A DNA stretch of 64,000 nucleotides from positions 17,071-81,070 of the forward strand of contig JBJENM010000162.1 in the NCBI GenBank assembly GCA_051880175.1. Direction: 5' to 3'. Below the pieces are notes generated by a model. The model saw only the letters and a program-made list of their open reading frames with translations, ran no database searches and was not told the DNA's origin. Positions 1-64,000 of this stretch are shown here, piece by piece. Position 1 is the stretch's first letter, and the number at the start of each line of letters is the position of its first letter. A program made the translations under genes and the position numbers. The stretch comes from Agathobacter sp. Lineage in GTDB: Bacteria > Bacillota > Clostridia > Lachnospirales > Lachnospiraceae.

Positions 1-28
1 AATGATACTCTTTTTTTCATGCTGCCTC

Positions 29-1477
29 CTACGCAATATAGCTTAATGGGATTCGTACATCAAAGGTTGTACCTTCTCCCAGCGCACTATATACCTTAAT
101 TGCACCACGATGCATCAGAATACTGCTTCTTGTAATGGCAAGTCCAAGTCCTGTTCCTCCGATTTCTCTGGAATGGGACTTATCCACCCGGTAAAAACGC
201 TCATAAATATGGTCTAAGGATTCCTCCGGTATTCCAATACCGTTATCCTCTACCTTCAGATAAAAATACTGATAATCTGCATTGATGGATACGTGTACAT
301 ATCCGGTTCCGTCATTTCGGTTATACTTAATGGCATTTTCCACCAGATTGGTAATTGCAAGCGTCAGCTTTACTTCATCAATTTCTGCCGTGATCGGACG
401 AAAGCTTTCCAGCACCAGTTCAACCTGCTGCTTATCCGCAATCGGCTGTAGTCTGGTCAATATCTGCTCTAAAAGCTCATTCATATTCACAGTGGTGATA
501 TTCAAATCCGCCGCAGACTTATCCATTTTTACAAGAGACAGTAAATCATTGATAATCTTTGTCTCCCGCTCAATCTCATTCGTAATGTCCCCCATAAATT
601 CCTGGTACATTTCCTTTGGGGCATCCGGCATGCTGTTGATGGAATCCGCCAGAACCTTAATCGAGGTCATTGGGGTCTTAAGTTCATGGGACACATTGGA
701 TACGAACTCCTGTCTGGACTGGTCCATCACCTTCATCTGAGCCAGCATGTTATTAAAATTCTCACAGATTTCTATTGTTTCCGTATAATCATTGACTTCC
801 AGCTGATCGCTGCCATATCCGGCATGAATCAAAGCGATATCGTCGGATACTTTCCGAATCGGCCGCATCAAATACAGAATCATCAGAATGGCAAAAAAGA
901 GCGTGGTAAAGAAAGCAATTAAAAAGATGATGGTTGCTACCCGTCTTAAGTAAATTGCATTCAATGTAATATTATCGGTGGACACGCTTACCACCAGCAC
1001 ACCGCGAATGGTTTCTGTCTTATCGTCCGGCTCAATAATTGGAATCGTAAGCTCGATATAATGATTCTCGGAATCGTAGTTTGTAATGGTCTGTCCATTT
1101 AAGCTTCGAATGACCTCTTCGGATATGATCGTGTGATGAAGATCCATATTGTAGGTATCATAAATAATACGGCAGGCATTATTTACAATCATGACTCGCC
1201 CATCGTAGATTGTCGTCAGCATACTGATCTGAGTCTGAATGATCTCGGTACTCTGATCCGTATCTGTCATATATTTGCTTGTGGATACCTGGTTTGCCAG
1301 AATCTTGGCCTGACTGAGCACTTCACTTTCACGAATGGAAACCGCACGCCTTACATAGGAATACAGTACGCCCTCATACAACACAAAGGCTGGTAAAAAT
1401 GTGATAACCAGTATCAAAGCCATCAGTCTGAATTTTAAACTTTTAAAAAATGCAGTAATCCGTTTATTTTTTTTCAT
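29..1477 (-). CDS. Membrane sensor histidine kinase (HAMP-HisKA-HATPase)
   Basis: Two TM segments; H-box FVSNVSHELKTP; N box NLVENAIKY; G boxes DNGIGI and GGTGLGLAI. Confidence 0.95.
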   Translation of the reverse strand: MKKNKRITAFFKSLKFRLMALILVITFLPAFVLYEGVLYSYVRRAVSIRESEVLSQAKILANQVSTSKYMTDTDQSTEIIQTQISMLTTIYDGRVMIVNNACRIIYDTYNMDLHHTIISEEVIRSLNGQTITNYDSENHYIELTIPIIEPDDKTETIRGVLVVSVSTDNITLNAIYLRRVATIIFLIAFFTTLFFAILMILYLMRPIRKVSDDIALIHAGYGSDQLEVNDYTETIEICENFNNMLAQMKVMDQSRQEFVSNVSHELKTPMTSIKVLADSINSMPDAPKEMYQEFMGDITNEIERETKIINDLLSLVKMDKSAADLNITTVNMNELLEQILTRLQPIADKQQVELVLESFRPITAEIDEVKLTLAITNLVENAIKYNRNDGTGYVHVSINADYQYFYLKVEDNGIGIPEESLDHIYERFYRVDKSHSREIGGTGLGLAITRSSILMHRGAIKVYSALGEGTTFDVRIPLSYIA

Positions 1478-1492
1478 AAACAGCCCCGTTCT

Positions 1493-2188
1493 TTATTTCT
1501 GATAGTAGTAATAACCCACGCCCCACTTTGTGTGCACATACTTTGGCTCACTCGGATTTGTTTCGATTTTCTCCCGGAGTCTTCTGACATGAACATCAAC
1601 GGTTCTCGCATCTCCCGGATAGTCAGCTCCCCATACCGTCTCCAAAAGATTTTCCCTGCTGTAAACCTTGTTTTCATTTCTTACCAGATGCTCTAACAGA
1701 TCAAATTCTTTTGCCGTCAGATTGATTTCTTTTCCTAATATGAAAAGTCTTCTGCTGTCCACATCCAACTTTAAATCCTTCTTTTCAATCACGGATGGAT
1801 TTTCCTCCGTCTTTACTGCCGGACCGGATGTTCTTCTCATGATTGCTTTGATTCTGGCCTTTACCTCTAAGATATTGAAGGGCTTTGTGATGTAGTCGTC
1901 TGCACCATATTCCAGACCAAGGATCTTATCCATGTCATCACCTTTTGCAGTCAGCATCACAATTGGCATATTGGAAAATTCCCGAATTGCCTGACACACT
2001 TCAAATCCGTCCATTTTTGGAAGCATGACGTCCAACAGAATCATGTCGTAGGAAGTCGCTTTTGCCATATTCAGTGCCTCTTCGCCGTCATATGCACAGT
2101 CCACTTCCATTCCATCCTGCTCTAAGCTGAAACGGATTCCTTTCACGATTAATTTTTCATCATCCACAACGAGAACTTTCTTTGCCAT
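1493..2188 (-). CDS. OmpR/WalR-like response regulator
   Basis: Receiver motifs VLVVDDE, LLDVMLP, ITKPF; winged-helix RTVDVHVRRLREKIE; start placed at MAKKV. Confidence 0.95.
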   Translation of the reverse strand: MAKKVLVVDDEKLIVKGIRFSLEQDGMEVDCAYDGEEALNMAKATSYDMILLDVMLPKMDGFEVCQAIREFSNMPIVMLTAKGDDMDKILGLEYGADDYITKPFNILEVKARIKAIMRRTSGPAVKTEENPSVIEKKDLKLDVDSRRLFILGKEINLTAKEFDLLEHLVRNENKVYSRENLLETVWGADYPGDARTVDVHVRRLREKIETNPSEPKYVHTKWGVGYYYYQK

Positions 2189-2196
2189 GTCGCACC

Positions 2197-2880
2197 TCAT
2201 TCAACTGTGATATATTCTTTCATCTTTTCAAACAGCCCATCTTTGATGCCTGAGATATTCATTACCTCTTCCACTTTTGAAAATGCACCGTTCTTTTCTC
2301 TATAAGAAATAATACTGTCCGCTTTCGACTCTCCGATTCCCGGAATCGTCATCAGCTGCTCTTTGCTGGCGGTATTTATGTTTACTTTCCCACTCGAAGA
2401 ATCTGCTTCATCTGTCGCATCCTCCGGGGAGGCTTTCTGTTCCAGCACATCCCAATTCCGTTCCTTGGCCTCTTCTTCGGTAGGAATATAGATCATCTGA
2501 CCATCCGCAAGCTTCTCTGCCATATTCCAATAGTCCTGTGCCGCGTTTTCACAAAAACCCCCGGCAGCCTCTATGGCATCACAGATTCTGGGAACTCCCT
2601 GCAAAATATAGACACCGGGGCTTTGGACTGCGCCGCAGACATACACGTAAACCTCCGGTTCCGAAAGTCCGTTTTCCTGCTCTGTATCCTGCTGCCGGAA
2701 AGTCTCCTTCGGTTCCTCTTTCATACTGTCCGCTTCCACTTCTTCCGCCGCATCCTCCGTCGCAGCCTCGGTCTCTTCCGACGCAACGATGAATGCATTT
2801 TTGTTTTTCCCGCAACCAGCCGCCAAAAGGCATAGTCCAACTGTGCATCCTATAAGTATTACTCTTATTCTATTTTTCAT
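2197..2880 (-). CDS. comEA: ComEA-family DNA-binding protein (SLBB + helix-hairpin-helix)
   Basis: VYVCGAVQSPGVY SLBB motif; KVNINTAS...IPGIGESKA HhH; N-terminal lipoprotein-like signal; RBS GGAAGGAG. Confidence 0.88.
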   Translation of the reverse strand: MKNRIRVILIGCTVGLCLLAAGCGKNKNAFIVASEETEAATEDAAEEVEADSMKEEPKETFRQQDTEQENGLSEPEVYVYVCGAVQSPGVYILQGVPRICDAIEAAGGFCENAAQDYWNMAEKLADGQMIYIPTEEEAKERNWDVLEQKASPEDATDEADSSSGKVNINTASKEQLMTIPGIGESKADSIISYREKNGAFSKVEEVMNISGIKDGLFEKMKEYITVE

Positions 2881-2970
2881 AATTCTCCTTCCCATTTGGG
2901 AAAGAGTACAAGCACACAGACTATTTTAACGACTTTTTACAACTATTACAAGTATATTTCATTTTTGTTT

Positions 2971-3011
2971 AAAAAATCCACATCAGAATATATCGGTTTC
3001 TGATGTGGATT
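2971..3011 (-). terminator. Intrinsic terminator of the arg operon
   Basis: 14-bp stem AATCCACATCAGAA/TTCTGATGTGGATT followed by a U-tract on the minus strand. Confidence 0.75.
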
Positions 3012-3035
3012 CCCAGTTCGTATCCATTCTGTTTA

Positions 3036-3215
3036 TCCCTTTTCGGATTTGTGTTCCTAAGAATGAATTTTGCTATTTGAATCAGAACGTTTAAAAAGCG
3101 TCGGCACTTAATGAGCAATTTATTGCGAATTTAGTGCTGCTACGCTTTTTACAAACGAGAGTGGGTTCTGATTCGAATATGCAAATTCATTCGGGAACAC
3201 ATTTCCGAAATGGGA
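3036..3215. repeat. ~180-bp hairpin element (MITE/REP-like), full copy A
   Basis: Long imperfect inverted repeat TTTCGGATTTGTGTTCC..GAATGAATTTTGC / GCAAATTCATTC..GGAACACATTTCCGAAA; near-identical to copies at 5830 and 27113. Confidence 0.9.
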
Positions 3216-3224
3216 GTTTTATTT

Positions 3225-4433
3225 TTATTCCTGACTTGCAGCTACTGCATCTAATGCTTTTTCCAGCTTTCCTATCATCTCATCGACATGTTCCTTTTCA
3301 ATGATAAGCGGCGGAACAAAACGCAGCACATTGCTCCCGGCGGTAATGACGATAAGTCCTTCCTCTAATGCCTTTGCAGAAACCTTTCCCACCGGAAGTG
3401 TACATTCCACTCCCTGCATAAGTCCCATTCCACGGCGGGCGGTAAGACAGTCATATTTTTCCACAAGCAGGTCTAACTGCTCGGATAGATATACGGAAAT
3501 TTCTTTTACGTGATCTGTAAGCTTAAGCTCCGCGAACTGGTCAAATACGCAGGATACTGCTGCTCCCACAAAAGGATTTCCGCCATAGGTCGTTCCGTGA
3601 TCTCCGGGTGCAAGGGATTTGTCCGCCACCTTCTGCGTCATTAAAAATGCGCCTACCGGAACACCGCAGCCTAAGGCTTTGGCAACAGTCATAATGTCCG
3701 GTTTTACCTTATAGTTCTGCCATGCAAACATCTCTCCGGTCCGGCCCATTCCGCACTGAATCTCATCTAAAATAAGAAGGATATCCTTCTCATCACAAAG
3801 GGCCCGGACACCCTCCAAAAATTTGGGGTCCGCCGGATAAATTCCGCCCTCTCCCTGCACCGTTTCCATAATAATTGCACAAGTCTTATCCGTTACCTGC
3901 GCCTTCACGCTTTCCAAATCATTAAAATCCGCAAACTTTACTCCGGGAAGAAGCGGTTCAAAAGGCTCCTGATAGTGCGCATTTCCCGTTACGGAAAGAG
4001 CTCCAAGACTTCTTCCGTGGAAGGAATGATTCATGGCAATAATCTCATGACCTGCATGACCATCCCTGGTAAATGCATATTTCTTTGCTGCCTTGATGGC
4101 TCCTTCAATGGCCTCTGTTCCGCTGTTTGTAAAGAATACCCGGTCCATTTTGCTGGCCTTAAGCACCTTTTCTGCCGCAGCAATTGTGGGCGGATTATAG
4201 TAAAGATTGGAAGTATGAATCAGGCTTTCTACCTGAGTCTTTAATGCATTTTTATAGGCCTCGTTGCTGTAGCCTAAGGCACATACTGCGATTCCGGCAG
4301 CAAAATCAAGATACTTTTTCCCGTCCGTATCGTAGAGATATACTCCCTCGCCATGATCTAAGACAAGGGAAAACCGATTATAGGTATGAAGCAGATTTTC
4401 CTCTGCGCTGTCAATATACTGCTCTTTATTCAT
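3225..4433 (-). CDS. argD: Acetylornithine aminotransferase
   Basis: Class III aminotransferase motifs [29 protein letters not shown]; arg cluster context. Confidence 0.95.
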
Positions 4434-5325
4434 TGTAAAATCTATCCTCCTGATCGCCTAAAATAGCTGTACCAATTCCCTTATTCGTAAAGATTTCAAG
4501 AAGCAGGCAGTGTGCGATTCTTCCATCCAGAATATGAACACGGGATACCCCGTTCTCAATGGCATCAATACAATTGTTCAGCTTTGGAAGCATTCCTCCT
4601 CCGATAAAGCCCTCCCCGATGAGTTCCTTTGCTTCTGAGATTGTAAGCTCTGAAATCAGGGTGTTTTTATCATCCGGGTCCTTATATACCCCTTCAATAT
4701 CCGTAAGAAAAGCCAGTTTCTCAGCCTCTACTGCTCTTGCAATAGCACAGGCAGCATCGTCGGCGTTGATGTTGTAGGTATTGTACTCATCGTCCATACC
4801 GATAGGACAGACGATTGGGAGAAAATCCTTCTCTAAAAGATCATACAGAATCTTTGGATTTACCTCTGTGATTTCACCCACAAATCCGATATCCTCTCCA
4901 CCGGAAAGCTTTTTCTTCACCTTAAGAAGCCCGCCGTCTTTTCCGCTGATACCAACAGACAGTACTCCCAACTCCTGAACCAGCTTTACCAGTGACTTGT
5001 TTACCTTATTTAATACCATTTCTGCGATTTCCATGGTTGCTTCATCGGTCTTTCGAAGTCCGTTGACAAATACAGGCTCCATGCCCACCTTTCCAACCCA
5101 GCGGCTGATTTCCTTACCGCCGCCATGCACAATGATGGGCTTAAATCCAACCAGCTTTAACAGTGTCACATCCTGAATCACCTGCTTTTTCAGTTTTTCA
5201 TCCACCATTGCGGATCCGCCGTATTTTACTACAATAATCTTGCGGTTAAATCTCTGAATATATGGCAGTGCCTCAATAAGCACCTGTGCCTTTGCCAAAA
5301 GTTCATCCATATTCTGTTCTGCCAT
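4426..5325 (-). CDS. argB: Acetylglutamate kinase
   Basis: [26 protein letters not shown] motifs. Confidence 0.97.
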
Positions 5326-5341
5326 TTCTTTATCCCCTTTT

Positions 5342-5794
5342 CTATTGATTAAATTTTGTTATATTTGCTTCGTTTAATGTGAAATCATAATAGTTTAAAT
5401 CCTCCCGGAAGGTCCATCCTTCTCCCTTCCAGAACTGATTTCCCACTTCATTGGATTTAAATGCAATGATATTTACCTTATTGATCTGTTCTGCCTGGAG
5501 TGCTCTCATGCATGCAACTGCCATGGATTTTCCAATTCCGTTTTTTCGGTATTTTTCATGCACGCACACATGATACATGCAGCCCCGTCGGCCATCATGC
5601 CCACACAAAATTGCCCCTACAATTTTTCCATCGCAGACAGCAACCATACTGGTAGATGGATTTCGTTTTAAAAAGCGCTCCACGCCTTCCCTTGAATCAT
5701 CGATGGACCGGATTCCAAACCCATGAATACTCATCCAAAGCTTGTATACCTCATCATAATCCAGAAGCGTCATTACGCGTATTTCATAATTCAT
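5342..5794 (-). CDS. GNAT N-acetyltransferase (YpeA-like) in the arg operon
   Basis: GHDGRRG and YRKNGIGK acetyl-CoA motif; start at MNYEIR after RBS AGAGGA; the longer ORF start lies in the repeat element. Confidence 0.85.
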
Positions 5795-5829
5795 TTGAAA
5801 ACTTCCTCTTTCCACATACAATTTCTGTT

Positions 5830-6010
5830 CTCCTATTTCAGAAAAGTGTTCCCGAGAATGAATTTTGCCATTTGAATCAGAACGTTTAAAAAGCGTCGGC
5901 ACTTAATGAGCAATTTATTGCGAATTTAGTACCGCTACGCTTTTTACAAACGAGAGTGGGTTCTGATTCAAATATGCAAATTCATTCAAAACACTTTTCC
6001 GAAAAGGAAG
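5830..6010. repeat. ~180-bp hairpin element, full copy B, between argC and GNAT
   Basis: Core GAATCAGAACGTTTAAAAAGCGTCGGCACTTAATGAGCAATTTATTGCGAATTTAGT identical to copy A. Confidence 0.9.
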
Positions 6011-6014
6011 TCCA

Positions 6015-7073
6015 TTATGGGAACATCGGAACCATCTTCAGTCCCTCTGCCTCATCAAAGCCGAACATTAGGTTCATATTCTGAACTGCCTGACCGGCAG
6101 CACCTTTTACCAGATTGTCAATGGCTCCCATCATTACAATGCGTCCGGTTCTCTCATCAATCACAAAGTTGATATCCACATAATTGCTTCCTTCTACCCA
6201 CTTTGTCTCCGGGCACATTCCCTTTTTCAGTACTCTTACAAAACGTTCCTTTCCATAATACTGATCATACACAGCCTTTACTTCCTCGTAGGTCGGATAG
6301 GTTCCATCTGCCTTCTTATTTAAAGAAGCATATTCTGTCGCAAGGATTCCGCGATTCATTGGAACAAGATGCGGTGTGAAGCTTACAAGAATTTCTTTTC
6401 CGGCAGCATATCCCAATTGTTCCTCAATCTCCGGGGTATGTCGGTGGCTTGCCACGCCGTAGGCTTTCATGCTCTCGTTCACCTCACAGAACAGGTTTGG
6501 CATTTTCGCACTTCTTCCTGCTCCTGAGGTTCCTGATTTTGCATCAATAATCAGGGTATCCGGGTCAATCAGACCTTCCTTCACAAGGGGATACGCCGTA
6601 AGAATGGAGCAGGTGGTATAGCAGCCCGGATTGGCAATCAGGCGGGTATGTTCGGTCACCTTATCACGATTAATCTCACAAAGCCCATATACGGCTTCTT
6701 CAATAAACTGCGGGCTCTTGTGTTCAATTTTGTACCATTTCTCATAAGTAGCAACATCCTTGATACGAAAATCTGCGGAAAGATCAATAATCTTTACTTT
6801 ATGTAATATCTCTTCCGACAAAATTCCTGCCAGATATCCCTGTGGAGTTGCCGTAAAAATAACATCTACCAGATTCGCAAGCTCATCAATATTATCATCC
6901 AGACACTTTGCGTCTACGATTTGAAACATATTTCCGTATACATCCGCATAGTCCATATCTACATAACTACGGGATCCGTACCATGCAATCTCCACTTCCT
7001 TATGATTCATCAAAATGCGAACCAGCTCTGCTCCCGCATATCCGGTAGCACCTATAATTCCAACTTTAATCAT
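6015..7073 (-). CDS. argC: N-acetyl-gamma-glutamyl-phosphate reductase
   Basis: GATGYAG, ANPGCY, HRHTPEI, DNLVKGAAGQAVQN motifs; start at MIKVG. Confidence 0.97.
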   Translation of the reverse strand: MIKVGIIGATGYAGAELVRILMNHKEVEIAWYGSRSYVDMDYADVYGNMFQIVDAKCLDDNIDELANLVDVIFTATPQGYLAGILSEEILHKVKIIDLSADFRIKDVATYEKWYKIEHKSPQFIEEAVYGLCEINRDKVTEHTRLIANPGCYTTCSILTAYPLVKEGLIDPDTLIIDAKSGTSGAGRSAKMPNLFCEVNESMKAYGVASHRHTPEIEEQLGYAAGKEILVSFTPHLVPMNRGILATEYASLNKKADGTYPTYEEVKAVYDQYYGKERFVRVLKKGMCPETKWVEGSNYVDINFVIDERTGRIVMMGAIDNLVKGAAGQAVQNMNLMFGFDEAEGLKMVPMFP

Positions 7074-7215
7074 GAAAATTCCCCTCTTTCTATGCATACT
7101 GCTCTGTATACACGTTCTTATTATGTAATCTTTCTGCAAATCCTGCAAAAAGCATATGTTCTATAATAATATAGTATACCTTTCCCTATCCGTAAAGAGA
7201 AAATATTCACAAATT

Positions 7216-7253
7216 TTTGCATATTTATTCATTTTTTTGTATATTTTTTCACT
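7216..7253. promoter_or_regulatory. Tandem ARG boxes (ArgR operator)
   Basis: TTTGCATATTTATTCATT and TTTGTATATTTTTTCACT, 2 bp apart, match the 18-bp ARG box; lie between divergent argC and argG. Confidence 0.8.
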
Positions 7254-7281
7254 TGCAAACAAACAGAAGTTGTTATATAGT
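7253..7281 (+). promoter_or_regulatory. Sigma-A promoter of argG
   Basis: TTGCAA-N17-TATAGT abutting the ARG boxes. Confidence 0.6.
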
Positions 7282-7358
7282 TAATCTAGTTTTTAGCGCA
7301 ATTTAGCGCTTTCTGTTTTGAATTAAATTTTTTGATATACAAGAAAGGATACTGCGTT

Positions 7359-8582
7359 ATGAAAGAAAAAGTTGTATTAGCGTACTCCGGTGGTCTTGAT
7401 ACTACCGCAATTATTCCCTGGTTAAAGGAAACCTATGATTATGAAGTTGTCTGCTGCTGTATCAACTGTGGACAGGGCGAAGAATTGGATGGACTGGAAG
7501 AACGTGCAAAGCTTTCCGGTGCTTCCAAATTATATATTGAAGATATTGTGGATGAATTCTGTGAGGATTATATCATTCCATGTGTACAGGCCGGCGCTGT
7601 ATATGAACACAAATATCTTCTCGGAACCTCTATGGCGCGTCCGGGAATTGCAAAGAAACTGGTAGAGATTGCCCGCAAAGAAGGCGCTGTTGCCATCTGT
7701 CATGGTGCAACCGGAAAAGGAAACGACCAGATCCGCTTCGAGCTTGGTATCAAAGCCCTTGCTCCGGATATCAAGGTCATTGCTCCTTGGAGATTAGATA
7801 CCTGGAAAATGGATTCCCGGGAGGCTGAAATTGAATATTGCCGGGCACATGGAATCGATCTTCCATTCTCCACTGATTCCAGCTACAGCCGTGACCGTAA
7901 TCTCTGGCACATCAGCCATGAAGGACTTGAGCTTGAGGATCCATCCCTTGAGCCAAATTATGACCATATGCTTGTTCTTAGCGTTACTCCGGAAAAAGCT
8001 CCGGATGAAGGAGAATATGTAACCATGACCTTCGAAAAGGGAGTTCCAAAGACCGTCAACGGAAAAGAGATGAAGGTTTCCGATATCATCCGCGAATTAA
8101 ACCGTCTCGGCGGTAAACACGGAATCGGTATTGTTGATATTGTAGAGAATCGTGTTGTTGGTATGAAGTCCCGTGGTGTATATGAGACTCCCGGCGGAAC
8201 CATTCTTATGGAGGCACATGACCAGCTTGAAGAATTATGCCTTGACCGTGCCACAATGGAAATGAAAAAAGAGATTGGAAACAAGCTCGCCCAGGTAGTA
8301 TACGAAGGAAAATGGTTCACTCCTCTTCGTGAGGCACTTCAGGCATTTGTAACCTCTACCCAGGAATATGTAACCGGTGAAGTGAAATTCAAGCTTTATA
8401 AAGGAAACATTATCAAAGCCGGTACCACTTCTCCGTATTCACTTTACAGTGATACCCTTGCAAGCTTTACAACCGGTGACCAGTATGACCATCATGATGC
8501 AGACGGCTTCATCACCTTATTCGGACTTCCACTCAAGGTTCGCGCAATGATGCTTCAGAATACGGAAAAGAAGACAAATTAG
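7359..8582 (+). CDS. argG: Argininosuccinate synthase
   Basis: [30 protein letters not shown] motifs. Confidence 0.97.
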
Positions 8583-8592
8583 AATCTTTCTT

Positions 8593-8940
8593 GAATGAAT
8601 TTGCAAATTTGAATCAGAATTGCGGAATTTGGCATGATTTGAGGTTCTAGAACTGTCGTATACCTAAAATCTTTGAAAAACAGCTTCAAATTGCGGATTT
8701 TTCATGCGAATTGTATTATTTTGAGGAGTGGACTTCGCGGTATACCTAATATTTGCAATTTCTTAGGTACAGGCTAAAATTGATCCGGCGAAAACATACA
8801 ATCGACCATAAAAAGCGCTTAAAATGTCGCTTTTTTCATAAATTTTAGGTACTGGAAGAAAATCAACCAGCGAAATAATACAATTTACCAAGCAAGCATG
8901 AAGCAAAATTCATTTTCAGGAACACAATTCCGAAAAGGGA
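8593..8940. repeat. Hairpin-element termini enclosing an 82-bp-period palindromic motif array (copy F)
   Basis: Begins GAATGAATTTGCAAATTTGAATCAGAA and ends GCAAAATTCATT..GGAACACAATTCCGAAAAGGGA; internal TACCTAA at 8661 and 8743, TTAGGTA at 8763 and 8845. Confidence 0.75.
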
Positions 8941-8945
8941 CTTCT

Positions 8946-8989
8946 AAAAAAATCCGCCCACTTTTCATAAAAGTGGACGGATATTTTTT
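8946..8989. terminator. Bidirectional terminator between argG and the DUF2225-like gene
   Basis: ATCCGCCCACTTTT/AAAAGTGGACGGAT stem flanked by A and T tracts. Confidence 0.8.
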
Positions 8990-8999
8990 ATTGTTATAA

Positions 9000-9881
9000 C
9001 TATTGTGCGGTTCCTCGTAAAATTGTGATAATTTCCTGCTTTAAATCCAACGCACGGTCCTTAATTGCTCTGGGGGCCGTCTTCGATACAAGAATTCGGC
9101 TGACAAGCTTTGATGCCACATCATATTTTTCCAGTTTAATTGCCATCTGTGCAATCAGAATATACATCGTATTCTGATCCATTCCACAGATTGGAAACGA
9201 CTCAGAAGCCACTGCCTTTATCAACCCTTCAAATGCCTGTGCATAATATGACAATTCCTCTTTTTCACATCGCTTTATGGTCTCGGAATCTTTGCTTGCA
9301 CCTTTCGCAAGAAGCTCTTCTATTTTTCCTCTGCAAAGCCAGGACATCTTAAGACAGGTGTATGCCTTCTCACTTATCGTTCCTTTTTTTACTACCGTAT
9401 TATACAAAGACAGCTTGTAACGTTCCAGTGCCACGTCATAATCATAGGTTTCCGGCACATCCAGTAAGCTACTGTTAAATTTGCTGCACACCCCATCGCG
9501 AATCAGACGAATCTGAAGCGGGGACAAATGATCAAAATAACGGGTCATTCCCGTATAGCCGCAATATGGGCAGGAGTACACATCATATTTTAAGGTATCC
9601 ACGCCTTTGTATCGTGGTCTCAAATCCTTGTCCGGTGGCAATCTTCTAAGCTTGGATGATCTTACCGATAATGCTTTGAATTTATGATCGCATACCGTGC
9701 AGGTCAGTTCCCTTTGGAAAAGCAGTTCCGCTTCATCCATGTCATCAACGGTTTTCGACGCTTCCGCAGTTGCAGTCTCTTCCTTCTTTTCTTTTTCCTC
9801 CGGCTTTTCCTCGGAAAACAGATCCCCCATGTCTTCCATATTCAAGCCAAATTTTTCTAATCCGCCAAAAATGTTATCCAT
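9000..9881 (-). CDS. DUF2225-like protein (Zn-ribbon + helical repeats)
   Basis: CTVC and CPYCGY pairs, D.DLRPRY motif, helical C-terminus. Confidence 0.7.
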   Translation of the reverse strand: MDNIFGGLEKFGLNMEDMGDLFSEEKPEEKEKKEETATAEASKTVDDMDEAELLFQRELTCTVCDHKFKALSVRSSKLRRLPPDKDLRPRYKGVDTLKYDVYSCPYCGYTGMTRYFDHLSPLQIRLIRDGVCSKFNSSLLDVPETYDYDVALERYKLSLYNTVVKKGTISEKAYTCLKMSWLCRGKIEELLAKGASKDSETIKRCEKEELSYYAQAFEGLIKAVASESFPICGMDQNTMYILIAQMAIKLEKYDVASKLVSRILVSKTAPRAIKDRALDLKQEIITILRGTAQ

Positions 9882-9890
9882 TGCTACTCC

Positions 9891-11573
9891 TTATGACTGA
9901 GCCGGTAATTTAAATGAGCTCTTTAATGAAACAATTCGATTAAATACAGGATGTCCTTCCGTAGAATCCTTGTAGTCTGCACAGAAGAATCCCTGTCTTA
10001 CAAACTGGAAGCTCTCAAAGGCTTTTGCCTCTGTAAGTGCAGGCTCCACAATACAATTTTCAAGTACGGTAAGAGAATTCGGATTTACATTCACATCGCC
10101 ATTCTCATTGTACACTCCAAGCTCTTCATTCACCAGATTTTCATATAAACGAACCGTAACCTTTTTGCCGTATTCTGCGGATACCCAGTGAATCGTTCCC
10201 TTTACCTTACGTCCATCCGGGCTGTTTCCTCCCTTAGATGCAGGATCATAGGTACAATGAATCTCCGTAATCTTTCCGTTTTCATCCTTCACAAAACTGT
10301 TACAGGTCACGAAATATGCATTCATAAGACGGACCTCATTTCCCGGGAACATACGGAAGTATTTCTTTGGTGGCTCCTCCATAAAATCCTCACGATCAAT
10401 GTACAGCTCGCGGGTAAACGGAACCTTGCGGCTGCCAAGCTCCGGATTCTCCAGGTTATTTTCCACCTCAAGATACTCTACCTGTCCCTCCGGATAGTTA
10501 TCAATTACGACCTTGACCGGATCAAGCACCGCCATCATACGAGGGCGCTTCAGCTTTAAATCCTCTCTGATACAATATTCCAGCATTGCATAATCTACCG
10601 AGCTGTTTGCCTTTGAAACTCCGCAAAGCTCTACGAAATTCTGGATGGATTCCGGTGTGAAGCCTCTTCTGCGAAGAGCCGCGATGGAAACAAGTCTTGG
10701 ATCATCCCAGCCGTCAACAATTCCCTGCTCTACCAGTTTTTTAATATAGCGTTTTCCGGTAACCACGTTGGTCAGATAAAGCTTTGCAAACTCAATCTGC
10801 TTTGGTGATTCTTCCGGTGAATTCTTAAATCCACACTCAATGACCACCCAGTCATAAAGCGGTCTGTGATCTTCAAACTCCAGGGTACAGATGGAATGCG
10901 TAATTCCTTCAATCGCGTCCTCGATGGGATGGGCAAAATCATACATTGGATATACACACCACTTATCTCCTGTATTGTGATGGGTCATATGAGCGACACG
11001 GTAAATAACCGGATCTCTCATGTTGATATTTGAGGATGCCATATCAATACGGGCACGAAGCACCTTGCTTCCATCCTCGAATTTTCCATCCTTCATATCG
11101 GCAAAAAGCTGCAGGTTCTCCTCGATACTTCTGGTAGAATAAGGGTCCTCTTTTCCCGGCTCCGTAAGAGTTCCGCGATACTCACGAATCTGCTCTGCGG
11201 AAAGATCTGATACATATGCCTTTCCCTTTTTGATCAGTCCTACGGCGCATTCATACATCTGGTCAAAATAATTGGAGGCATAGAAAAGTCTGTCCTCCCA
11301 ATCTGCTCCAAGCCATTTTACATCGGCTTTGATAGACTCTACAAACTCTAATTTTTCTTTTGTAGGATTTGTGTCATCAAAACGGAAATTGAATTTTCCG
11401 CCATACTCGGTGGCAAGCCCATAATTCAAAAGAATGGATTTTGCATGTCCGATATGAAGATAACCATTTGGTTCCGGTGGGAAACGTGTTTTTACAGTAG
11501 TACAATGTCCTTCTGCCAAATCCTTCTCAATGATCTGCTCGATAAAATTTTTTGAAATTGTTTCGTTCTCCAT
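9891..11573 (-). CDS. glnS: Glutamine--tRNA ligase
   Basis: [47 protein letters not shown] motifs. Confidence 0.96.
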
Positions 11574-11647
11574 AACTGCTCCTTCATCTATCTTTAACAA
11601 AAAGAGGCTGCCGCGCATGCAACAACCTCGTTCTTTGCGATATTTCT

Positions 11648-11676
11648 ATTATAAAATCCAAGCGATACCTTGTCAA
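11648..11676 (-). promoter_or_regulatory. Consensus sigma-A promoter of glnS
   Basis: TTGACA-N17-TATAAT on the minus strand. Confidence 0.8.
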
Positions 11677-11692
11677 CCAAAGTCCGCCAAAA

Positions 11693-12592
11693 TTACATAG
11701 TTCCAATATGCGTATGGGTAAATAAATGTTCCTGGCAATATTCATAATTTCCTGCGCACTTTGAACAGTAACGGAAGGTAAGATTCGGATCGTCCTTTTC
11801 CGTTCTTCCGCAGATTGCACATTTATGCTTTGTAATCCCGGAACCCGGTCTTGGCTCAGAAAACTGTGCCTGAAACTGCGCTTTCCGTTTCTTTTGTTTT
11901 CTGCTGACATGGTATCTGATAAAATAGAAGAACAATGCCAGATTGATAAGCGGAAGCACCATCTGTGAGCAATATACGAAGATGGTCACAATTCCAAGTG
12001 CCGTTCCCAGGGTTGCCTTTGTGCTGACAAAAATCTGGATAATCGCATATGCCATATACGCAAGCTCAAAATACAGCATCCATTTCATCTTCATCGGAAG
12101 TATGAACCAAAATCTTACCTGTGCATCCGGCATACAGATTGCCATTGCCATAAGCATGGAAAGCAAAATATAATAGGTGGTCAGGTAAATCGGGATTCCC
12201 ATTCCGAGTACCAGGTATGAAATACCATAAATCAGGAAACCACCAATATCACATATAAGGATTCCACCAACCAGCAGCACATTCATGCGGAAGGTACCAA
12301 GAAGCATCTCCAAAGAATTTCCCCATGTAAGAACACATACCAGAAACAGGATTGCAAAAATATCAAGGCCTGTTGGAGGAATCAGGACCCATGTCACAAT
12401 TCTCCAGATCTGACCATGTAAAATACTATAAACATCAAACTCACAATAACTTAACAGAACTCCAAAAACAGGTACTGCACTTCCTACTACCTGAAGCACA
12501 TATCCCACAATAAGTCCTATGACCAAATACCGATCCAGTCTTGGAATGGCATACCTTCCGATTTTTCGTTCCAATTTATCGATCCAATTCAT
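11693..12592 (-). CDS. Multi-pass membrane protein (rhomboid/derlin-like) with C-terminal Zn finger
   Basis: GQIWRIVTW rhomboid-like WR motif; several TM helices; C-terminal CAIC..CSKC..CQEH. Confidence 0.65.
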   Translation of the reverse strand: MNWIDKLERKIGRYAIPRLDRYLVIGLIVGYVLQVVGSAVPVFGVLLSYCEFDVYSILHGQIWRIVTWVLIPPTGLDIFAILFLVCVLTWGNSLEMLLGTFRMNVLLVGGILICDIGGFLIYGISYLVLGMGIPIYLTTYYILLSMLMAMAICMPDAQVRFWFILPMKMKWMLYFELAYMAYAIIQIFVSTKATLGTALGIVTIFVYCSQMVLPLINLALFFYFIRYHVSRKQKKRKAQFQAQFSEPRPGSGITKHKCAICGRTEKDDPNLTFRYCSKCAGNYEYCQEHLFTHTHIGTM

Positions 12593-12721
12593 AAAACTAC
12601 TCCTATAATCTCAAATCATTTCTCCCATTTTGCATCTTTGCCTTCAAATTATATGTGTTTGGGTTTCCTCTTGTCAATGCAGCCTGCCCCAATTTCACAA
12701 AAATTTAACTTCTTTTTCCTC

Positions 12722-12750
12722 TTTACTTTTCGAACAAATGTTCGTATAAT
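12722..12750 (+). promoter_or_regulatory. Sigma-A promoter with a perfect LexA (SOS) box in the spacer
   Basis: TTTACT-N17-TATAAT with CGAACAAATGTTCG at 12731-12744. Confidence 0.88.
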
Positions 12751-12808
12751 TCATTTACAGCCCTTCCTACCAGGTTCCCGTTCATCAAATTTTTGAAAGG
12801 AGATTCTT

Positions 12809-13081
12809 ATGTCCGCAACAGTTTCATACACCTCCCATGATTATCTGGCAATTACCCACGTTCCGGTCATTGCCTCCTTTGACTCAGAGGGCCATATTGC
12901 GCCGCTTTATGTCCGCATCAACCAGGAATCCTACAAGATTGCTTCCTTCTGGATTCGCAACACTTTTGCCAATACTGTGGAATTCCATTGCAAAATTATA
13001 GATGGGCAGTTCTTAAAACCATTGGTACTCACATATTATAAGGCAGAGGATGTCTGGGCTATTCCTGAAAATTGCACGTAA
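12809..13081 (+). CDS. Small hypothetical protein, predicted SOS-inducible
   Basis: RBS AAGGAG; 90 aa, beta-rich; directly downstream of the LexA-box promoter. Confidence 0.8.
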   Translation: MSATVSYTSHDYLAITHVPVIASFDSEGHIAPLYVRINQESYKIASFWIRNTFANTVEFHCKIIDGQFLKPLVLTYYKAEDVWAIPENCT

Positions 13082-13230
13082 ATTTAGATTTTCCCGCCTT
13101 CTTTTTTAATACTTATGTCCGTTGTTTTTTGTCAATCGGTGTCGTATAATGAAGAGTACGCTTGTGGCGTTGTAACACTATATATAATAGGAAAGTAATT
13201 TTTTTACTGGTTATTTCACGGAGGTTTCAA

Positions 13231-16200
13231 ATGAATAACAAAGCTTTATGCAAGCTAGGAATTGATATTGGATCAACAACTGTTAAGGTTGCTGTTCTTG
13301 ATGAACAGGACATCCTTCTTTTCTCTGACTATGAGCGTCACTTCGCCAATATTCAGGAGACCTTATCCGATTTACTGAAAAAAGCATTCGACAAACTCGG
13401 TGATTTAAATGTATCGCCAATGATTACCGGTTCCGGCGGACTTACCCTTGCAAAGCATTTGGAGGTTCCGTTTGTGCAGGAGGTTATTTCCGTATCCACT
13501 GCCCTGCAGCACTATGCACCACAGACCGATGTTGCTATTGAGCTGGGTGGCGAGGATGCCAAAATTATCTACTTTGAAGGCGGAAATGTGGAGCAGCGTA
13601 TGAACGGTATCTGTGCAGGTGGCACAGGTTCCTTTATTGACCAGATGGCATCCCTGATCCAGACCGATGCTTCCGGTCTTAATGAATACGCTAAGAACTA
13701 TAAAGCAATCTATCCGATTGCTGCCCGTTGTGGTGTATTTGCCAAGACGGATATCCAGCCCTTGATTAACGAGGGCGCTACCCGGGAAGACTTATCTGCT
13801 TCTATTTTTCAGGCAGTAGTAAATCAGACCATTAGTGGACTTGCCTGCGGTAAGCCAATTCGTGGTCATGTGGCATTTTTAGGTGGTCCTCTTCATTTCT
13901 TATCCGAGCTGAAGGCTGCCTTTATCCGCACCTTAAACTTAGATGATGAGCATGCAATTACTCCGGATAATTCACATCTTTTTGCCGCAATCGGATCTGC
14001 TCTGAATTATAAAGAGGAAACTGTCACTACGCTTTCCTCTATGATCGAACGTCTTTCCGGCGGCATCAAAATGGAATTCGAGGTTGCCCGTATGGAGCCA
14101 CTTTTTGCCGATCAGGCTGCTTATGATGCCTTTACCAAACGACATGGTAACAGCCATATAAAGACCGCAGAGCTTTCGTCCTACAAAGGAAACTGCTATC
14201 TGGGAATCGATGCCGGCTCCACAACCACGAAAATTGCTCTGGTATCCGAGTCCGGAGACCTTCTCTATTCCTTCTATAACAATAACAACGGAAGCCCGCT
14301 TGCTACTGCAATCGGTGCTATACAGGAAATCTATTCTCTGCTTCCGGCAGATGCACATATTGTACACTCCTGCTCCACCGGATACGGTGAAGCGCTCCTT
14401 AAAGCAGCATTGATGCTTGACGAGGGAGAGGTAGAGACCGTTGCCCACTATTATGCTGCAGCTTTCTTCGACCCAAAGGTAGACTGTATCCTGGATATCG
14501 GTGGACAGGATATGAAGTGTATTAAAATCAAGAATCAGACCGTCGATTCCGTTCTGCTCAACGAGGCTTGTTCCTCCGGATGCGGTTCTTTCATTGAAAC
14601 CTTTGCAAAATCCTTAAACTACTCCGTTCAGGATTTCGCGAAAGAGGCGCTTTTTGCCAAAAATCCCATTGATCTTGGAACCAGATGTACGGTATTTATG
14701 AATTCAAAAGTAAAGCAGGCCCAGAAGGAAGGCGCGTCTGTCGCCGACATTTCTGCCGGACTTGCTTACTCTGTAATCAAAAACGCACTTTTTAAGGTTA
14801 TCAAGCTTTCCGACGCCAAAGATCTCGGGGAAAATATCGTAGTCCAGGGTGGAACCTTCTACAATGACGCCGTTCTTCGAAGCTTTGAAAAAATTGCCGG
14901 TGTGGAAGCGACCCGCCCGGATATTGCCGGGATCATGGGAGCTTTCGGTGCCGCCCTTATCGCCCGTGAGCGACACGAGGAAGGCTATCAGACCACAATG
15001 CTTACGATTGAACAAATCAACGAGCTTTCTTATACAACGAAGCTTGCAAGATGTCAGGGATGTACCAACCATTGTCTTTTGACCATCAACAAGTTCTCAG
15101 ACAACAGACAGTATATTACCGGTAATCGTTGTGAGCGCGGTCTTGGAAAAGAAAAGAATAAAGAGAATATACCAAATCTTTTCGAATATAAAAACAAACG
15201 AATCTTTGATTATGAGCCGCTTTCCGAGGAAGAGGCAACAAGAGGAACGGTTGGTATTCCGCGAGTACTTAATATGTACGAGAATTACCCATTCTGGGCA
15301 ACCTTCTTTACCAAGCTGGGATTTCGGGTTGTGCTCTCACCGCAGTCTACCCGTAAGATTTACGAGCTTGGAATCGACTCTATTCCCAGTGAGTCTGAAT
15401 GCTACCCTGCAAAGCTTGCCCACGGACATATTGCCTGGCTCATACATCAGAATGTAGATTTTATCTTCTACCCTGCAATTCCTTATGAGCGAAAAGAGTT
15501 TCCGGATGCAAATAACCATTACAACTGTCCGATCGTTACTTCTTATTCGGAAAATATCAAGAATAACGTGGATGAAATTACAAGTGGCGAGGTTCGCTTC
15601 TTAAATCCGTTTATGGCATTTACAAACGAAGAGACCTTATCCAAGCAGTTAGTTTCCACCTTTACCGCACCGGAGTTTGGTATTTCAGAAGCCGAGATTC
15701 GCGATGCGGTATCCGAAGGCTGGAAGGAGCTTGCCGTAGCCCGCATGGATATGCAAAAGAAGGGTGAAGAGGTCTTAAAATACATGGAAGAAAACGGCCG
15801 CCGCGGTATTGTTCTTGCTGGACGTCCTTACCATGTGGACCCTGAGATCAACCATGGTATTCCGGAGCTTATTAACTCCTATGGCATCTGCGTTCTTACC
15901 GAAGATTCCGTATCACACCTTGGCAACCTAGAGCGCCCGCTTATCGTTATGGACCAGTGGATGTATCATACCAGACTTTATTCCGCTGCAAACTTTGTAA
16001 AGACCAGAGAGGATCTGGATATGATCCAGCTCAACTCCTTCGGTTGTGGTCTTGATGCGGTAACTACGGACTGTGTCAATGATATCCTGACCGGATCCGG
16101 CAAGATTTACACCTGCTTAAAGATTGATGAGGTAAACAACCTAGGTGCTGCCCGTATCCGTATCCGCTCTCTGCTTTCTGCTCTTCGTGCCAAAGAAAAG

Positions 16201-17502
16201 AAGCAGGAAAAGCGTACCATCCAGCCTGCAAATTATGAGCGTGTGATTTTTACTGAGGAAATGTATAAGGATCATTACACAATTATCTGTCCTCAGATGT
16301 CACCAATTCATTTTGATCTTTTACTACCGGCTTTCCGGGCTGCCGGATATAACATGGTCATCCCTGATGTTCCTGCGAGAGAGTGTGTGGATGTTGGACT
16401 GAAATATGTAAATAACGATGCCTGCTATCCATCCCTTATCGTTATCGGTCAGATTATGTCTGCAGTCATGAGCGGCAAATATGATATGACCCATACCGCA
16501 ATCCTGATTTCCCAGACCGGTGGCGGATGTCGTGCAACCAACTATATCGGTTTTATCCGCCGCGCACTCATAAAAGCCGGATATCCGGATGTTCCTGTTA
16601 TTTCAATCAACATGGTAGGTCTTGAAAAAAATCCGGGATTTAAGTTTTCTCCAAAGCTGATTCAGCATGGTCTGTATGCCCTTGAGTTCGGTGATATCTT
16701 TATGCGCTGCTTATATCGCATGCGTCCATATGAAGCAGTTCCCGGAAGTGCCAACGCACTTCATGAGAAGTGGAAAAAAGAAGTAATTGACTTCCTTGGA
16801 AATACAAAGATACTCTCTCATCGCAAATACCAAAAGATGTGTCGTGCAATCATTCGCGATTTTGACAATCTTCCGATTACCGACGAAAAGAAACCACGTG
16901 TCGGAGTTGTGGGAGAAATCCTTGTAAAATTCCTTCCGGCAGCCAATAACTATATTGTAGATCTTCTTGAGTCTGAGGGTGCCGAGGCTGTTGTTCCGGA
17001 CTTAACGGATTTCTTACTGTACTGCTGCTACAACCAGAACTTTAAAGCAGATTACCTTGGGGAATCCCAAAAATCCAAGAAGCTTAACAATTACTTGATT
17101 AAATTCTTCGAGTGGTTACGAAAAGATGCCAGAGATGAGCTTGCAAAGAGTAAGCACTTTGAGCCAACCGCATATATTGAAGATCTCGCAAAGCTTGCAG
17201 AGCCAATCGTGTCCTGCGGTAACCAGACCGGAGAAGGCTGGTTCCTTACCGGTGAAATGTTGGAGCTTATCCATCAGGGTGCTTCCAATATCGTCTGTGC
17301 CCAGCCATTCGCCTGCCTGCCAAACCATATCGTTGGCAAGGGCGTAATTAAGGAAATCCGCCACGAGTTTCCATCTGCAAACATCGTAGCCATTGATTAC
17401 GATCCGGGAGCTTCTGAGGTCAACCAGTTGAATCGTATCAAGCTTATGCTGTCTACTGCTCAAAAGAACTTAAAGAAGGAGCAGGAAGCAGGAAATAAAT
17501 AA
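13231..17502 (+). CDS. CoA-substrate enzyme activase-like protein (two BadF/BcrA-type ATPase domains + DUF2229-like)
   Basis: Two GIDxGSTTxK motifs, [40 protein letters not shown]; RBS GGAGG. Confidence 0.88.
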
Positions 17503-17533
17503 TATCCCTATACGGAAATGATTCTATAAAGGG

Positions 17534-17567
17534 AAAAAAGAAGAGGCGCACATGTGCCTCTTCTTTT
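17534..17567. terminator. Bidirectional terminator
   Basis: AAAAGAAGAGGCGC/GTGCCTCTTCTTTT stem between convergent genes. Confidence 0.85.
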
Positions 17568-17588
17568 ATGTTTACACTTATTTGATAT

Positions 17589-19526
17589 TTACTCTGATTT
17601 CAGATTATTTAAAAGCTCCCTAACCTGATCTGCTACGGAGACAATCATAGTGCTGGATGCAGAAATCTCTTCCGTTGCAGAAGCCAGATTCTGGATTCGT
17701 CCGTTTACGCCTGCAATAATCTTCATCAAATCACTCGTTTCTTTCAGAATTACCTGGATGGACTCCAGAACCTTCTGCTGGCTGACGCTGCTCTTAGTTG
17801 CCGTGTTCTTGGAATCTGCAGCCAACTGGTTGATTTCATCCGCAACAACCGCAAAGCCTCTTCCCGCTTCGCCTGCTCTTGCAGCCTCAATGCTAGCATT
17901 TAATGCAAGCAGATTGGTCTGTGATGCAATGGATACAACCTCCTCATTATTCTTCCCCAGCTCGCTGATCAAATCCCAAATCTCATTCATAGACTCGTTC
18001 AGGCGCTCGCAGAAGTTAGATACGTTAAGCACATCCATTGAAATTCCGGTACTCTCCTCTGCATTGTTCTCATTGCCCTTCGACATATCATCCAGCGATT
18101 GATACAGCCTGATAAAGTGCTGATTAATCTGCTCCACGGTTTCCTCAATTACCTGATTCTGCTCCGCCAGCCTCTGCTTATCATTCTCTACCTCCCGTGC
18201 AAGCTCCAATGCACGCTCCTTCTCTTCTTCCACCTCATCCTTCACGTAATGGATGCAGTTTTCTTTGTAATTAAATCCATTGTAAATCGCGGTAGCCATC
18301 TTCTGGCAGGTTTCATAACCACAACACTCGCAGTTGATTTTTCTGGACTCTGCCGTATGCTTATTCATATCATTAAATATTGCATCCAGCTCATTTTGAT
18401 CCGGAATCCGATAGCTGCATTCCGTAGACCGATCCGTATAGGTGCGCAGAAAATCATTCAGATTCAGCTTCTCAAACTGCTTGTTGAGGGCCGTCAGCCT
18501 TTGCTTTGGCGTTCTCTGTCTCGCCCAGGCACTATGCTTGGAGTTCTTCTTGCTTTCCTCCTTAATCTTCTGGATATAAAACAGCGCGTCATCCGTCCCC
18601 GCTTTGTCTTTCTCAACTGCCGTACCGTACAAGCAGCCCGCGCTGCAATTTAATGCATCCACAAACAGTTCCCGGTTACGTCCTTCCGCAATCTCTTTGG
18701 CATGTTTTTCAAAGTAGCTGTAAACATGCTTCTCTCCTTCCACCTGGCGGATGTAGACATCCTCCCCCAGGAACCAGTACACATTTTCTTTTAGACCACC
18801 CGGCATCGGATAAATAGAGCCAAGACCATATTCAATCTCGTCGGTACGAAGCGGTCCTCCGATTTTATGTTCTCTAACATATTTCATCAGATGCTCAAAG
18901 GTAACATTATAGGAAACATATCCATTGGTATTGGGATCATCAATCTCATTTTTCTTGGCAATACACGGACTGATAAAGGCAAGCTTATCGGTAATTCCCA
19001 TATATTTCTTTGCGTAAATCGCACCACACATCATGGGACTGTGCACCGGAAACAGCCGCGGAATCAGCTCCGGTATATAGCGTTCAATATATCCCACAAT
19101 TGCCGGGCAAGGCTGGGAAATTCCACCCTTGAAATTGTACTTCTGCACATAGTTCAGATATCCCCATGTCGTAATGTCCGCACCAAAAGAGATACTAACA
19201 ATGTGATTCACGCCAAGCTGCTTCAAACCACCCAGCACACTCTCGTATTCGCTTGGATAGTTGGCTTTAAAGGCCGGTGCCAGAAGCAGGGATATCTTTT
19301 CCCCCTTCGCAAGATCTGCAAAAAATCTCTCCGTATCATCATTGAATTCACGGGCATTGTGTTCACAGGCATCAATGCAGGCTCCACAGGCAACACATTT
19401 TGCAGGATCGACACTGATTCTTGTCTTCCCTTTTGTCTCCTCTGCAACACAGGCTCCAATACAGCTGCAGGCACGAATACACTTATTGCAGCCTATGCAG
19501 AAATCATTTGTAAAAACCAGTTGCAT
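17589..19526 (-). CDS. Sensory [FeFe]-hydrogenase-like domain fused to an MCP signalling domain
   Basis: Two 4Fe-4S motifs (CIGCNKC, CVACGAC); H-cluster-like [22 protein letters not shown]; C-terminal [27 protein letters not shown]. Confidence 0.88.
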
Positions 19527-19691
19527 TCGCAAACTCCCTCCGTATAGCATTCTTTTGATATAGTATATCATACTTTTTTCCTAGAATCTACCTTTTTGTC
19601 TATTATTAGTCTTCTTTTTTATTAACTTTAAGTTTTTTGTGATTAATTTTAATCATTTCTAAAGTTTACATTTTTCTTACCCACATAACAG

Positions 19692-19720
19692 AAAAATCCA
19701 CGGCAAACGCCGTGGATTTT
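19692..19720. terminator. Intrinsic terminator
   Basis: AAAATCCACGGC/GCCGTGGATTTT stem. Confidence 0.8.
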
Positions 19721-19739
19721 GAAATGTAATGCAGCAATT

Positions 19740-21002
19740 CTAGTTTATATACTCGCCAATCGTATCCTTTGCTTTATAGACAGCAGTTGTAAAGCTTCCA
19801 TCTTCGTTTCGGAAAATAACGCTTATCCGTAAGTCTGAAATATCATCGGACATTCCATATCCACTAATCCTCATATTCTCATCTTCCTCTATCATATAGT
19901 CAAGAAATCCGGTTGCTCCATATACCGTACACTCCAGATAGCTGTCATAATATGAGCCAAAATCAATCCATCCGTTTTGATCGGGATATGCAGTTAATAT
20001 CGATTCCTTATTGATTACAAAATAATCATCCAGGTTTTCTTTCGTGAGTGTATGCAGCCATTCCCTGATTGCTGCATGCTCTGCTTCCTTTGAATCCTCA
20101 TATTCTACCGGGTTCTCATTTTCCTTTAAAGTCTCAGCCTCCGCACTCTCATTTTCTTCTGAAATCACAGTTTCTTCCGAGCTCTCACTTTCTTTTGAAT
20201 TCTCAGCCTCTTCCTTCTTCAGTTCCTCCAGATACTGTTGTACGGCAGTTTCATCGGCTAATGTCTTATCAAGCGGCAGTTGAAACAACGCAGCCGTTCC
20301 TTCATAATCTTCCACCTTACGATAAGCTCCACTTTCTTCGTCCATGTGAAACGCGGCATTCTCCCTTCCGAACATATCTACAACGCCCAGATATACTCCT
20401 CTGTCCGCAAATATTTCCAGATTATCGCAGGTATACAGTTCATACAATACCCCATCCTGTACAAACCAGGTAAGCGAGCCTCCCATATTTGCATTATTCA
20501 TATCTGAAAACGGAATGCCACTGACCAATGCGGAAATGCACAGATTGTCAACCTTTATATCCGTTTCGTCCACCCTCTCAATCGCAAAGGCCGCATAGGT
20601 CTTTTTCCTGTCAATCTCAGACTTCTTCCCCTCCGGAACATAAGCATCCAGATTTTCGCCGCTTACCAATCCTAATAATGTGATACGATATCCATTGCTG
20701 ATCTGTGTTTCATTTATTTCGATTGCGCAATCGCTTTCGAAGACATTGCTCAACCTTATATTATGCGCTTCTTCCGCTATCTGGGCCGGATTCAAAAAAT
20801 GATATGCAGCATAGGCAGTAATACTTCCGGTAGCTAATACACATACGCATGCCGCCACCGCAGCTTTGGGGTAAAAGTGCTTTCTTTTCATGGTTCGATC
20901 CTCCTTAGACCATCTTTCCAGAATCTGACGATTCAATGCCGGAGCAGGTTCATCCCTTGCCATTAGAGAATCAAATAACAGGTCTTCTATTTGTTTACTC
21001 AT
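19740..21002 (-). CDS. Probable single-TM anti-sigma factor
   Basis: Overlaps the ECF sigma stop; short cytoplasmic N-terminus, TM AAVAACVCVLATGSITAYAA, acidic extracellular part. Confidence 0.6.
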   Translation of the reverse strand: MSKQIEDLLFDSLMARDEPAPALNRQILERWSKEDRTMKRKHFYPKAAVAACVCVLATGSITAYAAYHFLNPAQIAEEAHNIRLSNVFESDCAIEINETQISNGYRITLLGLVSGENLDAYVPEGKKSEIDRKKTYAAFAIERVDETDIKVDNLCISALVSGIPFSDMNNANMGGSLTWFVQDGVLYELYTCDNLEIFADRGVYLGVVDMFGRENAAFHMDEESGAYRKVEDYEGTAALFQLPLDKTLADETAVQQYLEELKKEEAENSKESESSEETVISEENESAEAETLKENENPVEYEDSKEAEHAAIREWLHTLTKENLDDYFVINKESILTAYPDQNGWIDFGSYYDSYLECTVYGATGFLDYMIEEDENMRISGYGMSDDISDLRISVIFRNEDGSFTTAVYKAKDTIGEYIN

Positions 21003-21518
21003 CCATGTACTCCTCCAAGTCTTTTTCCAGAGATTTTCTGGCACAATTTAGTCTGCTTTTTACCGTTCCTACGGGAATGCCTAAAGCTGCCGCAATTTCT
21101 TTTAGAGACAGTTCTTCCATATAGAACAGTAAAATTGGAATTCTGTATTTTTCATCCAATCTGTCAACCGCCTCCTGTACTGCCTGATTTCTTTCTCTAT
21201 CCAAATAGCTCAAAAGAGCATCTCCACCCATATCCGGCTGCGTGCCTGCAGTATTTTCAGATAGTTCCTCCTGTGGTGCAATTCTGTTTCGCCATGCATA
21301 TTTTCTTTTTTGGTTCTTCCATATTCCTATGCAACAGAGAGTAAATAGCTTTTCACATTTTTTGAGTATGTAATCTTTTTTATATTGCGGCATGCAATCA
21401 GCCAGGTCTCCTGATAAAGATCGTCAGCAGTAACACTGTTTCGCGTCAGTTGCAGACAAAATGAGTATATACTTTTTCCATAGAGTTCAATGATCTGCTC
21501 AAGTTCCTGAATCGTCAT
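20995..21518 (-). pseudogene. ECF sigma factor split by a 1-nt frameshift near 21330
   Basis: Region 2 (ADDLYQETWL..KSYLLSVA) ends at TAG; region 4 (LSLKEIAAALGIPVGTVKSRL) is in another frame; one extra base restores GCA-ATA-GGA. Confidence 0.85.
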
Positions 21519-21615
21519 GTTTCGTTCCTATCACACGTGTCATTTTAAAGGATAAACCGACTGTCGTTTGTGTCCTTCACCTTTATATGGTAATAACCTT
21601 CCCATTGGTTCAAAT

Positions 21616-21954
21616 TCATGTATTCCGAATGCACTTCATCATTTTATTCTTATTTCCGTCGAACCATAGCTCGCAGAAATCATTCATGCACTCTGCTATA
21701 TAAGCTTCAAAGGGCATAGTTGCACTTTGAAAGGAATCTCTGCCATCCCTGTAGGAGATCACATACCCTTTTTTTACCATTCTCTGCAAAAAAGTCACAA
21801 TTGTTGTTCTCGCATAGTCGCATCCGAAATGTTTCTCCAGATAGGGACCGATGCTCTTTGTCGGGATATTTTTCCCTCCCATATCATAAATTGCTTTTAA
21901 AATAAGCTTCTCATGCAGACTTAGCGCCACACCGTATTTATCTTGAATTGCCAA
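21616..21954 (-). CDS. BlaI/MecI/CopY-family repressor
   Basis: LS..E..IL, YARTTIVTFLQRMVKKGYV wHTH, FCELWFDG; TTG start with RBS AGGAGG. Confidence 0.8.
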   Translation of the reverse strand: MAIQDKYGVALSLHEKLILKAIYDMGGKNIPTKSIGPYLEKHFGCDYARTTIVTFLQRMVKKGYVISYRDGRDSFQSATMPFEAYIAECMNDFCELWFDGNKNKMMKCIRNT

Positions 21955-21968
21955 TCTTCTTCCCTCCT

Positions 21969-22010
21969 ATTCTTAGAATCTAAGAATATTATATACGAAT
22001 ATTATTCGTA
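21969..22010. promoter_or_regulatory. Two palindromes upstream of the blaI-like gene (probable autoregulatory operators)
   Basis: ATTCTTAGA-A-TCTAAGAAT (21969-21987) and TACGAAT-ATT-ATTCGTA (21994-22010). Confidence 0.5.
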
Positions 22011-22047
22011 ATTCTACAGTTATAGTTATTTTTTGTAAAAAAAATTA

Positions 22048-22115
22048 CTCCCTTTTCGGATTTGCGTTCCTGAGAATGAATTTTGCTATTCGGGAACTCA
22101 TTTCCAAAAAGGGAG
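22048..22115. repeat. Internally deleted hairpin element (copy D)
   Basis: Both termini retained: CTCCCTTTTCGGATTTG..GAATGAATTTTGCTATT joined directly to CGGGAAC..TTTCCAAAAAGGGAG. Confidence 0.85.
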
Positions 22116-22120
22116 AAAAA

Positions 22121-22912
22121 TTAACAAAACGGATACATGCCATGCTCTTCCATATATTTTACGGAGGCCTCCAGGTCCTCATACCCCCGTACCTCAAGCA
22201 ATACCGATGGGCGCTTTTCTTTTGGAAGTGCCTCTGTATACTCCTTGTACAGGTCCCAGGGCAGTTGCATACTTCCCACCGGATGATGGGAATCCTGAAG
22301 CTTATCGTTGTCATTGATATGCAAATGCCTTGCATAGGTCGCAAGCTCCATAATCCACTCCGACAATGGTGTATTGGAAATATATGCATGAGCCAGATCA
22401 AAGCATACGCCGAACCTCGGCTCATCCTTCATTCGGATTGCAAGCTGTTTTAATAATTCCGGGTCATCATCAAACATATTTTCCATGTAAACCATAAGCT
22501 TCGGATATTCCGCAAGTAAGTCTCTCCAATACTTCTCGTTTCGATCCAGCCAGCTTTTCCTGTAGCTTTCCAGGCGAAATGTCGGTATATGGTTCGTATG
22601 AAAAATCACAGCTTTCACGCCAAGCTCCCTTGCAATATCCATGCTCTGATGGATACGGTAATCCGAGGCCTTAAAAATAAGTGGGTCATCTGAATTTACA
22701 CAGATATCCAAAAATACTCCATGGAGCGTATCCTCGCTTCTATCGCGGTCAATGGCTTTATATGCCGACAGGATTTCTTTTACCTTTTCCTCATCGTCCA
22801 ATACCGACGGCAGGAAAAAGTCATTATATTCAAACCCTGCGTTATACTTTTTTGAGAAACTCAGGAAGCTGGATATTTGATTCAACTTTGGAATACAATA
22901 AACGTACTTCAT
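22121..22912 (-). CDS. Xylose-isomerase-like / AP-endonuclease-2 TIM-barrel metalloenzyme
   Basis: Metal-ligand motifs LHG, FHT, MENM, FDLAH, HLHINDN..DSH..G, LEV. Confidence 0.8.
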   Translation of the reverse strand: MKYVYCIPKLNQISSFLSFSKKYNAGFEYNDFFLPSVLDDEEKVKEILSAYKAIDRDRSEDTLHGVFLDICVNSDDPLIFKASDYRIHQSMDIARELGVKAVIFHTNHIPTFRLESYRKSWLDRNEKYWRDLLAEYPKLMVYMENMFDDDPELLKQLAIRMKDEPRFGVCFDLAHAYISNTPLSEWIMELATYARHLHINDNDKLQDSHHPVGSMQLPWDLYKEYTEALPKEKRPSVLLEVRGYEDLEASVKYMEEHGMYPFC

Positions 22913-24878
22913 TGATGAACTCCTTTCTTGCCCTCATGTTTGGCGGCTTTGGTTTATCGATTTCTTCAACACTGTAGGCATCTACATTCTGACTTTTTCC
23001 TTTCAGGGATAATGCACCGACAAATTCCACTTTTGCCCGCTCTTCAATGGCTCTTTTTACTGTTTCGCTCACTAAGATCTGATCGGAAGCCGCATTGGAT
23101 TCCAGTCTCGAAGCGGTATTGACCGTATCGCCAATGGCGGTATAATCCATTCTTCTTAAACAGCCGATATTTCCGACAATTGCTTCTCCTGCATTAATAC
23201 CGATTCCAACATGAATCTCTTTTCCATACAGCTTCTGATATTTTTCCGTAATCGATGCAAACCCCTTTTGAATGTCATCAGCCGCACATACCGCATGAAA
23301 GATATAGTCTTCCTCATCCTTCGGCGCATTAAAGATTGCCATGGCAGCGTCTCCGATAAATTTGTCCAAAGTACCGTTCCATGCCTGAATAGAGGCGTAG
23401 ACCAATGTGAAATATTCATTCAAAACGGTAACAACCTGTTCCGGCTCAAGCTGCTCCGACATGGTGGTAAAGCCTCGTATATCCACAAATAGTACTGCGA
23501 TATTCTTACGTTCACTTACCATTTTGAGTGCATAGGGTGAAACATCCTCAATCTGATCTACCACTTTGGAATCCACATACATCTTTAGTGTTGCTTCCAT
23601 TCTCTTTCGTTCCACGAACTGCATGATCATATGCTGAATCAGAAAAATGATGACAGACACGACCGTAAATACCAGAGGAATCAACAGCATAAACCGATAT
23701 CCCTGCATATTCAAAGCAAATGCAATCGCAAATACGCTAATGCCCCAGCAGAGCTGTCCTACAAAGGCCAGCAAACGCTTCCTGCTGGAAAACAGGATAT
23801 AGAATATAGTTATGGTAATCCCATAAAAAAGAGCCTGAAACAAAGGGTCCACCTCTACAACAACCTTATCCCTGATAAGAGCCTGCAGAATAGACGCATC
23901 TACCATTACTTCCTGATACAGAAAGCGTGCGTCGAAGAAGTCTTTGGGATTGCTGTAGGAAATGGGATCATACTCTCCGACGAGCACCATTTTTCCTGCG
24001 ATAAGCTCAGGGTCATAGCTTCCCGAAATCAACTGGGAATAGGATATCTTCTGATAGCTTTCCGTATTCCACAACGCATTGAAACCGAACATTCCCTCTG
24101 TATCCGGCTTCGGAAGTTCAAACTCTTCTCCGGTTACTTCCTGATATATTTTACATACGGAAACGGCAAATGCGTCATATTCCTCATCCTGATATCTTAC
24201 AGAAAGAGCCGCATTTCGAATCGTTCCGTCTACCGACTGCTGCAGCGCATTGACAACACCCATAGAGACTACGTCGCATAAATCCGCATAGGGGTACTCT
24301 ATATGCACTTCCATCTGCCCCAAAATTTCATCGGAGGCAACCGGTGCCGGTGTTTTAAATTCACTGGGCCCTGCTTCCAAGGAAGCCTCCATTCCTTCGA
24401 ATTCCTCGTCCCTTTTCAATTTCTCCTGATCATCATCTACATCAAATTCCCGGAAGGAAGCATTCATTGGAACGACAACATTTCCGGCTTTTTCGCAGGC
24501 AGCTACCAATGCATCATCTCCTGCTTTATCCTTCTCCCCGGACAGATTGACATCCAGTCCGATAACTGCTGCCCCATCCGCAGATAAAATATCCACAAGA
24601 TTAGCATACTTTTCTCTGGACCACTCATTGTTGTCCCCATACAAAGCCTTTGTTTCTTCATCAATGGTAATAATCGTTATCCGCTTATCTCCACGCTCAA
24701 ATGGATTATACTTATACAGCGCATTCGTCAGAGCTTCATCCGCCCGATAAAAAACGCGGGTATACGACAGCGATGCCGCCGATATACCCAGATAAACAGC
24801 AATAATAACTGTCGTAATCCGGCGGACTTTCGATTTGAGGAAATACCCTTCCTTTTTCTTTTTTTCCGTTCGTGCCAT
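22842..24878 (-). CDS. CHASE2-domain membrane class III adenylate cyclase
   Basis: CHASE2 (ITIDEET..WSR..GAAVIGLD..DGTIR); three TM helices; LFVDIRGFT, DKFIGDAAMAIF, DYTAIGDTVNTASRLE. Confidence 0.92.
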   Translation of the reverse strand: MARTEKKKKEGYFLKSKVRRITTVIIAVYLGISAASLSYTRVFYRADEALTNALYKYNPFERGDKRITIITIDEETKALYGDNNEWSREKYANLVDILSADGAAVIGLDVNLSGEKDKAGDDALVAACEKAGNVVVPMNASFREFDVDDDQEKLKRDEEFEGMEASLEAGPSEFKTPAPVASDEILGQMEVHIEYPYADLCDVVSMGVVNALQQSVDGTIRNAALSVRYQDEEYDAFAVSVCKIYQEVTGEEFELPKPDTEGMFGFNALWNTESYQKISYSQLISGSYDPELIAGKMVLVGEYDPISYSNPKDFFDARFLYQEVMVDASILQALIRDKVVVEVDPLFQALFYGITITIFYILFSSRKRLLAFVGQLCWGISVFAIAFALNMQGYRFMLLIPLVFTVVSVIIFLIQHMIMQFVERKRMEATLKMYVDSKVVDQIEDVSPYALKMVSERKNIAVLFVDIRGFTTMSEQLEPEQVVTVLNEYFTLVYASIQAWNGTLDKFIGDAAMAIFNAPKDEEDYIFHAVCAADDIQKGFASITEKYQKLYGKEIHVGIGINAGEAIVGNIGCLRRMDYTAIGDTVNTASRLESNAASDQILVSETVKRAIEERAKVEFVGALSLKGKSQNVDAYSVEEIDKPKPPNMRARKEFINEVRLLYSKVESNIQLPEFLKKV

Positions 24879-24890
24879 TTCTTTACCACC

Positions 24891-25451
24891 CTATTTTGAC
24901 AGTTGTTGTATGTACTCCGTATTCAATTTTTCAAGAGACGAGCTCAGATATTTAAGCAGCGTCCAGACATAGTCCGGGTCCTTTTTTGCAATTGCATCAA
25001 AGGCGCGAACATCCATTTTCTGCACCGTCTGATAAATGGGATTCTTTTTATACTGATACACAAATCGTTTATCCGCCTGTTCAATCTTATCCAGCATGGT
25101 ATTTAAACGATTATTCAAACTCAGTAAAATACGATAGGTAATTGAAGTTGCATTCAGTAAAAGCATTGCAAAATCGGTCTCGGAAACTTCCAATACAATA
25201 ACCTGTTCAGATACCGCAACAACAGATGCCGAGCGTGGCTTTGACTCCAAAAGGGACATCTCGCCAAAAAAGCTTCCTTCCTCCACCAGCCCAACCGACT
25301 GTGGATTGTCCGAAAAAGAATTGATCAGCACCTCAGCACTTCCCTTTAACAATACAAACATGGAATGTCCGGTCTCACCTTCACGGCAGATAGACTGTCC
25401 TCCCTGAAAGGTAACCACCTTGCCACAGTCCTTTAGTAAATCAACATCCAT
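24891..25451 (-). CDS. Stand-alone cyclic-nucleotide-binding protein without HTH
   Basis: ICREGE..MFVLLKG; phosphate-binding cassette FFGEMSLLESKPRSASV; RBS AAGGAG. Confidence 0.88.
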   Translation of the reverse strand: MDVDLLKDCGKVVTFQGGQSICREGETGHSMFVLLKGSAEVLINSFSDNPQSVGLVEEGSFFGEMSLLESKPRSASVVAVSEQVIVLEVSETDFAMLLLNATSITYRILLSLNNRLNTMLDKIEQADKRFVYQYKKNPIYQTVQKMDVRAFDAIAKKDPDYVWTLLKYLSSSLEKLNTEYIQQLSK

Positions 25452-25578
25452 AGCAACTCTCCTTATATACAATTCTTTAGGGTTTTCTGAAAAGCTTCCC
25501 CACACTTTTCATGATGCGCGTATATTATAGCATATATAGTTCCAAATTCCTACATAAATCACGCTTTTTGCAGCCATA

Positions 25579-25618
25579 AAAAAATCTCAGCCATATCCTA
25601 CGATATCCTGAGATTTTT
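25579..25618 (-). terminator. Probable terminator after GH43
   Basis: AAAAATCTCAG/CTGAGATTTTT inverted repeat. Confidence 0.55.
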
Positions 25619-25622
25619 ATTT

Positions 25623-27071
25623 CTATAAATATTTTACTGCCCAGGCACTCTGGTTTGCTCCGACTCCTGTAATACACATGGTAGGATTTCCCGCTTCATC
25701 ATTCAGTTGGACGATAACCCCTTCAAATTCGATCTCTCCGATCTGAAATGTGATTCTGCTTTCCCCATCAAGGGAGTAATATCCATAAGGCTTCTCTTCT
25801 TTTAGTGAATTATTCGGTTTCTCGCTCTGATCCGCATATTTTAGGATTTCGCCGGCTCTTGTAAATTCTACCCGTAATGGTTTGTGCATCTCATTGGAAA
25901 TATCCAGTCCATGCTCCACCAGATAAAAGGTTCCGCACACCTCCGCTTCGTGGTAATTTTTAGAGCAGAGCATCTCCCCATCCGTGGCAAAAGGGCATAC
26001 GGTAAGCCAATTATTTCCGGTCCGAAACAGCTGATGTACTCGCGGTTCATGCATTTCACTTTCCACATCAAATCTCTGGTGGTACACGATATAAATCTTA
26101 CCATCCTGATCCTTGAAGGCACTGTTATGTCCCGGAGATTTGTAGCCATATTCCATGCTTGGGAATATATAATTTCCCAAAAGCTTCACCCCGTAGGGAT
26201 CATGATGATTGACACGGCGGAAGGTTTTTCCCTCCATATCGACATATGGTCCTTCCAGTTTTTTGGAACGGAACATTCGGATCTGATAACCACCTTCTCT
26301 TCCCAGCCATCCGAAGGAAACAAAAAGATAATAATAGTCCGCCACAGAATCGTATAAAATAAAAGGTCCTTCGATGGACTTATGTCCACCACCCAGTATT
26401 TTTCTTCCAAAATAAGAATCTACCATATTCTTAGGATCACGCTTCGGATGAATCGGTAATCCGGTCTTCTCATCCATTTCAATCAAAAAAATTCCACCGG
26501 ACCAGGAGCCATAGACCATCCACAGCCTTCCCTCTTTGTCATGGAAAAGATTCGGGTCAATGCAGTTCGGCCAGCTTAAATTGTTATAGCTTCCATTTTT
26601 CTTAAAATATACAGAGGTATCATCTGAGCCGATACATTCCTTTACGTTCGTTTTTTCAATCGTATCACGCTCAAATCCGGAATACAAAATGACACGCTCA
26701 AAATGATAGGGGCCACGGACCTGATCCGCGGTTGCCATACAGATACAGGATTTGATATAGGAGCCTGAAGTACAAAAATACATCACATACTTTTTCAGAT
26801 ACGGATTGTAGGATACATCAGGCGCCCATACTGCATATTCCTTCCCTTCGAATTTCCCGCAAAAAGCAAAAGCTTCCCGGTCTCCTTCAAAAAGATTATC
26901 AAACAGCGGATTCTCCTCGCTCACACCATCCGCGAAGCTTTCCCAGTACCGCAGATCCTTTGAAACCGCAGCTGTCATATGCGTTCCAAAAATATAGTAA
27001 TTATCATCATTTCCTACGAATACTGCCGGATCATGAACCGGTGTCTGCGTATGAAATCCTCCAACCTTCAT
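25623..27071 (-). CDS. GH43 endo-arabinanase-like enzyme with C-terminal lipocalin-like domain, no signal peptide
   Basis: HDP, WAPD, CIDP, YGSWSGGI, EGP, PGHNS motifs. Confidence 0.88.
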   Translation of the reverse strand: MKVGGFHTQTPVHDPAVFVGNDDNYYIFGTHMTAAVSKDLRYWESFADGVSEENPLFDNLFEGDREAFAFCGKFEGKEYAVWAPDVSYNPYLKKYVMYFCTSGSYIKSCICMATADQVRGPYHFERVILYSGFERDTIEKTNVKECIGSDDTSVYFKKNGSYNNLSWPNCIDPNLFHDKEGRLWMVYGSWSGGIFLIEMDEKTGLPIHPKRDPKNMVDSYFGRKILGGGHKSIEGPFILYDSVADYYYLFVSFGWLGREGGYQIRMFRSKKLEGPYVDMEGKTFRRVNHHDPYGVKLLGNYIFPSMEYGYKSPGHNSAFKDQDGKIYIVYHQRFDVESEMHEPRVHQLFRTGNNWLTVCPFATDGEMLCSKNYHEAEVCGTFYLVEHGLDISNEMHKPLRVEFTRAGEILKYADQSEKPNNSLKEEKPYGYYSLDGESRITFQIGEIEFEGVIVQLNDEAGNPTMCITGVGANQSAWAVKYL

Positions 27072-27112
27072 ATATTACCCTTCTATGCTTTCTGTAAAAA
27101 TATTATATATTA

Positions 27113-27292
27113 CTCTCATTTCGGATTTGTGTTCCAAAATGAATTTGCATATTCGAACCAGAACCCGCTTTCGCTTGTAAAAAGCGTAGCGGTACTAAAT
27201 TCGCAATAAATTGCTCATTAAGTGCCGACGCTTTTTAAACGTTCTGATTCGAATAGCAAAATTCATTCTATGGAACACAATTCCGAAATTAG
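27113..27292. repeat. ~180-bp hairpin element, full copy C (reverse orientation)
   Basis: Reverse complement of the copy A core (TTCGCAATAAATTGCTCATTAAGTGCCGACGCTTTTTAAACGTTCTGATTC). Confidence 0.9.
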
Positions 27293-27327
27293 AATCATTT
27301 TACTTTTTACTAAAATTCTTGATATGT

Positions 27328-27397
27328 TTGACGAACATATTCTTTTTTTATATAATACAAATAAATATTTTTATAAGATTTTTCAAATTAGTTTAGA
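27328..27397 (+). promoter_or_regulatory. Promoter of the ArsR regulator plus candidate operator
   Basis: TTGACG-N17-TATAAT (27328-27356); TTCAAA-TTAG-TTTAGA at 27382-27397. Confidence 0.6.
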
Positions 27398-27476
27398 ATT
27401 AAATAAAATAATCTAATTTTGCATCCGTTTTATACATCGGATTTGAAACGGAATTATCCTAAGGAGGTATCATCAT

Positions 27477-28403
27477 ATGTTACATATTACTTCACTAAAC
27501 GAAGGTCTGGAAATCTTTAAGGCCTTAGGTTCTGACATGCGCGTAGAAATCCTGAATCTGCTTCTTGAGAATAACAATATGAACATGAATGAACTGGCAT
27601 CCCGGCTGAATATTACAAACGGAGCACTTACCGGACACATCAAAAAGCTGGAAAACTGTGGACTTATTACAATCTCCAACGAAGCAGCCGGACACGGAAA
27701 CCAAAAAATCTGTTCTGTCCATTTGGACAAGATCTTAATTGAGCTTGACAAAAAAGATGAGAACGAAAATGTGTACTATACCGATCTAAAGGTAGGTCAT
27801 TATTCCAATTACAAAATCAATCCTACCTGTGGCCTTGCATCTTCAATGGCTCTTATCGGAGAGGTGGATGATGCCAGATATTTCGAGCATCCGGATCGAT
27901 ATAACGCGGATATTCTCTGGTTTACGAAAGGTTATGTGGAATATGTGATTCCGAACTTTATTCCTGCTTCCCAACGCATCACCCAGATTACCATCTCTGC
28001 GGAGCTCTCTTCGGAAGCCCCGGGCATCAATGAGGACTGGCCAAGTGATATCAGCTTCTACCTAAACGATGTATGTATCGGAACCTGGACCTCTCCCGGT
28101 GATTTTGGCGATGTCAAAGGTCTTTTCACTCCTGACTGGTGGTTTCCAAATTGGAACCAGTATGGTTTGCTAAAGCTTTTGGTCATCAATAAAAAGGGAA
28201 CCTTTATCGATGGTCTGAAAATTTCAGATGTTACAATAGACAGCTTCCATCTGGATTCCCGCAGCAGCATCCGTTTCCGCATGAGCGTCGATGATGATGC
28301 CGAGCATATTGGCGGTCTTACGATTTTTGGAAAGACCTTCGGAAATTACGGACAGGATATCAAAGTCAACATCCATTATGCTCCACTGGAATCGGTGGAA
28401 TAA
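27477..28403 (+). CDS. ArsR-family regulator with C-terminal ligand-binding domain (probable arabinan locus regulator)
   Basis: N-terminal HTH FKALGS..R..IL..ELA..L..H; WTSPGDFG, TPDWW, FGNY motifs. Confidence 0.85.
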   Translation: MLHITSLNEGLEIFKALGSDMRVEILNLLLENNNMNMNELASRLNITNGALTGHIKKLENCGLITISNEAAGHGNQKICSVHLDKILIELDKKDENENVYYTDLKVGHYSNYKINPTCGLASSMALIGEVDDARYFEHPDRYNADILWFTKGYVEYVIPNFIPASQRITQITISAELSSEAPGINEDWPSDISFYLNDVCIGTWTSPGDFGDVKGLFTPDWWFPNWNQYGLLKLLVINKKGTFIDGLKISDVTIDSFHLDSRSSIRFRMSVDDDAEHIGGLTIFGKTFGNYGQDIKVNIHYAPLESVE

Positions 28404-29350
28404 AAGTCAAACACCGGGCGATCCATTTCATCCCATTTTATCTTCATGAGCATTGCATGGCGATTCGGATTATATAATGGATCTCCCACGATTTCCTTTT
28501 CTGTTCTCGCATGATAGACCATGATGTCATTTCCTGCTTCATCCTTTGTGAAGGAATTATGACCCGGTCCGTATATTCCCTTGCTCTCATCTGAGGCAAG
28601 TACCGGATATCTTTCCTTTTTCCAGCTTCTTGGGTCAAGCAGGTCATCGTTTTCATCCGCAGACAGCATTCCGATGCAATAACAGATTCCGGTCTCGCTG
28701 GCAGAATAGGTAAGGTAGATTCTGCCGCCCTTTCGGATGATTCCCGGGCCTTCGTTTACCCAGAATCCTACCCGTTCCCAATCGTAATCCGGGGTTGTAA
28801 GCAGCACCTGAACCGTTTTTAAGGTATATGCATTCTCCATCTTTGCGATGTACAGATTGGAAATCTGCTTTCCGACCCCGACCTTTTCTGCCCAGATATA
28901 ATACCATTCTCCTTTATTCTCGAATACGGTGGCATCTAAGGAAAATGCCTCAAAGGAAAACTCATCCTCCGGTGCCCGCCTCATTTTTCCGATCTCAATC
29001 CAGGGATCATTCATCGGGTCACTTCCCTGACACTCCAGCACATAGGGACGGATTTTCCAGATGTCCTCCTTCTCTCCTCCCGCAAAATAGATATACCATT
29101 TCCCGAACAGGTAGTGGATCTCCGGTGCCCAGATATGCTTGCTCATCGGGCCGGATTCATGGCATTTCCAAATATACTTTTCTTCTGCCTCTGCAAGCTG
29201 GCCAAGGGTTCTTGCTCTTCGAAGAATAATCCCGTCATAGGCCGGAACAGAGGCCGTAAAATAATACCAGCCGTCCTCGTGCAAATATACATAGGGATCT
29301 GCCCGCTGCAAAATCCAGGGTTCATTGTACTTTAACTGCTTATCCATCAA
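28376..29350 (-). CDS. GH43 alpha-L-arabinofuranosidase
   Basis: QRADP, IWAPEIH, FSLDAT, VNEGP, GPGHNSF motifs. Confidence 0.9.
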   Translation of the reverse strand: MMDKQLKYNEPWILQRADPYVYLHEDGWYYFTASVPAYDGIILRRARTLGQLAEAEEKYIWKCHESGPMSKHIWAPEIHYLFGKWYIYFAGGEKEDIWKIRPYVLECQGSDPMNDPWIEIGKMRRAPEDEFSFEAFSLDATVFENKGEWYYIWAEKVGVGKQISNLYIAKMENAYTLKTVQVLLTTPDYDWERVGFWVNEGPGIIRKGGRIYLTYSASETGICYCIGMLSADENDDLLDPRSWKKERYPVLASDESKGIYGPGHNSFTKDEAGNDIMVYHARTEKEIVGDPLYNPNRHAMLMKIKWDEMDRPVFDFYSTDSSGA

Positions 29351-29361
29351 TCTATGCTCCT

Positions 29362-29649
29362 CTATTTTTCGTAGTATTTTTTATACTTCTTTACGCTTGA
29401 AACCACATACAGGATTCCTGCCAGAATTCCTCCGATCACGGAGACAACAATCATCCACTTGATGTTAAATTTCAGATAGCTCAATGTCACAAAACTGATA
29501 ATCAGGAGCATAACCAAAATCCACGCAAAAGAAAATGCCATTGTAATCAAACAAAAAATAATTTCTCTTATCAGATCTCTTCCTGAGAATGGTTCCTTAT
29601 AACCACCATGAAGCAGCTCTTCTGTTGTCGGTTTTCTTCGTTTGCCCAT
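29362..29649 (-). CDS. Small two-TM membrane protein
   Basis: 95 aa with two hydrophobic helices, inside the operon. Confidence 0.7.
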   Translation of the reverse strand: MGKRRKPTTEELLHGGYKEPFSGRDLIREIIFCLITMAFSFAWILVMLLIISFVTLSYLKFNIKWMIVVSVIGGILAGILYVVSSVKKYKKYYEK

Positions 29650-29684
29650 ACTTTTATCGCTTTCTTTTTCACCATGTTTCTTTG

Positions 29685-31832
29685 TTACTGAAGACTTTTG
29701 CTTCCCCAGATCGTAACCTGGGAATTCTCACCCAATGCGGTAAACACCTGTGTATCTATTTTGCTGTTTTCCACCTTCATGGTAAGAGCGACTCCGTTGT
29801 ATACTTCTCCGTCGAAGCAGAGTGTAATATATGGTGTTCCGCTCTCTAACGTCCAATTTCCCTCATAATCCCCGGTGATGGTTCCGTCCTCATTCAGGGT
29901 AATAAATACCGGTTTGTTTGTCTGGCGGTTCGCATAATCGATGTCCAGTTTATGAATGATCAGATCATAATCTCCGGCAATGTCCTTCACCTGTATCTGA
30001 TTGTCCAGGCTTTCTCCGTTGGTCATATAAGGCGCTGCCACAAGCCAGCCATCCTTATTTAAAAACAACTGATGTACCTTCACATAGTGTCCTTCCGATC
30101 CATCAGTGGTTCTGGTATGGAATACAATATAGGCCTTTCCATCCTCATCGACGAATGCGGAATTATGTCCCTGGGCAACCTGCCCGACATTGAAGGTTCT
30201 CCACTTATATCCCCCGAACAGGCGGACACCGATGGGTGAGTTGTAATTGAAGGTATAGGTATCATAATACGGATCATTTCCCAGCTCATCCACATAATCT
30301 CCATCCGGTCTTTCCGAACGGAATACACGAATGTTGTATCCGCCGGCAGCCTCCAGATTTCCGTAAGAGATAAACAGGAAATAATAGTCTCCGATTTTTT
30401 GAATGTAAGAAGCTTCTCCGGATACATAGGCTCCACCGGCTATCTTCTTTCCAAAATAAGCGTCGGAATGAATATCCGTCTCATAGCTTACGCTGTAATC
30501 CCGAAGTCCCGTTTCCTCATCCAGCTCCAGCATGAAGATTCCGCCGGACCAGGAACCGTATGACATCCACAGGTTTCCATCGTCATCATAGAACACGCAG
30601 GGATCAATACAGTTTGGATACATATCGCCCCACTTTTTGTTTTTTACACCATTTTTTACATAGCGCTCCGGTATTTCGCTTTCTCCCAGCACCATGGGGG
30701 CATCTGTCAGTCCATAGGTCTCTTCGTCAAATCCGCCATAGATGACGGTTCCCGCATAATCATAAGGTCCGTCTACGGAATCGGAGGTTAAAAGCACCAG
30801 ATTGGACTTCCAATCATCTCCGTTTGCACTGATATACATGCAATACTTTTCCATGACCGGATTATATACAATATCCGGAGCCCACAGATAGCCATTCCAG
30901 CTTCCCGAAGATTCATCCTTATTCCATGCTCTGATCTGCTCCTTTACCTCCTCTGTAAAGGTCGCCTGAAACGCACCGTCCAGACTGGTCCAGTCATTTA
31001 AATCCTCTGATTTTCCTGAGGCAAAAAAGCTTCCATACACATAATAGGTTCCATCAAAATCACGGAAAATGGATGGGTCATGACAGCAGATGGTCTTTGC
31101 CATATCCCGATCCTCGGTGGGAATTTTTACTACAGGCTGTACCATAGAAAGCTCAATGGTTGCCCGAAGCATCACTTCCTCATCCCCATAAGTAAATTTC
31201 ACATAAGGACGGAGCTTGACATCCTCATAATCTGCATCCGCAGCGTAGCATACCGTATTTGCATTTGAGAACAGACCTGCTGCGATTCCGGTAATCACAA
31301 GCAAACCAACTGTCATATTTTTTATGCTGCTCTTTTTCTTTCTCTTCTTTCCTAAAATAAGAATCAATAGAATCATTGCTACAAGAATCAGTGCCAGGAC
31401 AATGATTCCGATGATTATGTAAGAAGCGCTCACATTGGAGGTACCTCTGTCTGGAGTTGCTGGAAACGATGTACCCTCGGCAACCTGCTCTCCTATTACA
31501 ACTCCTGTAATGGTGTAGCTGTCTCCATATTTTAACTGCTCAATCTGTGTCGGCATGGACTCTTCATCCCTTGCCTTAAGTCCATCCAGCGTGTATTTTA
31601 AATTGGCAGGGGCACTATTCCAGCCCTTCCGGTTATTCTCTATTGTAAGGGTATAGGTAACCTCTTCTCCCTCCACATAACTGTCTTTATCTGTCGTAAG
31701 TGTTACCGTTACCTGTTCTTCCGTTGTTGTGTAGGAAGCCTCTTCGGCCATAACCGGATATTGGACTGCACCTATAAGAGCAACAAAAAGCAGCATAGCC
31801 AGAAAGCCGACGGCTTTTTTTAAATTTCTCAT
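29685..31832 (-). CDS. Membrane-anchored GH43 endo-arabinanase with N-terminal Ig-like domain
   Basis: Signal peptide, Ig-like segment, TM + KKRKKK, second hydrophobic segment, then HDPS, WAPD, CIDP, GEAS, QGHNS. Confidence 0.87.
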   Translation of the reverse strand: MRNLKKAVGFLAMLLFVALIGAVQYPVMAEEASYTTTEEQVTVTLTTDKDSYVEGEEVTYTLTIENNRKGWNSAPANLKYTLDGLKARDEESMPTQIEQLKYGDSYTITGVVIGEQVAEGTSFPATPDRGTSNVSASYIIIGIIVLALILVAMILLILILGKKRKKKSSIKNMTVGLLVITGIAAGLFSNANTVCYAADADYEDVKLRPYVKFTYGDEEVMLRATIELSMVQPVVKIPTEDRDMAKTICCHDPSIFRDFDGTYYVYGSFFASGKSEDLNDWTSLDGAFQATFTEEVKEQIRAWNKDESSGSWNGYLWAPDIVYNPVMEKYCMYISANGDDWKSNLVLLTSDSVDGPYDYAGTVIYGGFDEETYGLTDAPMVLGESEIPERYVKNGVKNKKWGDMYPNCIDPCVFYDDDGNLWMSYGSWSGGIFMLELDEETGLRDYSVSYETDIHSDAYFGKKIAGGAYVSGEASYIQKIGDYYFLFISYGNLEAAGGYNIRVFRSERPDGDYVDELGNDPYYDTYTFNYNSPIGVRLFGGYKWRTFNVGQVAQGHNSAFVDEDGKAYIVFHTRTTDGSEGHYVKVHQLFLNKDGWLVAAPYMTNGESLDNQIQVKDIAGDYDLIIHKLDIDYANRQTNKPVFITLNEDGTITGDYEGNWTLESGTPYITLCFDGEVYNGVALTMKVENSKIDTQVFTALGENSQVTIWGSKSLQ

Positions 31833-31971
31833 ACTTTTCCCTCCATTTTTTCTTCTTTCCTGAGGCTTATTATCGCTTACAAAATTTTGTAAGTAATAAT
31901 AAGCCCCAGGATGCAAAGCATCCGCACCCTGGGGTCCTATTACTTATCTAAATCACATCCAAACAGGATTT

Positions 31972-33939
31972 CTATTGAATGGAAAGGATATCAATGTAGC
32001 ACTCTTCACAGGTAATGAAGAAATGACATTCCTCACTGCCAAGTAAGTTGCTTGTTACAGTAGAGGTACTTGTCAAAGTGTTACCCTCACGGTCAACGAT
32101 TGTTGCGTCAACGGTAATTACATTTCCATCACGGGAAATCTCTAAGGTAACGTCTGCAGCCTTCATAGCAGAAAGCCATGTAGCCCAGTCATCACCCCAG
32201 CTGGTCTCATATGCAAATTCTGCATCTCCCCATCCATAGGCATCTGCACGAAGCATTGCATACTCAACATGGCTGTCAGAGATCGTATTGGGATCTACTC
32301 CTGCCTCATTCTTCTCATTGATAAATCCGATGACATAGTTATCCCAGTTGTTTACTCCGTCAGAGTAATTCTTTAACTGTACGGTCTTTGTTGCGCCATC
32401 TGCAAGCTCAGTAGTCTCTGACCAATCAGTCCACCATGCATTTGTAAAATCAACACTACCAACGGATGCAATTGCATTCTCATCCGGAACAATTACGATT
32501 GCATCCTTGATAGACTTAATCTCTACATATGAAGCCTCGTTTGTAAATAAGAAGTAGCATGGATCAGACTCGGTAAGAGCGGTATGAAGGATTGCTGTTG
32601 CGGTATTGTCTGTTCCATTGTAATCTACGAAATTGTAGTTGATGGTAAGATCGCTTCCGGAACGGTTAATGGTCATGGTAACATCGGAATCAACCATTAC
32701 AGAGGTTCTCCAGGTATCCCAGTTACCCCAGCTCCAGCTGTACTCACATTCCGTATCATTGTCGATACCCCAACTGAAGAGGTCTGCACGGGTTACAGCC
32801 CACTCCACATGCTTATCGGTTGCTACAGAGTTCGGATCTACATGAGCATCAGACGGCTCATTGGTAAATACAGTTACGAAGTTATCCCATGCATTGATAC
32901 CATCGGAATAATTCTTTAAAACGATTTCTTTTGTCTCGCCATCCTTGATTTCGGTGGTTGCTGTCCAGTCTGACCAGAAAGGTGCTGTAAGGTCTGTTGT
33001 ACCAAGGGTATATAATGCATCCTCAGAAGCTACAACCTCTACCACACGCTCCGGTTCCTCGTATGCTACAGTAGGATCACCCATCTGATAAAGTGCAAGG
33101 GCCTGACCTGGGGTAAGAGCCTGATCAAAGATGTAAAGCTCATCAAAAGCTCCCTTAAATACGGCATCCCAGTAATTGATACCAACAAGGAAATCGAAGT
33201 TGTCTGACTGTGCCATACATCCGTTTACTACGTTGATTGGAATAACATTTCCGTCAGAATCCTTCTCTACAACCTCCTCACCATTTACATAGAGGTTCGC
33301 TACAAGCATTGTTCCATCTGTACTTACGTTGTTTGCATCAACAACAAGAGTGATGTTCATCCACTCCTTTAAGTGCTCATCTGCCCCGCTTGGAGCCCAT
33401 GCCGGCCATAATCCGTCATCTGCCTGATCGTAAGCCCAGATACATGGGAAAGCTGCTCCGTCCTGGTTCCACTCAGCTCTTGTAATATTTAAGTAATGCT
33501 GATTTCCGGTTGCATCACCGTGTACATCCGGTCCGAACTGTACGGTTGGCATATAGTTTGCAAATCTGGTTGCATAAATCCAGAAGGAAACGGTATAGGT
33601 GTCTCCAACACCATTGACATCTGTAAGCTTAATACCGTTTACACCATTTGTGTAAATAGCCTCTCCCTTTACACCCGGAATATAGGTTTTTGCATCATCT
33701 GTAGTCTGTACGATCGGAGTAGCGCTACTATCCTGAACAGCTACCTTAATGCTGTCATTGTCATCTGCTTCATCGAATGAGTAATAGTATACAGGGGTAG
33801 GAATTTCCTCTGCGGTTGCTGCCTCGGTACTTTCTACCGGTGTCTCTGTTGTTGCAGCTTCTTCTTTTTTGCCACAGCCTGCAAGTAAGGTTACAGCCAT
33901 CGCTGTGCAAAGAAGTACACTAACGATTTTTTTCTTCAT
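31972..33939 (-). CDS. Surface lipoprotein with LamG-like domain and two Trp-rich repeats
   Basis: Lipobox LAGC; YTVSFWI..FKGAFDELYIFDQAL; duplicated W..W..KNYSDG.N.WDN..RAD..WG module. Confidence 0.8.
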   Translation of the reverse strand: MKKKIVSVLLCTAMAVTLLAGCGKKEEAATTETPVESTEAATAEEIPTPVYYYSFDEADDNDSIKVAVQDSSATPIVQTTDDAKTYIPGVKGEAIYTNGVNGIKLTDVNGVGDTYTVSFWIYATRFANYMPTVQFGPDVHGDATGNQHYLNITRAEWNQDGAAFPCIWAYDQADDGLWPAWAPSGADEHLKEWMNITLVVDANNVSTDGTMLVANLYVNGEEVVEKDSDGNVIPINVVNGCMAQSDNFDFLVGINYWDAVFKGAFDELYIFDQALTPGQALALYQMGDPTVAYEEPERVVEVVASEDALYTLGTTDLTAPFWSDWTATTEIKDGETKEIVLKNYSDGINAWDNFVTVFTNEPSDAHVDPNSVATDKHVEWAVTRADLFSWGIDNDTECEYSWSWGNWDTWRTSVMVDSDVTMTINRSGSDLTINYNFVDYNGTDNTATAILHTALTESDPCYFLFTNEASYVEIKSIKDAIVIVPDENAIASVGSVDFTNAWWTDWSETTELADGATKTVQLKNYSDGVNNWDNYVIGFINEKNEAGVDPNTISDSHVEYAMLRADAYGWGDAEFAYETSWGDDWATWLSAMKAADVTLEISRDGNVITVDATIVDREGNTLTSTSTVTSNLLGSEECHFFITCEECYIDILSIQ

Positions 33940-34019
33940 AATATTCTCCTTCTCTCTTTCCCTCCGGTTCTCTGCCGGAGGGCTCTTTTTTATTTATACA
34001 GGTTCTTTCCTGTTGGTCA

Positions 34020-35531
34020 CTAATTTGCAAATGAATCTACAACTGCTTGATACTGCGCAAGCTCTTCATCCGAAAGTACATTGTAGCCACTTGGTCCAAA
34101 GTAAGAGATCATTGCTTCTGCGTGATAGTAGTTTGCCTGCTCGGTAGCCTCTGCTGCATAGTCTGCTGCCTTTGCCTTTCCCTGATCTACAAGATCATGG
34201 ATACCGATATTGTTGAAGTACTGATCGCAGAAGTTCCAGTATCCGGCGATGGAATACCAGCCGTATGGTACCGGTCTTACGATAGATGCAAAGTAATCAT
34301 CCCAGTACTGTGCATGCTCTTCATCTGTTGGGAACAATGCACGGTATCTTGCCCAGACACCCTCATCCAAAGTCATCGGAACAGGCATGTTGGAATTCTT
34401 AAGTGGAACTCCTGATGCATTGGTAATGCTCTCATCCTCGTAGATATCCATACGGGCATTCCATCCATCAACCCCCCATCCCATGAACTTAAGAAGTAAG
34501 TAAGCTTCATAAGGATGCTCACAGGAGGTAGATACTCCACCGAGGTACATATTTGCGATAATATTGTGTTCCTTCTCATCTACAACATTTGGTGTTACAT
34601 AAGGAACGATGTCAAGACCATAGGTATCCTGATATCCTTCGGTTCCCCAAAGATTCATATAGGACCAGAAGCCCTCTGAGAATACCGCAACGTGTCCGGA
34701 TGCACCAAACCATGTACTCCAGTCTCCGGACCAGTCTTCCATTTCCTGTGTATTCTGCTGAGGTGCTACATATCCGGCAAGCTTAAGATCGGAGAATTCC
34801 TGCTCACCGATTGCCCAGTAAGAAAGGTCAAAATCGGTTCCGTCAAATCCAAACTCACCCTTGATTGCACGCTCTGCAGAAGAACATGCAGCGATTCCAT
34901 AAAGGGAATCCAGACGATTGTAGTATCCAAGTCCGAAATACTTCATTCCGGAACGGTCATCTACGGTTGCATCCTTGATCAGCTGAATCATCTCTTCCCA
35001 GGTCCAGTCTGTACGTGGCATTTCCAGATTTAACTTTTTGATTACATTCCTGTCAATGAATACTGCACTTGGCTGGAACCAGGTAGGCATTGCAAAACGT
35101 CTGTCGGTATCAAACTTACCGATTCCGTATTCCTCAACCGTTGCCATTAAATTTGCTGTCTCCGGGTCATTCTCTACATATTCTGTAATATCTGCCCAGT
35201 ACATATTTGCAAGTGCTGTGTCGGAGTCTGTTCCGGAAAATACATCCGGGAAGGTTCCTGCAGCAGCTGCTGCGGACAAGTCTGTGGACATGTCGCTGAT
35301 TACTTTTGTCTCGACAGTAATATTTGGATACTTCTCCATAAATGCTTCTGCCAAGAGATTGATAGTTGTCTCATCCTCATAATGCCAATAGGTAAGGGTA
35401 ATCTCTTCTGTTGTAACCCCATCTGAAGATGTTGCTGCGCTACCCTTTGATCCACCTGATGAACTTCCGCATGCGGTAAGTCCAACCACCATTGTAGCTA
35501 CAAGCAAAGCTGAAATTATTTTCTTTTTCAT
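34020..35531 (-). CDS. Carbohydrate ABC solute-binding lipoprotein
   Basis: Lipobox LTAC; FMEKYPNITV, PDVF, WTWEEM motifs. Confidence 0.9.
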   Translation of the reverse strand: MKKKIISALLVATMVVGLTACGSSSGGSKGSAATSSDGVTTEEITLTYWHYEDETTINLLAEAFMEKYPNITVETKVISDMSTDLSAAAAAGTFPDVFSGTDSDTALANMYWADITEYVENDPETANLMATVEEYGIGKFDTDRRFAMPTWFQPSAVFIDRNVIKKLNLEMPRTDWTWEEMIQLIKDATVDDRSGMKYFGLGYYNRLDSLYGIAACSSAERAIKGEFGFDGTDFDLSYWAIGEQEFSDLKLAGYVAPQQNTQEMEDWSGDWSTWFGASGHVAVFSEGFWSYMNLWGTEGYQDTYGLDIVPYVTPNVVDEKEHNIIANMYLGGVSTSCEHPYEAYLLLKFMGWGVDGWNARMDIYEDESITNASGVPLKNSNMPVPMTLDEGVWARYRALFPTDEEHAQYWDDYFASIVRPVPYGWYSIAGYWNFCDQYFNNIGIHDLVDQGKAKAADYAAEATEQANYYHAEAMISYFGPSGYNVLSDEELAQYQAVVDSFAN

Positions 35532-35592
35532 ACGCTCCTCCTTATTCTGTATGAATATATATCCGTCCCAAAAGGGATTGGAAACAATGTGG

Positions 35593-36600
35593 TTATTCTC
35601 CTGTGATACCTGCTCTGTCGATACTCTCGACGAACTGCTTCTGTAACACAAGATACATGATTAAAAGCGGTAGGATGGACAATGAGGTTGCTGCCATTCG
35701 GACAGATTCATTTAAGCTCGTTGCCACATCTCCGGTCTGTGCCTTTGAAGTGAAGGCCATATCAAAGTTCTTAAGCTGTACCACCAGGTTGGTCCAGACG
35801 CTTGAGGTCGAAAGACCCTGAACATATAATTCCGTCAGATAAGATTCATTCCAATACCATACAAACGAGAACAATGCTACCGTTACGATTGCCGGTATTG
35901 CGGAAGGTACCGCAATTCGAAGGAAACAGGTAAAATGCCCTGCTCCGTCGATGGTTGCCGCCTCTGTCAATACTTTTGGTACCTGCTTAAAGAACTGATA
36001 GAAAATCAGTATAAAAATCGGAGCATTCAGCCCGTTTCCTAAAAGAGCAGGAATCACGAAGGTCCAAAGCGTACCAAGAATTCCCATCTTGTTGTACAGC
36101 ACATAGGTCGGAATCATGGTTACCTGACTCGGAAGGATATAAGAAAAAATGAGGATTCCCATCATAATTTTCTTACCCTTAAACTCATATCTTGCAAAAC
36201 CATATCCAATCATCATACAGATGAAGATATTGCATAGGGTAGGAACTCCTGCGATAACGATTCCCTTAAAGAAGGAAGCCAAGAAATCCATAGAACCTGC
36301 TGCATCGATATAGTTCTGTATATAGAGGGTACTCGGAAGCCATTTTACGGAGGTATCTAAAAGATCATCTCTGTTCATAAAGCTTGTGCTTACCATATAA
36401 AGCACCGGATACAGATATACAAATCCGATACAGATCAAAAGCAAGTAGATGACGATCTGTTGTCCCGCGCCCTGCTTTTCCCGCGTTCCAAAGATAAACT
36501 TGTGAAGCTTTTCCTTGGTAAGCATTTTCTTAATAGTCTCCTGAGCCGTCATAGGTCTTGTAGCTGCGCTTTTTGCGCGCACGCTCGAGCTTCTTGACAT
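35593..36600 (-). CDS. Carbohydrate ABC permease (MalG-like)
   Basis: EAATIDGA loop; start after RBS AAGGAGG. Confidence 0.9.
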   Translation of the reverse strand: MSRSSSVRAKSAATRPMTAQETIKKMLTKEKLHKFIFGTREKQGAGQQIVIYLLLICIGFVYLYPVLYMVSTSFMNRDDLLDTSVKWLPSTLYIQNYIDAAGSMDFLASFFKGIVIAGVPTLCNIFICMMIGYGFARYEFKGKKIMMGILIFSYILPSQVTMIPTYVLYNKMGILGTLWTFVIPALLGNGLNAPIFILIFYQFFKQVPKVLTEAATIDGAGHFTCFLRIAVPSAIPAIVTVALFSFVWYWNESYLTELYVQGLSTSSVWTNLVVQLKNFDMAFTSKAQTGDVATSLNESVRMAATSLSILPLLIMYLVLQKQFVESIDRAGITGE

Positions 36601-37579
36601 TTCGTATTCCCCTCCTTTCAATCTTCTTTGCAAGTCTTGCTTCTTTTTCCAATTCTTTCTTTCGTTTCTTTGCAATTCTGTCATAGGCATCCTTCTTTGA
36701 TCCTAACAGAAGGAAGAATAACAGAACAATCAGGGTGATCACTATGGCATACATCCATGCCATTGCGGATGCATATCCGTATCCCTTTTCCTTGGTTCCG
36801 GAGAACATTGCGGACTTAATCATGTTGATCAGTTCGTTCTGCTCGTTGCTGGAAAGGAAAATGACGGTATATATTGCATTCAAAAGAATCATTGGCTTAA
36901 TGGTCGGAAGTGTGATCTTCCAAAAGCACTCCCATGCAGATCCTCCATCGATTTTTGCTGCTTCATACATGGATGGATCTACCTTCTGCAGAGCAGACAG
37001 GAAAATCAGAATCTGAACTCCGGAATACCATAAAATCATGATCATGTTGGAGAAAAGCTCTCCGATGGAAGTAGCAACACTGTAGGGAAGGAATGCATCA
37101 AGGGCATTTACCACCGACTGGGTATTCATTGCCGGAATACTGGATGCACCTTCACTGACCAGCATGTTCATTACCGGTCCGCTTACGATGATGACCGGAA
37201 GGAAGAAGATCAATCTAAAAAATCCCTTCAGATGAATCTTACTGTTGAGCATCATTGCAATAATCAGTGCAAACACTGTAATAACAGGGACCTCAACAAT
37301 CGTCTGCCATATGTAGGTTACCAGTTGTTGCGGAAACTCCGGATTTTCCAGCCAGATCTGTGTAAAGTTTCCGGTTCCCACAAAATTGAAGTTCGTTCCA
37401 AGAGGTGTGATTCTGATATTGAACCACATGTAGTAAAAGGACTGTCCCAATGGAATAAGGAGAAACATCAGTACTCCCACAATCCAGGGTGCAACGAACA
37501 AGTAACCGTATCTGGCCTCTTTCTTTTCCAGCTTTCCAAGCTTCACTTTTGGTTGTTTCTGCTTTTTTTCTTTGCTCAT
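36530..37579 (-). CDS. Carbohydrate ABC permease (MalF-like)
   Basis: YEAAKIDG loop; GYASAMAW. Confidence 0.9.
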   Translation of the reverse strand: MSKEKKQKQPKVKLGKLEKKEARYGYLFVAPWIVGVLMFLLIPLGQSFYYMWFNIRITPLGTNFNFVGTGNFTQIWLENPEFPQQLVTYIWQTIVEVPVITVFALIIAMMLNSKIHLKGFFRLIFFLPVIIVSGPVMNMLVSEGASSIPAMNTQSVVNALDAFLPYSVATSIGELFSNMIMILWYSGVQILIFLSALQKVDPSMYEAAKIDGGSAWECFWKITLPTIKPMILLNAIYTVIFLSSNEQNELINMIKSAMFSGTKEKGYGYASAMAWMYAIVITLIVLLFFLLLGSKKDAYDRIAKKRKKELEKEARLAKKIERRGIRNVKKLERARKKRSYKTYDGSGDY

Positions 37580-37582
37580 CTT

Positions 37583-39766
37583 CTATCTTACCTCATAAGA
37601 CATGGAAGCAATGGTAACGCCATCCACGGTCTGATCTGCTGCACTATAGTTTACATATACCTTAACTCCGTTGTCATAGGTAACTACTGTCACACCATTC
37701 TCACCGATTTCATGGCTCTTAATAAAGCTGCCTGCCACTTTTTCATTCAATGCCTTTAATGCATTTGTGTACTCAATGATTTCATTCCTGTACACATTGT
37801 ACTGCGAGCTGTAGATATCGCAGGAATTTGTATAAATAAGCTCTGAGGATTCCTCCTGGGTGATGTAGAAGGAAGGATAGGTTCCTGTCTCTACCATTTT
37901 TAAGAAGAACTCCTGCTTATTTGCCTCGAAATTCACATATTCGGAATATACCGGCATCACACCCTTTAATACGATGGACAGAAACGGTACGCTCTCATCC
38001 TCAATCACATAGCTGGAGGTGTACAGCGGCATATCCAAAAAGCTGTCGGTATTGCCCCACAGATAAGCAAATGGCTGTTCCATGATCAGATTGCTCTTCT
38101 CATCCACTGCCTGTATTGCTGTCTGATAGCTGTTGGCACAATCGGATCTGCTGTAAGTGGTTCCGCTATAGGTGTAAGAAAACAGATTGCTTGTAATTCC
38201 CGCCAGAGCAAGATTGTCGATTCCCTGCTTTGTATAGCTTGTTGTAAACCTCGAAAGCAGATCCCCCGATCTTTGTGGTGTCAGATAATTGAAGGTTTCA
38301 TATACATCCATATAGGTTTCCTTCTCATATCTTCTCTTGTTAATTTTCTTTACCACATTGAAGGTCGCATTATTCTCATCCGGGTTAATGATCAGTGCAT
38401 CATTGTATAAGTAAAAATCAATTCCCTTTTCCTTCGAATCATTGATTAAGGAGGTCAGCTCCTTGGTGCCTCCGATTTTGCTGTCTGCCTGATACTTTGT
38501 AATCGGGACATTGTAAAGACCTCCCTTCTGCCAGCCTTTGTAAACAGAAAGAATATCATTTACATCGGAAGCAGCCAGATCTTCATAAATGGAACGAATG
38601 TCATCCACTGTTGTCATAACAACTGCCTTCGTTCCCAGCAAAAAGCTTTCACGCTCGGTTCCCAAAAAATCAATTCTGGTGTTGTACTCGTCTTCCTTAA
38701 TGGAAATGAACTCATTGGAAAGAAGGTAATCCCGGTATGCATTAGCCATTCCTGCGTAGCTTGCCTCGTCCCCGGATAAAAAGATATAACGAACCGATAA
38801 ATCCGAATGGGTCCGGTCCGACTCTACCAGATGCAGGGAACCGGAGGTTGAGTTGTTACTGGTGGGCTGTGTGTAAAGCTTGCGCTCTATGAATTTTGCA
38901 TAGGCACGATTGTAATCCACACTGACACCGTTGGGACAAGCCTCAATGGAAGCTCTCATTGCGCCATCCTCTACGATTGCCAGGTATGCAAGCTCATCTT
39001 CGGTATGTGCTATACCAAATACCGGTGCCATAACCTTTTCCGCATCCGTGATCATGTTGTATCTGTCCCACAGCAGGGACTCTACCACAGACTCATCAAA
39101 TCCCACATCTGAACCATAGATCATTGCAGAGTATCCGCTTGCAAAACGGCCTTCCTTATCATCCAGATAAATCAGTGCTCCGTTTCCGTCCGGAATCAGG
39201 ATATATCCCTCTTTTTCATCCAGATAGGAGGTTCCCATATACGGATACATCGCGATGGTTCCGATGTAATAGTTCTCATTTTTTTCTACGATGGACTCAT
39301 CCGGAATTCTGGCAACCAGCCCCTCATCGGTAAGGCTGACTTCAAGTGTCATTCCAAAGCCGTATTTATTCCAGAAAAGCTCTGCCGAAAAACCATTCTC
39401 TGTATAGGTAATGTTTTTTGTCACATCATCATTAATCAGATCTGCCTGCTTTGTATCATCACTTCCGTTAATAATGGTCACAACAACCGCAGACTTCATT
39501 GCACCAAGCCAGGTGTCGTTATTCTTGCCGTCATCGTAGCTTATGGAGGATTCCATATAGGCTCCGGTTGCATTGTCCTCAATGACCAGTGACAAGTCAT
39601 CCTCATTGACATACATGGTATATTTCGAGCCTACCACCAGACTCTTATGCCCATTGATCGTTCCCGCAGCCTTTACCGTTTCCGGATTCACCGGTGAAAC
39701 GAACAGGCCAAGTGTAAGTACAAATGCAATTCCCGCGCTTAGGATTTTTTTCATTTTAAGAGCCAA
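37583..39766 (-). CDS. Secreted DUF5696-like protein
   Basis: Signal peptide; GYILIPDGNGALI, PVFGI, GWQKGG, VTYDNG..VYVNY; position between two permease pairs. Confidence 0.7.
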   Translation of the reverse strand: MALKMKKILSAGIAFVLTLGLFVSPVNPETVKAAGTINGHKSLVVGSKYTMYVNEDDLSLVIEDNATGAYMESSISYDDGKNNDTWLGAMKSAVVVTIINGSDDTKQADLINDDVTKNITYTENGFSAELFWNKYGFGMTLEVSLTDEGLVARIPDESIVEKNENYYIGTIAMYPYMGTSYLDEKEGYILIPDGNGALIYLDDKEGRFASGYSAMIYGSDVGFDESVVESLLWDRYNMITDAEKVMAPVFGIAHTEDELAYLAIVEDGAMRASIEACPNGVSVDYNRAYAKFIERKLYTQPTSNNSTSGSLHLVESDRTHSDLSVRYIFLSGDEASYAGMANAYRDYLLSNEFISIKEDEYNTRIDFLGTERESFLLGTKAVVMTTVDDIRSIYEDLAASDVNDILSVYKGWQKGGLYNVPITKYQADSKIGGTKELTSLINDSKEKGIDFYLYNDALIINPDENNATFNVVKKINKRRYEKETYMDVYETFNYLTPQRSGDLLSRFTTSYTKQGIDNLALAGITSNLFSYTYSGTTYSRSDCANSYQTAIQAVDEKSNLIMEQPFAYLWGNTDSFLDMPLYTSSYVIEDESVPFLSIVLKGVMPVYSEYVNFEANKQEFFLKMVETGTYPSFYITQEESSELIYTNSCDIYSSQYNVYRNEIIEYTNALKALNEKVAGSFIKSHEIGENGVTVVTYDNGVKVYVNYSAADQTVDGVTIASMSYEVR

Positions 39767-41816
39767 TTCGATACACCACCTCTCCGGCTATTGACTGTAA
39801 GAAATCAAATACCTGTGACCAAAGCACATAGAAAATAAAGAGCAGTAAACATACAATCAGGATTGTAAATAAGGTAAGTCCGATAATCTTGATTGTCTCT
39901 TTTACCGTATAGTTGTTGATTTCCATGATAGAGATGAAAATCAGTACTGCAATCCATGCAATCATGAAAAGCTGCGCGAACTCAACAAAGAAAATCTCGT
40001 TGTTGGTTACAACATGTGAAAGTACGAAAATAATCGGAGTAATCACAATGTATGGTGCCATGCTGTAAATGAAGGAGCAGTAAATATGCTTCAGCTTTCC
40101 TTCTCCGTCATTGATGGTACACATCAGATAATTACAGCCTACGACAAGAACCAGAATCACAAGGATCAGTCCGATATCCTTGATGATATCATAGCTTCCT
40201 TCTCTTACGGTCTTGGTCAAAAATCCGCAGAAATACTTGTTGACCACATACCAGATCATGGTAATGACAAGAAGAATATTTGCGGAGAGGGCAGAAACAC
40301 GGCCCTCCTTCTTAATTCCATAGCATCCGTCAATGGGGTGTCTCATGAAATAGAACATGTAGCCTATCTGCTTCATGTATTTCTTATTTCCAATCTTTTT
40401 AAAGAACGCCCTTGGCCCATCAAGAATTTTCTTTTTCTTATCCAAAATCTTAATGATCTTCTTAGCGACAAACAGAAGAATCAGGATGATTGCGATAGCT
40501 GTTAGATTTTTCTTCAGCCATTCGTTACGAATCTCCCAATAGGAATCGGAATATCCGTCGTAATCCTTAGCAAGCTTTGCATACTTTACAGCCAGCTCAT
40601 AATTTCCTTCCTTGTAATAAGCCTTTCCCATTGCCATGTTCGCATAGTCGAAGAGGTTGTTCATCTCCAGTACCTTTGACAATGGCTCTTTACTCTCCTC
40701 ATATCTTCCCTTTGAAAAGAGATATAAGGCCTCATGAAGATAATTCGTAAACTCCGTTGGCTCGTATACCTGAATCTGGGCTTTATCGGAATCTAAGACA
40801 TAAATGCGGTCCTCTTTGCTAATCTGAATTGCTTCAACCTTTGTAGAAAGACCGATTCTCTGCTGTCCGTCATCACTTCCTCCGAATACAAAAAGCAGCT
40901 CTCCTTCTTTGTTGTACTCGTAGATATAACCCATCTGGGAAGCAACGAAGATGTTGTCATGATTTCCAACTGCAACCGCAGCCGGCACATCCTCGTATGC
41001 ATCGTTGTCGTCGATCATGTTCACGCCGGCAATATTTAACTTCTTTAAGGTCTCATTTTGCTCACCACGGGTTACGGTATAAAGAAGTCCCTTTTCATCA
41101 ATTGCCATATTATCCGGAGTTGCCGGAATATTACTCTGCATCTTTGCTCTCTGGGCATCGGTAAGGACTGCTCTCCAGATGATGGTCCAAAGATTTGCAT
41201 TGGTGGAGTTCGTCCCGAAATATCCTAAGAAGGTACCGTTATCTACAGGACTGATCTCCACGATTCCATTGGTGTTGGACTCACATACCACATACATGGT
41301 TCCGGATTCGTTTACCACAATCTTAATCGGTAAGAAATCCTGTGTCTCACCATACATGGCTGCGGTAGGTCTGCCGTACTCCTGAATCAGATTCCCTTGT
41401 GCGTCAAACACGAAGATTTTATTGGCGTCACGGTCTGCCACATAGCAGGTGTGGTTGGAGGTTACATAAATTCCTCTCGGATTGACAAGCGTTTCCTCCC
41501 CGAAGGTAAAAAGCAGATTTGCTTCCATATCAGAAACAACGACCCGCTTGTTTCCGCTGTCTAATATGTACATCATTCCATCATCGAGGATTGTAAAATC
41601 GGTAGGTGCCAAAAGTGCTTCCTCTCCGATTTTTGTAATGGTCTCATATGGAAGATATGCCGTTTGTGTCTCTGTTACAGAGCCATAGCCATCCACCGTG
41701 TAGGTCTTGTAAGGAGCATCCGCCTTAACCGGAGTAAGGATCAAGGATGTTACAATTCCTACGGCAAAAAGGAAGGCCAAAACTTTTATGAAAAGTGTGT
41801 TCTTACTTTTTCTCAC
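39756..41816 (-). CDS. NHL beta-propeller + TPR + Yip1-like membrane protein
   Basis: NHL repeats (MYILDSGNKRVV, CYVAD..ANKI, IYVLDS), TPR-like helices, MRHPIDG then five TM helices. Confidence 0.78.
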   Translation of the reverse strand: MRKSKNTLFIKVLAFLFAVGIVTSLILTPVKADAPYKTYTVDGYGSVTETQTAYLPYETITKIGEEALLAPTDFTILDDGMMYILDSGNKRVVVSDMEANLLFTFGEETLVNPRGIYVTSNHTCYVADRDANKIFVFDAQGNLIQEYGRPTAAMYGETQDFLPIKIVVNESGTMYVVCESNTNGIVEISPVDNGTFLGYFGTNSTNANLWTIIWRAVLTDAQRAKMQSNIPATPDNMAIDEKGLLYTVTRGEQNETLKKLNIAGVNMIDDNDAYEDVPAAVAVGNHDNIFVASQMGYIYEYNKEGELLFVFGGSDDGQQRIGLSTKVEAIQISKEDRIYVLDSDKAQIQVYEPTEFTNYLHEALYLFSKGRYEESKEPLSKVLEMNNLFDYANMAMGKAYYKEGNYELAVKYAKLAKDYDGYSDSYWEIRNEWLKKNLTAIAIILILLFVAKKIIKILDKKKKILDGPRAFFKKIGNKKYMKQIGYMFYFMRHPIDGCYGIKKEGRVSALSANILLVITMIWYVVNKYFCGFLTKTVREGSYDIIKDIGLILVILVLVVGCNYLMCTINDGEGKLKHIYCSFIYSMAPYIVITPIIFVLSHVVTNNEIFFVEFAQLFMIAWIAVLIFISIMEINNYTVKETIKIIGLTLFTILIVCLLLFIFYVLWSQVFDFLQSIAGEVVYRIGS

Positions 41817-41834
41817 TGTCTTACCCTCTCATTT

Positions 41835-42713
41835 CTACTTGATACCGGAATGTGCCATGGTATTCATTACGTTCTTCTGTAACAGACAGAAGAGAATCAG
41901 ATTCGGCAGAAACATAATCAGTGAAGCGGCTGCCGAAATACCCTGACCGGCTACTGTATTCGTTGTTGTGGTACTGGTCAATGTGCTCATATAAAAAGCA
42001 AGGGTTTTCAATGAATCATCATTAATATAGTAGTTCGATGTCTCAAGATTCGTCCAAACCTGCTGGAATACAAGAATCGCAGCGGTGGCTATCGCCGGCT
42101 TGATCATCGGAATAATGATCTTAAAATAAATGCGAAATTCCGAAGCGCCGTCCATATACGCAGCTTCAATCAATGAATCCGGCACTTGATCCACGAACTG
42201 CTTGATCAGGAAAAGTCCTACCGGAAGTGCAATAAGCGGAAGAATTTCAGCCCAGTAAGTATCAATCATATGCAGCTTTTCCACTACTAAGTATCTCGGA
42301 ATCATAACCGCACAGGATACAAACATAAGAGCGATCTGATTGATCTGCATCATCATATTTCTTCCCTTGAATTTCAGCTTTGACAACGCATAGGCTGCCA
42401 TGGTCGAAAAAAGAAGGGAACCGAACACTACGGCTGCCGTGATAAACAAACTGTTAAATACATATTTGCTTAACGGGATTCCCGCACTTCTTGAAGCCTT
42501 GAACAGCTTTCTGAAGTTGTCTAAGGTCGGATGCAGTGTGATGAATTTCGGCGGAAAGGCAAACAGCTCTTCCATTGGCTTAAATGCATGGAAAATGATA
42601 AAAATGATCGGAAGTCCACACAAAAGCAGCATTGGTAATACAGCAAGAAAAATCTTAATCTGACTTTTCTCAAACTTGCTTGGGTTCATTCTGTGACCCT
42701 TATATGCAGCCAT
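41835..42713 (-). CDS. Carbohydrate ABC permease (MalG-like)
   Basis: IEAAYMDGA loop. Confidence 0.9.
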   Translation of the reverse strand: MAAYKGHRMNPSKFEKSQIKIFLAVLPMLLLCGLPIIFIIFHAFKPMEELFAFPPKFITLHPTLDNFRKLFKASRSAGIPLSKYVFNSLFITAAVVFGSLLFSTMAAYALSKLKFKGRNMMMQINQIALMFVSCAVMIPRYLVVEKLHMIDTYWAEILPLIALPVGLFLIKQFVDQVPDSLIEAAYMDGASEFRIYFKIIIPMIKPAIATAAILVFQQVWTNLETSNYYINDDSLKTLAFYMSTLTSTTTTNTVAGQGISAAASLIMFLPNLILFCLLQKNVMNTMAHSGIK

Positions 42714-42731
42714 TTCTTTTTCCTCCCTTCA

Positions 42732-43640
42732 TCAATCTTTTTCGCCAAACAGATTATTCGATATGGATGAGAATATCTGGACAATTAAAAGTAATACAAC
42801 GGATACTGCTGCCGCATATCCCATCTCATAACGGATGAATCCGTAATCCTCAATATGGTTTACAATCAGCTGTGCCGCATATCCCGGAGTCGGATTTCCC
42901 GCAAGTAATGTGGAAATCGTACCATTCTGGAACGCTCCGACAATCTGCATGACAGCCGCAAAAAGCATCTGTGGCTTCATACTCGGAATGGTTACATAAA
43001 TCATTTCCTGGAACCGGTTCTTAACGCCATCGATGGCGGCGGCCTCGTAAAGTTCTTCATCTACATTTAAAAGTCCTGCAAGGATTGACAAAAATCCGAT
43101 TCCCATACTGCTCCACAATCCGATGATGATGACGATTGGAAGCAGGTAATTGGTGTTTACCAGCCAGATGATCGGCTCATTTAAGACTCCGATATCCATA
43201 AGCCAGCTGTTGATGTAACCGGTCTGATCTCCGGTAAACATGATCTTCCAGAGAACCGTCATGGCAACACCGGTGGTCATACTGGGCGAATACAGGATGA
43301 GTGCACATATGGTTCTTGGCACCCTCGGAAGATTTGCAAGTGCCCAGGCCAGAAGAAAGGCTAAGACATATCCTCCGACACCCACAATCAATGCGTACTT
43401 TACCGTATTCGGAAGTACATATTTCATGAAGGTATCATCGCTTGTAATCAGGTTTATGTAATTTAAAAATCCCACAAACGTCGGTGTCTGAATCGCGTTA
43501 AAGCTGGTAAATGACAAAATAATTGCCATGACCACCGGCGCAAGTATAAATATTACAAACAGTAATGCATAAGGAAAAACAAACAAATATCCGGTTCTGT
43601 TCGAGCGGCCTGCCCTTCCTTTTTTCAGTAACTTACTCAT
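42732..43640 (-). CDS. Carbohydrate ABC permease (MalF-like)
   Basis: YEAAAIDG loop; MGYAAA. Confidence 0.9.
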
Positions 43641-43662
43641 TGCTTATCCCCTTCCAGGTCTT

Positions 43663-46635
43663 TTACTCTTTTTCCATAATCTCACGAACTTTATCAACCG
43701 ACGGAACCAGATATTCCTTTATCACATTTCCTTCGCTGTCAATATATCCGAATTCTTCCAGTTTTCGTCCGGTCTCCCGGTTAACGATTTTGACGACCTC
43801 ATCCACCCGGCTTCGAACGTCATCACCGTTTACCACAATATCATTAAATGCATTACTAAGTTCTCGCTCTGTCATGTAGCTTCCTAAAAGTCTCGGAGCC
43901 TCTAAGATGTACTCTGCCTGCTCCATGATGATATTCTTATCCTTTGTAGGATAAGGAAGCTGGGCAAAGGCTTCCAGATTTGCGGTTGGCCAGATATATT
44001 CATCTCCATACATAATCTGGAGCATCTGTCCGAATTCCGCCTGAACAGGAGTACTTGACCACCACTTCATGAATTCCCAGGCATCCTGCTCTCTCTGTTC
44101 GTTTGATTTGAACATAACCGTGCTCTCCGCACCGCCTGACATATAGCGGAGTACCTCTCCCGTCTCTTCATCCACCACGCCGGGAACCAAAGCGATGTCC
44201 CATGAATTTTCAATTTCCGGCGCTGCGTTTAAGATCAGGTTGTAGGAATTAAAGTCTGCGATTCCTATGGCAAGATCTCCATTTCTGAAATGCTGATAGA
44301 AGTTTGGAATATCCACCGGCAGATCATATAAGGTAAAGAGCTCTGTAAGCTCTGTAAAGCCTTCCACCGTTGCTTCCGAATCGATCAGAATGTCCTGGGC
44401 AGTGTCTCCGTACAAGGCTCCGCCATTCTGGAAAATAAGCGGGGATGTACCGTGGAAGTTTCTCATAACAAGCATGGCTGCAGTCGGATAATATACATTC
44501 AGACCTCTCATCTGAAGATCCGGCAGCATTCCGATGAGCTCATCCATGGTGTCCGGTGCTTCCAGTCCAAGCTTCTCCAAAATATCGGTACGGTAGAACA
44601 TAACATAGAAATTCATGGTCTCCGGAAGGGAATACATCCCGTCTCCGATTACGGAAGAAACCAAAAGTCCATCGCTGTATCTTCCAAACACTTCCTTGTA
44701 GTCCTCGAACTGCGTCAGGTCAACAAGGGCGCCTCTGATTCCAAGCTCGAAAGGAATGGAGTAATTAATTCCGGTTGCAATATCCGGGGTATCTCCGGAG
44801 GCATTGGAAAGAATCAGCTTATTTGCATCTGTCATAATTGCAAGGTCAACCTCAATTCCAGTCTGTGGGGTAAACTCCTCGTCGATCATCTTCTGCATGA
44901 TCTCAACATACTGACGCGGGCGGTTTACCCATACCTGGATGTGAGTCTCATCCGTGTTACTTGCGGAGTAAGACTGGCCGAAGAAGGAATAGAAAAACCG
45001 CTTGGCTGAAAGCCCCATGGAGGCAAACAGATTCAGCTTCTTCGGAAGACGCGCATCTTCCTGATACAGATAAATGCGGTCAATGGAGAGGTTGTTATCA
45101 TTAATCAGATCCACAAAGTTTGCGATCTGAGTATTGATCGAGTTTACACTGGTGGAAAGCTCATCTACCCGGTATACCAGCTCGTTGGGTTCTTCTGCCA
45201 GGGTCTCTAGCTGTTTTGCGGCAATCAGGAGATAGGAAAATGCTGCCACATCATCCGGCTCCTCTGCTCCTGTATATACCTGAGCCCTTTCTGCAATCTC
45301 ATAAAGCTGATTTACCCAGCCGTATAAACGATCCTGCACATCCGGAATATATCTTGTAAGCTTTAAATCCCTGTATTTATCCTTGTTGGTTCCGGCTACC
45401 TTAGTTACCTCAAGGGACAAATCGCTGATTCCACTCATAATTTCATCTACTGCTTCAAGGGCATATCTTAGATTATCCATGCTGATGGTCAGTGAAATAG
45501 TATGCTCACCCGGTTCCAAATAAACAGAAAGCTTATTATCCTCCGAATCCGTAAAGGTGGTTGTCTTGTATTTCGTGGTATACTCTACGGAATAGTTCAT
45601 AAATGCATCGTTGGGAACCTGTCCGTCAATCCGGATATCCAGAAATACCGGGAAATCACTTTTTTCCGATTGGCGGTAATTCATTCCAATATAGTAATAG
45701 CCCGCCTTCTCCACATTGTATTTATATGTAATGGTCTGTCCTGCGGTGGAGAAGGAATCTTCATCTACCACATTTAAGACAGTCTCTTTTGCTGAAAGCG
45801 GTTGGATTGCAGAGTCATATTCGCCGGTGGCATGAATGGAAGAATCATTTCTCTGATAGAAATTCTCGGCTTCAATGGTAATCAGCGCATCTCCCTGTGC
45901 AATACTGCTTCCGGTGTAGCCTTCAATTTTTTGTGGCGCAGATAAAGAAATATTTCCTAACAGGAATGTTCCCTCGCTTACGGTCATTTCAAAGGTATGT
46001 GTTCCTTTTTCCAATTGCAGCTTAAGGGGCATGGAGTATCGGTAGCTTGCGTCCATAAGCTTTTTGTGCTCCCACTGAATGCATTTATTCGGAAGCGTAA
46101 CCATCTCATTGCCGTATCGGTCGATGTCCGCTTTCTCATCGGAGATCCAGGTGGTCTCAAATTTTAAGTTACGGGCTTCATAAAACGGATACTCCCCATC
46201 CACCTTAAAGGAGAACTCAATCGGAAGAATCGATGTGTCGTAGGAGAGATAATCAAATCCCACCTCATAGAGAGCGGTCTGCGGAACATCTATGGTAAGA
46301 AGCACCACATCCGAATTGGTCACATCGCACACTGCATTTGCATAGCCATAATTGTCTGTTGAAAGAAGCGGCTCATTCTCTGCTGCAATATTGTCGTTGA
46401 TCGCATAAACCAGATCCGCGCCGGCATAGTCCGAAGCCGTATAGGTTTTGCTCACATTGGTATAATTGAACGTCAGTCGCTCTGTGCTGTAATTTACCTC
46501 TGCAGAGCCTGCGGCTGTCGGGCTCTCATTTCCCTCAGCATACACAACATCTGTGTTTCCAGTCCAACATGCAGAGAGCGCAAGTGCTGCGGCCATAATG
46601 ATTGCTGTAATTTTTGTAGCTTTCTTCCGTTTCAT
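43663..46635 (-). CDS. Large solute-binding protein with N-terminal CBM-like domains
   Basis: 990 aa; signal peptide; LQLEKGTHTF and YLEPGEHTISL CBM-like strands; C-terminal SBP (FTPQTGIEV, YSLPET, AWEFMKWW). Confidence 0.85.
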   Translation of the reverse strand: MKRKKATKITAIIMAAALALSACWTGNTDVVYAEGNESPTAAGSAEVNYSTERLTFNYTNVSKTYTASDYAGADLVYAINDNIAAENEPLLSTDNYGYANAVCDVTNSDVVLLTIDVPQTALYEVGFDYLSYDTSILPIEFSFKVDGEYPFYEARNLKFETTWISDEKADIDRYGNEMVTLPNKCIQWEHKKLMDASYRYSMPLKLQLEKGTHTFEMTVSEGTFLLGNISLSAPQKIEGYTGSSIAQGDALITIEAENFYQRNDSSIHATGEYDSAIQPLSAKETVLNVVDEDSFSTAGQTITYKYNVEKAGYYYIGMNYRQSEKSDFPVFLDIRIDGQVPNDAFMNYSVEYTTKYKTTTFTDSEDNKLSVYLEPGEHTISLTISMDNLRYALEAVDEIMSGISDLSLEVTKVAGTNKDKYRDLKLTRYIPDVQDRLYGWVNQLYEIAERAQVYTGAEEPDDVAAFSYLLIAAKQLETLAEEPNELVYRVDELSTSVNSINTQIANFVDLINDNNLSIDRIYLYQEDARLPKKLNLFASMGLSAKRFFYSFFGQSYSASNTDETHIQVWVNRPRQYVEIMQKMIDEEFTPQTGIEVDLAIMTDANKLILSNASGDTPDIATGINYSIPFELGIRGALVDLTQFEDYKEVFGRYSDGLLVSSVIGDGMYSLPETMNFYVMFYRTDILEKLGLEAPDTMDELIGMLPDLQMRGLNVYYPTAAMLVMRNFHGTSPLIFQNGGALYGDTAQDILIDSEATVEGFTELTELFTLYDLPVDIPNFYQHFRNGDLAIGIADFNSYNLILNAAPEIENSWDIALVPGVVDEETGEVLRYMSGGAESTVMFKSNEQREQDAWEFMKWWSSTPVQAEFGQMLQIMYGDEYIWPTANLEAFAQLPYPTKDKNIIMEQAEYILEAPRLLGSYMTERELSNAFNDIVVNGDDVRSRVDEVVKIVNRETGRKLEEFGYIDSEGNVIKEYLVPSVDKVREIMEKE

Positions 46636-46700
46636 ATTCCGGTAACCCTTCCCAATCCACTCTTTTTATTGTTGCTTTGTTTTAATATTTTTTAAACAAA

Positions 46701-46752
46701 TCTAAATTACTTTAGTTTTTTATATAATACTATCCATCCTATAAAAAGTCAA
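46701..46752 (-). promoter_or_regulatory. Promoter of the ABC operon plus candidate operator
   Basis: TTGACT-N17-TATTAT on the minus strand; TCTAAA-TTAC-TTTAGT at 46701-46716. Confidence 0.65.
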
Positions 46753-46865
46753 TGATTGCCAAATGTTTCACAAGACTCTCGCATCCCCCGCAATCCCAGT
46801 ATTTTCAAGGCTTCTATACATTTTGCACAGTTTTTTGCGATATACTTTGGCTAATTTTAAAGCAC

Positions 46866-46895
46866 AAAAACGAGCAGAAAGTTCTGCTCGCTTTG
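46866..46895 (-). terminator. Terminator after GH51
   Basis: CGAGCAGAA/TTCTGCTCG stem with a U-tract on the minus strand. Confidence 0.75.
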
Positions 46896-46918
46896 CATTT
46901 TTAACCTTTTATATAGTT

Positions 46919-49900
46919 CTAAAGTACTTTGGAAATTACCAATACATTAACAGAATTATCCGGCAGCATCAACTCAGAATAAGAAGAACCATCCTCATCC
47001 GTTCTGATTTCGGCTACCAGTTCCCTTGGCGTTATCCGCTCCTTTTCCTTTCGATTTACATTCGGCGTATGTACCAGCACCTTCTCTTCTGAGAAAAGAC
47101 TGATCCATTTTGCTCTTTTTACCGCCAGATCTTCATATCGAAGCTTCACCCGTTTGGCCACATCGGAAGGATTTACAAGCTTGATATACACAAAGCGTTC
47201 GTCCTCCGTTACAGAATGGAAGATGTCTCTGTTGTAAAATGCCAGTTTCGCATCAAAAGGAGCAAGTCTCGTTTCTTTGGAATTGCCGTAGAAGCCACGG
47301 ATTCTTTTTCCATCCTCCCCTCCAAAATCAATATGGGCCTGATAGTGCTCGTCGGCTTCCAATTCTTCCATATAAAAGCGTCTTAAATTTCCGGCATACA
47401 CGCTGCTTGAATAATCTCCCATGGTATATCCCTGTTTTCCAGCTTTATATACCTTAAGCCCGGTTCCCTCATCCTTCTTTCCGACGCAATATTCATGCAT
47501 GGTAATCCGGCTGCGGTCAAACCGCTTTTTATCCTTATCAAAAGGCTCTCCGGTTATTCCCACTGCAACAGAAAAGCTGCTTCCTTTCTCCCTACTCTTG
47601 ACCGCAACCTCCACGGAATAATCATGATTGTTTTCCTCTGAAAGCGGGATATAATATCCTCCTTCAAACCGGATGAGGTCTTCCTTTTGTATGTCAGTGA
47701 ATTTCTGTTCAAACAAAATGCTGTGATTCAGGTTGGAGATAACCGTAATCCTCTCGATTTCAATTCCTTCCTCCAGAAAGACTGCAACATCTCCCCGGGG
47801 AATCATCCTCTGCTTTTTCCCATCTACATAGGTCCGGTACTCGGTCTCCAGCAGTGAGTTTCCAAGATAGGTCGCAAACAGCTGCTGGACATAATAGTTT
47901 GGTGTCCGCCACACCTGACTGTCATCAAACCAGATTGCATCCGGAGTCCAGCGGTAGGTTCCGTCCGTACTTACCTTATTGAAAAGCGGCGCCGTCGCTG
48001 CTAAGCGCACCACATCGGAATTATTTTCAAAGCCGGTCATAACAGCAGCTTCTGCCACAGCTCCCGCCAGGGTATTTTTCTCACTGGAGGCATATTCTCC
48101 CACAAACACCTTTGAAACCTTATCTTCATTCAGCGTTCCGTTTTCATAGGGCCTGTAATAATAATTGTATCGGTCGGCGTTTTCCAGCAGATATTCATTG
48201 GAGCGGTAATAATGCTCATCCACAATGGTATCCAGATAATCCTTCCTGCGGGAATACCACTCTACATTTTCCTCCACGCTCTTCTTTCCGTCAGAAAAGG
48301 CAATGGTCTCTGGCTTTTCCCAGCCTCCGGCTAAAAATTTCCAGCCATTCTGATAGGCTTCATCATCCGCCTGAGCACCGGCGGTTGAAACAATCCAAAG
48401 CTTATATCCCGGATAGTTGATCTTCATATGACGGTCAATAGCCTCATAGAATTTTTCAAAATTGGCAAAAAATTCTGTTCCCCAGTTTTCATTTCCCACA
48501 CCAAGGTAATGGAGATCAAAGGGTGCCTCATGTCCCATGCTGCTACGGAGTGCTGCCCACTTATTTTTCTTTGTATCTGTGCTGATTGCAAAATCAATCA
48601 GATCGATAAAATTCTGAATATATTTTTCTCTCAGCTCTCCGCCTGCCGGATTGGCATAATCGCTTCGTGCCTGACAAAGCACTCCGCAGGCCATGACCGG
48701 AAGCGGTGTGGCTCCAAGATCCTCGGCAAGCTGAAAATACTCCATATATCCGAGTCCCATAGTCATGGTATAGCCCCATACGTTATAGTTTTCCTTACGG
48801 GTTTCGACAGGTCCCACCGAATCCTTCCAGTCATACACATTTTCCCATATATAGGAGCCTTCCGAAATACATCCCCCCGGAAACCGAAGGAAGCTTGGAT
48901 GCATGTCCTTAAGAGCCAGAACAAGATCCTTCCTTAGTCTGTAATTCTCATTTCCGAGATAATTTGCATGTGCACTGGCACTGCCTTCCTCTTCCCTAAC
49001 GCCCCAGACATTTTCCGGCATGAGGGAAAACATATCAAGCGCCATGTCTCCGATGCATCTGATCCGAAGCTGTCCGATTCCGCTGCCCTCTGCGGTCATA
49101 GGAGCAGCCTGATATTTCTTCCAGGTATCGCTCCCCTCTACCTCAATCGTGCATCTTCCGTAGACAAGGGTCTGGTCTTCATTTACCAGTTCTACTTCCA
49201 GCTTTGCTTTTTCTTTCGCCCTTGCCCAAACCGAAAAATAGTAGTTATTTTTTTCTGTTATCGGCATGGATGACTTTAAATTCTCGTCACAAAAGCCTCT
49301 GTTATAAAGAGTGGTTCCGTTTTCCACTTCGATATAATAGGCATTTGCATCCGGGTCCTCAAGCCCCAGAAAATCATGCAGACCCCCGGTGTTTTTTACC
49401 GTTACCCTTTCCAGATCTCCAAACCAGTACTTCAGCGGATTGTGATTGCGTCCGGTGGATTTTCCGTCTTTTCCGCTTCGAAGATCATAGGTATCAAAGG
49501 TAAACTCCTCAAAGGATCGGTTCTGAATCATCTCCGCGTAAATGCCTCCATCTGCGGAATGATTGATATCTTCAAAAAAAAGTCCGTACAAAGTCTTACT
49601 GATATCGAGGACCTTCTTTTTTCCATGTACCGTTATCTCGGCCTGTGCCATGCCCTCTGGCAAAATTGTAACCGGATAGGTACGTGTGTCTGTTTTTTCC
49701 CCGCAGCTAAGCTTTGCCAGAATTGTAGCTTTGATGGGAGCATCTACCTTTTTTAAAACCCCATCCTCTGTAACCGAATCTGCAGGAATACTCTTCCACT
49801 CCACCGAAACTCTTCCGTCCATAAGTGTCCTTGGAAAAGCCTGGTTCTCTGTCAAAATGTGAGGAATATCCGGCAAGAATTTTTCCTTTGCCATCTTAAG

Positions 49901-50626
49901 AATCTCATCTGCATCAATGGACTCACACATGATGGAAAGGACTTCCTGCTCCTCTAGCGCTTTGCTATAGATGCGAAAATCACTGAGGGCACCGCAGAAA
50001 TCCGGATCTGCGGCAAACTGGGACCGCCCAATATACAACTGTTTTTCCTTCATCTCTTCAAAGGCCTTCCACCAATTTCGGTAGCTTAAATAATTTCCGC
50101 TTGAGGTCTGGCTGATGACTCCATCCGCCACAAGCTCGCCGTTCACATACAGACGCGGTCCCGCGCTGCCGGCTTTTCCGCCCTTTGTTCCTGAAATAGT
50201 AAATGCCACATGGGTCCACTGATTCTCGATTTTTGCCTCACCTGCGTCTGCTGCAATATCCTCCCCTGCAAAGCATACGCCCCGGAAGCATCTGGTAAGA
50301 AACAGGTATGGCCCCGTCTCTCCCATTCCAAAATCCGCGATTCGTTCCCATACGCTGCCGATTTTATTTCCGGTTACCCAGGTAGATATGGTCATTCCCG
50401 TTTCATCTGAGATTTCTTCCAACACGCTCTCCGGCAGTTGCAAAAAGCAGCTTCCATTCTCTCCCCCGCAAAAAAACGCTGCCATTCTTTCGTCTACCAG
50501 CTCAAGAACCGGCGGCTGCATTCCATAAGCCTTTGCATGATGCTCCCTGCCTGAGCAATCCGTCCCCATTTCCTTTTTCCCATCAAATGGATACCATGCA
50601 ACCAGTGTATCTCTTTGCTCTCCCAT
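46919..50626 (-). CDS. GH51 alpha-L-arabinofuranosidase with N-terminal LamG-like domain
   Basis: GLFFEDINHSADGG, LRFPGGC, GNENWG, DEHYY, FVGEY motifs; RBS GGAGGAG. Confidence 0.92.
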   Translation of the reverse strand: MGEQRDTLVAWYPFDGKKEMGTDCSGREHHAKAYGMQPPVLELVDERMAAFFCGGENGSCFLQLPESVLEEISDETGMTISTWVTGNKIGSVWERIADFGMGETGPYLFLTRCFRGVCFAGEDIAADAGEAKIENQWTHVAFTISGTKGGKAGSAGPRLYVNGELVADGVISQTSSGNYLSYRNWWKAFEEMKEKQLYIGRSQFAADPDFCGALSDFRIYSKALEEQEVLSIMCESIDADEILKMAKEKFLPDIPHILTENQAFPRTLMDGRVSVEWKSIPADSVTEDGVLKKVDAPIKATILAKLSCGEKTDTRTYPVTILPEGMAQAEITVHGKKKVLDISKTLYGLFFEDINHSADGGIYAEMIQNRSFEEFTFDTYDLRSGKDGKSTGRNHNPLKYWFGDLERVTVKNTGGLHDFLGLEDPDANAYYIEVENGTTLYNRGFCDENLKSSMPITEKNNYYFSVWARAKEKAKLEVELVNEDQTLVYGRCTIEVEGSDTWKKYQAAPMTAEGSGIGQLRIRCIGDMALDMFSLMPENVWGVREEEGSASAHANYLGNENYRLRKDLVLALKDMHPSFLRFPGGCISEGSYIWENVYDWKDSVGPVETRKENYNVWGYTMTMGLGYMEYFQLAEDLGATPLPVMACGVLCQARSDYANPAGGELREKYIQNFIDLIDFAISTDTKKNKWAALRSSMGHEAPFDLHYLGVGNENWGTEFFANFEKFYEAIDRHMKINYPGYKLWIVSTAGAQADDEAYQNGWKFLAGGWEKPETIAFSDGKKSVEENVEWYSRRKDYLDTIVDEHYYRSNEYLLENADRYNYYYRPYENGTLNEDKVSKVFVGEYASSEKNTLAGAVAEAAVMTGFENNSDVVRLAATAPLFNKVSTDGTYRWTPDAIWFDDSQVWRTPNYYVQQLFATYLGNSLLETEYRTYVDGKKQRMIPRGDVAVFLEEGIEIERITVISNLNHSILFEQKFTDIQKEDLIRFEGGYYIPLSEENNHDYSVEVAVKSREKGSSFSVAVGITGEPFDKDKKRFDRSRITMHEYCVGKKDEGTGLKVYKAGKQGYTMGDYSSSVYAGNLRRFYMEELEADEHYQAHIDFGGEDGKRIRGFYGNSKETRLAPFDAKLAFYNRDIFHSVTEDERFVYIKLVNPSDVAKRVKLRYEDLAVKRAKWISLFSEEKVLVHTPNVNRKEKERITPRELVAEIRTDEDGSSYSELMLPDNSVNVLVISKVL

Positions 50627-50679
50627 TCTCTTCTCCTCCATCTATTTCGCTTGATATTTCAATCATATTTCTTAGATTA

Positions 50680-50736
50680 TCACATTTATTTTAGATTTTG
50701 TTATAATATTTTACATTATACTTTAATATACGTCAA
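50680..50736 (-). promoter_or_regulatory. Promoter of GH51 plus candidate operator
   Basis: TTGACG-N17-TAAAAT; TCACAT-TTAT-TTTAGA at 50680-50695. Confidence 0.5.
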
Positions 50737-50846
50737 CATCTATGATATTAGATTGAGAATATGAGGCGAAGAAGATGGGGAAAAGATGGAGAAAACTTAG
50801 AATTTTGCATTGCTTTTTTATTTTTTTAGATTATAATGAACGAACA

Positions 50847-50946
50847 TTGATAAAGGAAAAAAACTGCCACCGGGTAGTAGATGCGTAAAGCATCCGTTTG
50901 TACATCGTTAGGTCATAGAAGATGTACATGCGGATGCTTATTTTTT
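50847..50946 (+). promoter_or_regulatory. Structured attenuator-like leader of pnuC
   Basis: Stem AAGCATCCG..TGTACATC / GATGTACA..CGGATGCTT + ATTTTTT just before the RBS; 13-codon uORF at 50847-50888. Confidence 0.55.
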
Positions 50947-50955
50947 GGAGGTAGT

Positions 50956-51642
50956 ATGTCAAAATTAAAGAGTTATTTTTCAAAGTCTGAAATCGTTTTA
51001 TGGATAGCTTCTGTAACGGTAATTATAATTTCGTTTTGTACTTTTGACCGAACGAATTATATGATCCTGTGTGCATCTTTGATAGGAGTTACATCTCTGA
51101 TTTTCAATGCAAAAGGGAATCCATTCGGGCAGCTGCTTATGATAGTATTTAGTTTACTGTACGGGATTATTTCATATACTTTTGCTTATTATGGTGAAAT
51201 GATTACGTATCTCGGGATGACAATGCCAATGGCCATATTTTCGTTGATATCTTGGTTAAGGAATCCTTATAATGGAAATACGTCGGAGGTAAAAGTAAAC
51301 AATATTAGTAGAAAAGAAACTTTATACATGTGGATAGGCGCATTGATAATTACGATATTTTTCTATTTTGTATTAGAGCATTTTAATACTGCAAATTTAA
51401 TTCCAAGCACAATCTCTGTTACTACAAGTTTTCTTGCAGCATATTTAACTTTCAAAAGAAGCCCATATTTTGCCTTAGCATATGCTTTGAATGATATTGT
51501 GCTGATTGTATTATGGGTAATGGCAAGCATATATGATATTAGGTATATTTCGGTTGTAGTGTGTTTTGCGGCATTTTTAGTAAACGATATTTATGGTTTT
51601 ATCAATTGGCAAAGAATGAAAGTGAGGCAATATGCAAATTGA
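50956..51642 (+). CDS. pnuC: PnuC-family vitamin/nicotinamide riboside transporter
   Basis: Multi-TM; AKG..GQ, Y..YGE, ND.YGF.NW motifs; AT-rich. Confidence 0.75.
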   Translation: MSKLKSYFSKSEIVLWIASVTVIIISFCTFDRTNYMILCASLIGVTSLIFNAKGNPFGQLLMIVFSLLYGIISYTFAYYGEMITYLGMTMPMAIFSLISWLRNPYNGNTSEVKVNNISRKETLYMWIGALIITIFFYFVLEHFNTANLIPSTISVTTSFLAAYLTFKRSPYFALAYALNDIVLIVLWVMASIYDIRYISVVVCFAAFLVNDIYGFINWQRMKVRQYAN

Positions 51643-51774
51643 TTTCTATAAGTACATCGGTGTTGGCTCTTGTACTTAATGTAATTCTAATCAAATATAT
51701 TTGGAAAAGTATAAGGAAGTAGGAAAATTTTGATTAACAATCGTACCCAGAAACTTTCAGCTTGTCAGAGAAAA

Positions 51775-52039
51775 TTACATATAAACGAAGAAGAATAGAC
51801 GGATTTATCTGTAGCCATCGACCTTTTGGGGATTTGTTTTTTCTTGCATTTACATATAAACAATCAGAAATTATTGAAGTTATATGTAACCTTTGCCTTC
51901 CGAGGAGCTTTTTGGGGCTCGGAATTACATATAAGAGACGAGAAATCAGTGCGCTTATATGTAAGCACCTTCTCTACAGAGGTGCATTTGAGCCAAAAAT
52001 TACATATAAGCGGAGAGAAAGCAGAGTGCTTATATGTAA
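51775..52039. repeat. Array 1: four 75-bp-period units TTACATATAA-N20-TTAT(A/C)TGTA(A/G)-N35
   Basis: Left boxes at 51775, 51850, 51925, 52000; right boxes at 51805, 51880, 51955, 52030. Confidence 0.92.
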
Positions 52040-52107
52040 ACGGCACTTTTCAGTGGCTGAATCTAAGCCCCAATTCGTAGTGGCAACAAGATTGACTGAT
52101 AATAAAA

Positions 52108-52146
52108 GAAAAAAGGCACTCTCCGGTATGGAGAGTACCTTTTTTG
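52108..52146. terminator. Bidirectional terminator
   Basis: AAAAAGGCACTCTCC/GGAGAGTACCTTTTT stem. Confidence 0.8.
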
Positions 52147-52165
52147 TATTGAAGTGTAAATTCGA

Positions 52166-52306
52166 TTATCGACATCCGCCATGGCAGTTGGTGCAATCCC
52201 CATTACAGGAGGATTTCCCATTTTTCTTATTCCGATATATCGTTCTTACCGCCAGTACAACAATTACGGCAACTATGAGAAGTACAATTGCTGTTCCTAA
52301 ATTCAT
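52166..52306 (-). CDS. FeoB-associated Cys-rich small membrane protein (46 aa)
   Basis: MNLGTAIVLLIVAVIVVLAVRTIYRNKKNGKSSCNGDCTNCHGGCR; below the ORF-track cutoff; RBS AAAGGG. Confidence 0.8.
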   Translation of the reverse strand: MNLGTAIVLLIVAVIVVLAVRTIYRNKKNGKSSCNGDCTNCHGGCR

Positions 52307-52371
52307 AGAATCATGTCCCTTTCTGCTGCAAAATATATTTCCTATTTCCCTTTTTACTTTTGTTTGTCTAT

Positions 52372-52411
52372 GAATGAATTTTGCTATTTAAAATCAGAAC
52401 GTTTAAAAGCG
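52372..52411. repeat. Partial hairpin element (copy E)
   Basis: GAATGAATTTTGCTATTTAAAATCAGAACGTTTAAAAGCG matches the left arm of copy A. Confidence 0.8.
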
Positions 52412-54172
52412 TTATGACTCAATTTTGTGTTCCGGTATATATTTTTTTAGCATCTTTTCCAGCAGCTCCGGTTTTACCGGTTTTGAAATGTAATCTGAAA
52501 ATCCTACCTCTAAATATTCTGCCTCCACACCATTGATTGCATTTGCCGTAAGCATAATAACCGGAGTATCCTTGTTTAACTCACTTTCCTCCCTGATCCG
52601 ATAAAAAGCCTCGATGCCATCCATCTCAGGCATCATGTGATCCATCAAAATGACATCATACTGTTTCTGCTTTGAAAGCCCCAATGCTGCTTCCCCGCTT
52701 AATGCAGTCTCGACCTGTATCTGTGTTTTTTTCAAAAGTCCCTGGATTACCAGCAGATTCATCTGCATATCATCCACCACCAGCACCCGTGCCGTTGGCG
52801 CATGAAACTCTTCCTTGTATTCCTTTGTCTTCTTTACCGCTGATTTTTGGAAGCTTCCCATCGGCTCCGGGTTGATCACACGCTGCGGAATGGTAATTGT
52901 AAAGGTCGTTCCCTTCCCAATCTCACTCTTTACCTCAATCTTACCATTCATCAACTCGACTAAGCTTCTTGTAATAGCAAGACCTAAGCCGGTTCCCTCA
53001 ATGGTACGGTTCTTGGTAATGTCCAGTCTCTGGAAAGAATCAAACATCTTCTCCATATTTTCCTTCGAAATACCTACTCCCGTATCCGTTACCATGATAA
53101 AAAGCTCGATATTTTCAGCGTCAATTCTCTCGAAGTCAATCACGAGATTTATGTATCCGTTCTCCGTATACTTTACGGAATTCGTAAGCAGGTTGGTGAT
53201 AACCTGGCGGATTCTCTGCTCGTCTCCATAAAGCGTTTTCGGAATATTCTGATGATTCTTAATATGAAATTCCAGCCCTTTTTCTTTTGCCCGAAGATAA
53301 ACCATATTGTAGCTGCTGCGGATCACCGACATCACATCATATTCATTGCAGACAATTTCCATGTTCCCTGACTCAATTTTGGAAAAATCCAGAATGTCAT
53401 TGATCAGGGAAAGAAGTGCGCCTCCCGCTTCTTCAATATTTGCAGCGTACTCTTTGATTTCCTCAAGATTATCGGTACGCTTAATCATTTCATTCATTCC
53501 GAGGACTGCGTTAATGGGACTTCGGATTTCATGGGACATATTCGCAAGAAAAGCCTTTTGATAGCTGTTTGCACGTTCTAACTCTTTTTGATTTTCTTCG
53601 AGCTTACGCTGTTCTTCTTTATAGATATTTTTCTGTATGACAACCGTAGTACACATCGCAATGGTCACAATAACCACACTGCCGCAAATACTGATGTACG
53701 CCTGCCTCGGTTGTGAAAATTCTTTGATCAGATCCGGATAATAATAGCTAATCGCATAACATCCCAAATCTATGACAGTTGCAATTCCAATGGCTATCCC
53801 TGCTATTTTTCCATGAAGTGCCAGGGTGATGAAAAACAGTTCATACACAAACCATACGTTTACACCACTATTTATGCCCCCTGCCGTAACCCAGACCATA
53901 GGGATTGCAAAAATGATAAAGGCTACCATAACAATCCTGCCTGCTACACCCCTTTCCTTTTTTTGAGAAATAATCATAACTAAAGGTGTAACAATTACAA
54001 TGATTGCAACTGCAGAAATTCCGGACATCGTAACATTCGCTCCGAAACATATCAGTAGTCCCAAAAAAGCGGCTACACATCCCATAGACATGAACATCGT
54101 TCCGATTCGCTGCTCAATATCCACAGAATGATCATATAGCATTTCTCTTAGTCTAGCCCAAAGATTTTTCAT
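52412..54172 (-). CDS. Hybrid membrane histidine kinase with receiver domain
   Basis: About six TM helices; FLANMSHEIRSP; EGTGLGLAI; VLVVDD..LMDHMMP..ISKP. Confidence 0.93.
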   Translation of the reverse strand: MKNLWARLREMLYDHSVDIEQRIGTMFMSMGCVAAFLGLLICFGANVTMSGISAVAIIVIVTPLVMIISQKKERGVAGRIVMVAFIIFAIPMVWVTAGGINSGVNVWFVYELFFITLALHGKIAGIAIGIATVIDLGCYAISYYYPDLIKEFSQPRQAYISICGSVVIVTIAMCTTVVIQKNIYKEEQRKLEENQKELERANSYQKAFLANMSHEIRSPINAVLGMNEMIKRTDNLEEIKEYAANIEEAGGALLSLINDILDFSKIESGNMEIVCNEYDVMSVIRSSYNMVYLRAKEKGLEFHIKNHQNIPKTLYGDEQRIRQVITNLLTNSVKYTENGYINLVIDFERIDAENIELFIMVTDTGVGISKENMEKMFDSFQRLDITKNRTIEGTGLGLAITRSLVELMNGKIEVKSEIGKGTTFTITIPQRVINPEPMGSFQKSAVKKTKEYKEEFHAPTARVLVVDDMQMNLLVIQGLLKKTQIQVETALSGEAALGLSKQKQYDVILMDHMMPEMDGIEAFYRIREESELNKDTPVIMLTANAINGVEAEYLEVGFSDYISKPVKPELLEKMLKKYIPEHKIES

Positions 54173-54338
54173 GCAATAAGCCTCCTAGCTTTTTTCATTA
54201 TAGCAAACCAAAGAGCTTCAAACAATTTATTTTTTGGTCCTACTATTTTTTCTTATTCTGGGGATATCTTTTATAACCAGATTTGTGATATGATAACAAA
54301 ATAACGTAAAAAAGTATCGTTAAGAGGTTTTATCCGAT

Positions 54339-55178
54339 ATGAAATCAAATAACTCTCACAATCATCAAAAAAAGATTGCACTCATCAATGATTTTAGCGG
54401 ATTTGGGAGATGTTCTATTGCAGTTGAGCTGCCAATCATCTCAAAGTTGAAGGTGCAATGCTGTCCTCTTCCGACTTCCATTTTTTCCAACCACACAGGC
54501 TTTCCAAGTCATTTTATGGAAGACTTTACCCCCAACATGGAAGACTTTATTGCAGAATGGAAGAAGCTCAATCTGACTTTTTCCGGTATCAGCACGGGAT
54601 TCTTAGGCTCTGCTGATCAGATTCGTATCGTCAGCAATTTTATTTCCGACTTTCGGACAAAGGATACCGTCGTTGTTGTAGATCCGGTTATGGGGGACTA
54701 TGGAAAGCCCTATCCCACCTACACAGAGGATATGTGCAGACGCATGAAGGAACTCGTAAAATATGCAGACATCATTACTCCGAATTTGACGGAGGCCTGT
54801 ATCCTTACCGATACCCCGTATAAGGAACAGGTAAAAACTTCAGAAATTTTAGAGCTTGTAAAAAAGCTTTCCGACCTTGGTCCTTCCAAAATCGTTATCA
54901 CGGGAATTCCGCAAAAAAGCTATATCTGCAATTTCTGCTATGAGGAGGGAAAAGAACCTGCTTTCGTGAAAACCCATAAGATCGGACAGTCCCGTTCCGG
55001 AACCGGAGATATTTTTGCGGCCATCATCTCTGCGGATGCTGTAAATGGCATACCTTTTTATGATTCCGTAAAAAAAGCGTCTCTGTTTATCAAGAAGTGT
55101 ATTCTAAGTTCTATTGAACTGGATATTCCCCTTACAGACGGGGTATGCTTTGAAGAGGTTTTGGATAAATTGAAGTAA
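54339..55178 (+). CDS. pdxK: Pyridoxamine/pyridoxal kinase
   Basis: DFSGFGRCS, SNHTG, VDPVMGD, ITPNLTEA, GTGDIFA motifs. Confidence 0.88.
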   Translation: MKSNNSHNHQKKIALINDFSGFGRCSIAVELPIISKLKVQCCPLPTSIFSNHTGFPSHFMEDFTPNMEDFIAEWKKLNLTFSGISTGFLGSADQIRIVSNFISDFRTKDTVVVVDPVMGDYGKPYPTYTEDMCRRMKELVKYADIITPNLTEACILTDTPYKEQVKTSEILELVKKLSDLGPSKIVITGIPQKSYICNFCYEEGKEPAFVKTHKIGQSRSGTGDIFAAIISADAVNGIPFYDSVKKASLFIKKCILSSIELDIPLTDGVCFEEVLDKLK

Positions 55179-55245
55179 CTACCATTTTTGATTTAGATTC
55201 CAAATTCAGAGAAAAAAATTATTATACATAAAAAGGAGATTTTCC

Positions 55246-55860
55246 ATGAAAAAAGAAATGACCATTGTATATAAAGTACATAACAATTTGTATGTAAATC
55301 TGACCAACCGCTGTTCCTGTGCCTGCACCTTCTGCTTAAGGCAGACCAGAGATCACATGGAGGATTCCAATTCCCTCTGGCTTTCCCATGAGCCATCCTT
55401 TGAGGAAGTAAAAGAGGCATTTAAAGCCTTTGATGTAGCTTCCTATGATGAAATCGTCTTCTGCGGATTCGGAGAACCTACCGAGCGCTTTGATCTGATT
55501 CTTGAAGTATCCAAATATTTAAAGGAAACCTATCACAAGCCAATCCGCATCAATACCAATGGTCAGGGCGATTTGATCAACAAGCGCTCCATTGCCCCAA
55601 AGATGCAGGGACTTATCGATACCGTATCCATCAGCTTAAATACTCCGGATGCTGCAAAATATCACGAGCTTGTCCGCAGCGAATTTGGTGAAAAAGCCTT
55701 TGATGCAATGCTTACCTTCGCTAAGGAAGCCCGAAAGTATGTACCAAACGTGGTTCTTACCACCGTTGCAACCACTCTGACACCGGAGGAGGAAGCCGCA
55801 TGTCAAAAAATCTGTGATAATCTTGGTGTTACCTATAGAATACGCCCGTGGGAAGACTAA
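55246..55860 (+). CDS. Radical SAM protein (TatD-associated / TIGR04100-like)
   Basis: LYVNLTNRCSCACTFC, VFCGFGEPT, RINTNG motifs. Confidence 0.85.
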   Translation: MKKEMTIVYKVHNNLYVNLTNRCSCACTFCLRQTRDHMEDSNSLWLSHEPSFEEVKEAFKAFDVASYDEIVFCGFGEPTERFDLILEVSKYLKETYHKPIRINTNGQGDLINKRSIAPKMQGLIDTVSISLNTPDAAKYHELVRSEFGEKAFDAMLTFAKEARKYVPNVVLTTVATTLTPEEEAACQKICDNLGVTYRIRPWED

Positions 55861-55900
55861 TCCCACAGGCGTTTATTATTTCGATTACTTTATGGAATTC

Positions 55901-56272
55901 CTACTGAAGGTCTGATAAATTGATTCTATCATATGCCCCATTTTTCGCAGCTTCCGGATGAGGTTCCAGACCTATTATGGTAATCTCATTTTGATTTGGT
56001 CCATATACCCAATACATCCTTCTAGCTCCGCTTTTTTTGTTTTCCAAATAGGACTGCCACACTTTCATTCCATATCTTTTTGATAACGGCTCGATCTCAT
56101 GTGTATTTAGGCTTGGATATTGTGGATCACTCGATAATTTTTTGAGTGCATTTCCCCATTTCTTATATAATTCTTTGTCTTTCTTGCTTATTACACCACT
56201 ATGGTAGCTTTCCTGTAAATTATTCCACAGCATTTCCATCTCTGGAATCCCCATTCGTATGTTAAATGACAC
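55901..56272 (-). CDS. RelE/ParE-like toxin
   Basis: L..DPQYPSLNTH, ARRMYWVY, ITIIGLEPHP; directly downstream of a small antitoxin-like gene. Confidence 0.65.
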   Translation of the reverse strand: MSFNIRMGIPEMEMLWNNLQESYHSGVISKKDKELYKKWGNALKKLSSDPQYPSLNTHEIEPLSKRYGMKVWQSYLENKKSGARRMYWVYGPNQNEITIIGLEPHPEAAKNGAYDRINLSDLQ

Positions 56273-56284
56273 AGTAATCCTCCA

Positions 56285-56524
56285 CTAGAAATCGGATAAA
56301 TCGATTGCAGGAGATGCTTCCCCTAATTTAAAATTGCTAATTGCTCTATCCATATCATCTAAGGTTCGAGCTGAAATGCTATCCGGAACAGTTAATTCCC
56401 TCGGCTCAAGTATAATACATCCATTATCATATTCCTTAACATTGTAATATTGATACATTGCGCCTCTGAGCGTAACTCTTTTTTTATTATCAATATGAAC
56501 TGTGTAATCTTTTACTGCTGTCAT
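56285..56524 (-). CDS. AbrB-like antitoxin
   Basis: HIDNKKRVTL..NGCIILEP swapped-hairpin pattern; acidic tail; RBS GGAGG. Confidence 0.62.
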   Translation of the reverse strand: MTAVKDYTVHIDNKKRVTLRGAMYQYYNVKEYDNGCIILEPRELTVPDSISARTLDDMDRAISNFKLGEASPAIDLSDF

Positions 56525-56674
56525 GATTCTTTCCTCCATAGCGTCAGGTGGGATATCCTACTTAATATTATAGTATACACTCTAATAGAATCTGTCAATA
56601 AAAAAGAATTATTCATTTGTTTAGGGCAAACCTTATTTCAAGACAGCCGGCTTTCAAAATAGTGTTATGAAATA

Positions 56675-57352
56675 TTATCTTCTCCAAAATGGCTTCTTTT
56701 CCGGTTCAACGTAGACCGTATTCTCTCTATATCGCTCAATAAAGTTCGGATCAAACTTCTCCAGCTCTTCTTTTACCCAAGTGTTCAATGTGTAGGAGCC
56801 AGTTCCCATTTCAAACCAATTGATAATATCCCAAAAAATTGTTGATATTACTAAAAGTTCGATAGGTACGTCTTCCTTTGTATAAAACGTGTAAGTCGTT
56901 TTTACTCCATACTTTTTATGTAGCATAATCTCTGCAACAAGCTCTTCATTCCGATAAATGCATAGATATATCCCACCTTTGTGGCCAAACCCTACCTGAT
57001 ACTGTGAATACACATTTCCGTCTTCCCAGTAAACTTCTGTGATTCCAATGCCATCAAAAAGATGTTTCCCTCTTTTAATACATTGATAAATCATTCTGTC
57101 AGCTTGTCCATCTGACATAATTGTCGCAGCTTCACCCTTGAATGTAATATTATCTTCTGTAAACTTCTTTTCGTATACATTTTTCACGCTAAGAAAATAA
57201 TTCTTTGAAAATCCTTCTAATGAAAAACCCCCACTATGATCGCTATCAAGTCCTTTTCGTGGATACGCTTTTCCCAGTAGCTGACCACCTCTTGTTAGCT
57301 GATATTCATATTCCCCCGCCCCAACAAGCACTCGCTCAAACAAATACTCCAT
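56675..57352 (-). CDS. Hypothetical protein, AT-rich
   Basis: 225-aa ORF with RBS AGGAGG; no recognised family. Confidence 0.75.
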   Translation of the reverse strand: MEYLFERVLVGAGEYEYQLTRGGQLLGKAYPRKGLDSDHSGGFSLEGFSKNYFLSVKNVYEKKFTEDNITFKGEAATIMSDGQADRMIYQCIKRGKHLFDGIGITEVYWEDGNVYSQYQVGFGHKGGIYLCIYRNEELVAEIMLHKKYGVKTTYTFYTKEDVPIELLVISTIFWDIINWFEMGTGSYTLNTWVKEELEKFDPNFIERYRENTVYVEPEKKPFWRR

Positions 57353-57432
57353 ATTCTTAATCCTCCTAAATTTAATCTTCTTCCACCATCATCTTTTGTG
57401 TGCAGTTCCACAATACCTCATGGAAGAGAGAG

Positions 57433-57696
57433 CCACATATAATTCAACCATTTCTTCACTATTTATCTGTATTTTTTTGTCCAGACACAGCCTATAAAAG
57501 TGGCAGCTTACATATAAGGCAATCAGTTTTTCTTTATTTATCTGTAGTTTCCGGTCAAATCGCAGTTTTAAAGAGCAACAAATTACATATAAGTCTAACG
57601 CATTTCTCTCCTTTATCTGTAATTCATATCCCAAATGCACTTTCCAAAGGCAGAATCCTACGTATAAGTTCTCAAATATTGCTCCCTTATCTGTAA
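57433..57696. repeat. Array 2: four 75-bp-period units, inverted relative to array 1
   Basis: Left boxes at 57433, 57508, 57583, 57658; right boxes TTATCTGTA at 57463, 57538, 57613, 57687. Confidence 0.9.
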
Positions 57697-57762
57697 AACG
57701 AATACTTTGACCGATACATTCCACAAAGCAGACTGTCTTCCCCCTCTAAACTACAAACTGTT

Positions 57763-60700
57763 CTAATCAATATTGTACTGTATTTTTTCCAACTCACTTA
57801 ATTCTTCGAAGGGATACTGCTCCTTCGCATCCTCAAGAAGCATTTCCAGTGTCATGTACGGGAATCGGTAAAGCTTGGAATAGTAATTTACATATACAGT
57901 TTCATGCTTTGGCATATAGGCGATTCCATTTTCCACAACCTCCATCAACCCGTAATCCGCTGCATTTAAAATCAATAGATTGTCATATACATCAAGGGCA
58001 ATGGTGTTGTATTCCTCATATCGCTTGATATCTACTACCGTCGGATATTTTTCCTTTGAAATATGCGCAAATTTTTCATTCTCCAAATCAAAGATACGGA
58101 AATAGCCGTCATCTCCCTGAAGCGCAAGCCTCGTATCATTTTCTATGAACCGGATAAAGCAGTCCTGATAGCTGTTGAAGGTAATTTCGTGCAGAACGGT
58201 ATAATCTGTCGTATCCAGTATCCGAAGAGTCTGATCCATACAGCAGATTGCAAGCATGGAGCCATCCTCTGATACCGCAAGGGTCTGATCCGACAGCATG
58301 GATATCTGATACTCATCACACACCGTTTCCTTTTGTCCTGTGGTAAGGTCAAACATGTCCACCCCGCCATCCGAATTTACCGCATACGCATGGTCATAGT
58401 CCTTTGCAAAAGTCCAGGATGTCGTATAGGCGACCTCCTTGTTGGTACTGTATAAAATCTGCTGTCCCGGCAAATCTACGACTACCAACCGGTGCTCTCC
58501 GTTATCCTCGCAGAAAAGCACCTTGCTATTATCTGTAGATAACACCACCTCCAGATTTTTTGCATCTTCCATGGCGCAAAACTCTGTCGCAGTCCCAGCT
58601 TCAAGATCCATAAAAGTAATGATTCCATCATTCTGCACACATGCAAAATGACTGTCATCGATAAATACCGGCTGGCATTTGTAATATTCCGTATCACATT
58701 CCCAGTCTAAGAGGAGTTCATCCGAATCGGTCTTATAGAGAAGATATTCGACGGAATTACTAAGATAGTTTGGAGCTACAACATAATAGGTTTCTTCCGG
58801 GGAAGTGTACATATCACTAATTGTTTTCCCGTAATCCTCCAGCAGCTTTAGACCTTTTCCCTCATGATACTTATAGACATAAAGCTGTGTATCTGCCAGA
58901 GAACGAATGGTCACGACGCCTCTCTGTACTTTCATCTGGGAAATGTGAACCCCCAGATCATAGGTGCTTCCATACTGACTCGTTCCCTTGGTAAGATTAT
59001 AGATTTCCAATTGCCCATCTGCCTCTCCGAAGAAGCAAAAGCCTGAGCTTTGGGCAACAAGTACTTCATTGACACTTGAGCTTGCCGTTTTTTCTGCGAT
59101 AAGCTCGCCGGTATAGATATCAAAGGCATTTATGGTCTGTCCACCCGTTACAATCAGACTGCTTTCCATTTCTCCTGTTACTTCGCTCTCATAGGTATGG
59201 GCATTCATTTTCACCGAAGAACTTGCCTGATTCTTAAAATCATTTGCCCATGCGCAAAGTCCATCCTCCAATCGATACATTTCCACATGGCTGTAGTTCA
59301 TATCATATTCCATATAAAAATCATCATAGTTGTAGGCCCGTGCGGCAACTGCAACCATCTGTCCATCCGGTGCAAAACGGATATCCTGAATATAATTATA
59401 GTCAGAAACAATTACCTGCTTTTCCTTCGTTTCCCGGTCATAGACCGTAACATAGCCATGGGTATCCCCCAACTCGTCGGTTCCGATGCCAGTATTCAAA
59501 TGACCTAGTGCCACCTTACTTCCATCCATGGAAACCGCCACATTGCTGGTAAATGAAAAAACGATTTCATTTGTGATTTCATCCGTAATGCTTCCGTCCT
59601 TCAAATCCACAACATCTGCCCATTTTCCGCCATATACCAGGGCGATTCCGTTTGCTTCATCGATCTTGCAGTAGGAAACATAACTCATATCCACCTTCCA
59701 GACCAGTTCTCCGTTTTCATCTACGGAACGAATTGAATTACTATCACACACAATCGCATTTCCTTCGTACATTCCCACGGAAACAACGTTCTGTTTTGAG
59801 CCATAGCTGTCCTGTTGTACCGGAATGGTCAAAAGAAGGGACAACTCTTCTGCGTCCCACACATAAACCAGATCCGCAGAATCTACGGAAATAATTCTTG
59901 TAGTGTCATCGCTCATGGCAAAATCCTTTACATTCAGATTGTGGCGAATTAAACCATCCAATCCGATTACATTTCCGGTATCATATGCATTCAATGCCTG
60001 AGAGAGCGCATACTGGGCCTCTGCTACATAGGGTCTGTCATTTTCCTCGGAAGGAAGGGCAGAAAGAGCGATCAGTACAGCTGCACGGCGGTCTCCCTCC
60101 TCCAACACAGAAAGCGAGGTATCTGCCAGATACTTCGATTGGTTTTCCAGTTTTCCTTCGTAATTCTGCTGAATCAGCTTTGCATTATATGCACTGTATG
60201 CACCAAAGGTAATACCAAGGGCTGCCGCTGCGACTGCTGCAGAAGAGACAATGGCCGCAATTTTCTTCATCCGGCGCTCTCTGTGGCGCTGTCTTAAATC
60301 ATCAAAACTGCAGCCCAAAATCGGAGCAGCAAGACGCAGAAGCTCCATTTTCATTTTCTTATTTATTTCTTTTTTGCTTGTGCCCCGGACATCTGCCGCC
60401 AGAGGCTCTACCTTTCTGCCATTCTCATCCACGAGAAGCTGCTGTGGAAAAGATTCGTTCGGCTCCCCTTCTATCAAAATAGCAAGCACACGTTCCCTTC
60501 CATGCATGGAAATAAAGGTAGAAATCTCCGTCTGCACCCAATAGGACTGTGGTGTTCTCGGAGAACAGATGACCAGCAGATATTCCGCCTCCTGCAATGC
60601 GCCTGAAATATTGTCTCCGAGATCACTTCCGATGGGAAGCTCCTCCTGATCCCGGAATACTCTCTGGATTTTCTTTTTTCCGGTCTTTTTTGCAACCGAC

Positions 60701-60798
60701 CGGGGAACCTTGAAGGTTTCCAGTCCTTTATGTATTTTCTTTGCAATATACATATCCAGCTCAGAATGCCTGTAACTGATAAATGCATCATATCTCAT
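57763..60798 (-). CDS. TIR domain - TM helix - WD40-like beta-propeller protein
   Basis: YDAFISYRH, VFRD, LLVICSP..SYWVQTEI; hydrophobic helix after RQRHRERRMKK; repeats such as SMDGSKVAL, FAPDGQMV, SEDGSMLAI. Confidence 0.85.
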   Translation of the reverse strand: MRYDAFISYRHSELDMYIAKKIHKGLETFKVPRSVAKKTGKKKIQRVFRDQEELPIGSDLGDNISGALQEAEYLLVICSPRTPQSYWVQTEISTFISMHGRERVLAILIEGEPNESFPQQLLVDENGRKVEPLAADVRGTSKKEINKKMKMELLRLAAPILGCSFDDLRQRHRERRMKKIAAIVSSAAVAAAALGITFGAYSAYNAKLIQQNYEGKLENQSKYLADTSLSVLEEGDRRAAVLIALSALPSEENDRPYVAEAQYALSQALNAYDTGNVIGLDGLIRHNLNVKDFAMSDDTTRIISVDSADLVYVWDAEELSLLLTIPVQQDSYGSKQNVVSVGMYEGNAIVCDSNSIRSVDENGELVWKVDMSYVSYCKIDEANGIALVYGGKWADVVDLKDGSITDEITNEIVFSFTSNVAVSMDGSKVALGHLNTGIGTDELGDTHGYVTVYDRETKEKQVIVSDYNYIQDIRFAPDGQMVAVAARAYNYDDFYMEYDMNYSHVEMYRLEDGLCAWANDFKNQASSSVKMNAHTYESEVTGEMESSLIVTGGQTINAFDIYTGELIAEKTASSSVNEVLVAQSSGFCFFGEADGQLEIYNLTKGTSQYGSTYDLGVHISQMKVQRGVVTIRSLADTQLYVYKYHEGKGLKLLEDYGKTISDMYTSPEETYYVVAPNYLSNSVEYLLYKTDSDELLLDWECDTEYYKCQPVFIDDSHFACVQNDGIITFMDLEAGTATEFCAMEDAKNLEVVLSTDNSKVLFCEDNGEHRLVVVDLPGQQILYSTNKEVAYTTSWTFAKDYDHAYAVNSDGGVDMFDLTTGQKETVCDEYQISMLSDQTLAVSEDGSMLAICCMDQTLRILDTTDYTVLHEITFNSYQDCFIRFIENDTRLALQGDDGYFRIFDLENEKFAHISKEKYPTVVDIKRYEEYNTIALDVYDNLLILNAADYGLMEVVENGIAYMPKHETVYVNYYSKLYRFPYMTLEMLLEDAKEQYPFEELSELEKIQYNID

Positions 60799-60986
60799 AA
60801 CAAATTTATCCTCCGTATTGCAAAAGGGTTATTTTTCCCGTTGTTACAACAAAACTGTATCATTGCCCCAAACATATTTCAACAAAAAAATAGACAGCCA
60901 TTACTCTGACTGCCTACCCGAAAATACCTTCTGGATACAAGATGCCTATATATTCATCACACTACCAAACGGTAATAAGTTCCTTA

Positions 60987-61487
60987 TCATAATTTGTCTC
61001 CTTTAACACTAATTTTTACTGTTTCACCAATCCGACAATCTTCATATTCCTCTCTTTCAAGGTAGAATATGCTGACATAGTCATTTTCTATAACCCGACC
61101 TCGTACAGGATAAAATGTTGATACATTTGTTCCTGGCGAAAGTGTCTGCACAATAATATTCTCAGTTTCAAATTTTTCTTCCACCAATACCTCAAAATAA
61201 TATTTGCGCCTAACAGCTTTTATATCCGTTCTATCAATATCTTCATATAGGACAATCAGAAAAATCATAAACACTATTACAATATATGAAGGATATGCTA
61301 CCGATTTTACAAATATTGCTAAGAGTATTGCAGTAACCAAAATCAATAAAAATATACTACGTCTTTTATTTTGTTTTTTCTTATATTGCATCTCTTTCGT
61401 TTTTAATTCCTTCGCAGTATACTTCTTAATATAAAGATTTTTCTTATCCTCTTCTGTAAAATATACTTCTTCACCTTCACGTATCAT
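60987..61487 (-). CDS. Hypothetical two-TM membrane protein, AT-rich
   Basis: 166-aa ORF with two hydrophobic helices and a beta-rich C-terminus; start uncertain. Confidence 0.65.
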   Translation of the reverse strand: MIREGEEVYFTEEDKKNLYIKKYTAKELKTKEMQYKKKQNKRRSIFLLILVTAILLAIFVKSVAYPSYIVIVFMIFLIVLYEDIDRTDIKAVRRKYYFEVLVEEKFETENIIVQTLSPGTNVSTFYPVRGRVIENDYVSIFYLEREEYEDCRIGETVKISVKGDKL

Positions 61488-61578
61488 ATACTTACCATGC
61501 TTCAGAATATTGCAAACTTGAAATTCTACAATTTATTTGACTTGCATAACTACAAACTGTTGCTGCATCTAGTTTCAT
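61463..61578. repeat. ~115-bp direct repeat, copy 1
   Basis: CACCTTCAC..ACCATGCT.CAGAATATTGCAA..TGAAATTCT..TGCATAACTA..TTGCTGCAT, shared with 62141-62255. Confidence 0.85.
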
Positions 61579-62083
61579 GTTTCTTCTCCCCTTTGAAATA
61601 TCTTAGATAATTCTTCATCTAATTGGTATTTCTTTGTATTATATATATGGTATATTTCATCAGAATTTCCTATATATACGACATAGCACTCGTCTCCAAC
61701 TTTTAATAATTTTTCATATTTTTGAAGAACCATCGTATAACTTCCATCCCAAAATTTAATTCTACAATTATTATCAAACATTGCATTATTTAAGATTTCA
61801 ATACGTGCCACCTTTTTTATTACAATTTTCATATTGCCTACTTTAATATTATGAATCAACTTACTCATAGACAAAATTTTTCTAATTCCCCAGAAAACTG
61901 CAATAAACCAAACCGCAACTACTATAAGTACAAACTCCATTACACCCCCAATCATCTGAAAATTTGTTTGTCTCCATGCAACTAAAATAAAAAAATACCT
62001 ACAATTGTAAATATATATCCAACTGCTAAATTAAAATAACACTGGCCTTCTGCCAAAAGAGTTTTCTTTGATATTTGTTGCAT
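61575..62083 (-). pseudogene. Two-TM membrane protein frameshifted in a T-run
   Basis: RBS GGAGG + ATG at 62083 (MQQISKK..) reaches TAG after a T-tract; one extra T joins it to ORF 61575-61955. Confidence 0.7.
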
Positions 62084-62140
62084 TTTAATCCTCCAAAAGA
62101 ATATCCAATTCAACATTTTCTATTTCACCGAACTCTATGT

Positions 62141-62255
62141 ATACCTTGCACCTTCACATACCATATAGTCACCATGCTCCAGAATATTGCAATTCTGAAA
62201 TTCTGCAACTGATTTGATCTGCATAACTATATACTTTTGCTGCATGTAGTGCCAT
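62141..62255. repeat. ~115-bp direct repeat, copy 2
   Basis: Aligns with 61463-61578. Confidence 0.85.
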
Positions 62256-62601
62256 ATTTTATTCTAAATGACTATTTGCAATCACTATTCCTATATTTTT
62301 CAATAAATGAAGGATCGTATTTTTCTTTCAAAACTCGAACTACGCAACTTTGGAAATAATCTCCGTCATCTGTCTCTATTTTAATAATATATGTTCCACT
62401 AAACTTTGCAACTATTATTAATAGTACTATTTTCCCGGCAAGTACTCAACAAATATACGAAAGTAGATTTAATAATTCGTCATTCAATAATTCGTATTGC
62501 TTCAAATGAACCTAATGATAAGAGTAATGAATGTATGGTTTCCCCATATGAAAAACAGCCTATACCTAATAATTTGAAAATATTAGGTACAGGCTATTTT
62601 A

Positions 62602-63999
62602 TTATGCGGTATACTTCTTTAATGTGGCACGAATTGCTCCGACACCTGCATTTAATTCTTTAAAGTATCCGATTACCTGATCTGCCATGCCGATTCCGTA
62701 AAGGTCAACACCAAAGATCTTCACATTGGAAAGGATTGGCTTCAGCTTCTCCTCCACTCCTTCGTTGTCTCCAAGCTTAATGTCTGAAACATATGGACAA
62801 ACCGTATCCAGAAGCGGGTCCGGACTAAGCTCAAAGGAGTTTCCGTTGTCATCCACTGCCATTAAGTAACGCACCCATCCGGCAAAAACAAGGGGAATCA
62901 GCTTAAGCTCTGCGAGCGGTTTTCCCTCTTTCTGATAATTTTTAATGGTCTCACCGAAACGAATGGCAAGCTTCTGCGAGGTATCTGTGGCAATACGCTG
63001 TGGGGTATCCGGCATAAACGGGTTCGGAATACGGACACCAAGTACAGTGTCGATGAATTCCTTCGGATCAAGCACTCCCGGATTGATGACTACCGGAAGC
63101 CCTTCCTTATATCCGATAATCTTTACCATCTTTTTAAGCTCTGCGTCCTTCATCTCCTCGGATATCTTGGTGTAGCCAAGAAGACATCCGAATATTGCAA
63201 GGGTGGTATGAAGCGGATTTAAGCAGGTGCAGACCTTCATGCGCTCCACCTTGTCTACGGTCTCCTTTGTGGTAAAAATGAGTCCGCCTTTTTCAAGCTC
63301 CGGCCGTCCGTTCGGGAACTCATCTTCAATTACCAGATACTCGGTCTCCTCTGCATTCACAAAAGGAGCAACATAGGTATTCTTAGAAGTGATCACCGGT
63401 TCAAGCTCCTCGATTCCATCTGCCTTTAAGATTTCTTCCACGGATGCGTCCGGTCTTGGAGTAATCTTATCAATCATAGTCCACGGGAAGGAAACCTTTG
63501 ACTTGTCATTGATATAATCAATAAATCCCTGGTCAGCAAATCCGTTTTCTACCCATTTTTCCGCAAATCCCTTCATTGCAGCATAGAGCTTGTCTCCATT
63601 GTGTGAGCAGTTGTCGGTACTCACCATGGCAATTGGTTTCTTACCATTCTCATAACGATGATATAACAGTGCTGCAACCTTTCCGATATAGCTGGCCGGC
63701 TTCTTCGGGCCGTTTGCAAAATCCGCTTCTACTGCCGGAAGTACCTGTCCTTTTCCGTCTACAAGGCTGTATCCCTTCTCGGTAATGGTAAATGTCGCAA
63801 GCTGAAGGGAATCCTTTGCAAAAATCTCTTTTAAACGTCCAAATTCAGCATCATTCTCAGAATCCAGAATACAAGACTCGGCGATAGAACCCACCACCGT
63901 CTTCTCAATGCTTCCATCTCCCTTTAAGGTAACAAGTATGGAGTAGTTATCGTTAGGGCGGTATTTTTTCTCAATGATTTCATAATCAAAGCCTTCCAC
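62602..63999 (-). CDS. Mannitol-dehydrogenase-family (fructuronate reductase-like) protein, 5' end outside the window
   Basis: FTITEKGY, STDNCSHNG, MIDKITP, KVCTCLNPLH, RIATDTSQKL motifs. Confidence 0.9.
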   Translation of the reverse strand: MEGFDYEIIEKKYRPNDNYSILVTLKGDGSIEKTVVGSIAESCILDSENDAEFGRLKEIFAKDSLQLATFTITEKGYSLVDGKGQVLPAVEADFANGPKKPASYIGKVAALLYHRYENGKKPIAMVSTDNCSHNGDKLYAAMKGFAEKWVENGFADQGFIDYINDKSKVSFPWTMIDKITPRPDASVEEILKADGIEELEPVITSKNTYVAPFVNAEETEYLVIEDEFPNGRPELEKGGLIFTTKETVDKVERMKVCTCLNPLHTTLAIFGCLLGYTKISEEMKDAELKKMVKIIGYKEGLPVVINPGVLDPKEFIDTVLGVRIPNPFMPDTPQRIATDTSQKLAIRFGETIKNYQKEGKPLAELKLIPLVFAGWVRYLMAVDDNGNSFELSPDPLLDTVCPYVSDIKLGDNEGVEEKLKPILSNVKIFGVDLYGIGMADQVIGYFKELNAGVGAIRATLKKYTA

Positions 64000-64000
64000 A

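Follow-up and report, generated by a model that had tools for sequence, protein, structure and literature searches.

The window, a 64,000-nucleotide stretch of an Agathobacter sp. genome, was found to carry three open reading frames on the minus strand in the order P0001, P0002, P0003.

24891..25451, minus strand: P0001, stand-alone cNMP-binding protein, 186 aa (PF00027, E 7.5e-19)
22842..24878, minus strand: P0002, CHASE2 class III cyclase, 678 aa (PF05226, 3e-25; PF00211, 1.3e-28)
22121..22912, minus strand: P0003, AP_endonuc_2 TIM barrel (hereafter TIM), 263 aa (PF01261, 1.6e-15)

P0001 starts at an ATG preceded by AAGGAG and runs from 25451 to 24891. A 12 bp spacer (24879-24890) separates it from P0002 and the start of P0003 overlaps the end of P0002 by 71 bp, in agreement with the tight linkage reported in the preliminary description. 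The overlap was not kept in relatives, where the cyclase end varies relative to the TIM start. A promoter and terminator scan detected no excess over shuffled sequence (7 observed vs 10.6 in shuffles; 4 vs 3.2). One pig-gut metatranscriptome contained contigs about 90-96% alike across all three genes, two of which spanned gene junctions of the trio, and none over 19500-21368 or 25641-26975. As these are strandless contigs from a related strain in a single study, we do not take them to prove co-transcription. The BlaI-like gene downstream of the TIM (21954-21616) was left out of the module as it follows the TIM in only 2/80 loci. Glycoside hydrolase genes lie upstream of the operon. Elsewhere the host genome encodes another CHASE2 cyclase, at a locus that lacks a TIM, and its own Nfo (score 299, above the TIGR00587 cut-off of 129.65).

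P0001 consists of a cNMP domain, a long C-helix and a conserved helical tail of about 60 aa. PF00027 was its sole Pfam match, with no TIR or membrane domain match in Pfam. The phosphate-binding cassette (FFGEMSLL..PRSA) is intact and G63, E64, P72, R73, S74 and A75 were invariant in 17/17 aligned sequences. The predicted model (pLDDT 87.9) has an all-helical tail and Foldseek matched it to CRP, PKA-R, PKG and other cNMP-binding proteins. Pfam, the model and Foldseek revealed neither a helix-turn-helix nor an enzyme domain, suggesting that the output sits elsewhere or is unrecognised. P0001 thus shares the cNMP domain of Crp/Fnr factors (PF00027, invariant GE..PRSA) and lacks a Pfam match to their C-terminal helix-turn-helix. 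The CRP model covered only residues 12-124 (47.4 bits vs a cut-off of 266) and full-length CRP superposed on P0001 with an rmsd of 12-16. The tail was also compared with the DUF2225 part of cNMP-DUF2225 proteins, and no match was found. P0001 is likely the cAMP reader. Its lack of a recognisable output domain, together with the other, TIM-free CHASE2 cyclase locus of the genome, makes the earlier term "self-contained" too strong.

P0002 is laid out as a transmembrane segment (21-39), a CHASE2 domain (43-352), three transmembrane segments (346-414) and a catalytic domain (456-636). Hydropathy identified the four hydrophobic segments, placing the PF05226 match between membrane-spanning stretches. 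The catalytic domain carries FVD466IRGF, DK506FIGD510, D578YTAIGDTVN587TASR591 and K626GK, and so includes each of the motifs listed initially (DKFIGD, DYTAIG, N..SR) and the full PF00211 residue set (D466, D510, K506, D578, N587, R591). We take these residues to have the metal-binding, adenine-specifying and catalytic roles familiar from class III cyclases. The motifs recur among TIM-linked cyclases. With its full ATP-type motif set, P0002 is a predicted adenylate cyclase.

P0003 matched PF01261 alone in Pfam (57.9 bits, cut-off 31.1), with no match to HD, metallo-beta-lactamase or calcineurin-like folds, and both its model (pLDDT 96.1) and the fold search gave a TIM barrel. Nine putative metal ligands (H64, H105, E144, D172, H175, H198, D207, H209, E240) were invariant in 41/41 aligned relatives. 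Their order and spacing agree with the nine metal ligands listed for Chlamydophila endonuclease IV in the accessible text of PMC13113976, a match based on order, spacing and partial chain alignments rather than residue-level structural superposition, and the endonuclease IV-like ligand set first noticed in this gene therefore stands. All top structure matches were AP_endonuc_2-type barrels. The nearest solved structure was TTHB071 of Thermus thermophilus (PDB 3AYT/3AYV; Z 25.0, rmsd 3.0, 236 aligned, sequence E 4e-8, about 23% identity), and MJ1311 (3WQO) was also matched (Z 23.6, sequence E 1.5e-6, about 18% identity). Both share an H/H/E/D/H/H/D-x-H pattern with P0003 in alignments and were deposited as uncharacterised. 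Epimerases followed at Z 20-24, and TIM relatives carry the database name "sugar phosphate isomerase/epimerase". The best NCBIfam match was CbiR, a cobamide-remodelling phosphodiesterase according to the available part of PMC7733943. P0003 belongs to superfamily PF01261, as do CbiR, which is oxygen-sensitive, and endonuclease IV, both of which hydrolyse phosphodiesters at a metal site. Their substrates, however, are cobamides and abasic DNA and P0003 fell below both family cut-offs (CbiR, 41.4 vs 105; Nfo TIGR00587, 24.5 vs 129.65), with cyclase and cNMP genes and no cobamide genes as neighbours. P0003 is acidic (32 K+R, 45 D+E). Residues specific to cyclase-linked TIMs were limited to weak candidates (P8, Y51, F104, Y117, W219).

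Linkage was assessed in the best 80 GTDB loci of 532 confirmed TIM relatives, from which two rows were dropped (L140, no TIM ORF called by the script; L029, TIM ORF removed when overlaps were filtered). A class III cyclase was present in 77/80 of these best loci, so TIM homologs are indeed cyclase-linked elsewhere, and it lay directly beside the TIM in 73 by script, with L029 added by inspection. This linkage is far above chance expectation. Flanking genes varied among loci while the cyclase-TIM pair stayed. Among 400 sampled Lachnospiraceae genomes, a class III cyclase was found in 74 (about 18%), over half of them with a TIM. A close TIM (E<1e-60) was present in 37 genomes, all of them with a cyclase, which lay within the retrieved stretch around the TIM in 31. 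Each of the 59 TIM-positive genomes had a single TIM match. Some genomes had second cyclase loci without a local TIM and a TIM elsewhere (L203 vs L213, L202 vs L205), an arrangement that would suit an enzyme whose substrate pool is diffusible. TIMs were also fused to cyclases (P0244, P0254, L131), to GAF-GGDEF and to GAF-HD-GYP; all nine ligands were kept in these fusions and the TIM was N-terminal in every full-length one. A second TIM subgroup had the gene order cNMP-TIM-PAS-cyclase; among 14 loci, 10/10 close metagenome matches had a cyclase and/or cNMP gene as neighbour. A sister TIM clade (16 loci) kept the nine ligands, apart from one row missing the last ligand at an alignment gap; no cyclase was found beside these TIMs or elsewhere in their genomes. 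In other Bacillota families, 0/20 retrieved TIM matches (of 23) were cyclase-linked.

The third gene was variable. The best 80 loci had a cNMP-binding partner in 20, Fic in 34 and GAF in 19, and these kinds never co-occurred; the GAF protein was absent from the 20 cNMP loci and the 34 Fic loci. Partner variants comprised the cNMP protein, a cNMP-SpoIIE phosphatase, GAF-HD-GYP, GAF-GGDEF, a GAF-ABC ATPase and Fic. The gene order of the window occurred in 18/80 loci and a FecR-domain gene in 17/80. Fic-type and cNMP-type TIMs formed sister groups in the tree. The Fic motif HPFxDGNGR was intact in 31/33 genes by regex and the Fic gene overlapped or abutted the cyclase start in 30/33 loci. A protein atlas search with one Fic protein gave ordinary Fic clusters only, with no added nucleotide-binding domain, and the Fic-type loci (34/80) had no recognisable cAMP reader. 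What these loci conserve is the cyclase-TIM pair, and the TIM tracks the cyclase rather than HD-GYP; the trio once proposed as the unit gives way to this pair, with the cNMP protein as one of three interchangeable partners.

A metallo-beta-lactamase-fold family (MBL, PF12706) was found in 24/400 Lachnospiraceae genomes, 23 of which had a cyclase. It scored under the cut-off of every NCBIfam model and its best PDB match was 6KNS (E 7.4e-12). 6KNS is YhfI, which is grouped with Rv1339 and Corynebacterium CpdA as atypical class II cAMP phosphodiesterases in the accessible text of PMC9293780, where class II and III enzymes are discussed; these have the metallo-beta-lactamase fold and are not homologous to the TIM. 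MBL and TIM occurred together in 0/74 cyclase genomes (12.4 expected), and neither was found in 11/74, of which 4 were weak cyclase matches and 7 were re-searched. The gene directly upstream of 32 GAF-HD-GYP genes was MBL 10 times and TIM 10 times (1 fused), a count in which L184 was scored as other and L171 and L191 as edge despite MBL matches within or immediately beyond the retrieved stretch. The cyclases of L187 (cyclase-MBL-GAF-HD-GYP) and L215 (cyclase-TIM-GAF-HD-GYP) fell in one clade with support 98. In a quick tree of 77 rows the CHASE2 cyclases fell into two clades, one with mostly TIM and the other with mostly MBL, and the tree had 5 changes. An independent-pairs sign test on the exclusion did not reach significance (median p 0.25). 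Phylogeny largely accounts for the exclusion, which has few independent swaps behind it and whose Fisher p of 3e-11 is therefore an overstatement. By analogy, the MBL in the TIM slot is a putative phosphodiesterase whose substrate is suggested by its relatives, and a YhfI/Rv1339-group relative in the TIM slot of other cyclase loci suggests that the role is probably common to both.

Comparable clusters have been described. In Campylobacterota a CHASE2 adenylate cyclase clusters with a phosphodiesterase, FecR and TPR genes (PMC9239204, available portion). The likeness lies in a CHASE2 class III cyclase beside a candidate cAMP phosphodiesterase and in the FecR gene of 17/80 related loci; here, in contrast, an AP_endonuc_2 barrel sits in the phosphodiesterase slot and the window lacks FecR or TPR and adds a stand-alone cNMP protein. 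The S. meliloti locus cyaD1 - clr - smc02177 (FecR) - spdA, as given in the accessible text of PMC5498481, likewise combines a receptor-like cyclase, a cNMP-binding reader and a phosphoesterase; its Clr is a DNA-binding Crp protein, unlike P0001 without a helix-turn-helix. SpdA, predicted to be the cAMP phosphodiesterase of this locus, belongs to class III and has 2',3'-cNMP specificity, hydrolysing 2',3'-cAMP and not 3',5'-cAMP, and was proposed to shield cAMP readers (PMC4222275, available portion), whereas P0003 is an AP_endonuc_2 barrel. A cAMP-dependent GAF-HD-GYP protein, Tlr0485, is described in the accessible part of bioRxiv 10.1101/2021.11.05.467447. No AP_endonuc_2 barrel was tied to cyclases or cAMP hydrolysis in the titles and abstract openings of the top-ranked literature results, a set with few subscription journals.

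Together these data favor, with somewhat better than even confidence, a predicted role of the TIM as the 3',5'-cAMP phosphodiesterase of the module, and gene context makes cAMP hydrolysis by P0003 likely. The cyclase linkage in 77 of the best 80 loci supports the writer-reader-eraser reading offered at the outset. An outside signal would act via the CHASE2 domain and P0002, a predicted membrane sensor cyclase, would make cAMP, which would bind P0001 so that its helical tail may act on a partner. The endonuclease IV-like three-metal site of P0003 would then cleave a cyclic phosphodiester, for which gene context points to cAMP, and hydrolysis of 3',5'-cAMP would switch the signal off. Cyclase and TIM form the fixed core and the third gene an exchangeable output, with a putative metallo-beta-lactamase phosphodiesterase replacing the TIM in other Lachnospiraceae lineages. 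To our knowledge cAMP phosphodiesterases come from three folds, HD, metallo-beta-lactamase and calcineurin-like. The fold called new in the preliminary description is already known for phosphodiesterases (endonuclease IV, CbiR) and would be new for cAMP. As the TIM fills the slot of a known phosphodiesterase type and was not found together with it in any of the 74 cyclase genomes, it probably represents a type of cAMP-degrading enzyme not yet described.

Several results argue against this reading: the nine ligands also occur in the unlinked sister clade (16 loci), 11/74 cyclase genomes have neither TIM nor MBL, the matches in other Bacillota families are unlinked (0/20), the 34/80 Fic-type loci show no recognisable cAMP reader and the TIM/MBL exclusion is largely phylogenetic. 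SpdA, likewise predicted from a cyclase locus, cleaves 2',3'-cNMP (PMC4222275, available portion), a precedent for a module hydrolase acting on another nucleotide, whether a 2',3'-cNMP phosphodiesterase shielding readers, a cGMP enzyme or an enzyme of linear products such as pGpG. The TIM adjoins and fuses to GAF-HD-GYP and GAF-GGDEF, and displacement by the MBL fits equally as MBL substrates are varied. However, 54/80 loci lack GAF-HD-GYP and TIMs are fused straight to cyclases, both of which speak against pGpG, and the loci would otherwise be left with no phosphodiesterase to end the signal; we consider this explanation unlikely. A TIM that is instead an effector or protein-directed enzyme under the cNMP protein, cleaving a phosphodiester other than cAMP, for example by de-AMPylating Fic-modified proteins, would give P0001 the partner that it needs without an output domain. 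It is also consistent with the intact-motif Fic genes at the cyclase start and with the sister grouping of Fic-type and cNMP-type TIMs. Against it, the TIM is kept where unrelated domains replace its supposed controller, is single-copy and sometimes away from the cyclase, and has its place taken by the MBL. The cAMP-controlled effector raised earlier is the less likely option, one that we regard as quite improbable.

The N-terminal position of the TIM in all full-length fusions is the usual sensor position, as would suit a regulatory domain that binds a metal or a nucleotide and adjusts the activity of the cyclase or of the GGDEF/HD-GYP enzymes without cAMP turnover. The full catalytic ligand set in the fusions and the alternation with an MBL hydrolase make this very unlikely. 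The database names, the epimerase matches at Z 20-24 and the upstream glycoside hydrolase genes would fit a sugar isomerase/epimerase merely beside the cyclase, but the pair is fixed where flanks vary. A bystander DNA-repair endonuclease IV is opposed by the host's own Nfo and by the acidity and low Nfo score of P0003. PADLOC gave partial PycC/PycTIR matches, raising a Pycsar-like defence operon. Pycsar pairs a pyrimidine cyclase with a cNMP-TIR or cNMP-membrane effector. Such a system is disfavoured here: the matches were limited to shared domains, P0001 carries neither a TIR nor a membrane effector domain and the cyclase combines purine-type motifs with a CHASE2 sensor. PADLOC gave no TIM match, the phage collection yielded one unannotated record at 29% identity, and neither search pointed to phage defence. 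We hold the bystander and defence explanations together to be highly improbable.

Returning to the 3',5'-cAMP phosphodiesterase reading, we lean slightly towards the view that the TIMs of the cyclase-linked clade form a novel class of such enzymes, with the three-metal barrel of endonuclease IV as scaffold. In this view they would be the chief cAMP eraser in Lachnospiraceae, swappable with metallo-beta-lactamase enzymes, and would sit at the centre of a plug-in cAMP system with outputs that include a Fic AMPylase, a partner-switching phosphatase and c-di-GMP enzymes. A coupling of cAMP to protein AMPylation through the Fic version is doubtful. If the reading is true, the endonuclease IV barrel would be a fourth cAMP phosphodiesterase fold and a clade currently labelled "sugar phosphate isomerase/epimerase" would gain a function. 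The swappable outputs (GAF-GGDEF, GAF-HD-GYP, cNMP-SpoIIE, Fic) outline the routes by which cAMP may act on c-di-GMP and protein modification in Clostridia, and the missing eraser would be supplied for cAMP signalling in Lachnospiraceae, a dominant gut family.

The operon consists of three genes in the window, each supported by an open reading frame and a domain match:
25451-24891, minus strand, cNMP-binding protein (P0001)
24878-22842, minus strand, CHASE2 class III cyclase (P0002)
22912-22121, minus strand, AP_endonuc_2 TIM barrel (the TIM)

The tightly linked trio claimed in the preliminary description was found at the claimed positions, with a 12-bp gap between the cNMP and cyclase genes, a 71-bp overlap between the cyclase and TIM genes and a clear purine-rich ribosome site at the starts of the first and third genes. 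The cyclase retained the motif residues D466, K506, D510, D578, N587, R591 and K626, and these include the claimed ATP-type Lys and Asp (K506, D578) and catalytic N..SR (N587, R591). The endonuclease IV-like ligand set reported for the third gene was also present; nine residues corresponded in order and spacing to the endonuclease IV ligands given in PMC13113976 and were invariant in 41/41 aligned relatives. P0001 had an intact nucleotide cassette; in the predicted model an extended helix comes next, and the protein ends in a tail that is helical and conserved. Domain models, family models and a fold search detected no DNA-binding or enzyme domain in P0001, so the operon did not prove to be "self-contained", and P0001 most likely acts through binding of another protein. 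Downstream of the TIM lie a BlaI/Penicillinase_R-like repressor gene (21616-21954), an ECF sigma gene (21393-20995) and an anti-sigma-like gene (21044-19740), none conserved with the module. The short intergenic stretch 27100-27300, covered to very high depth by contigs of many other records in each of the three runs, is probably a repeated or regulatory element of wide occurrence that precedes a GH43 gene.

The TIM was modelled confidently (pLDDT 96.1) and was closest to the uncharacterised TTHB071 (Z 25.0, rmsd 3.0, 236 aligned), followed by MJ1311 (Z 23.6), likewise uncharacterised, and then epimerases and endonuclease IV (Z 20-22). Identity with the host's Nfo was rejected, as that gene sits elsewhere in the genome; the TIM protein is acidic. 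The top family model was the phosphodiesterase CbiR, at a score under the CbiR cut-off; CbiR is an example of small-molecule phosphodiester hydrolysis within the AP_endonuc_2 superfamily (PMC7733943).

Of 909 candidates clustered at the 90% level, 619 were TIM relatives; the 50% level gave 211 representatives at E<1e-30. Among the best 80 GTDB loci of 532 confirmed relatives (45-93% identity), a class III cyclase was present in 77; a script placed it next to the TIM in 73, and inspection added a further locus. In one of the 3 loci that lack a cyclase, the contig breaks off a short way upstream of the TIM. In a family sample of 400 genomes, about one per genus, TIM E-values split into close (<1e-60) and distant (>1e-43) matches. 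All 37 genomes with a close TIM had a cyclase, compared to 74/400 overall, and in 31 of the 37 it lay within the fetched stretch. The 21 distant matches comprised a second linked subgroup (4), an unlinked sister clade (16) and one not called. The second subgroup had the order cNMP-TIM-cyclase, one member being a TIM-cyclase fusion, and in metagenomes 10/10 of its close matches had an adjoining cyclase and/or cNMP gene. A quick tree supported the two linked groups at 98 and 96, joining at 84, with the unlinked clade separate (92). In other Bacillota families 0/20 fetched TIM matches (of 23 in 390 genomes) were cyclase-linked. The proposed association of TIM homologues with cyclases therefore held for the best loci but not for the sister clade or these families; linkage characterises a TIM clade rather than the barrel family at large, and the ligand set alone is uninformative on substrate. 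In more distant TIM relatives (L257-L259) the gene immediately follows two conserved genes that by appearance resemble the AmmeMemoRadiSam system. CYTH-like genes occur near the TIM in three unrelated loci, by Pfam match (L123:6607-7050), by clustering with L123 (L215:4588-5043) and by appearance only (L251:5153-5728).

Outputs varied. The third gene encoded a cNMP protein in 20 of the 80 loci, Fic in 34, GAF in 19 and none in view in 7, and two partner kinds never occurred together; the trio was thus conserved as a cyclase-TIM pair but only 18 loci kept the window's order. Fic-CHASE2 cyclase-TIM operons (L031-L066, L074; e.g. L043:5148-6059) were the commonest form, with a Fic protein of ~300 aa and intact HPFxDGNGR that overlapped or abutted the cyclase start in 30/33 loci, replacing the cNMP gene; a search of this protein for a cAMP-binding domain found none. 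Across the family, partners also included cNMP-SpoIIE with anti-sigma genes, GAF-GGDEF, GAF-ABC ATPase and FecR proteins, as in these loci:
L151, L152, L156, L158, L198, L199, L204 (e.g. L156:1789-7108), recurrent operon of TIM, GAF-GGDEF (sometimes fused), TIR_2 protein, ~495-aa class III cyclase and ~320-aa protein (0 Pfam or NCBIfam matches)
L205, L206, L202, L147 (e.g. L205:3778-12972), candidate partner-switching type with FecR, cNMP-SpoIIE phosphatase, CHASE2 cyclase, TIM, anti-sigma-like, STAS-like and GGDEF genes
L082:1005-9105, L083, GAF-ABC ATPase, cyclase, FtsX-like permease, TIM and FecR

The cNMP-SpoIIE loci, whose anti-sigma-like and STAS-like genes we take to be such from their appearance, likely form a cAMP-controlled partner-switching cascade, and the GAF-ABC set is possibly a cAMP-gated transporter. 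The N-K..F..D pattern typical of cAMP-binding GAFs was seen in GAF-GGDEF and GAF-ABC domains. The TIM was also fused ahead of GAF-HD-GYP, GAF-GGDEF or cyclase domains, with the nine ligands complete in every fusion; one fusion cluster includes a Sphaerochaetaceae-named member. Tlr0485 is a GAF-HD-GYP described as cAMP-dependent in bioRxiv 10.1101/2021.11.05.467447.

TIM-less cyclase loci often carried an MBL-fold protein (11 loci) whose top PDB match, 6KNS, is YhfI; PMC9293780 places YhfI in one group with Rv1339 and Corynebacterium CpdA, both cAMP phosphodiesterases. MBL was found in 24/400 genomes, 23 with a cyclase, and never in the same genome as either TIM group among the 400 searched; only a limited set of candidates was scored in each genome and not every genome is complete, which means that "not found" differs from "absent". 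The 74 cyclase genomes divided into 40 with TIM, 23 with MBL, none with both and 11 with neither, and the upstream neighbour of 32 GAF-HD-GYP genes was MBL in 10 and TIM in 10. The apparent exclusion should be read with caution given cyclase relatedness: the cyclase tree had one mostly-TIM and one mostly-MBL clade with 5 changes, and an independent-pairs test was non-significant. The clearest swap was L215, whose cyclase falls within the MBL clade (support 98) and whose TIM occupies exactly the MBL position of L187. At L166:757-11893, an MBL locus that has no HD-GYP, MBL and a cNMP-DUF2225 protein form a pair transcribed divergently from genes for an NHL-repeat protein, a cyclase and FecR.

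Every positive genome in the 400-genome sample had one TIM match. The window's genome (69% complete) has a second CHASE2 cyclase locus, L203 (G000:C101:686-6753), with cyclase, GAF-HD-GYP, a 500-aa protein matching no Pfam or NCBIfam model, and FecR; neither TIM nor MBL was found at this locus, whereas its sister L213 has a TIM between the same cyclase and GAF-HD-GYP genes. The same contrast separates L202 from L205. This copy number pattern fits a TIM that would clear a shared diffusible pool.

The analysis established the order of the genes, their domains and motifs, the linkage, the fusions and the exclusion between TIM and MBL; the CHASE2 cyclase is predicted to make cAMP and P0001 to bind it. 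With cyclase and readers accounted for, the TIM is the sole constant component left for signal removal, and it probably hydrolyses 3',5'-cAMP. Action on another nucleotide such as 2',3'-cNMP has a precedent in SpdA at the S. meliloti cyaD1 locus (PMC4222275) and is unlikely here. A role as effector or de-AMPylase, the latter in operons where Fic is the partner, is quite improbable, and a purely regulatory domain is very unlikely. Readings as sugar epimerase or DNA repair enzyme, or of the operon as defence, are the most doubtful.

The module type itself is known, both as Campylobacterota CHASE2 cyclases with phosphodiesterase and FecR genes (PMC9239204) and as S. meliloti cyaD1-clr-spdA (PMC5498481). 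The published literature searched, of limited coverage, held no description of a barrel in the phosphodiesterase slot or of exchangeable outputs. What is new is the TIM barrel in that slot, combined with exchangeable outputs that include Fic.

What the first reader, a model, noticed from the sequence alone, without database searches (positions are those of the whole stretch)
34020..46635. Eight-gene dual-ABC glycan uptake machine with NHL-TPR-Yip1 and DUF5696-like components
Seen: giant CBM-bearing SBP - permease pair - NHL/TPR/Yip1 membrane protein - secreted DUF5696-like protein - second permease pair - lipoprotein SBP, co-oriented with short gaps or overlaps and no ATPase. Established: a normal sugar ABC importer needs one SBP and two permeases plus a shared MsmX/MalK. 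Inference: a larger envelope complex for polysaccharide capture, analogous to SusCD utilisomes; I know of no mechanistic description. The flanking GH43/GH51 genes point to arabinan as the substrate.
Basis: partly seen in the sequence, partly recalled or inferred. Interest (0 to 1): 0.7.

Follow-up and report, generated by a model that had tools for sequence, protein, structure and literature searches.

The report
Two-module long-glycan import machine
These eight genes are the arabinan-linked copy of a gene cassette kept in fixed order across many plant-fibre-degrading bacteria, in which two sugar-import channels travel with a giant binding protein, a membrane scaffold and a likely inactive enzyme-shaped protein, and which probably works as one machine for taking up long sugar chains, a set-up that my paper searches did not find described.

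Summary
Observation confirmed. The cassette has two modules: A (giant SBP, permeases F1-G1) and B (NHL-TPR-Yip1, DUF5696, permeases F2-G2, usually an ordinary SBP). Yip1 sits directly before DUF5696 in 62 of 62 loci; 33 of 34 DUF5696 genomes in a 401-genome sample also carry the giant SBP. DUF5696 has the GH129 fold, but both catalytic positions are acidic in only 11 of 261 sequences, so it is likely a pseudo-enzyme. The ordinary SBP is the most variable part; its Chloroflexus counterpart binds cyclic glucans of 17-20 units while the neighbouring SBP showed no binding (PMC13731917). Some genomes hold one orphan A among housekeeping genes plus several B-only cassettes. A prediction of TPR-Yip1 against F1-G1 gave weak support (0.34, controls 0.00). 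Best reading (0.5): one complex in which B imports a specific long oligosaccharide and A is a shared ATP-driven helper; substrate here arabinan (19 of 22 nearest cassettes). The gene order is in print twice (C. bescii xylan locus, C. aurantiacus), both times read as two separate importers. This scan noted the cassette before on other DNA (8 notes).

The parts
43663..46635 (-). Module A: giant SBP, 990 aa: signal peptide, two CBM-like beta-sandwiches (about 56-385), helical bundle (387-512), amphipathic helix (536-552), MalE-like SBP domain (565-985)
   Evidence: model pLDDT 85.3; Foldseek MalE-type hits; profile hits to binding modules E 1e-10 to 1e-3
42732..43640 (-). Module A: permease F1 (MalF-like), 302 aa, EAA motif intact; a distinct, highly conserved subfamily
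   Evidence: cassette copies score 398-488 bits with the F1 profile, ordinary permeases at most 173
41835..42713 (-). Module A: permease G1 (MalG-like), 292 aa, EAA motif intact
39756..41816 (-). Module B: signal peptide, NHL propeller, TPR stalk, one membrane helix, five-helix Yip1 domain, 686 aa; split into two genes in other lineages; predicted bridge to F1-G1
   Evidence: (hydropathy); complex prediction
37583..39766 (-). Module B: secreted DUF5696 protein, 727 aa, GH129-like fold, nucleophile position Ala522; likely pseudo-glycosidase
36530..37579 (-). Module B: permease F2, 349 aa, EAA motif intact
35593..36600 (-). Module B: permease G2, 335 aa from the likely start, EAA motif intact
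34020..35531 (-). Ordinary lipoprotein SBP (SBP2), 503 aa from the likely start; likely specificity determinant; best PDB hit 22HH (Chy400_4166), weak, E 3e-9
46724..46752 (-). Promoter-like site (10 of 12 matches) before the giant SBP, just after a hairpin at 46867-46894 that follows the GH51 gene; consensus match only
   Evidence: 29 such sites found, 42.8 expected by shuffle, so weak alone
33960..33982 (.). Hairpin after SBP2, possible terminator
46919..50641 (-). Flank: GH51 arabinofuranosidase with N-terminal LamG domain, 1240 aa, no signal peptide by hydropathy
31972..33939 (-). Flank: LamG-domain lipoprotein, 655 aa, function unknown; relatives beside 6 other fetched loci of the same clade
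29685..31916 (-). Flank: surface-anchored GH43, most like endo-arabinanase AbnB (295 bits, below the 750 cut-off)
28376..29350 (-). Flank: cytosolic GH43, 324 aa
27477..28403 (+). Flank: ArsR-like regulator, 308 aa, recurrent beside arabinan cassettes
25623..27071 (-). Flank: cytosolic GH43, AbnB-like (311 bits, below cut-off), 482 aa

Best explanation
The eight genes encode two type I ABC permease pairs and their accessories that likely assemble into one membrane complex which probably imports long arabinan fragments, with module B likely the substrate-specific importer and module A likely a shared, ATP-driven helper. Proposed order of events: (1) the surface GH43 cuts arabinan into long fragments (inferred from family and signal peptide); (2) SBP2 grips a fragment in its middle, as its Chloroflexus counterpart does with glucans (shown for that homologue, inferred here); (3) the DUF5696 pseudo-enzyme, held by the NHL propeller, guides the chain to F2-G2 (fold and lost catalytic pair shown by computation; role inferred); (4) the TPR-Yip1 part packs against F1-G1 and ties A to B (weakly predicted); (5) the giant SBP cycling on F1-G1 moves its CBM-like arm and feeds or ratchets the chain (speculative); (6) both pairs draw energy from a shared MsmX/MalK ATPase (EAA motifs and ATPase genes shown; coupling from established CUT1 biology); (7) cytosolic GH51 and GH43 enzymes finish the job (inferred).
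For: Yip1 directly upstream of DUF5696 in 62 of 62 loci, F2-G2 directly downstream in 60 of 62. NHL/Yip1 follows in 70 of 80 loci found through the giant SBP; 5 end at a contig edge and 5 have module B about 20 kb downstream on the same strand. In one 401-genome sample 33 of 34 DUF5696 genomes have the giant SBP; the 3 genomes with A but no B hold A on 3-4 kb contigs that end inside the module. Mean identity over 68 cassettes: F1 54%, G1 49%, giant-SBP domain 43%, against F2 40%, G2 42%, SBP2 22%. Three genomes of one family hold an orthologous orphan A (77-85% identical) among housekeeping genes, and also B-only cassettes beside different glycosidases. In C. aurantiacus the same order is drawn in Fig. 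S1; the ordinary SBP binds cyclic glucans of DP17-20 in endo mode and the adjacent SBP Chy400_4167 showed no gel shift (PMC13731917); CUT1 importers usually take DP2-7 (PMC13543919). Complex prediction F1+G1+TPR-Yip1: score 0.34, best of 3 controls 0.00; runs agree in at least 78% of contacts, partner pLDDT at least 73; the mark was reached by 116 of 157 solved complexes and 2 of 215 mismatches, but at 0.60 or under by only 18 solved complexes and both mismatches. All four EAA motifs conserved in 84 cassettes; a MalK-type gene lies directly before the giant SBP in 10 loci.
Against: No experiment shows a complex. The prediction is a weak pass, on membrane domains, with my own alignments, in a three-chain job unlike the calibration. 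A and B separate by 20 kb or sit on different contigs, so adjacency is not obligatory. One complete genome (G385) has B without A. The giant SBP domain also tracks substrate class somewhat (51% within class, 46% between, at matched permease distance; SBP2 31% and 22%), and F1 and G1 have more class-specific columns than F2 and G2 (6.0% and 4.0% against 1.8% and 1.7%), which does not fit a purely substrate-blind A, although class and descent are confounded. The negative gel shift is 'data not shown', misses oligosaccharide binders, and Chy400_4167 is taken as the giant SBP by position only. Surface endo-enzymes flank most cassettes, so whole-polymer uptake is not needed. L-arabinose isomerase AraA was not found in this 69%-complete genome. 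No control set of ordinary CUT1 importers was measured for the SBP-to-permease divergence ratio.
Confidence: 0.5

Rival explanations
1. Two working importers with complementary cargo (for example long or branched fragments through B, short ones through A), co-selected and perhaps clustered in the membrane by the Yip1 scaffold, each able to work alone.
For: All four permeases keep the EAA motif. The giant SBP domain has an ordinary MalE fold and partly tracks substrate class. This is how both published loci are annotated (PMC8579813; PMC13731917).
Against: An orphan A among housekeeping genes has no cargo-making enzymes of its own, while B-only cassettes vary in enzymes. Near-total genome co-occurrence across at least seven substrate classes is not expected of independent importers. 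Chy400_4167 showed no binding.
Confidence: 0.28
2. Module A does not move sugar: it is an ATP-driven sensor or mechanical unit that opens a path through the cell wall, or gates module B, when its arm touches polysaccharide.
For: F1-G1 are unusually invariant (28% and 20% of columns, against 10% and 11% in F2-G2). In the one genome with B but no A, HlyD-type and MacB-type genes are inserted between DUF5696 and F2.
Against: One genome only. F1-G1 are type I permeases, not MacB/FtsX folds. No wall hydrolase or regulator is a constant neighbour.
Confidence: 0.12
3. Two unrelated importers, an active secreted GH129-like glycosidase and an adhesin that merely share a promoter.
For: Co-transcription and xylan induction of the C. 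bescii genes (PMC8579813); that paper annotates the DUF5696-position gene as putative GH129; the window protein keeps Glu563 at the acid/base position.
Against: Both catalytic positions acidic in 11 of 261 sequences (25 of 261 if the neighbouring column is allowed); the window protein has Ala522/Gly523. One enzyme family cannot serve all these substrates. Fixed order and co-occurrence even when the modules are apart.
Confidence: 0.1

Closest known systems
Head of the xylan degradation locus of Caldicellulosiruptor (Anaerocellum) bescii, xloEFG-X-GH129-axoFGE, Athe_0174-0181 (PMC8579813; PMC3082886)
   Same: Same eight-gene order; Cbes_0174 is a 951-aa CBM-SBP fusion, Athe_0177 an NHL protein, Athe_0178 a putative GH129; co-induced on xylan; shared MsmK ATPase. 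Matched by the papers' annotation, not by aligning named sequences.
   Different: Read there as two separate CUT1 importers with an unknown gene and an enzyme; no mechanism, no family-wide view; xylan, not arabinan.
Chloroflexus aurantiacus beta-1,2-glucan cluster Chy400_4166-4173 (PMC13731917; PDB 22HH-22HL)
   Same: [quoted passage not shown] S1 text); the ordinary SBP of my Chloroflexota cassette L108 hits 22HH at 690 bits.
   Different: Only the ordinary SBP was characterised; accessory genes left as unknown; SBP2 precedes the giant SBP; the window's SBP2 is only distantly related (E 3e-9).
CUT1 oligosaccharide importers with shared MsmX/MalK (for example the B. producta mixed-linkage glucan locus, PMC10318527)
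   Same: MalE-fold SBP, MalF/G-type permeases with EAA motifs, ATPase in trans, flanking surface endo-enzyme and cytosolic exo-enzymes.
   Different: One SBP and one permease set, no Yip1, propeller or pseudo-enzyme subunits; usual cargo DP2-7.
GH129 (NagBb 5WZN, ZgGH129 5OPQ) and GH101
   Same: Whole-chain fold, TM 0.63-0.72 to GH129; profile homology E 1e-12 to 1e-9.
   Different: 12-13% identity; catalytic pair not conserved; below the PF11308 model.
Bacteroidota SusCD utilisomes
   Same: Functional idea: capture proteins and transporter in one unit for long oligosaccharides (about DP15 per PMC13543919).
   Different: No TonB-dependent barrel, no SusD, cytoplasmic membrane, ATP-driven; no homology.

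Membership tests
CUT1 type I ABC importer | MalE-fold solute-binding protein | tested here: met
   two of them
CUT1 type I ABC importer | MalF/MalG-type permease pair with EAA coupling motif | tested here: met
   two pairs; motif conserved in 84 cassettes
CUT1 type I ABC importer | MalK/MsmX ATPase available, in cis or in trans | tested here: met
   two OB_MalK genes elsewhere in the genome; in cis in 10 related loci
CUT1 type I ABC importer | Self-sufficient unit of one SBP and one permease pair, without further constant subunits | tested here: not met
   genetically: F2-G2 always travel with Yip1 and DUF5696, and A with B; physical dependence not testable
CUT1 type I ABC importer | Cargo of 2-7 sugar units | not testable with these tools
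   range from PMC13543919; a homologous cassette's SBP binds DP17-20 (PMC13731917), transport not shown there
GH129 glycoside hydrolase (DUF5696 protein) | N-terminal beta domain plus GH13-like barrel fold | tested here: met
GH129 glycoside hydrolase (DUF5696 protein) | Match to Pfam PF11308 | tested here: not met
   no match in this genome; not listed
GH129 glycoside hydrolase (DUF5696 protein) | Asp nucleophile after strand 4 and Glu acid/base after strand 5 | tested here: not met
   Ala522/Gly523 and Glu563 here; both acidic in 11 of 261; the roles of NagBb Asp435 and Glu478 are recalled, the paper was not held
GH129 glycoside hydrolase (DUF5696 protein) | Hydrolytic activity | not testable with these tools
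   needs an assay
SusCD utilisome | TonB-dependent barrel SusC with SusD lid in an outer membrane | tested here: not met
   no such domains among the eight proteins
SusCD utilisome | Stable complex of transporter with surface binding proteins and enzymes | tested here: inconclusive
   one weak pass for TPR-Yip1 with F1-G1; other pairs not run
Type VII ABC mechanotransducer (MacAB, FtsEX) | MacB/FtsX-type membrane domain | tested here: not met
   all four permeases are BPD_transp_1
Yip1 domain family | PF04893 match and five membrane helices | tested here: met
   34.6 bits over a 28.6 cut-off; five hydrophobic segments at 507-662

The most novel reading that the evidence does not exclude
An undescribed class of ABC importer: a twin-pore supercomplex in which a Yip1 scaffold joins a substrate-specific pore to a generic ATP-driven motor module that can be shared by several cassettes, and a dead GH129-like barrel threads glycans of 15-20 units or more into the cell; the monoderm counterpart of the SusCD utilisome, present in thousands of lineages, and the first role for a bacterial Yip1 domain that I could find.
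Probability: 0.35. Interest if true: 0.9.

Novelty: new variant of a known kind. Interest (0 to 1): 0.72.

Why it matters
How Gram-positive gut, rumen and hot-spring bacteria capture long glycans without an outer-membrane Sus system is an open question. This cassette is common (34 of 401 sampled genomes of the phylum; the DUF5696 family alone has 1,914 to 4,197 clusters at 50% identity), sits beside enzymes for arabinan, xylan, mannan, beta-1,2- and beta-1,3-glucan, galactan and pectin, and has a copy in genetically tractable C. bescii. It offers named genes for direct tests, a function to test for a large DUF and for bacterial Yip1 domains, and a warning that 'GH129' calls on these genes are probably wrong. 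If A is a shared helper, transport engineering in biomass-degrading strains must move both modules.

Tried and rejected
Fusions between cassette genes: a search for longer DUF5696 forms gave 3 proteins of 1,357-1,710 aa with insertions only, no fused partner (the tool calls this weak evidence). No relative in viral contigs. No solved structure close to DUF5696, the giant N-terminal region or the NHL-Yip1 protein; only distant folds. Residue-level structural superposition with GH129 and a fold search for the CBM-like domains by VIA-align never ran, so the catalytic mapping rests on sequence profiles. An AATCTAA box seen upstream of several genes is at chance level (14 found, 16.1 expected): dropped. 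Expression: two RNA-library runs hold only short contigs (under 400 bases) on the cassette at small word shares; they show neither a transcript nor a habitat. Partial correlation of divergence ranked known pairs first (F1-G1 0.48, F2-G2 0.31) and cross-module pairs at 0.17-0.21; used only to choose the complex job, since pairs are not independent. The class-switch column test did not support a substrate-blind F1-G1. Whole-polymer import was considered and set aside because most flanking endo-enzymes carry signal peptides (crude hydropathy rule). The B. producta locus is an ordinary three-gene importer. Two further look-ups of earlier findings returned nothing.
Full report
1. Observation. The eight ORFs are present on the minus strand in the order given, and Pfam confirms each label. 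With starts corrected by ribosome-binding sites the gaps are 22, 18, 18, -11, 3, -71 and 61 bases. A promoter-like site lies before the first gene and a hairpin after the last (consensus matches only, and promoter-like sites are fewer than in shuffles). There is no ATPase in the cassette, but the genome (69% complete) has two MalK-type ATPases elsewhere and one DUF5696 gene.

2. Conservation, anchored on DUF5696. I fetched about 20 kb around 20 of the 21 non-self matches over the cut-off among 61 relatives, 40 of the 50 non-self matches in a 401-genome phylum sample and 2 plasmid records: 62 loci. A Yip1 gene is directly upstream of DUF5696 in 62 of 62; F2-G2 follow directly in 60 of 62 (one contig end, one three-gene insertion). 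Module A (giant SBP, F1, G1) is directly upstream in 37 and just downstream in 4. Of the other 21, 5 are cut by contig ends, 2 hold remnants of A, 1 has no A in the genome and 13 are B-only copies in genomes that have A elsewhere. NHL and Yip1 are fused in some lineages and split in others.

3. Conservation, anchored on the giant SBP. Titles name Lachnospiraceae, Ruminococcus albus 8, Evansella, Lederbergia, Paenibacillus, Cohnella, Anaerolineae, Izemoplasma, Acholeplasma and Salinispira. NHL/Yip1 follows in 70 of 80; 5 end at a contig edge; in 5 Paenibacillus loci B lies about 20 kb downstream on the same strand, behind pectin-degrading genes. The full seven-gene order is readable in 49 of 80; the rest are mostly truncated or frameshifted. 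Two loci occur in both sets and were counted once in paragraph 7.

4. Genome-level link. In the same 401 genomes, 34 have DUF5696 and 35 a giant SBP with its N-terminal region; 33 have both. The two A-only genomes, and a third with a cut giant SBP, hold A on 3-4 kb contigs ending inside the module and show no Yip1 domain, so assembly gaps are likely but not proven. The single B-only genome, G385 (100% complete), has neither the giant N-terminal region nor an F1-type permease and carries HlyD- and MacB-type genes inside B. Four genomes with stand-alone 430-aa SBPs resembling the giant's SBP domain were not counted as A. The 34 genomes fall in 19 genera and are not independent.

5. The accessory proteins. 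The DUF5696 model (pLDDT 88.6, pTM 0.90) matches GH129 over its whole length (5OPQ, E 4e-31, TM 0.64/0.70; 5WZN, TM 0.63/0.72), and the family profile finds the same entries. Through a genomic GH129 protein aligned to NagBb and a profile comparison (probability 91%), NagBb Asp435 maps to column 522 (or 523; the register is uncertain by one) and Glu478 to column 563. That these two are nucleophile and acid/base is recalled; the review I could read says only that the barrel is GH13/GH101-like (PMC8106489, passages). In 261 family sequences (not de-replicated), column 522 is acidic in 96, column 563 in 87, both in 11, and 25 if column 523 is allowed. The window protein has Ala522, Gly523, Glu563. 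I infer a pseudo-glycosidase. The giant SBP model (pLDDT 85.3) has two beta-sandwiches, a helical bundle, an amphipathic helix and a MalE-fold domain; the sandwiches hit binding-module regions of a glucanotransferase (E 1e-10), an exo-glucosaminidase module (3e-5) and family-6 modules. The giant SBP, DUF5696 and NHL proteins have signal-like segments but rarely a lipobox (10 of 84, 8 of 84, 6 of 65 fused and 0 of 19 split); SBP2 has one in 55 of 68 (crude rule). A secreted DUF5696 protein without an anchor needs a partner to stay at the surface (inference).

6. Division of labour. Over 68 complete cassettes with an SBP2, mean identities are F1 54%, G1 49%, giant SBP domain 43%, G2 42%, F2 40%, NHL 36%, Yip1 32%, DUF5696 29%, SBP2 22%. 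Neighbouring enzymes point to arabinan, xylan, mannan, beta-1,2-glucan, beta-1,3-glucan, galactan and pectin loci (Pfam on 57 cluster representatives of 542 flanking ORFs; labels spread by similarity; 60 loci stayed unlabelled). At matched permease distance SBP2 falls from 31% within a class to 22% between classes, the giant domain from 51% to 46%. Against a substrate-blind A, F1 and G1 show more class-specific columns than F2 and G2. Three genomes of one family carry an orthologous orphan A (77-85% identity); for the one I annotated, the neighbours are peptidases, a patatin, ribonucleotide reductase and a sigma factor, with a pectinesterase 5 kb away. G110 has three A+B cassettes, three B-only and one orphan A; in G353 I found one A and one B, apart. 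This resembles the way MsmX is shared.

7. Substrate here. The flanks hold GH51, two AbnB-like GH43 (below the NCBIfam cut-off) and a third GH43. Of the 22 cassettes whose SBP2 is at least 30% identical, 19 have arabinan genes in the fetched flank and 3 are unlabelled; of the 44 more distant, 2 do. AraA was not found in the incomplete genome. Arabinan or arabinan-rich pectin side chains: about 0.8.

8. Physical link. One job, chosen from divergence correlations: TPR-Yip1 against F1+G1, 75-row alignments. Verdict weak support: 0.34 (runs 0.34, 0.31, 0.40), three controls 0.00, including F1 replaced; contacts agree at least 78%, partner pLDDT at least 73. Calibration: 116 of 157 solved complexes and 2 of 215 mismatches reach the mark, but at 0.60 or under only 18 solved and both mismatches; the counts hold only roughly for this job. 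I found no solved complex of these families to copy from. It raises, but does not settle, the claim that a module B protein touches module A.

9. What is in print. Rodionov 2021 (PMC8579813; passages and supplement rows, one supplementary file unreadable) lists xloEFG-X-GH129-axoFGE as two CUT1 importers, induced on xylan. Dam 2011 (PMC3082886; passages) gives Cbes_0174 as a 951-aa CBM-SBP and Cbes_0178 as a conserved hypothetical. PMC12285236 (passages) shows XynR binding upstream. A review (PMC10492685; passages) cites a synergy of Athe_0181 with a hydrolase; I did not see that paper. Kato 2026 (PMC13731917; abstract, Introduction, Discussion, two further sections, supplement passages) shows the cassette in Fig. 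S1, endo-mode binding of linear and cyclic DP17-20 glucans by Chy400_4166, and no gel shift for Chy400_4167. A 2026 review of glycoside transporters has no occurrence of NHL, Yip or DUF5696 (PMC13543919; term search and two passages). Searches that found no description of the cassette as a unit: (listings only). DUF5696 gave 0 main-text hits yet stands in Kato's supplement, so supplements, preprint supplements and subscription papers may hold more.

10. Verdict. The feature is real and far more than a local curiosity, but this window is one ordinary copy of it. It works like a CUT1 importer with extra constant subunits; it is not a Sus system, and its enzyme-like gene fails the GH129 catalytic test. 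Shown: anatomy, fixed order, two-module structure, co-occurrence, fold assignments. Inferred: one complex (about 0.6 for any stable A-B contact), B specific and A a shared helper (0.5), ratcheting by the giant arm (speculative). Interest 0.72; new variant of a known kind, with a 0.35 chance of a new class of importer.

Noticed in passing
L024 (Paenibacillus cellulosilyticus plasmid record NZ_CP054609.1), 6786-28409: A full cassette with its own UgpC-type ATPase is followed by four LLM-class flavin-dependent oxidoreductases and two SBPs, with no glycosidase in the annotated 32 kb: the cargo may not always be a plain glycan.
   Followed up: no
L065 (G385) 7133-16286: Module B with an unknown gene, an HlyD-type adaptor and a MacB-type gene between DUF5696 and F2, in a complete genome without module A; possibly a replacement motor.
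   Followed up: partly
L156, L161, L166: Orphan module A among housekeeping genes in three genomes of one family that also have B-only cassettes.
   Followed up: yes
L150-L154: In five Paenibacillus pectin loci G2 is followed by two or three lipoprotein-like genes of about 240 aa; the three scanned have no Pfam match.
   Followed up: partly
L168, L169: Tandem arrays of stand-alone 430-aa SBPs close to the giant SBP's binding domain (E about 1e-100) in a family that lacks the cassette; a possible source or offshoot of that domain.
   Followed up: partly
window 29685-31916 (-): The GH43 has a signal peptide, an extra domain, then a hydrophobic-basic-hydrophobic segment before the catalytic domain, like two surface proteins fused.
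   Followed up: no
window 31972-33939 (-): LamG lipoprotein with a repeated C-terminal domain, recurrent beside this clade's cassettes; a candidate surface glycan-binding protein.
   Followed up: partly
window 27477-28403 (+): ArsR-like regulator recurrent in arabinan cassettes; PMC8579813 describes an ArsR-family ArbA beside an arabinofuranosidase. Relationship not tested.
   Followed up: no
window 22842-25505 (-): A sensor-domain adenylate/guanylate cyclase-like gene next to a cyclic-nucleotide-binding protein (read from motifs, labels recalled, not scanned).
   Followed up: no
window 57763-60798 (-): 1011-aa protein with a TIR-like N-terminus, a membrane segment and beta-propeller-like repeats (read by eye, not scanned).
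   Followed up: no
window 55901-56272 (-): 123-aa ORF that looks like a RelE/ParE-type protein without an obvious partner (by eye, not scanned).
   Followed up: no
P0001-P0003: DUF5696 proteins of 1,357-1,710 aa with long helical insertions.
   Followed up: partly

Follow-up and report, generated by a model that had tools for sequence, protein, structure and literature searches.

A phased intergenic array beside a TIR gene and the predicted nuclease-fold family that is its probable partner

What are four evenly spaced repeat units doing between a TIR gene and a gene of no recognised family, and what might read them? The question is raised by a 64,000-nucleotide stretch of an Agathobacter sp. 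genome (the window), a stretch that is also contained in animal-gut sequencing runs. The array beside the TIR gene (array 2) has a counterpart (array 1) elsewhere in the window. A first inspection of the letters had taken the two for inverted, in-register relatives that may mark sites of gene acquisition or rearrangement (the original prediction).

The arrays and their dispersed family

The unit of array 2 consists of a 10-nt arm, a 20-nt loop (19 nt in the last), the inverted 10-nt arm and a 35-nt linker. The arms carry the word TTACA[T/G]ATAA and the loop has a polar GAAA core. This four-unit geometry, including the shorter last loop, was reproduced exactly where the original prediction had placed it (Table 1). 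A scan of positions 57250-57900 gave no promoter- or terminator-like site. Contigs of two sequencing runs lack both array 2 and the TIR gene, and contigs of three runs show a deletion inside the array (Table 1) which, being out of register, we read as decay.

Table 1. Arrays, genes and repeat elements considered here (window positions unless a contig is named; units of array 2 are numbered along the minus strand)
Feature	Position	Strand	Remarks
Array 1	51775..52039	plus	four units behind pnuC, geometry of array 2
Array 2	57433..57696	minus	four units, period 75, unit starts 57433, 57508, 57583, 57658; gene-less member of the dispersed family
Array 2, unit 1	57658..57696	minus	19-nt loop
Array 2, unit 2	57583..57622	minus	
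Array 2, unit 3	57508..57547	minus	
Array 2, unit 4	57433..57472	minus	outer arm degenerate; 80 bp before start of 225-aa gene
Deletion inside array 2	57500..57680	n/a	181 bp absent from contigs of three other runs
TIR + beta-propeller gene, 1011 aa	57763..60798	minus	GC 0.44; upstream neighbour of array 2, outside the element
225-aa gene, no family match	56675..57352	minus	GC 0.38; downstream neighbour of array 2, variable region
PnuC-type transporter gene	50956..51642	plus	GC 0.32; upstream neighbour of array 1
~190-bp element, copies	3035-3215, 5831-6007, 27111-27289		
~190-bp element, fragments	8593-8619, 8902-8941, 22049-22090, 52344-52412		
P0001 gene, 264 aa	G000:C162:12419-13213	minus	behind comEC, ~3.9 kb before window position 1
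Longest array, 6 units	G000:C162:13310-13724		directly upstream of P0001

Array 2 belongs to a larger family. The 2.58-Mb draft of the source genome (G000, 69% complete) holds 56 units in 13 arrays and 4 singles, and 37 of the 39 unit spacings are 74-75 bp (75 in 31 cases, 74 in 6, 76 and 65 in one each). Two shuffled genomes yielded 2 units and no spaced pair each, so the family is not a product of chance. All 13 arrays are intergenic, and several lie between housekeeping genes, such as ftsY-smc and recA-trxA (names read from translations) and hemD and an ECF gene. The dispersed four-unit family that had been proposed is thus indeed dispersed, and its unit number is looser than claimed (3 to 6, mostly 4). 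Two simple readings were discarded: a coding repeat, as ORFs across the arrays have no Pfam match and the arrays differ by 1-nt indels, and a control element specific to the TIR gene, given 13 loci with unrelated neighbours.

How the arrays relate to one another is best seen in their variable segments. In five arrays, array 1 included, these segments are 0.60-0.71 identical in register and at most 0.51 when shifted (purine-rich strand), and two further arrays pair at 0.74. Being most alike in register, the five arrays show that whole four-unit blocks were copied with unit order kept. Array 2 is no such copy of array 1. Its segments match those of array 1 at 0.39 in register and 0.37-0.50 at any shift, against a family background of 0.42, 0.27-0.33 for shuffles and 0.16-0.28 for the opposite strand; that is, the in-register value is the family background, and the claim of unit-by-unit alignment falls. 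The two similarities on which it had leaned do exist (linker 1 with linker 3 of array 1, loop 2 with loop 4), with a shift of two units. The segments are, as had been argued, diverged homologues rather than acquired spacers: they share a consensus, and array 2 had no match among 50,697 phage records. A comparison of the variable segments with the rest of the genome likewise gave no convincing match.

Orientation, neighbours and strain variation

The purine-rich loop strand of array 1 is opposite to that of array 2. Of the 12 scoreable arrays (the 13th lies at a contig end), 11 point the same way as their upstream gene, and the window arrays are opposed because each runs with its own upstream gene. 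Orientation linked to the replichore was rejected, since three arrays keep to the direction of their upstream gene where the local strand bias runs the other way. Nor did an inversion bounded by the arrays, also suggested originally, find support. The interval is colinear in two relatives, with 52144-55879 forming one block (92%) in G365 and 52411-55862 one block (77%) in G448, each in line with the downstream flank, and none of 15 listed joints (of 67, in contigs of four runs) changes strand.

The broader proposal, that arrays mark sites of acquisition or rearrangement, fares better once inversion is removed from it: each of the two window arrays sits at or inside DNA that relatives and strains lack or have replaced. 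G365 lacks 25583-52143 and 56844-62528 at the window-array junctions, and G448 lacks 55863-57755. One strain contig matches from the first arm of array 1 onward, after 2.9 kb of other DNA. As for base composition, both arrays had been said to border AT-rich genes, which holds for the 225-aa gene and pnuC and does not extend to the TIR gene (Table 1). Across the genome, an AT-rich neighbour occurs at 5 of 13 arrays versus 26% of 391 gaps, and this enrichment is not significant (p 0.23).

Several further features of the neighbourhood were recorded. The segment 25583-52143, ending at array 1 and absent at the matching G365 junction, is a 26.5-kb sugar-utilisation region. Positions 55880-62530 form a hypervariable strip behind a sugar dehydrogenase gene, in which the TIR gene, the array, about 1.3 kb of extra DNA and AT-rich genes are gained/lost between strains; a 111-bp direct repeat lies at 61472 and 62149. 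At 55874-56673, a minus-strand module of two genes (84 aa and 123 aa, neither with a Pfam or NCBIfam match) is skipped in three runs, with 6 bp at the joint that fit both sides, and we take it to resemble a toxin-antitoxin pair. The TIR protein combines its TIR domain with a transmembrane-like segment and long beta-propellers, has no NTPase match, and its G448 copy is in pieces. In addition, a second dispersed element, roughly 190 bp in length and carrying long terminal inverted repeats, is much commoner than the array family (306 loci in G000, 82 of them near full length), with many copies in G365 too and no Rfam family near cut-off. It occurs within 400 bp of 4 of 13 arrays versus 10% of random positions, a comparison not matched for intergenic location.

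A predicted nuclease-fold gene and its arrays

The longest array of the family stands directly upstream of a gene, P0001, in a neighbourhood of comEC, an XRE gene and an MFS gene. The linkers of this array are the most alike in the family (0.58 versus 0.41). P0001 has no match in Pfam or NCBIfam. Its structure model (pLDDT 91, from 18 sequences) has an N-terminal helical hairpin carrying a three-strand sheet at residues 34-60, in the order strand-strand-strand-helix. For the C-terminal domain, the top Foldseek rows are PD-(D/E)XK proteins (Bax1, DrdV; best E 0.004, none at or below 0.001). A second fold comparison, in which most rows are helical-hairpin matches to residues 1-99, places I-Bth0305I, Bax1 and TnsA at Z 8.3-8.5, and the PADLOC PD-DEXK model matches at E 3e-5. 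The family has an E-H-x-G-x-x-D motif (EHxGxxD), and 121-123 of the 123 sequences share S158, E161, P191-D192, E207-H208 and G210, the acidic residues E161, D192 and E207 among them. On the basis of the model and these matches, P0001 is predicted to be a PD-(D/E)XK fold protein.

The family is widespread. It is present in 13 of 41 relatives and in 98 of 301 sampled genomes of the host's taxonomic family, and one protein search returned 1745 sequence clusters. Phage or plasmid carriage was rejected: close relatives were not found in viral contigs, and a search of phage collections and plasmids gave 2 unannotated phage-collection records and 3 domain-only plasmid matches. An unverified 4.2-kb phage-collection record (L227) holds a full-length homologue at 31%.

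Do these genes have arrays of their own? A detector of phased arm-loop-arm units within 700 bp of a gene, its threshold set after earlier analyses, was applied to 117 homologue loci (the best-scoring part of all homologue matches). Arrays were detected at 73 of them (61 upstream, 17 downstream) and at none of the other 44, compared with 7 of 200 control genes of G000; six of those seven were examined, and all six carry words of dispersed families. A metagenome replicate found arrays at 31 of 60 loci, some of them redundant (of 80, at least 500 bp upstream being required).

The words themselves differ from gene to gene. The exact motif is confined to G000 and G014 among 41 relatives, and to 3 of 151 genus genomes; G014 has an 87% P0001 orthologue with the array upstream. 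Within G000, two of the three P0001 paralogues have a dispersed word of their own. The C79 paralogue has an upstream array with the word TACATAC (period 53-54) and 12 clusters, 5 of 17 having been dropped as cross-matches to the first family, and the C147 paralogue has one with ACAGTA (period 52) and 4 clusters. The C69 paralogue shows two loose units by eye and no dispersed cluster in G000. When five words were compared with five genomes, each matched its own, and the sole off-diagonal hit was one single unit. Two of the five (G068 and G235) are dispersed as arrays; the other three are not, bar one single unit.

The association can also be approached from the motif side. Scanning the species collection with the motif alone yielded 58 loci in 20 genomes. 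In 7 of these genomes a family gene adjoins the array, namely the 87% orthologue, a frameshifted gene and others at 39-40% identity, three of them in records titled Treponemataceae. Whole-genome search of 14 of the 20 (one among the 7, one examined earlier) added one genome with the same word and two with near variants. Altogether, 8 genomes have a same-word gene, 2 a near variant and 10, mostly draft assemblies, none that was found; this tally leaves out two full-length G474 matches. Given these findings, we regard it as very probable that the arrays are the cognate sites of the P0001 protein family.

Some observations stand beside this pattern. In L239, L240 and L281, titled Treponemataceae, the same arm word adjoins a family gene with a different loop length, and this sharing suggests interphylum transfer or convergence. 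G000 contains more phased arm-loop-arm arrays at C28:19549 (CTCACT, period 48), C161:15748 (TCAGCC, 53) and C155 (ATTGAC), for which no cognate gene was found in the incomplete assembly. A TGGGTG family of 6 clusters also had no cognate gene found in G000; a gene with a TGGGTG array adjoins the gltD-region site in G365.

Genes and arrays also turn over together. What stands at the comEC site varies: a different nuclease (28%) with its own, different array (period 52) in G365, a third nuclease (43%) in G024 and a broken gene in G448. In G000, two arrays bracket the nuclease and XRE genes, and all of this is replaced together in G365. Between ftsY and smc, G448 and G014 have a short gap with no array, and G365 has another element. 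Two G000 arrays are common to G365, a genome (89% complete) with 38 units in which no close P0001 orthologue was found. At the C52 site, G365 shows a near-precise absence with a single arm kept, which looks like decay. No sharp empty site, sharp end or target duplication was found at the compared sites.

How the arrays may be read and spread

The periods of the arrays bear on what kind of site they are. The 73 arrays have modal periods of 51-54, 61-64, 70-76, 81-85 and 91-94, and 70 of 73 are no more than 2.5 bp away from a multiple of 10.5, a zone that takes in half of the allowed values (kin are not independent). The best-fitting step is 10.45 bp. Across 111 units, arm compensation is missing at positions 1 and 6 (p 1.0) and weak at position 5 (p 0.04, units not being independent). 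Array 2 folds no better than its shuffles (z -0.47 as RNA, +0.43 as DNA), and an Rfam search of the arrays returned no family near cut-off. We therefore rejected a structured RNA. Helix-quantised periods and the lack of a hairpin signal together point to double-stranded binding sites.

Which part of the protein would read the word? Among the 73 pairs, motif likeness is 0.93 above 70% protein identity (2 pairs), 0.50 at 55-70% (29 pairs) and 0.34-0.38 below. Nearest neighbours are more alike than background (0.47 versus 0.35, p 2e-4), with a Mantel r of -0.125. The arm word thus tracks the protein weakly overall, and the columns most tied to it are S40, Q45, K198 and N41. Four distant proteins found by motif, on three branches of the tree, rank 1, 2, 4 and 7 of 119 in likeness to P0001 over residues 34-62, versus ranks 29-62 over residues 63-264; ranks 3 and 6 over residues 34-62 have ACATATA-type arms too. 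A further same-word lineage ranks 33 of 116 over that stretch, and residues 101-150 give a partial motif signal similar to that of 34-62. The N-terminal beta-sheet is possibly the word reader; we assume that it resembles integrase arm-binding domains. A model of the isolated N-terminal domain (pLDDT 62) had no Foldseek match, and DUF6788, seen on 14% of one related Atlas cluster, is no more than a lead for the N-terminus.

With the longest array in front of P0001, and a separate, differently spelled array at most of the examined relatives of this gene, the likely explanation is a hitherto undescribed enzyme-plus-repeat system, one that spreads repeats through gut-bacterial genomes. Array 2 would then be a gene-less copy: on balance we favour a course in which P0001 binds the inverted arms on double-stranded DNA and cuts, and repair copies blocks behind genes. 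As in REPIN/RAYT, though with another enzyme and substrate, the activity of the family, here as a nuclease, would probably be what spreads the arrays. Specifically, a dimer would hold two arms 30 bp apart through the beta-sheet (residues 34-62) at the tip of the helical hairpin, and in-phase units would line these dimers up along a single face of the helix. Recombination would begin at nicks or breaks, either at the edges of an array or close to the polar GAAA core, and repair by the host would then place copies of array blocks at new positions behind genes. The evidence for this reading comprises the dispersed family, the gene-array association, the per-gene words, the quantised periods, the ordered block copies and the swaps of gene plus array. 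Against it stand the lack of a sharp empty site, the orphan motif genomes, the 44 of 117 homologues without an array, the three of five tested arrays that are not dispersed, the weak Mantel r, the signal at residues 101-150, the same-word lineage at rank 33, the middling fold scores and the likeness of the nuclease domain to candidate defence proteins.

Other explanations have to be weighed. The arrays could be transcribed and cut into guide or scaffold RNAs for the nuclease, as in CRISPR/TIGR, a view that draws on arrays upstream of and in line with the nuclease gene, on orientation with the upstream gene in 11 of 12 arrays and on variable segments of fixed length. But those segments share a consensus and are copied as blocks, those of array 2 match no phage record and none convincingly matches the genome, and neither excess folding (z -0.47 and +0.43), arm compensation (missing at 2 of 3 variable positions) nor an Rfam family near cut-off speaks for RNA; the periods are also quantised by the DNA helical repeat, and we consider guide RNAs quite improbable. 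Helical phasing, which is strict, and dyad symmetry would suit sites for an unrelated host DNA-binding protein (a nucleoid or replication factor), with the nearby gene a coincidence, and orphan genomes do exist. Such a protein would hardly account for at least three words coexisting in G000, each beside its own paralogue, or for a motif found in just 3 of 151 genus genomes, which makes this account highly improbable.

Defence deserves more attention. That is, P0001 could be a restriction-like or abortive nuclease of a defence/addiction module, with arrays that hold, silence or titrate it and dispersed copies as decoys or by-products. Its C-terminal domain matches the PADLOC candidates PDC-S68 (E 2e-23) and HEAT_CxxC_PDDEXK, although these matches span only a 110-residue nuclease domain of much larger proteins. 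Arrays lie just upstream at 61 of 117 loci, like operators, some are not dispersed, and genes are swapped rapidly at fixed sites. Yet no methyltransferase or other defence partner was found at the locus, the 54 viral motif loci are single units with no arrays, and the ordered block copies go unexplained, so we hold this explanation to be unlikely. Another account sees the arrays as passive recombination marks of mobile cassettes in which the nuclease is a frequent passenger; they would come in with accessory genes and favour gains, losses and swaps through homologous recombination. It fits the position of both window arrays at or in variable segments, the strain contig whose match starts at the first arm of array 1 and the joint replacement in G365 of the arrays that bracket the nuclease and XRE genes. 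However, the arrays at ftsY-smc, recA-trxA and hemD-ECF have no cargo gene, AT-rich genes are not significantly enriched, and a passenger would have no reason for its own word per paralogue or for recovery by motif alone in another phylum. Passive marks are therefore improbable in our judgement.

Beyond the reading in which P0001 copies arrays, a bolder one is possible, and we put it forward tentatively: a widespread class of self-propagating DNA, so far undescribed, in which a small nuclease recognises a short word through an interchangeable beta-sheet, assembles on phased arrays of inverted arms and, with no transposase involved, copies arrays or the gene-array cassette behind transcribed genes, several orthogonal enzyme-word pairs occurring per genome. 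If true, it would amount to a natural library of more than 1000 nucleases whose recognition words can be read next to their genes.

How does such a system compare with known ones? REPIN/RAYT and TIRtrons also have an enzyme gene flanked by cognate repeats dispersed between genes (10.1101/2021.07.10.451892; PMC3733652), and REPIN/RAYT shares with P0001 the presence of several gene-repeat pairs per genome and repeats that persist and erode after gene loss. The enzyme differs in those accounts, with an HUH/Y1 tyrosine in RAYTs and a predicted PD-(D/E)XK fold in P0001, as does the repeat: a REP is a hairpin, whereas a P0001 unit sets its two arms 20 nt from each other, shows no hairpin signal and recurs at periods of 5-9 helical turns. 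Moreover, RAYTs are described as vertically inherited (10.1101/2021.07.10.451892; PMC3733652), unlike the P0001 family, which spans phyla and in which one gene takes the place of another at a single site when close relatives are compared.

The predicted catalytic fold leads to other comparisons. I-Bth0305I, an EDxHD homing endonuclease with a Vsr-like catalytic fold, scores level with Bax1 and TnsA (Z 8.5, rmsd 2.9 Å over 90 residues). It is a stable dimer in contact with as much as 60 bp of pseudo-palindromic DNA (PMC3239194); the dimer proposed above rests on analogy with it, and it offers a model for the 40-bp unit. Both proteins have a separate N-terminal domain, although the helical hairpin and beta-sheet of P0001 are unlike that of I-Bth0305I. 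P0001 differs from EDxHD endonucleases in its EHxGxxD motif and its free-standing intergenic gene with no intron/intein host, and its putative sites adjoin the gene as arrays whereas EDxHD homing sites are interrupted by it. The predicted fold of P0001 is TnsA-like as well (Z 8.3, rmsd 3.4 Å over 114 residues). The ends of the transposon Tn7 are arrays of protein-binding sites. Unlike Tn7, the P0001 locus has no TnsB/TnsC, and terminal inverted ends and target duplication are absent at the compared sites. BOX and BIME are modular intergenic repeats that gain or lose whole units, a behaviour matched by the exact loss of one 75-bp unit at the nuclease array in one run. Unlike them, the P0001 arrays have an identified cognate gene of predicted PD-(D/E)XK fold, and the arm word changes with the gene.

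A periodic array beside a nuclease gene also recalls CRISPR, whose periods of 60-79 nt include the 75 bp of array 2, while the periodicity of TIGR/VIPR is 18 or 5 nt (10.64898/2026.10.21.760802). Here, each unit has two inverted 10-nt arms and two homologous variable segments, unlike CRISPR, and no cas family occurs among 13 window proteins and 20 array neighbours. Family periods of 51-94 differ from those of TIGR/VIPR, and neither P0001 nor the array neighbours match a Nop domain. With homologous segments, no cas match among the scanned proteins and the wrong periods, CRISPR, TIGR and VIPR were rejected as identities. A search of open PMC and bioRxiv text found no published description of the array-nuclease system, nor do two recent language-model surveys describe it in the parts that bear on it.

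In the published accounts considered here, every dispersed-repeat system whose enzyme is known relies on an HUH tyrosine transposase that acts on hairpins (10.1101/2021.07.10.451892; PMC3733652), and so a double-strand, helix-phased PD-(D/E)XK version would be a second way to build one. Since the probable target is spelled out next to each gene, direct tests of binding, cleavage and the recognition code are possible, and the many specificities could be mined for tools. Ultimately, the findings link common, unexplained phased intergenic arrays of gut Clostridia to one family of hypothetical proteins.
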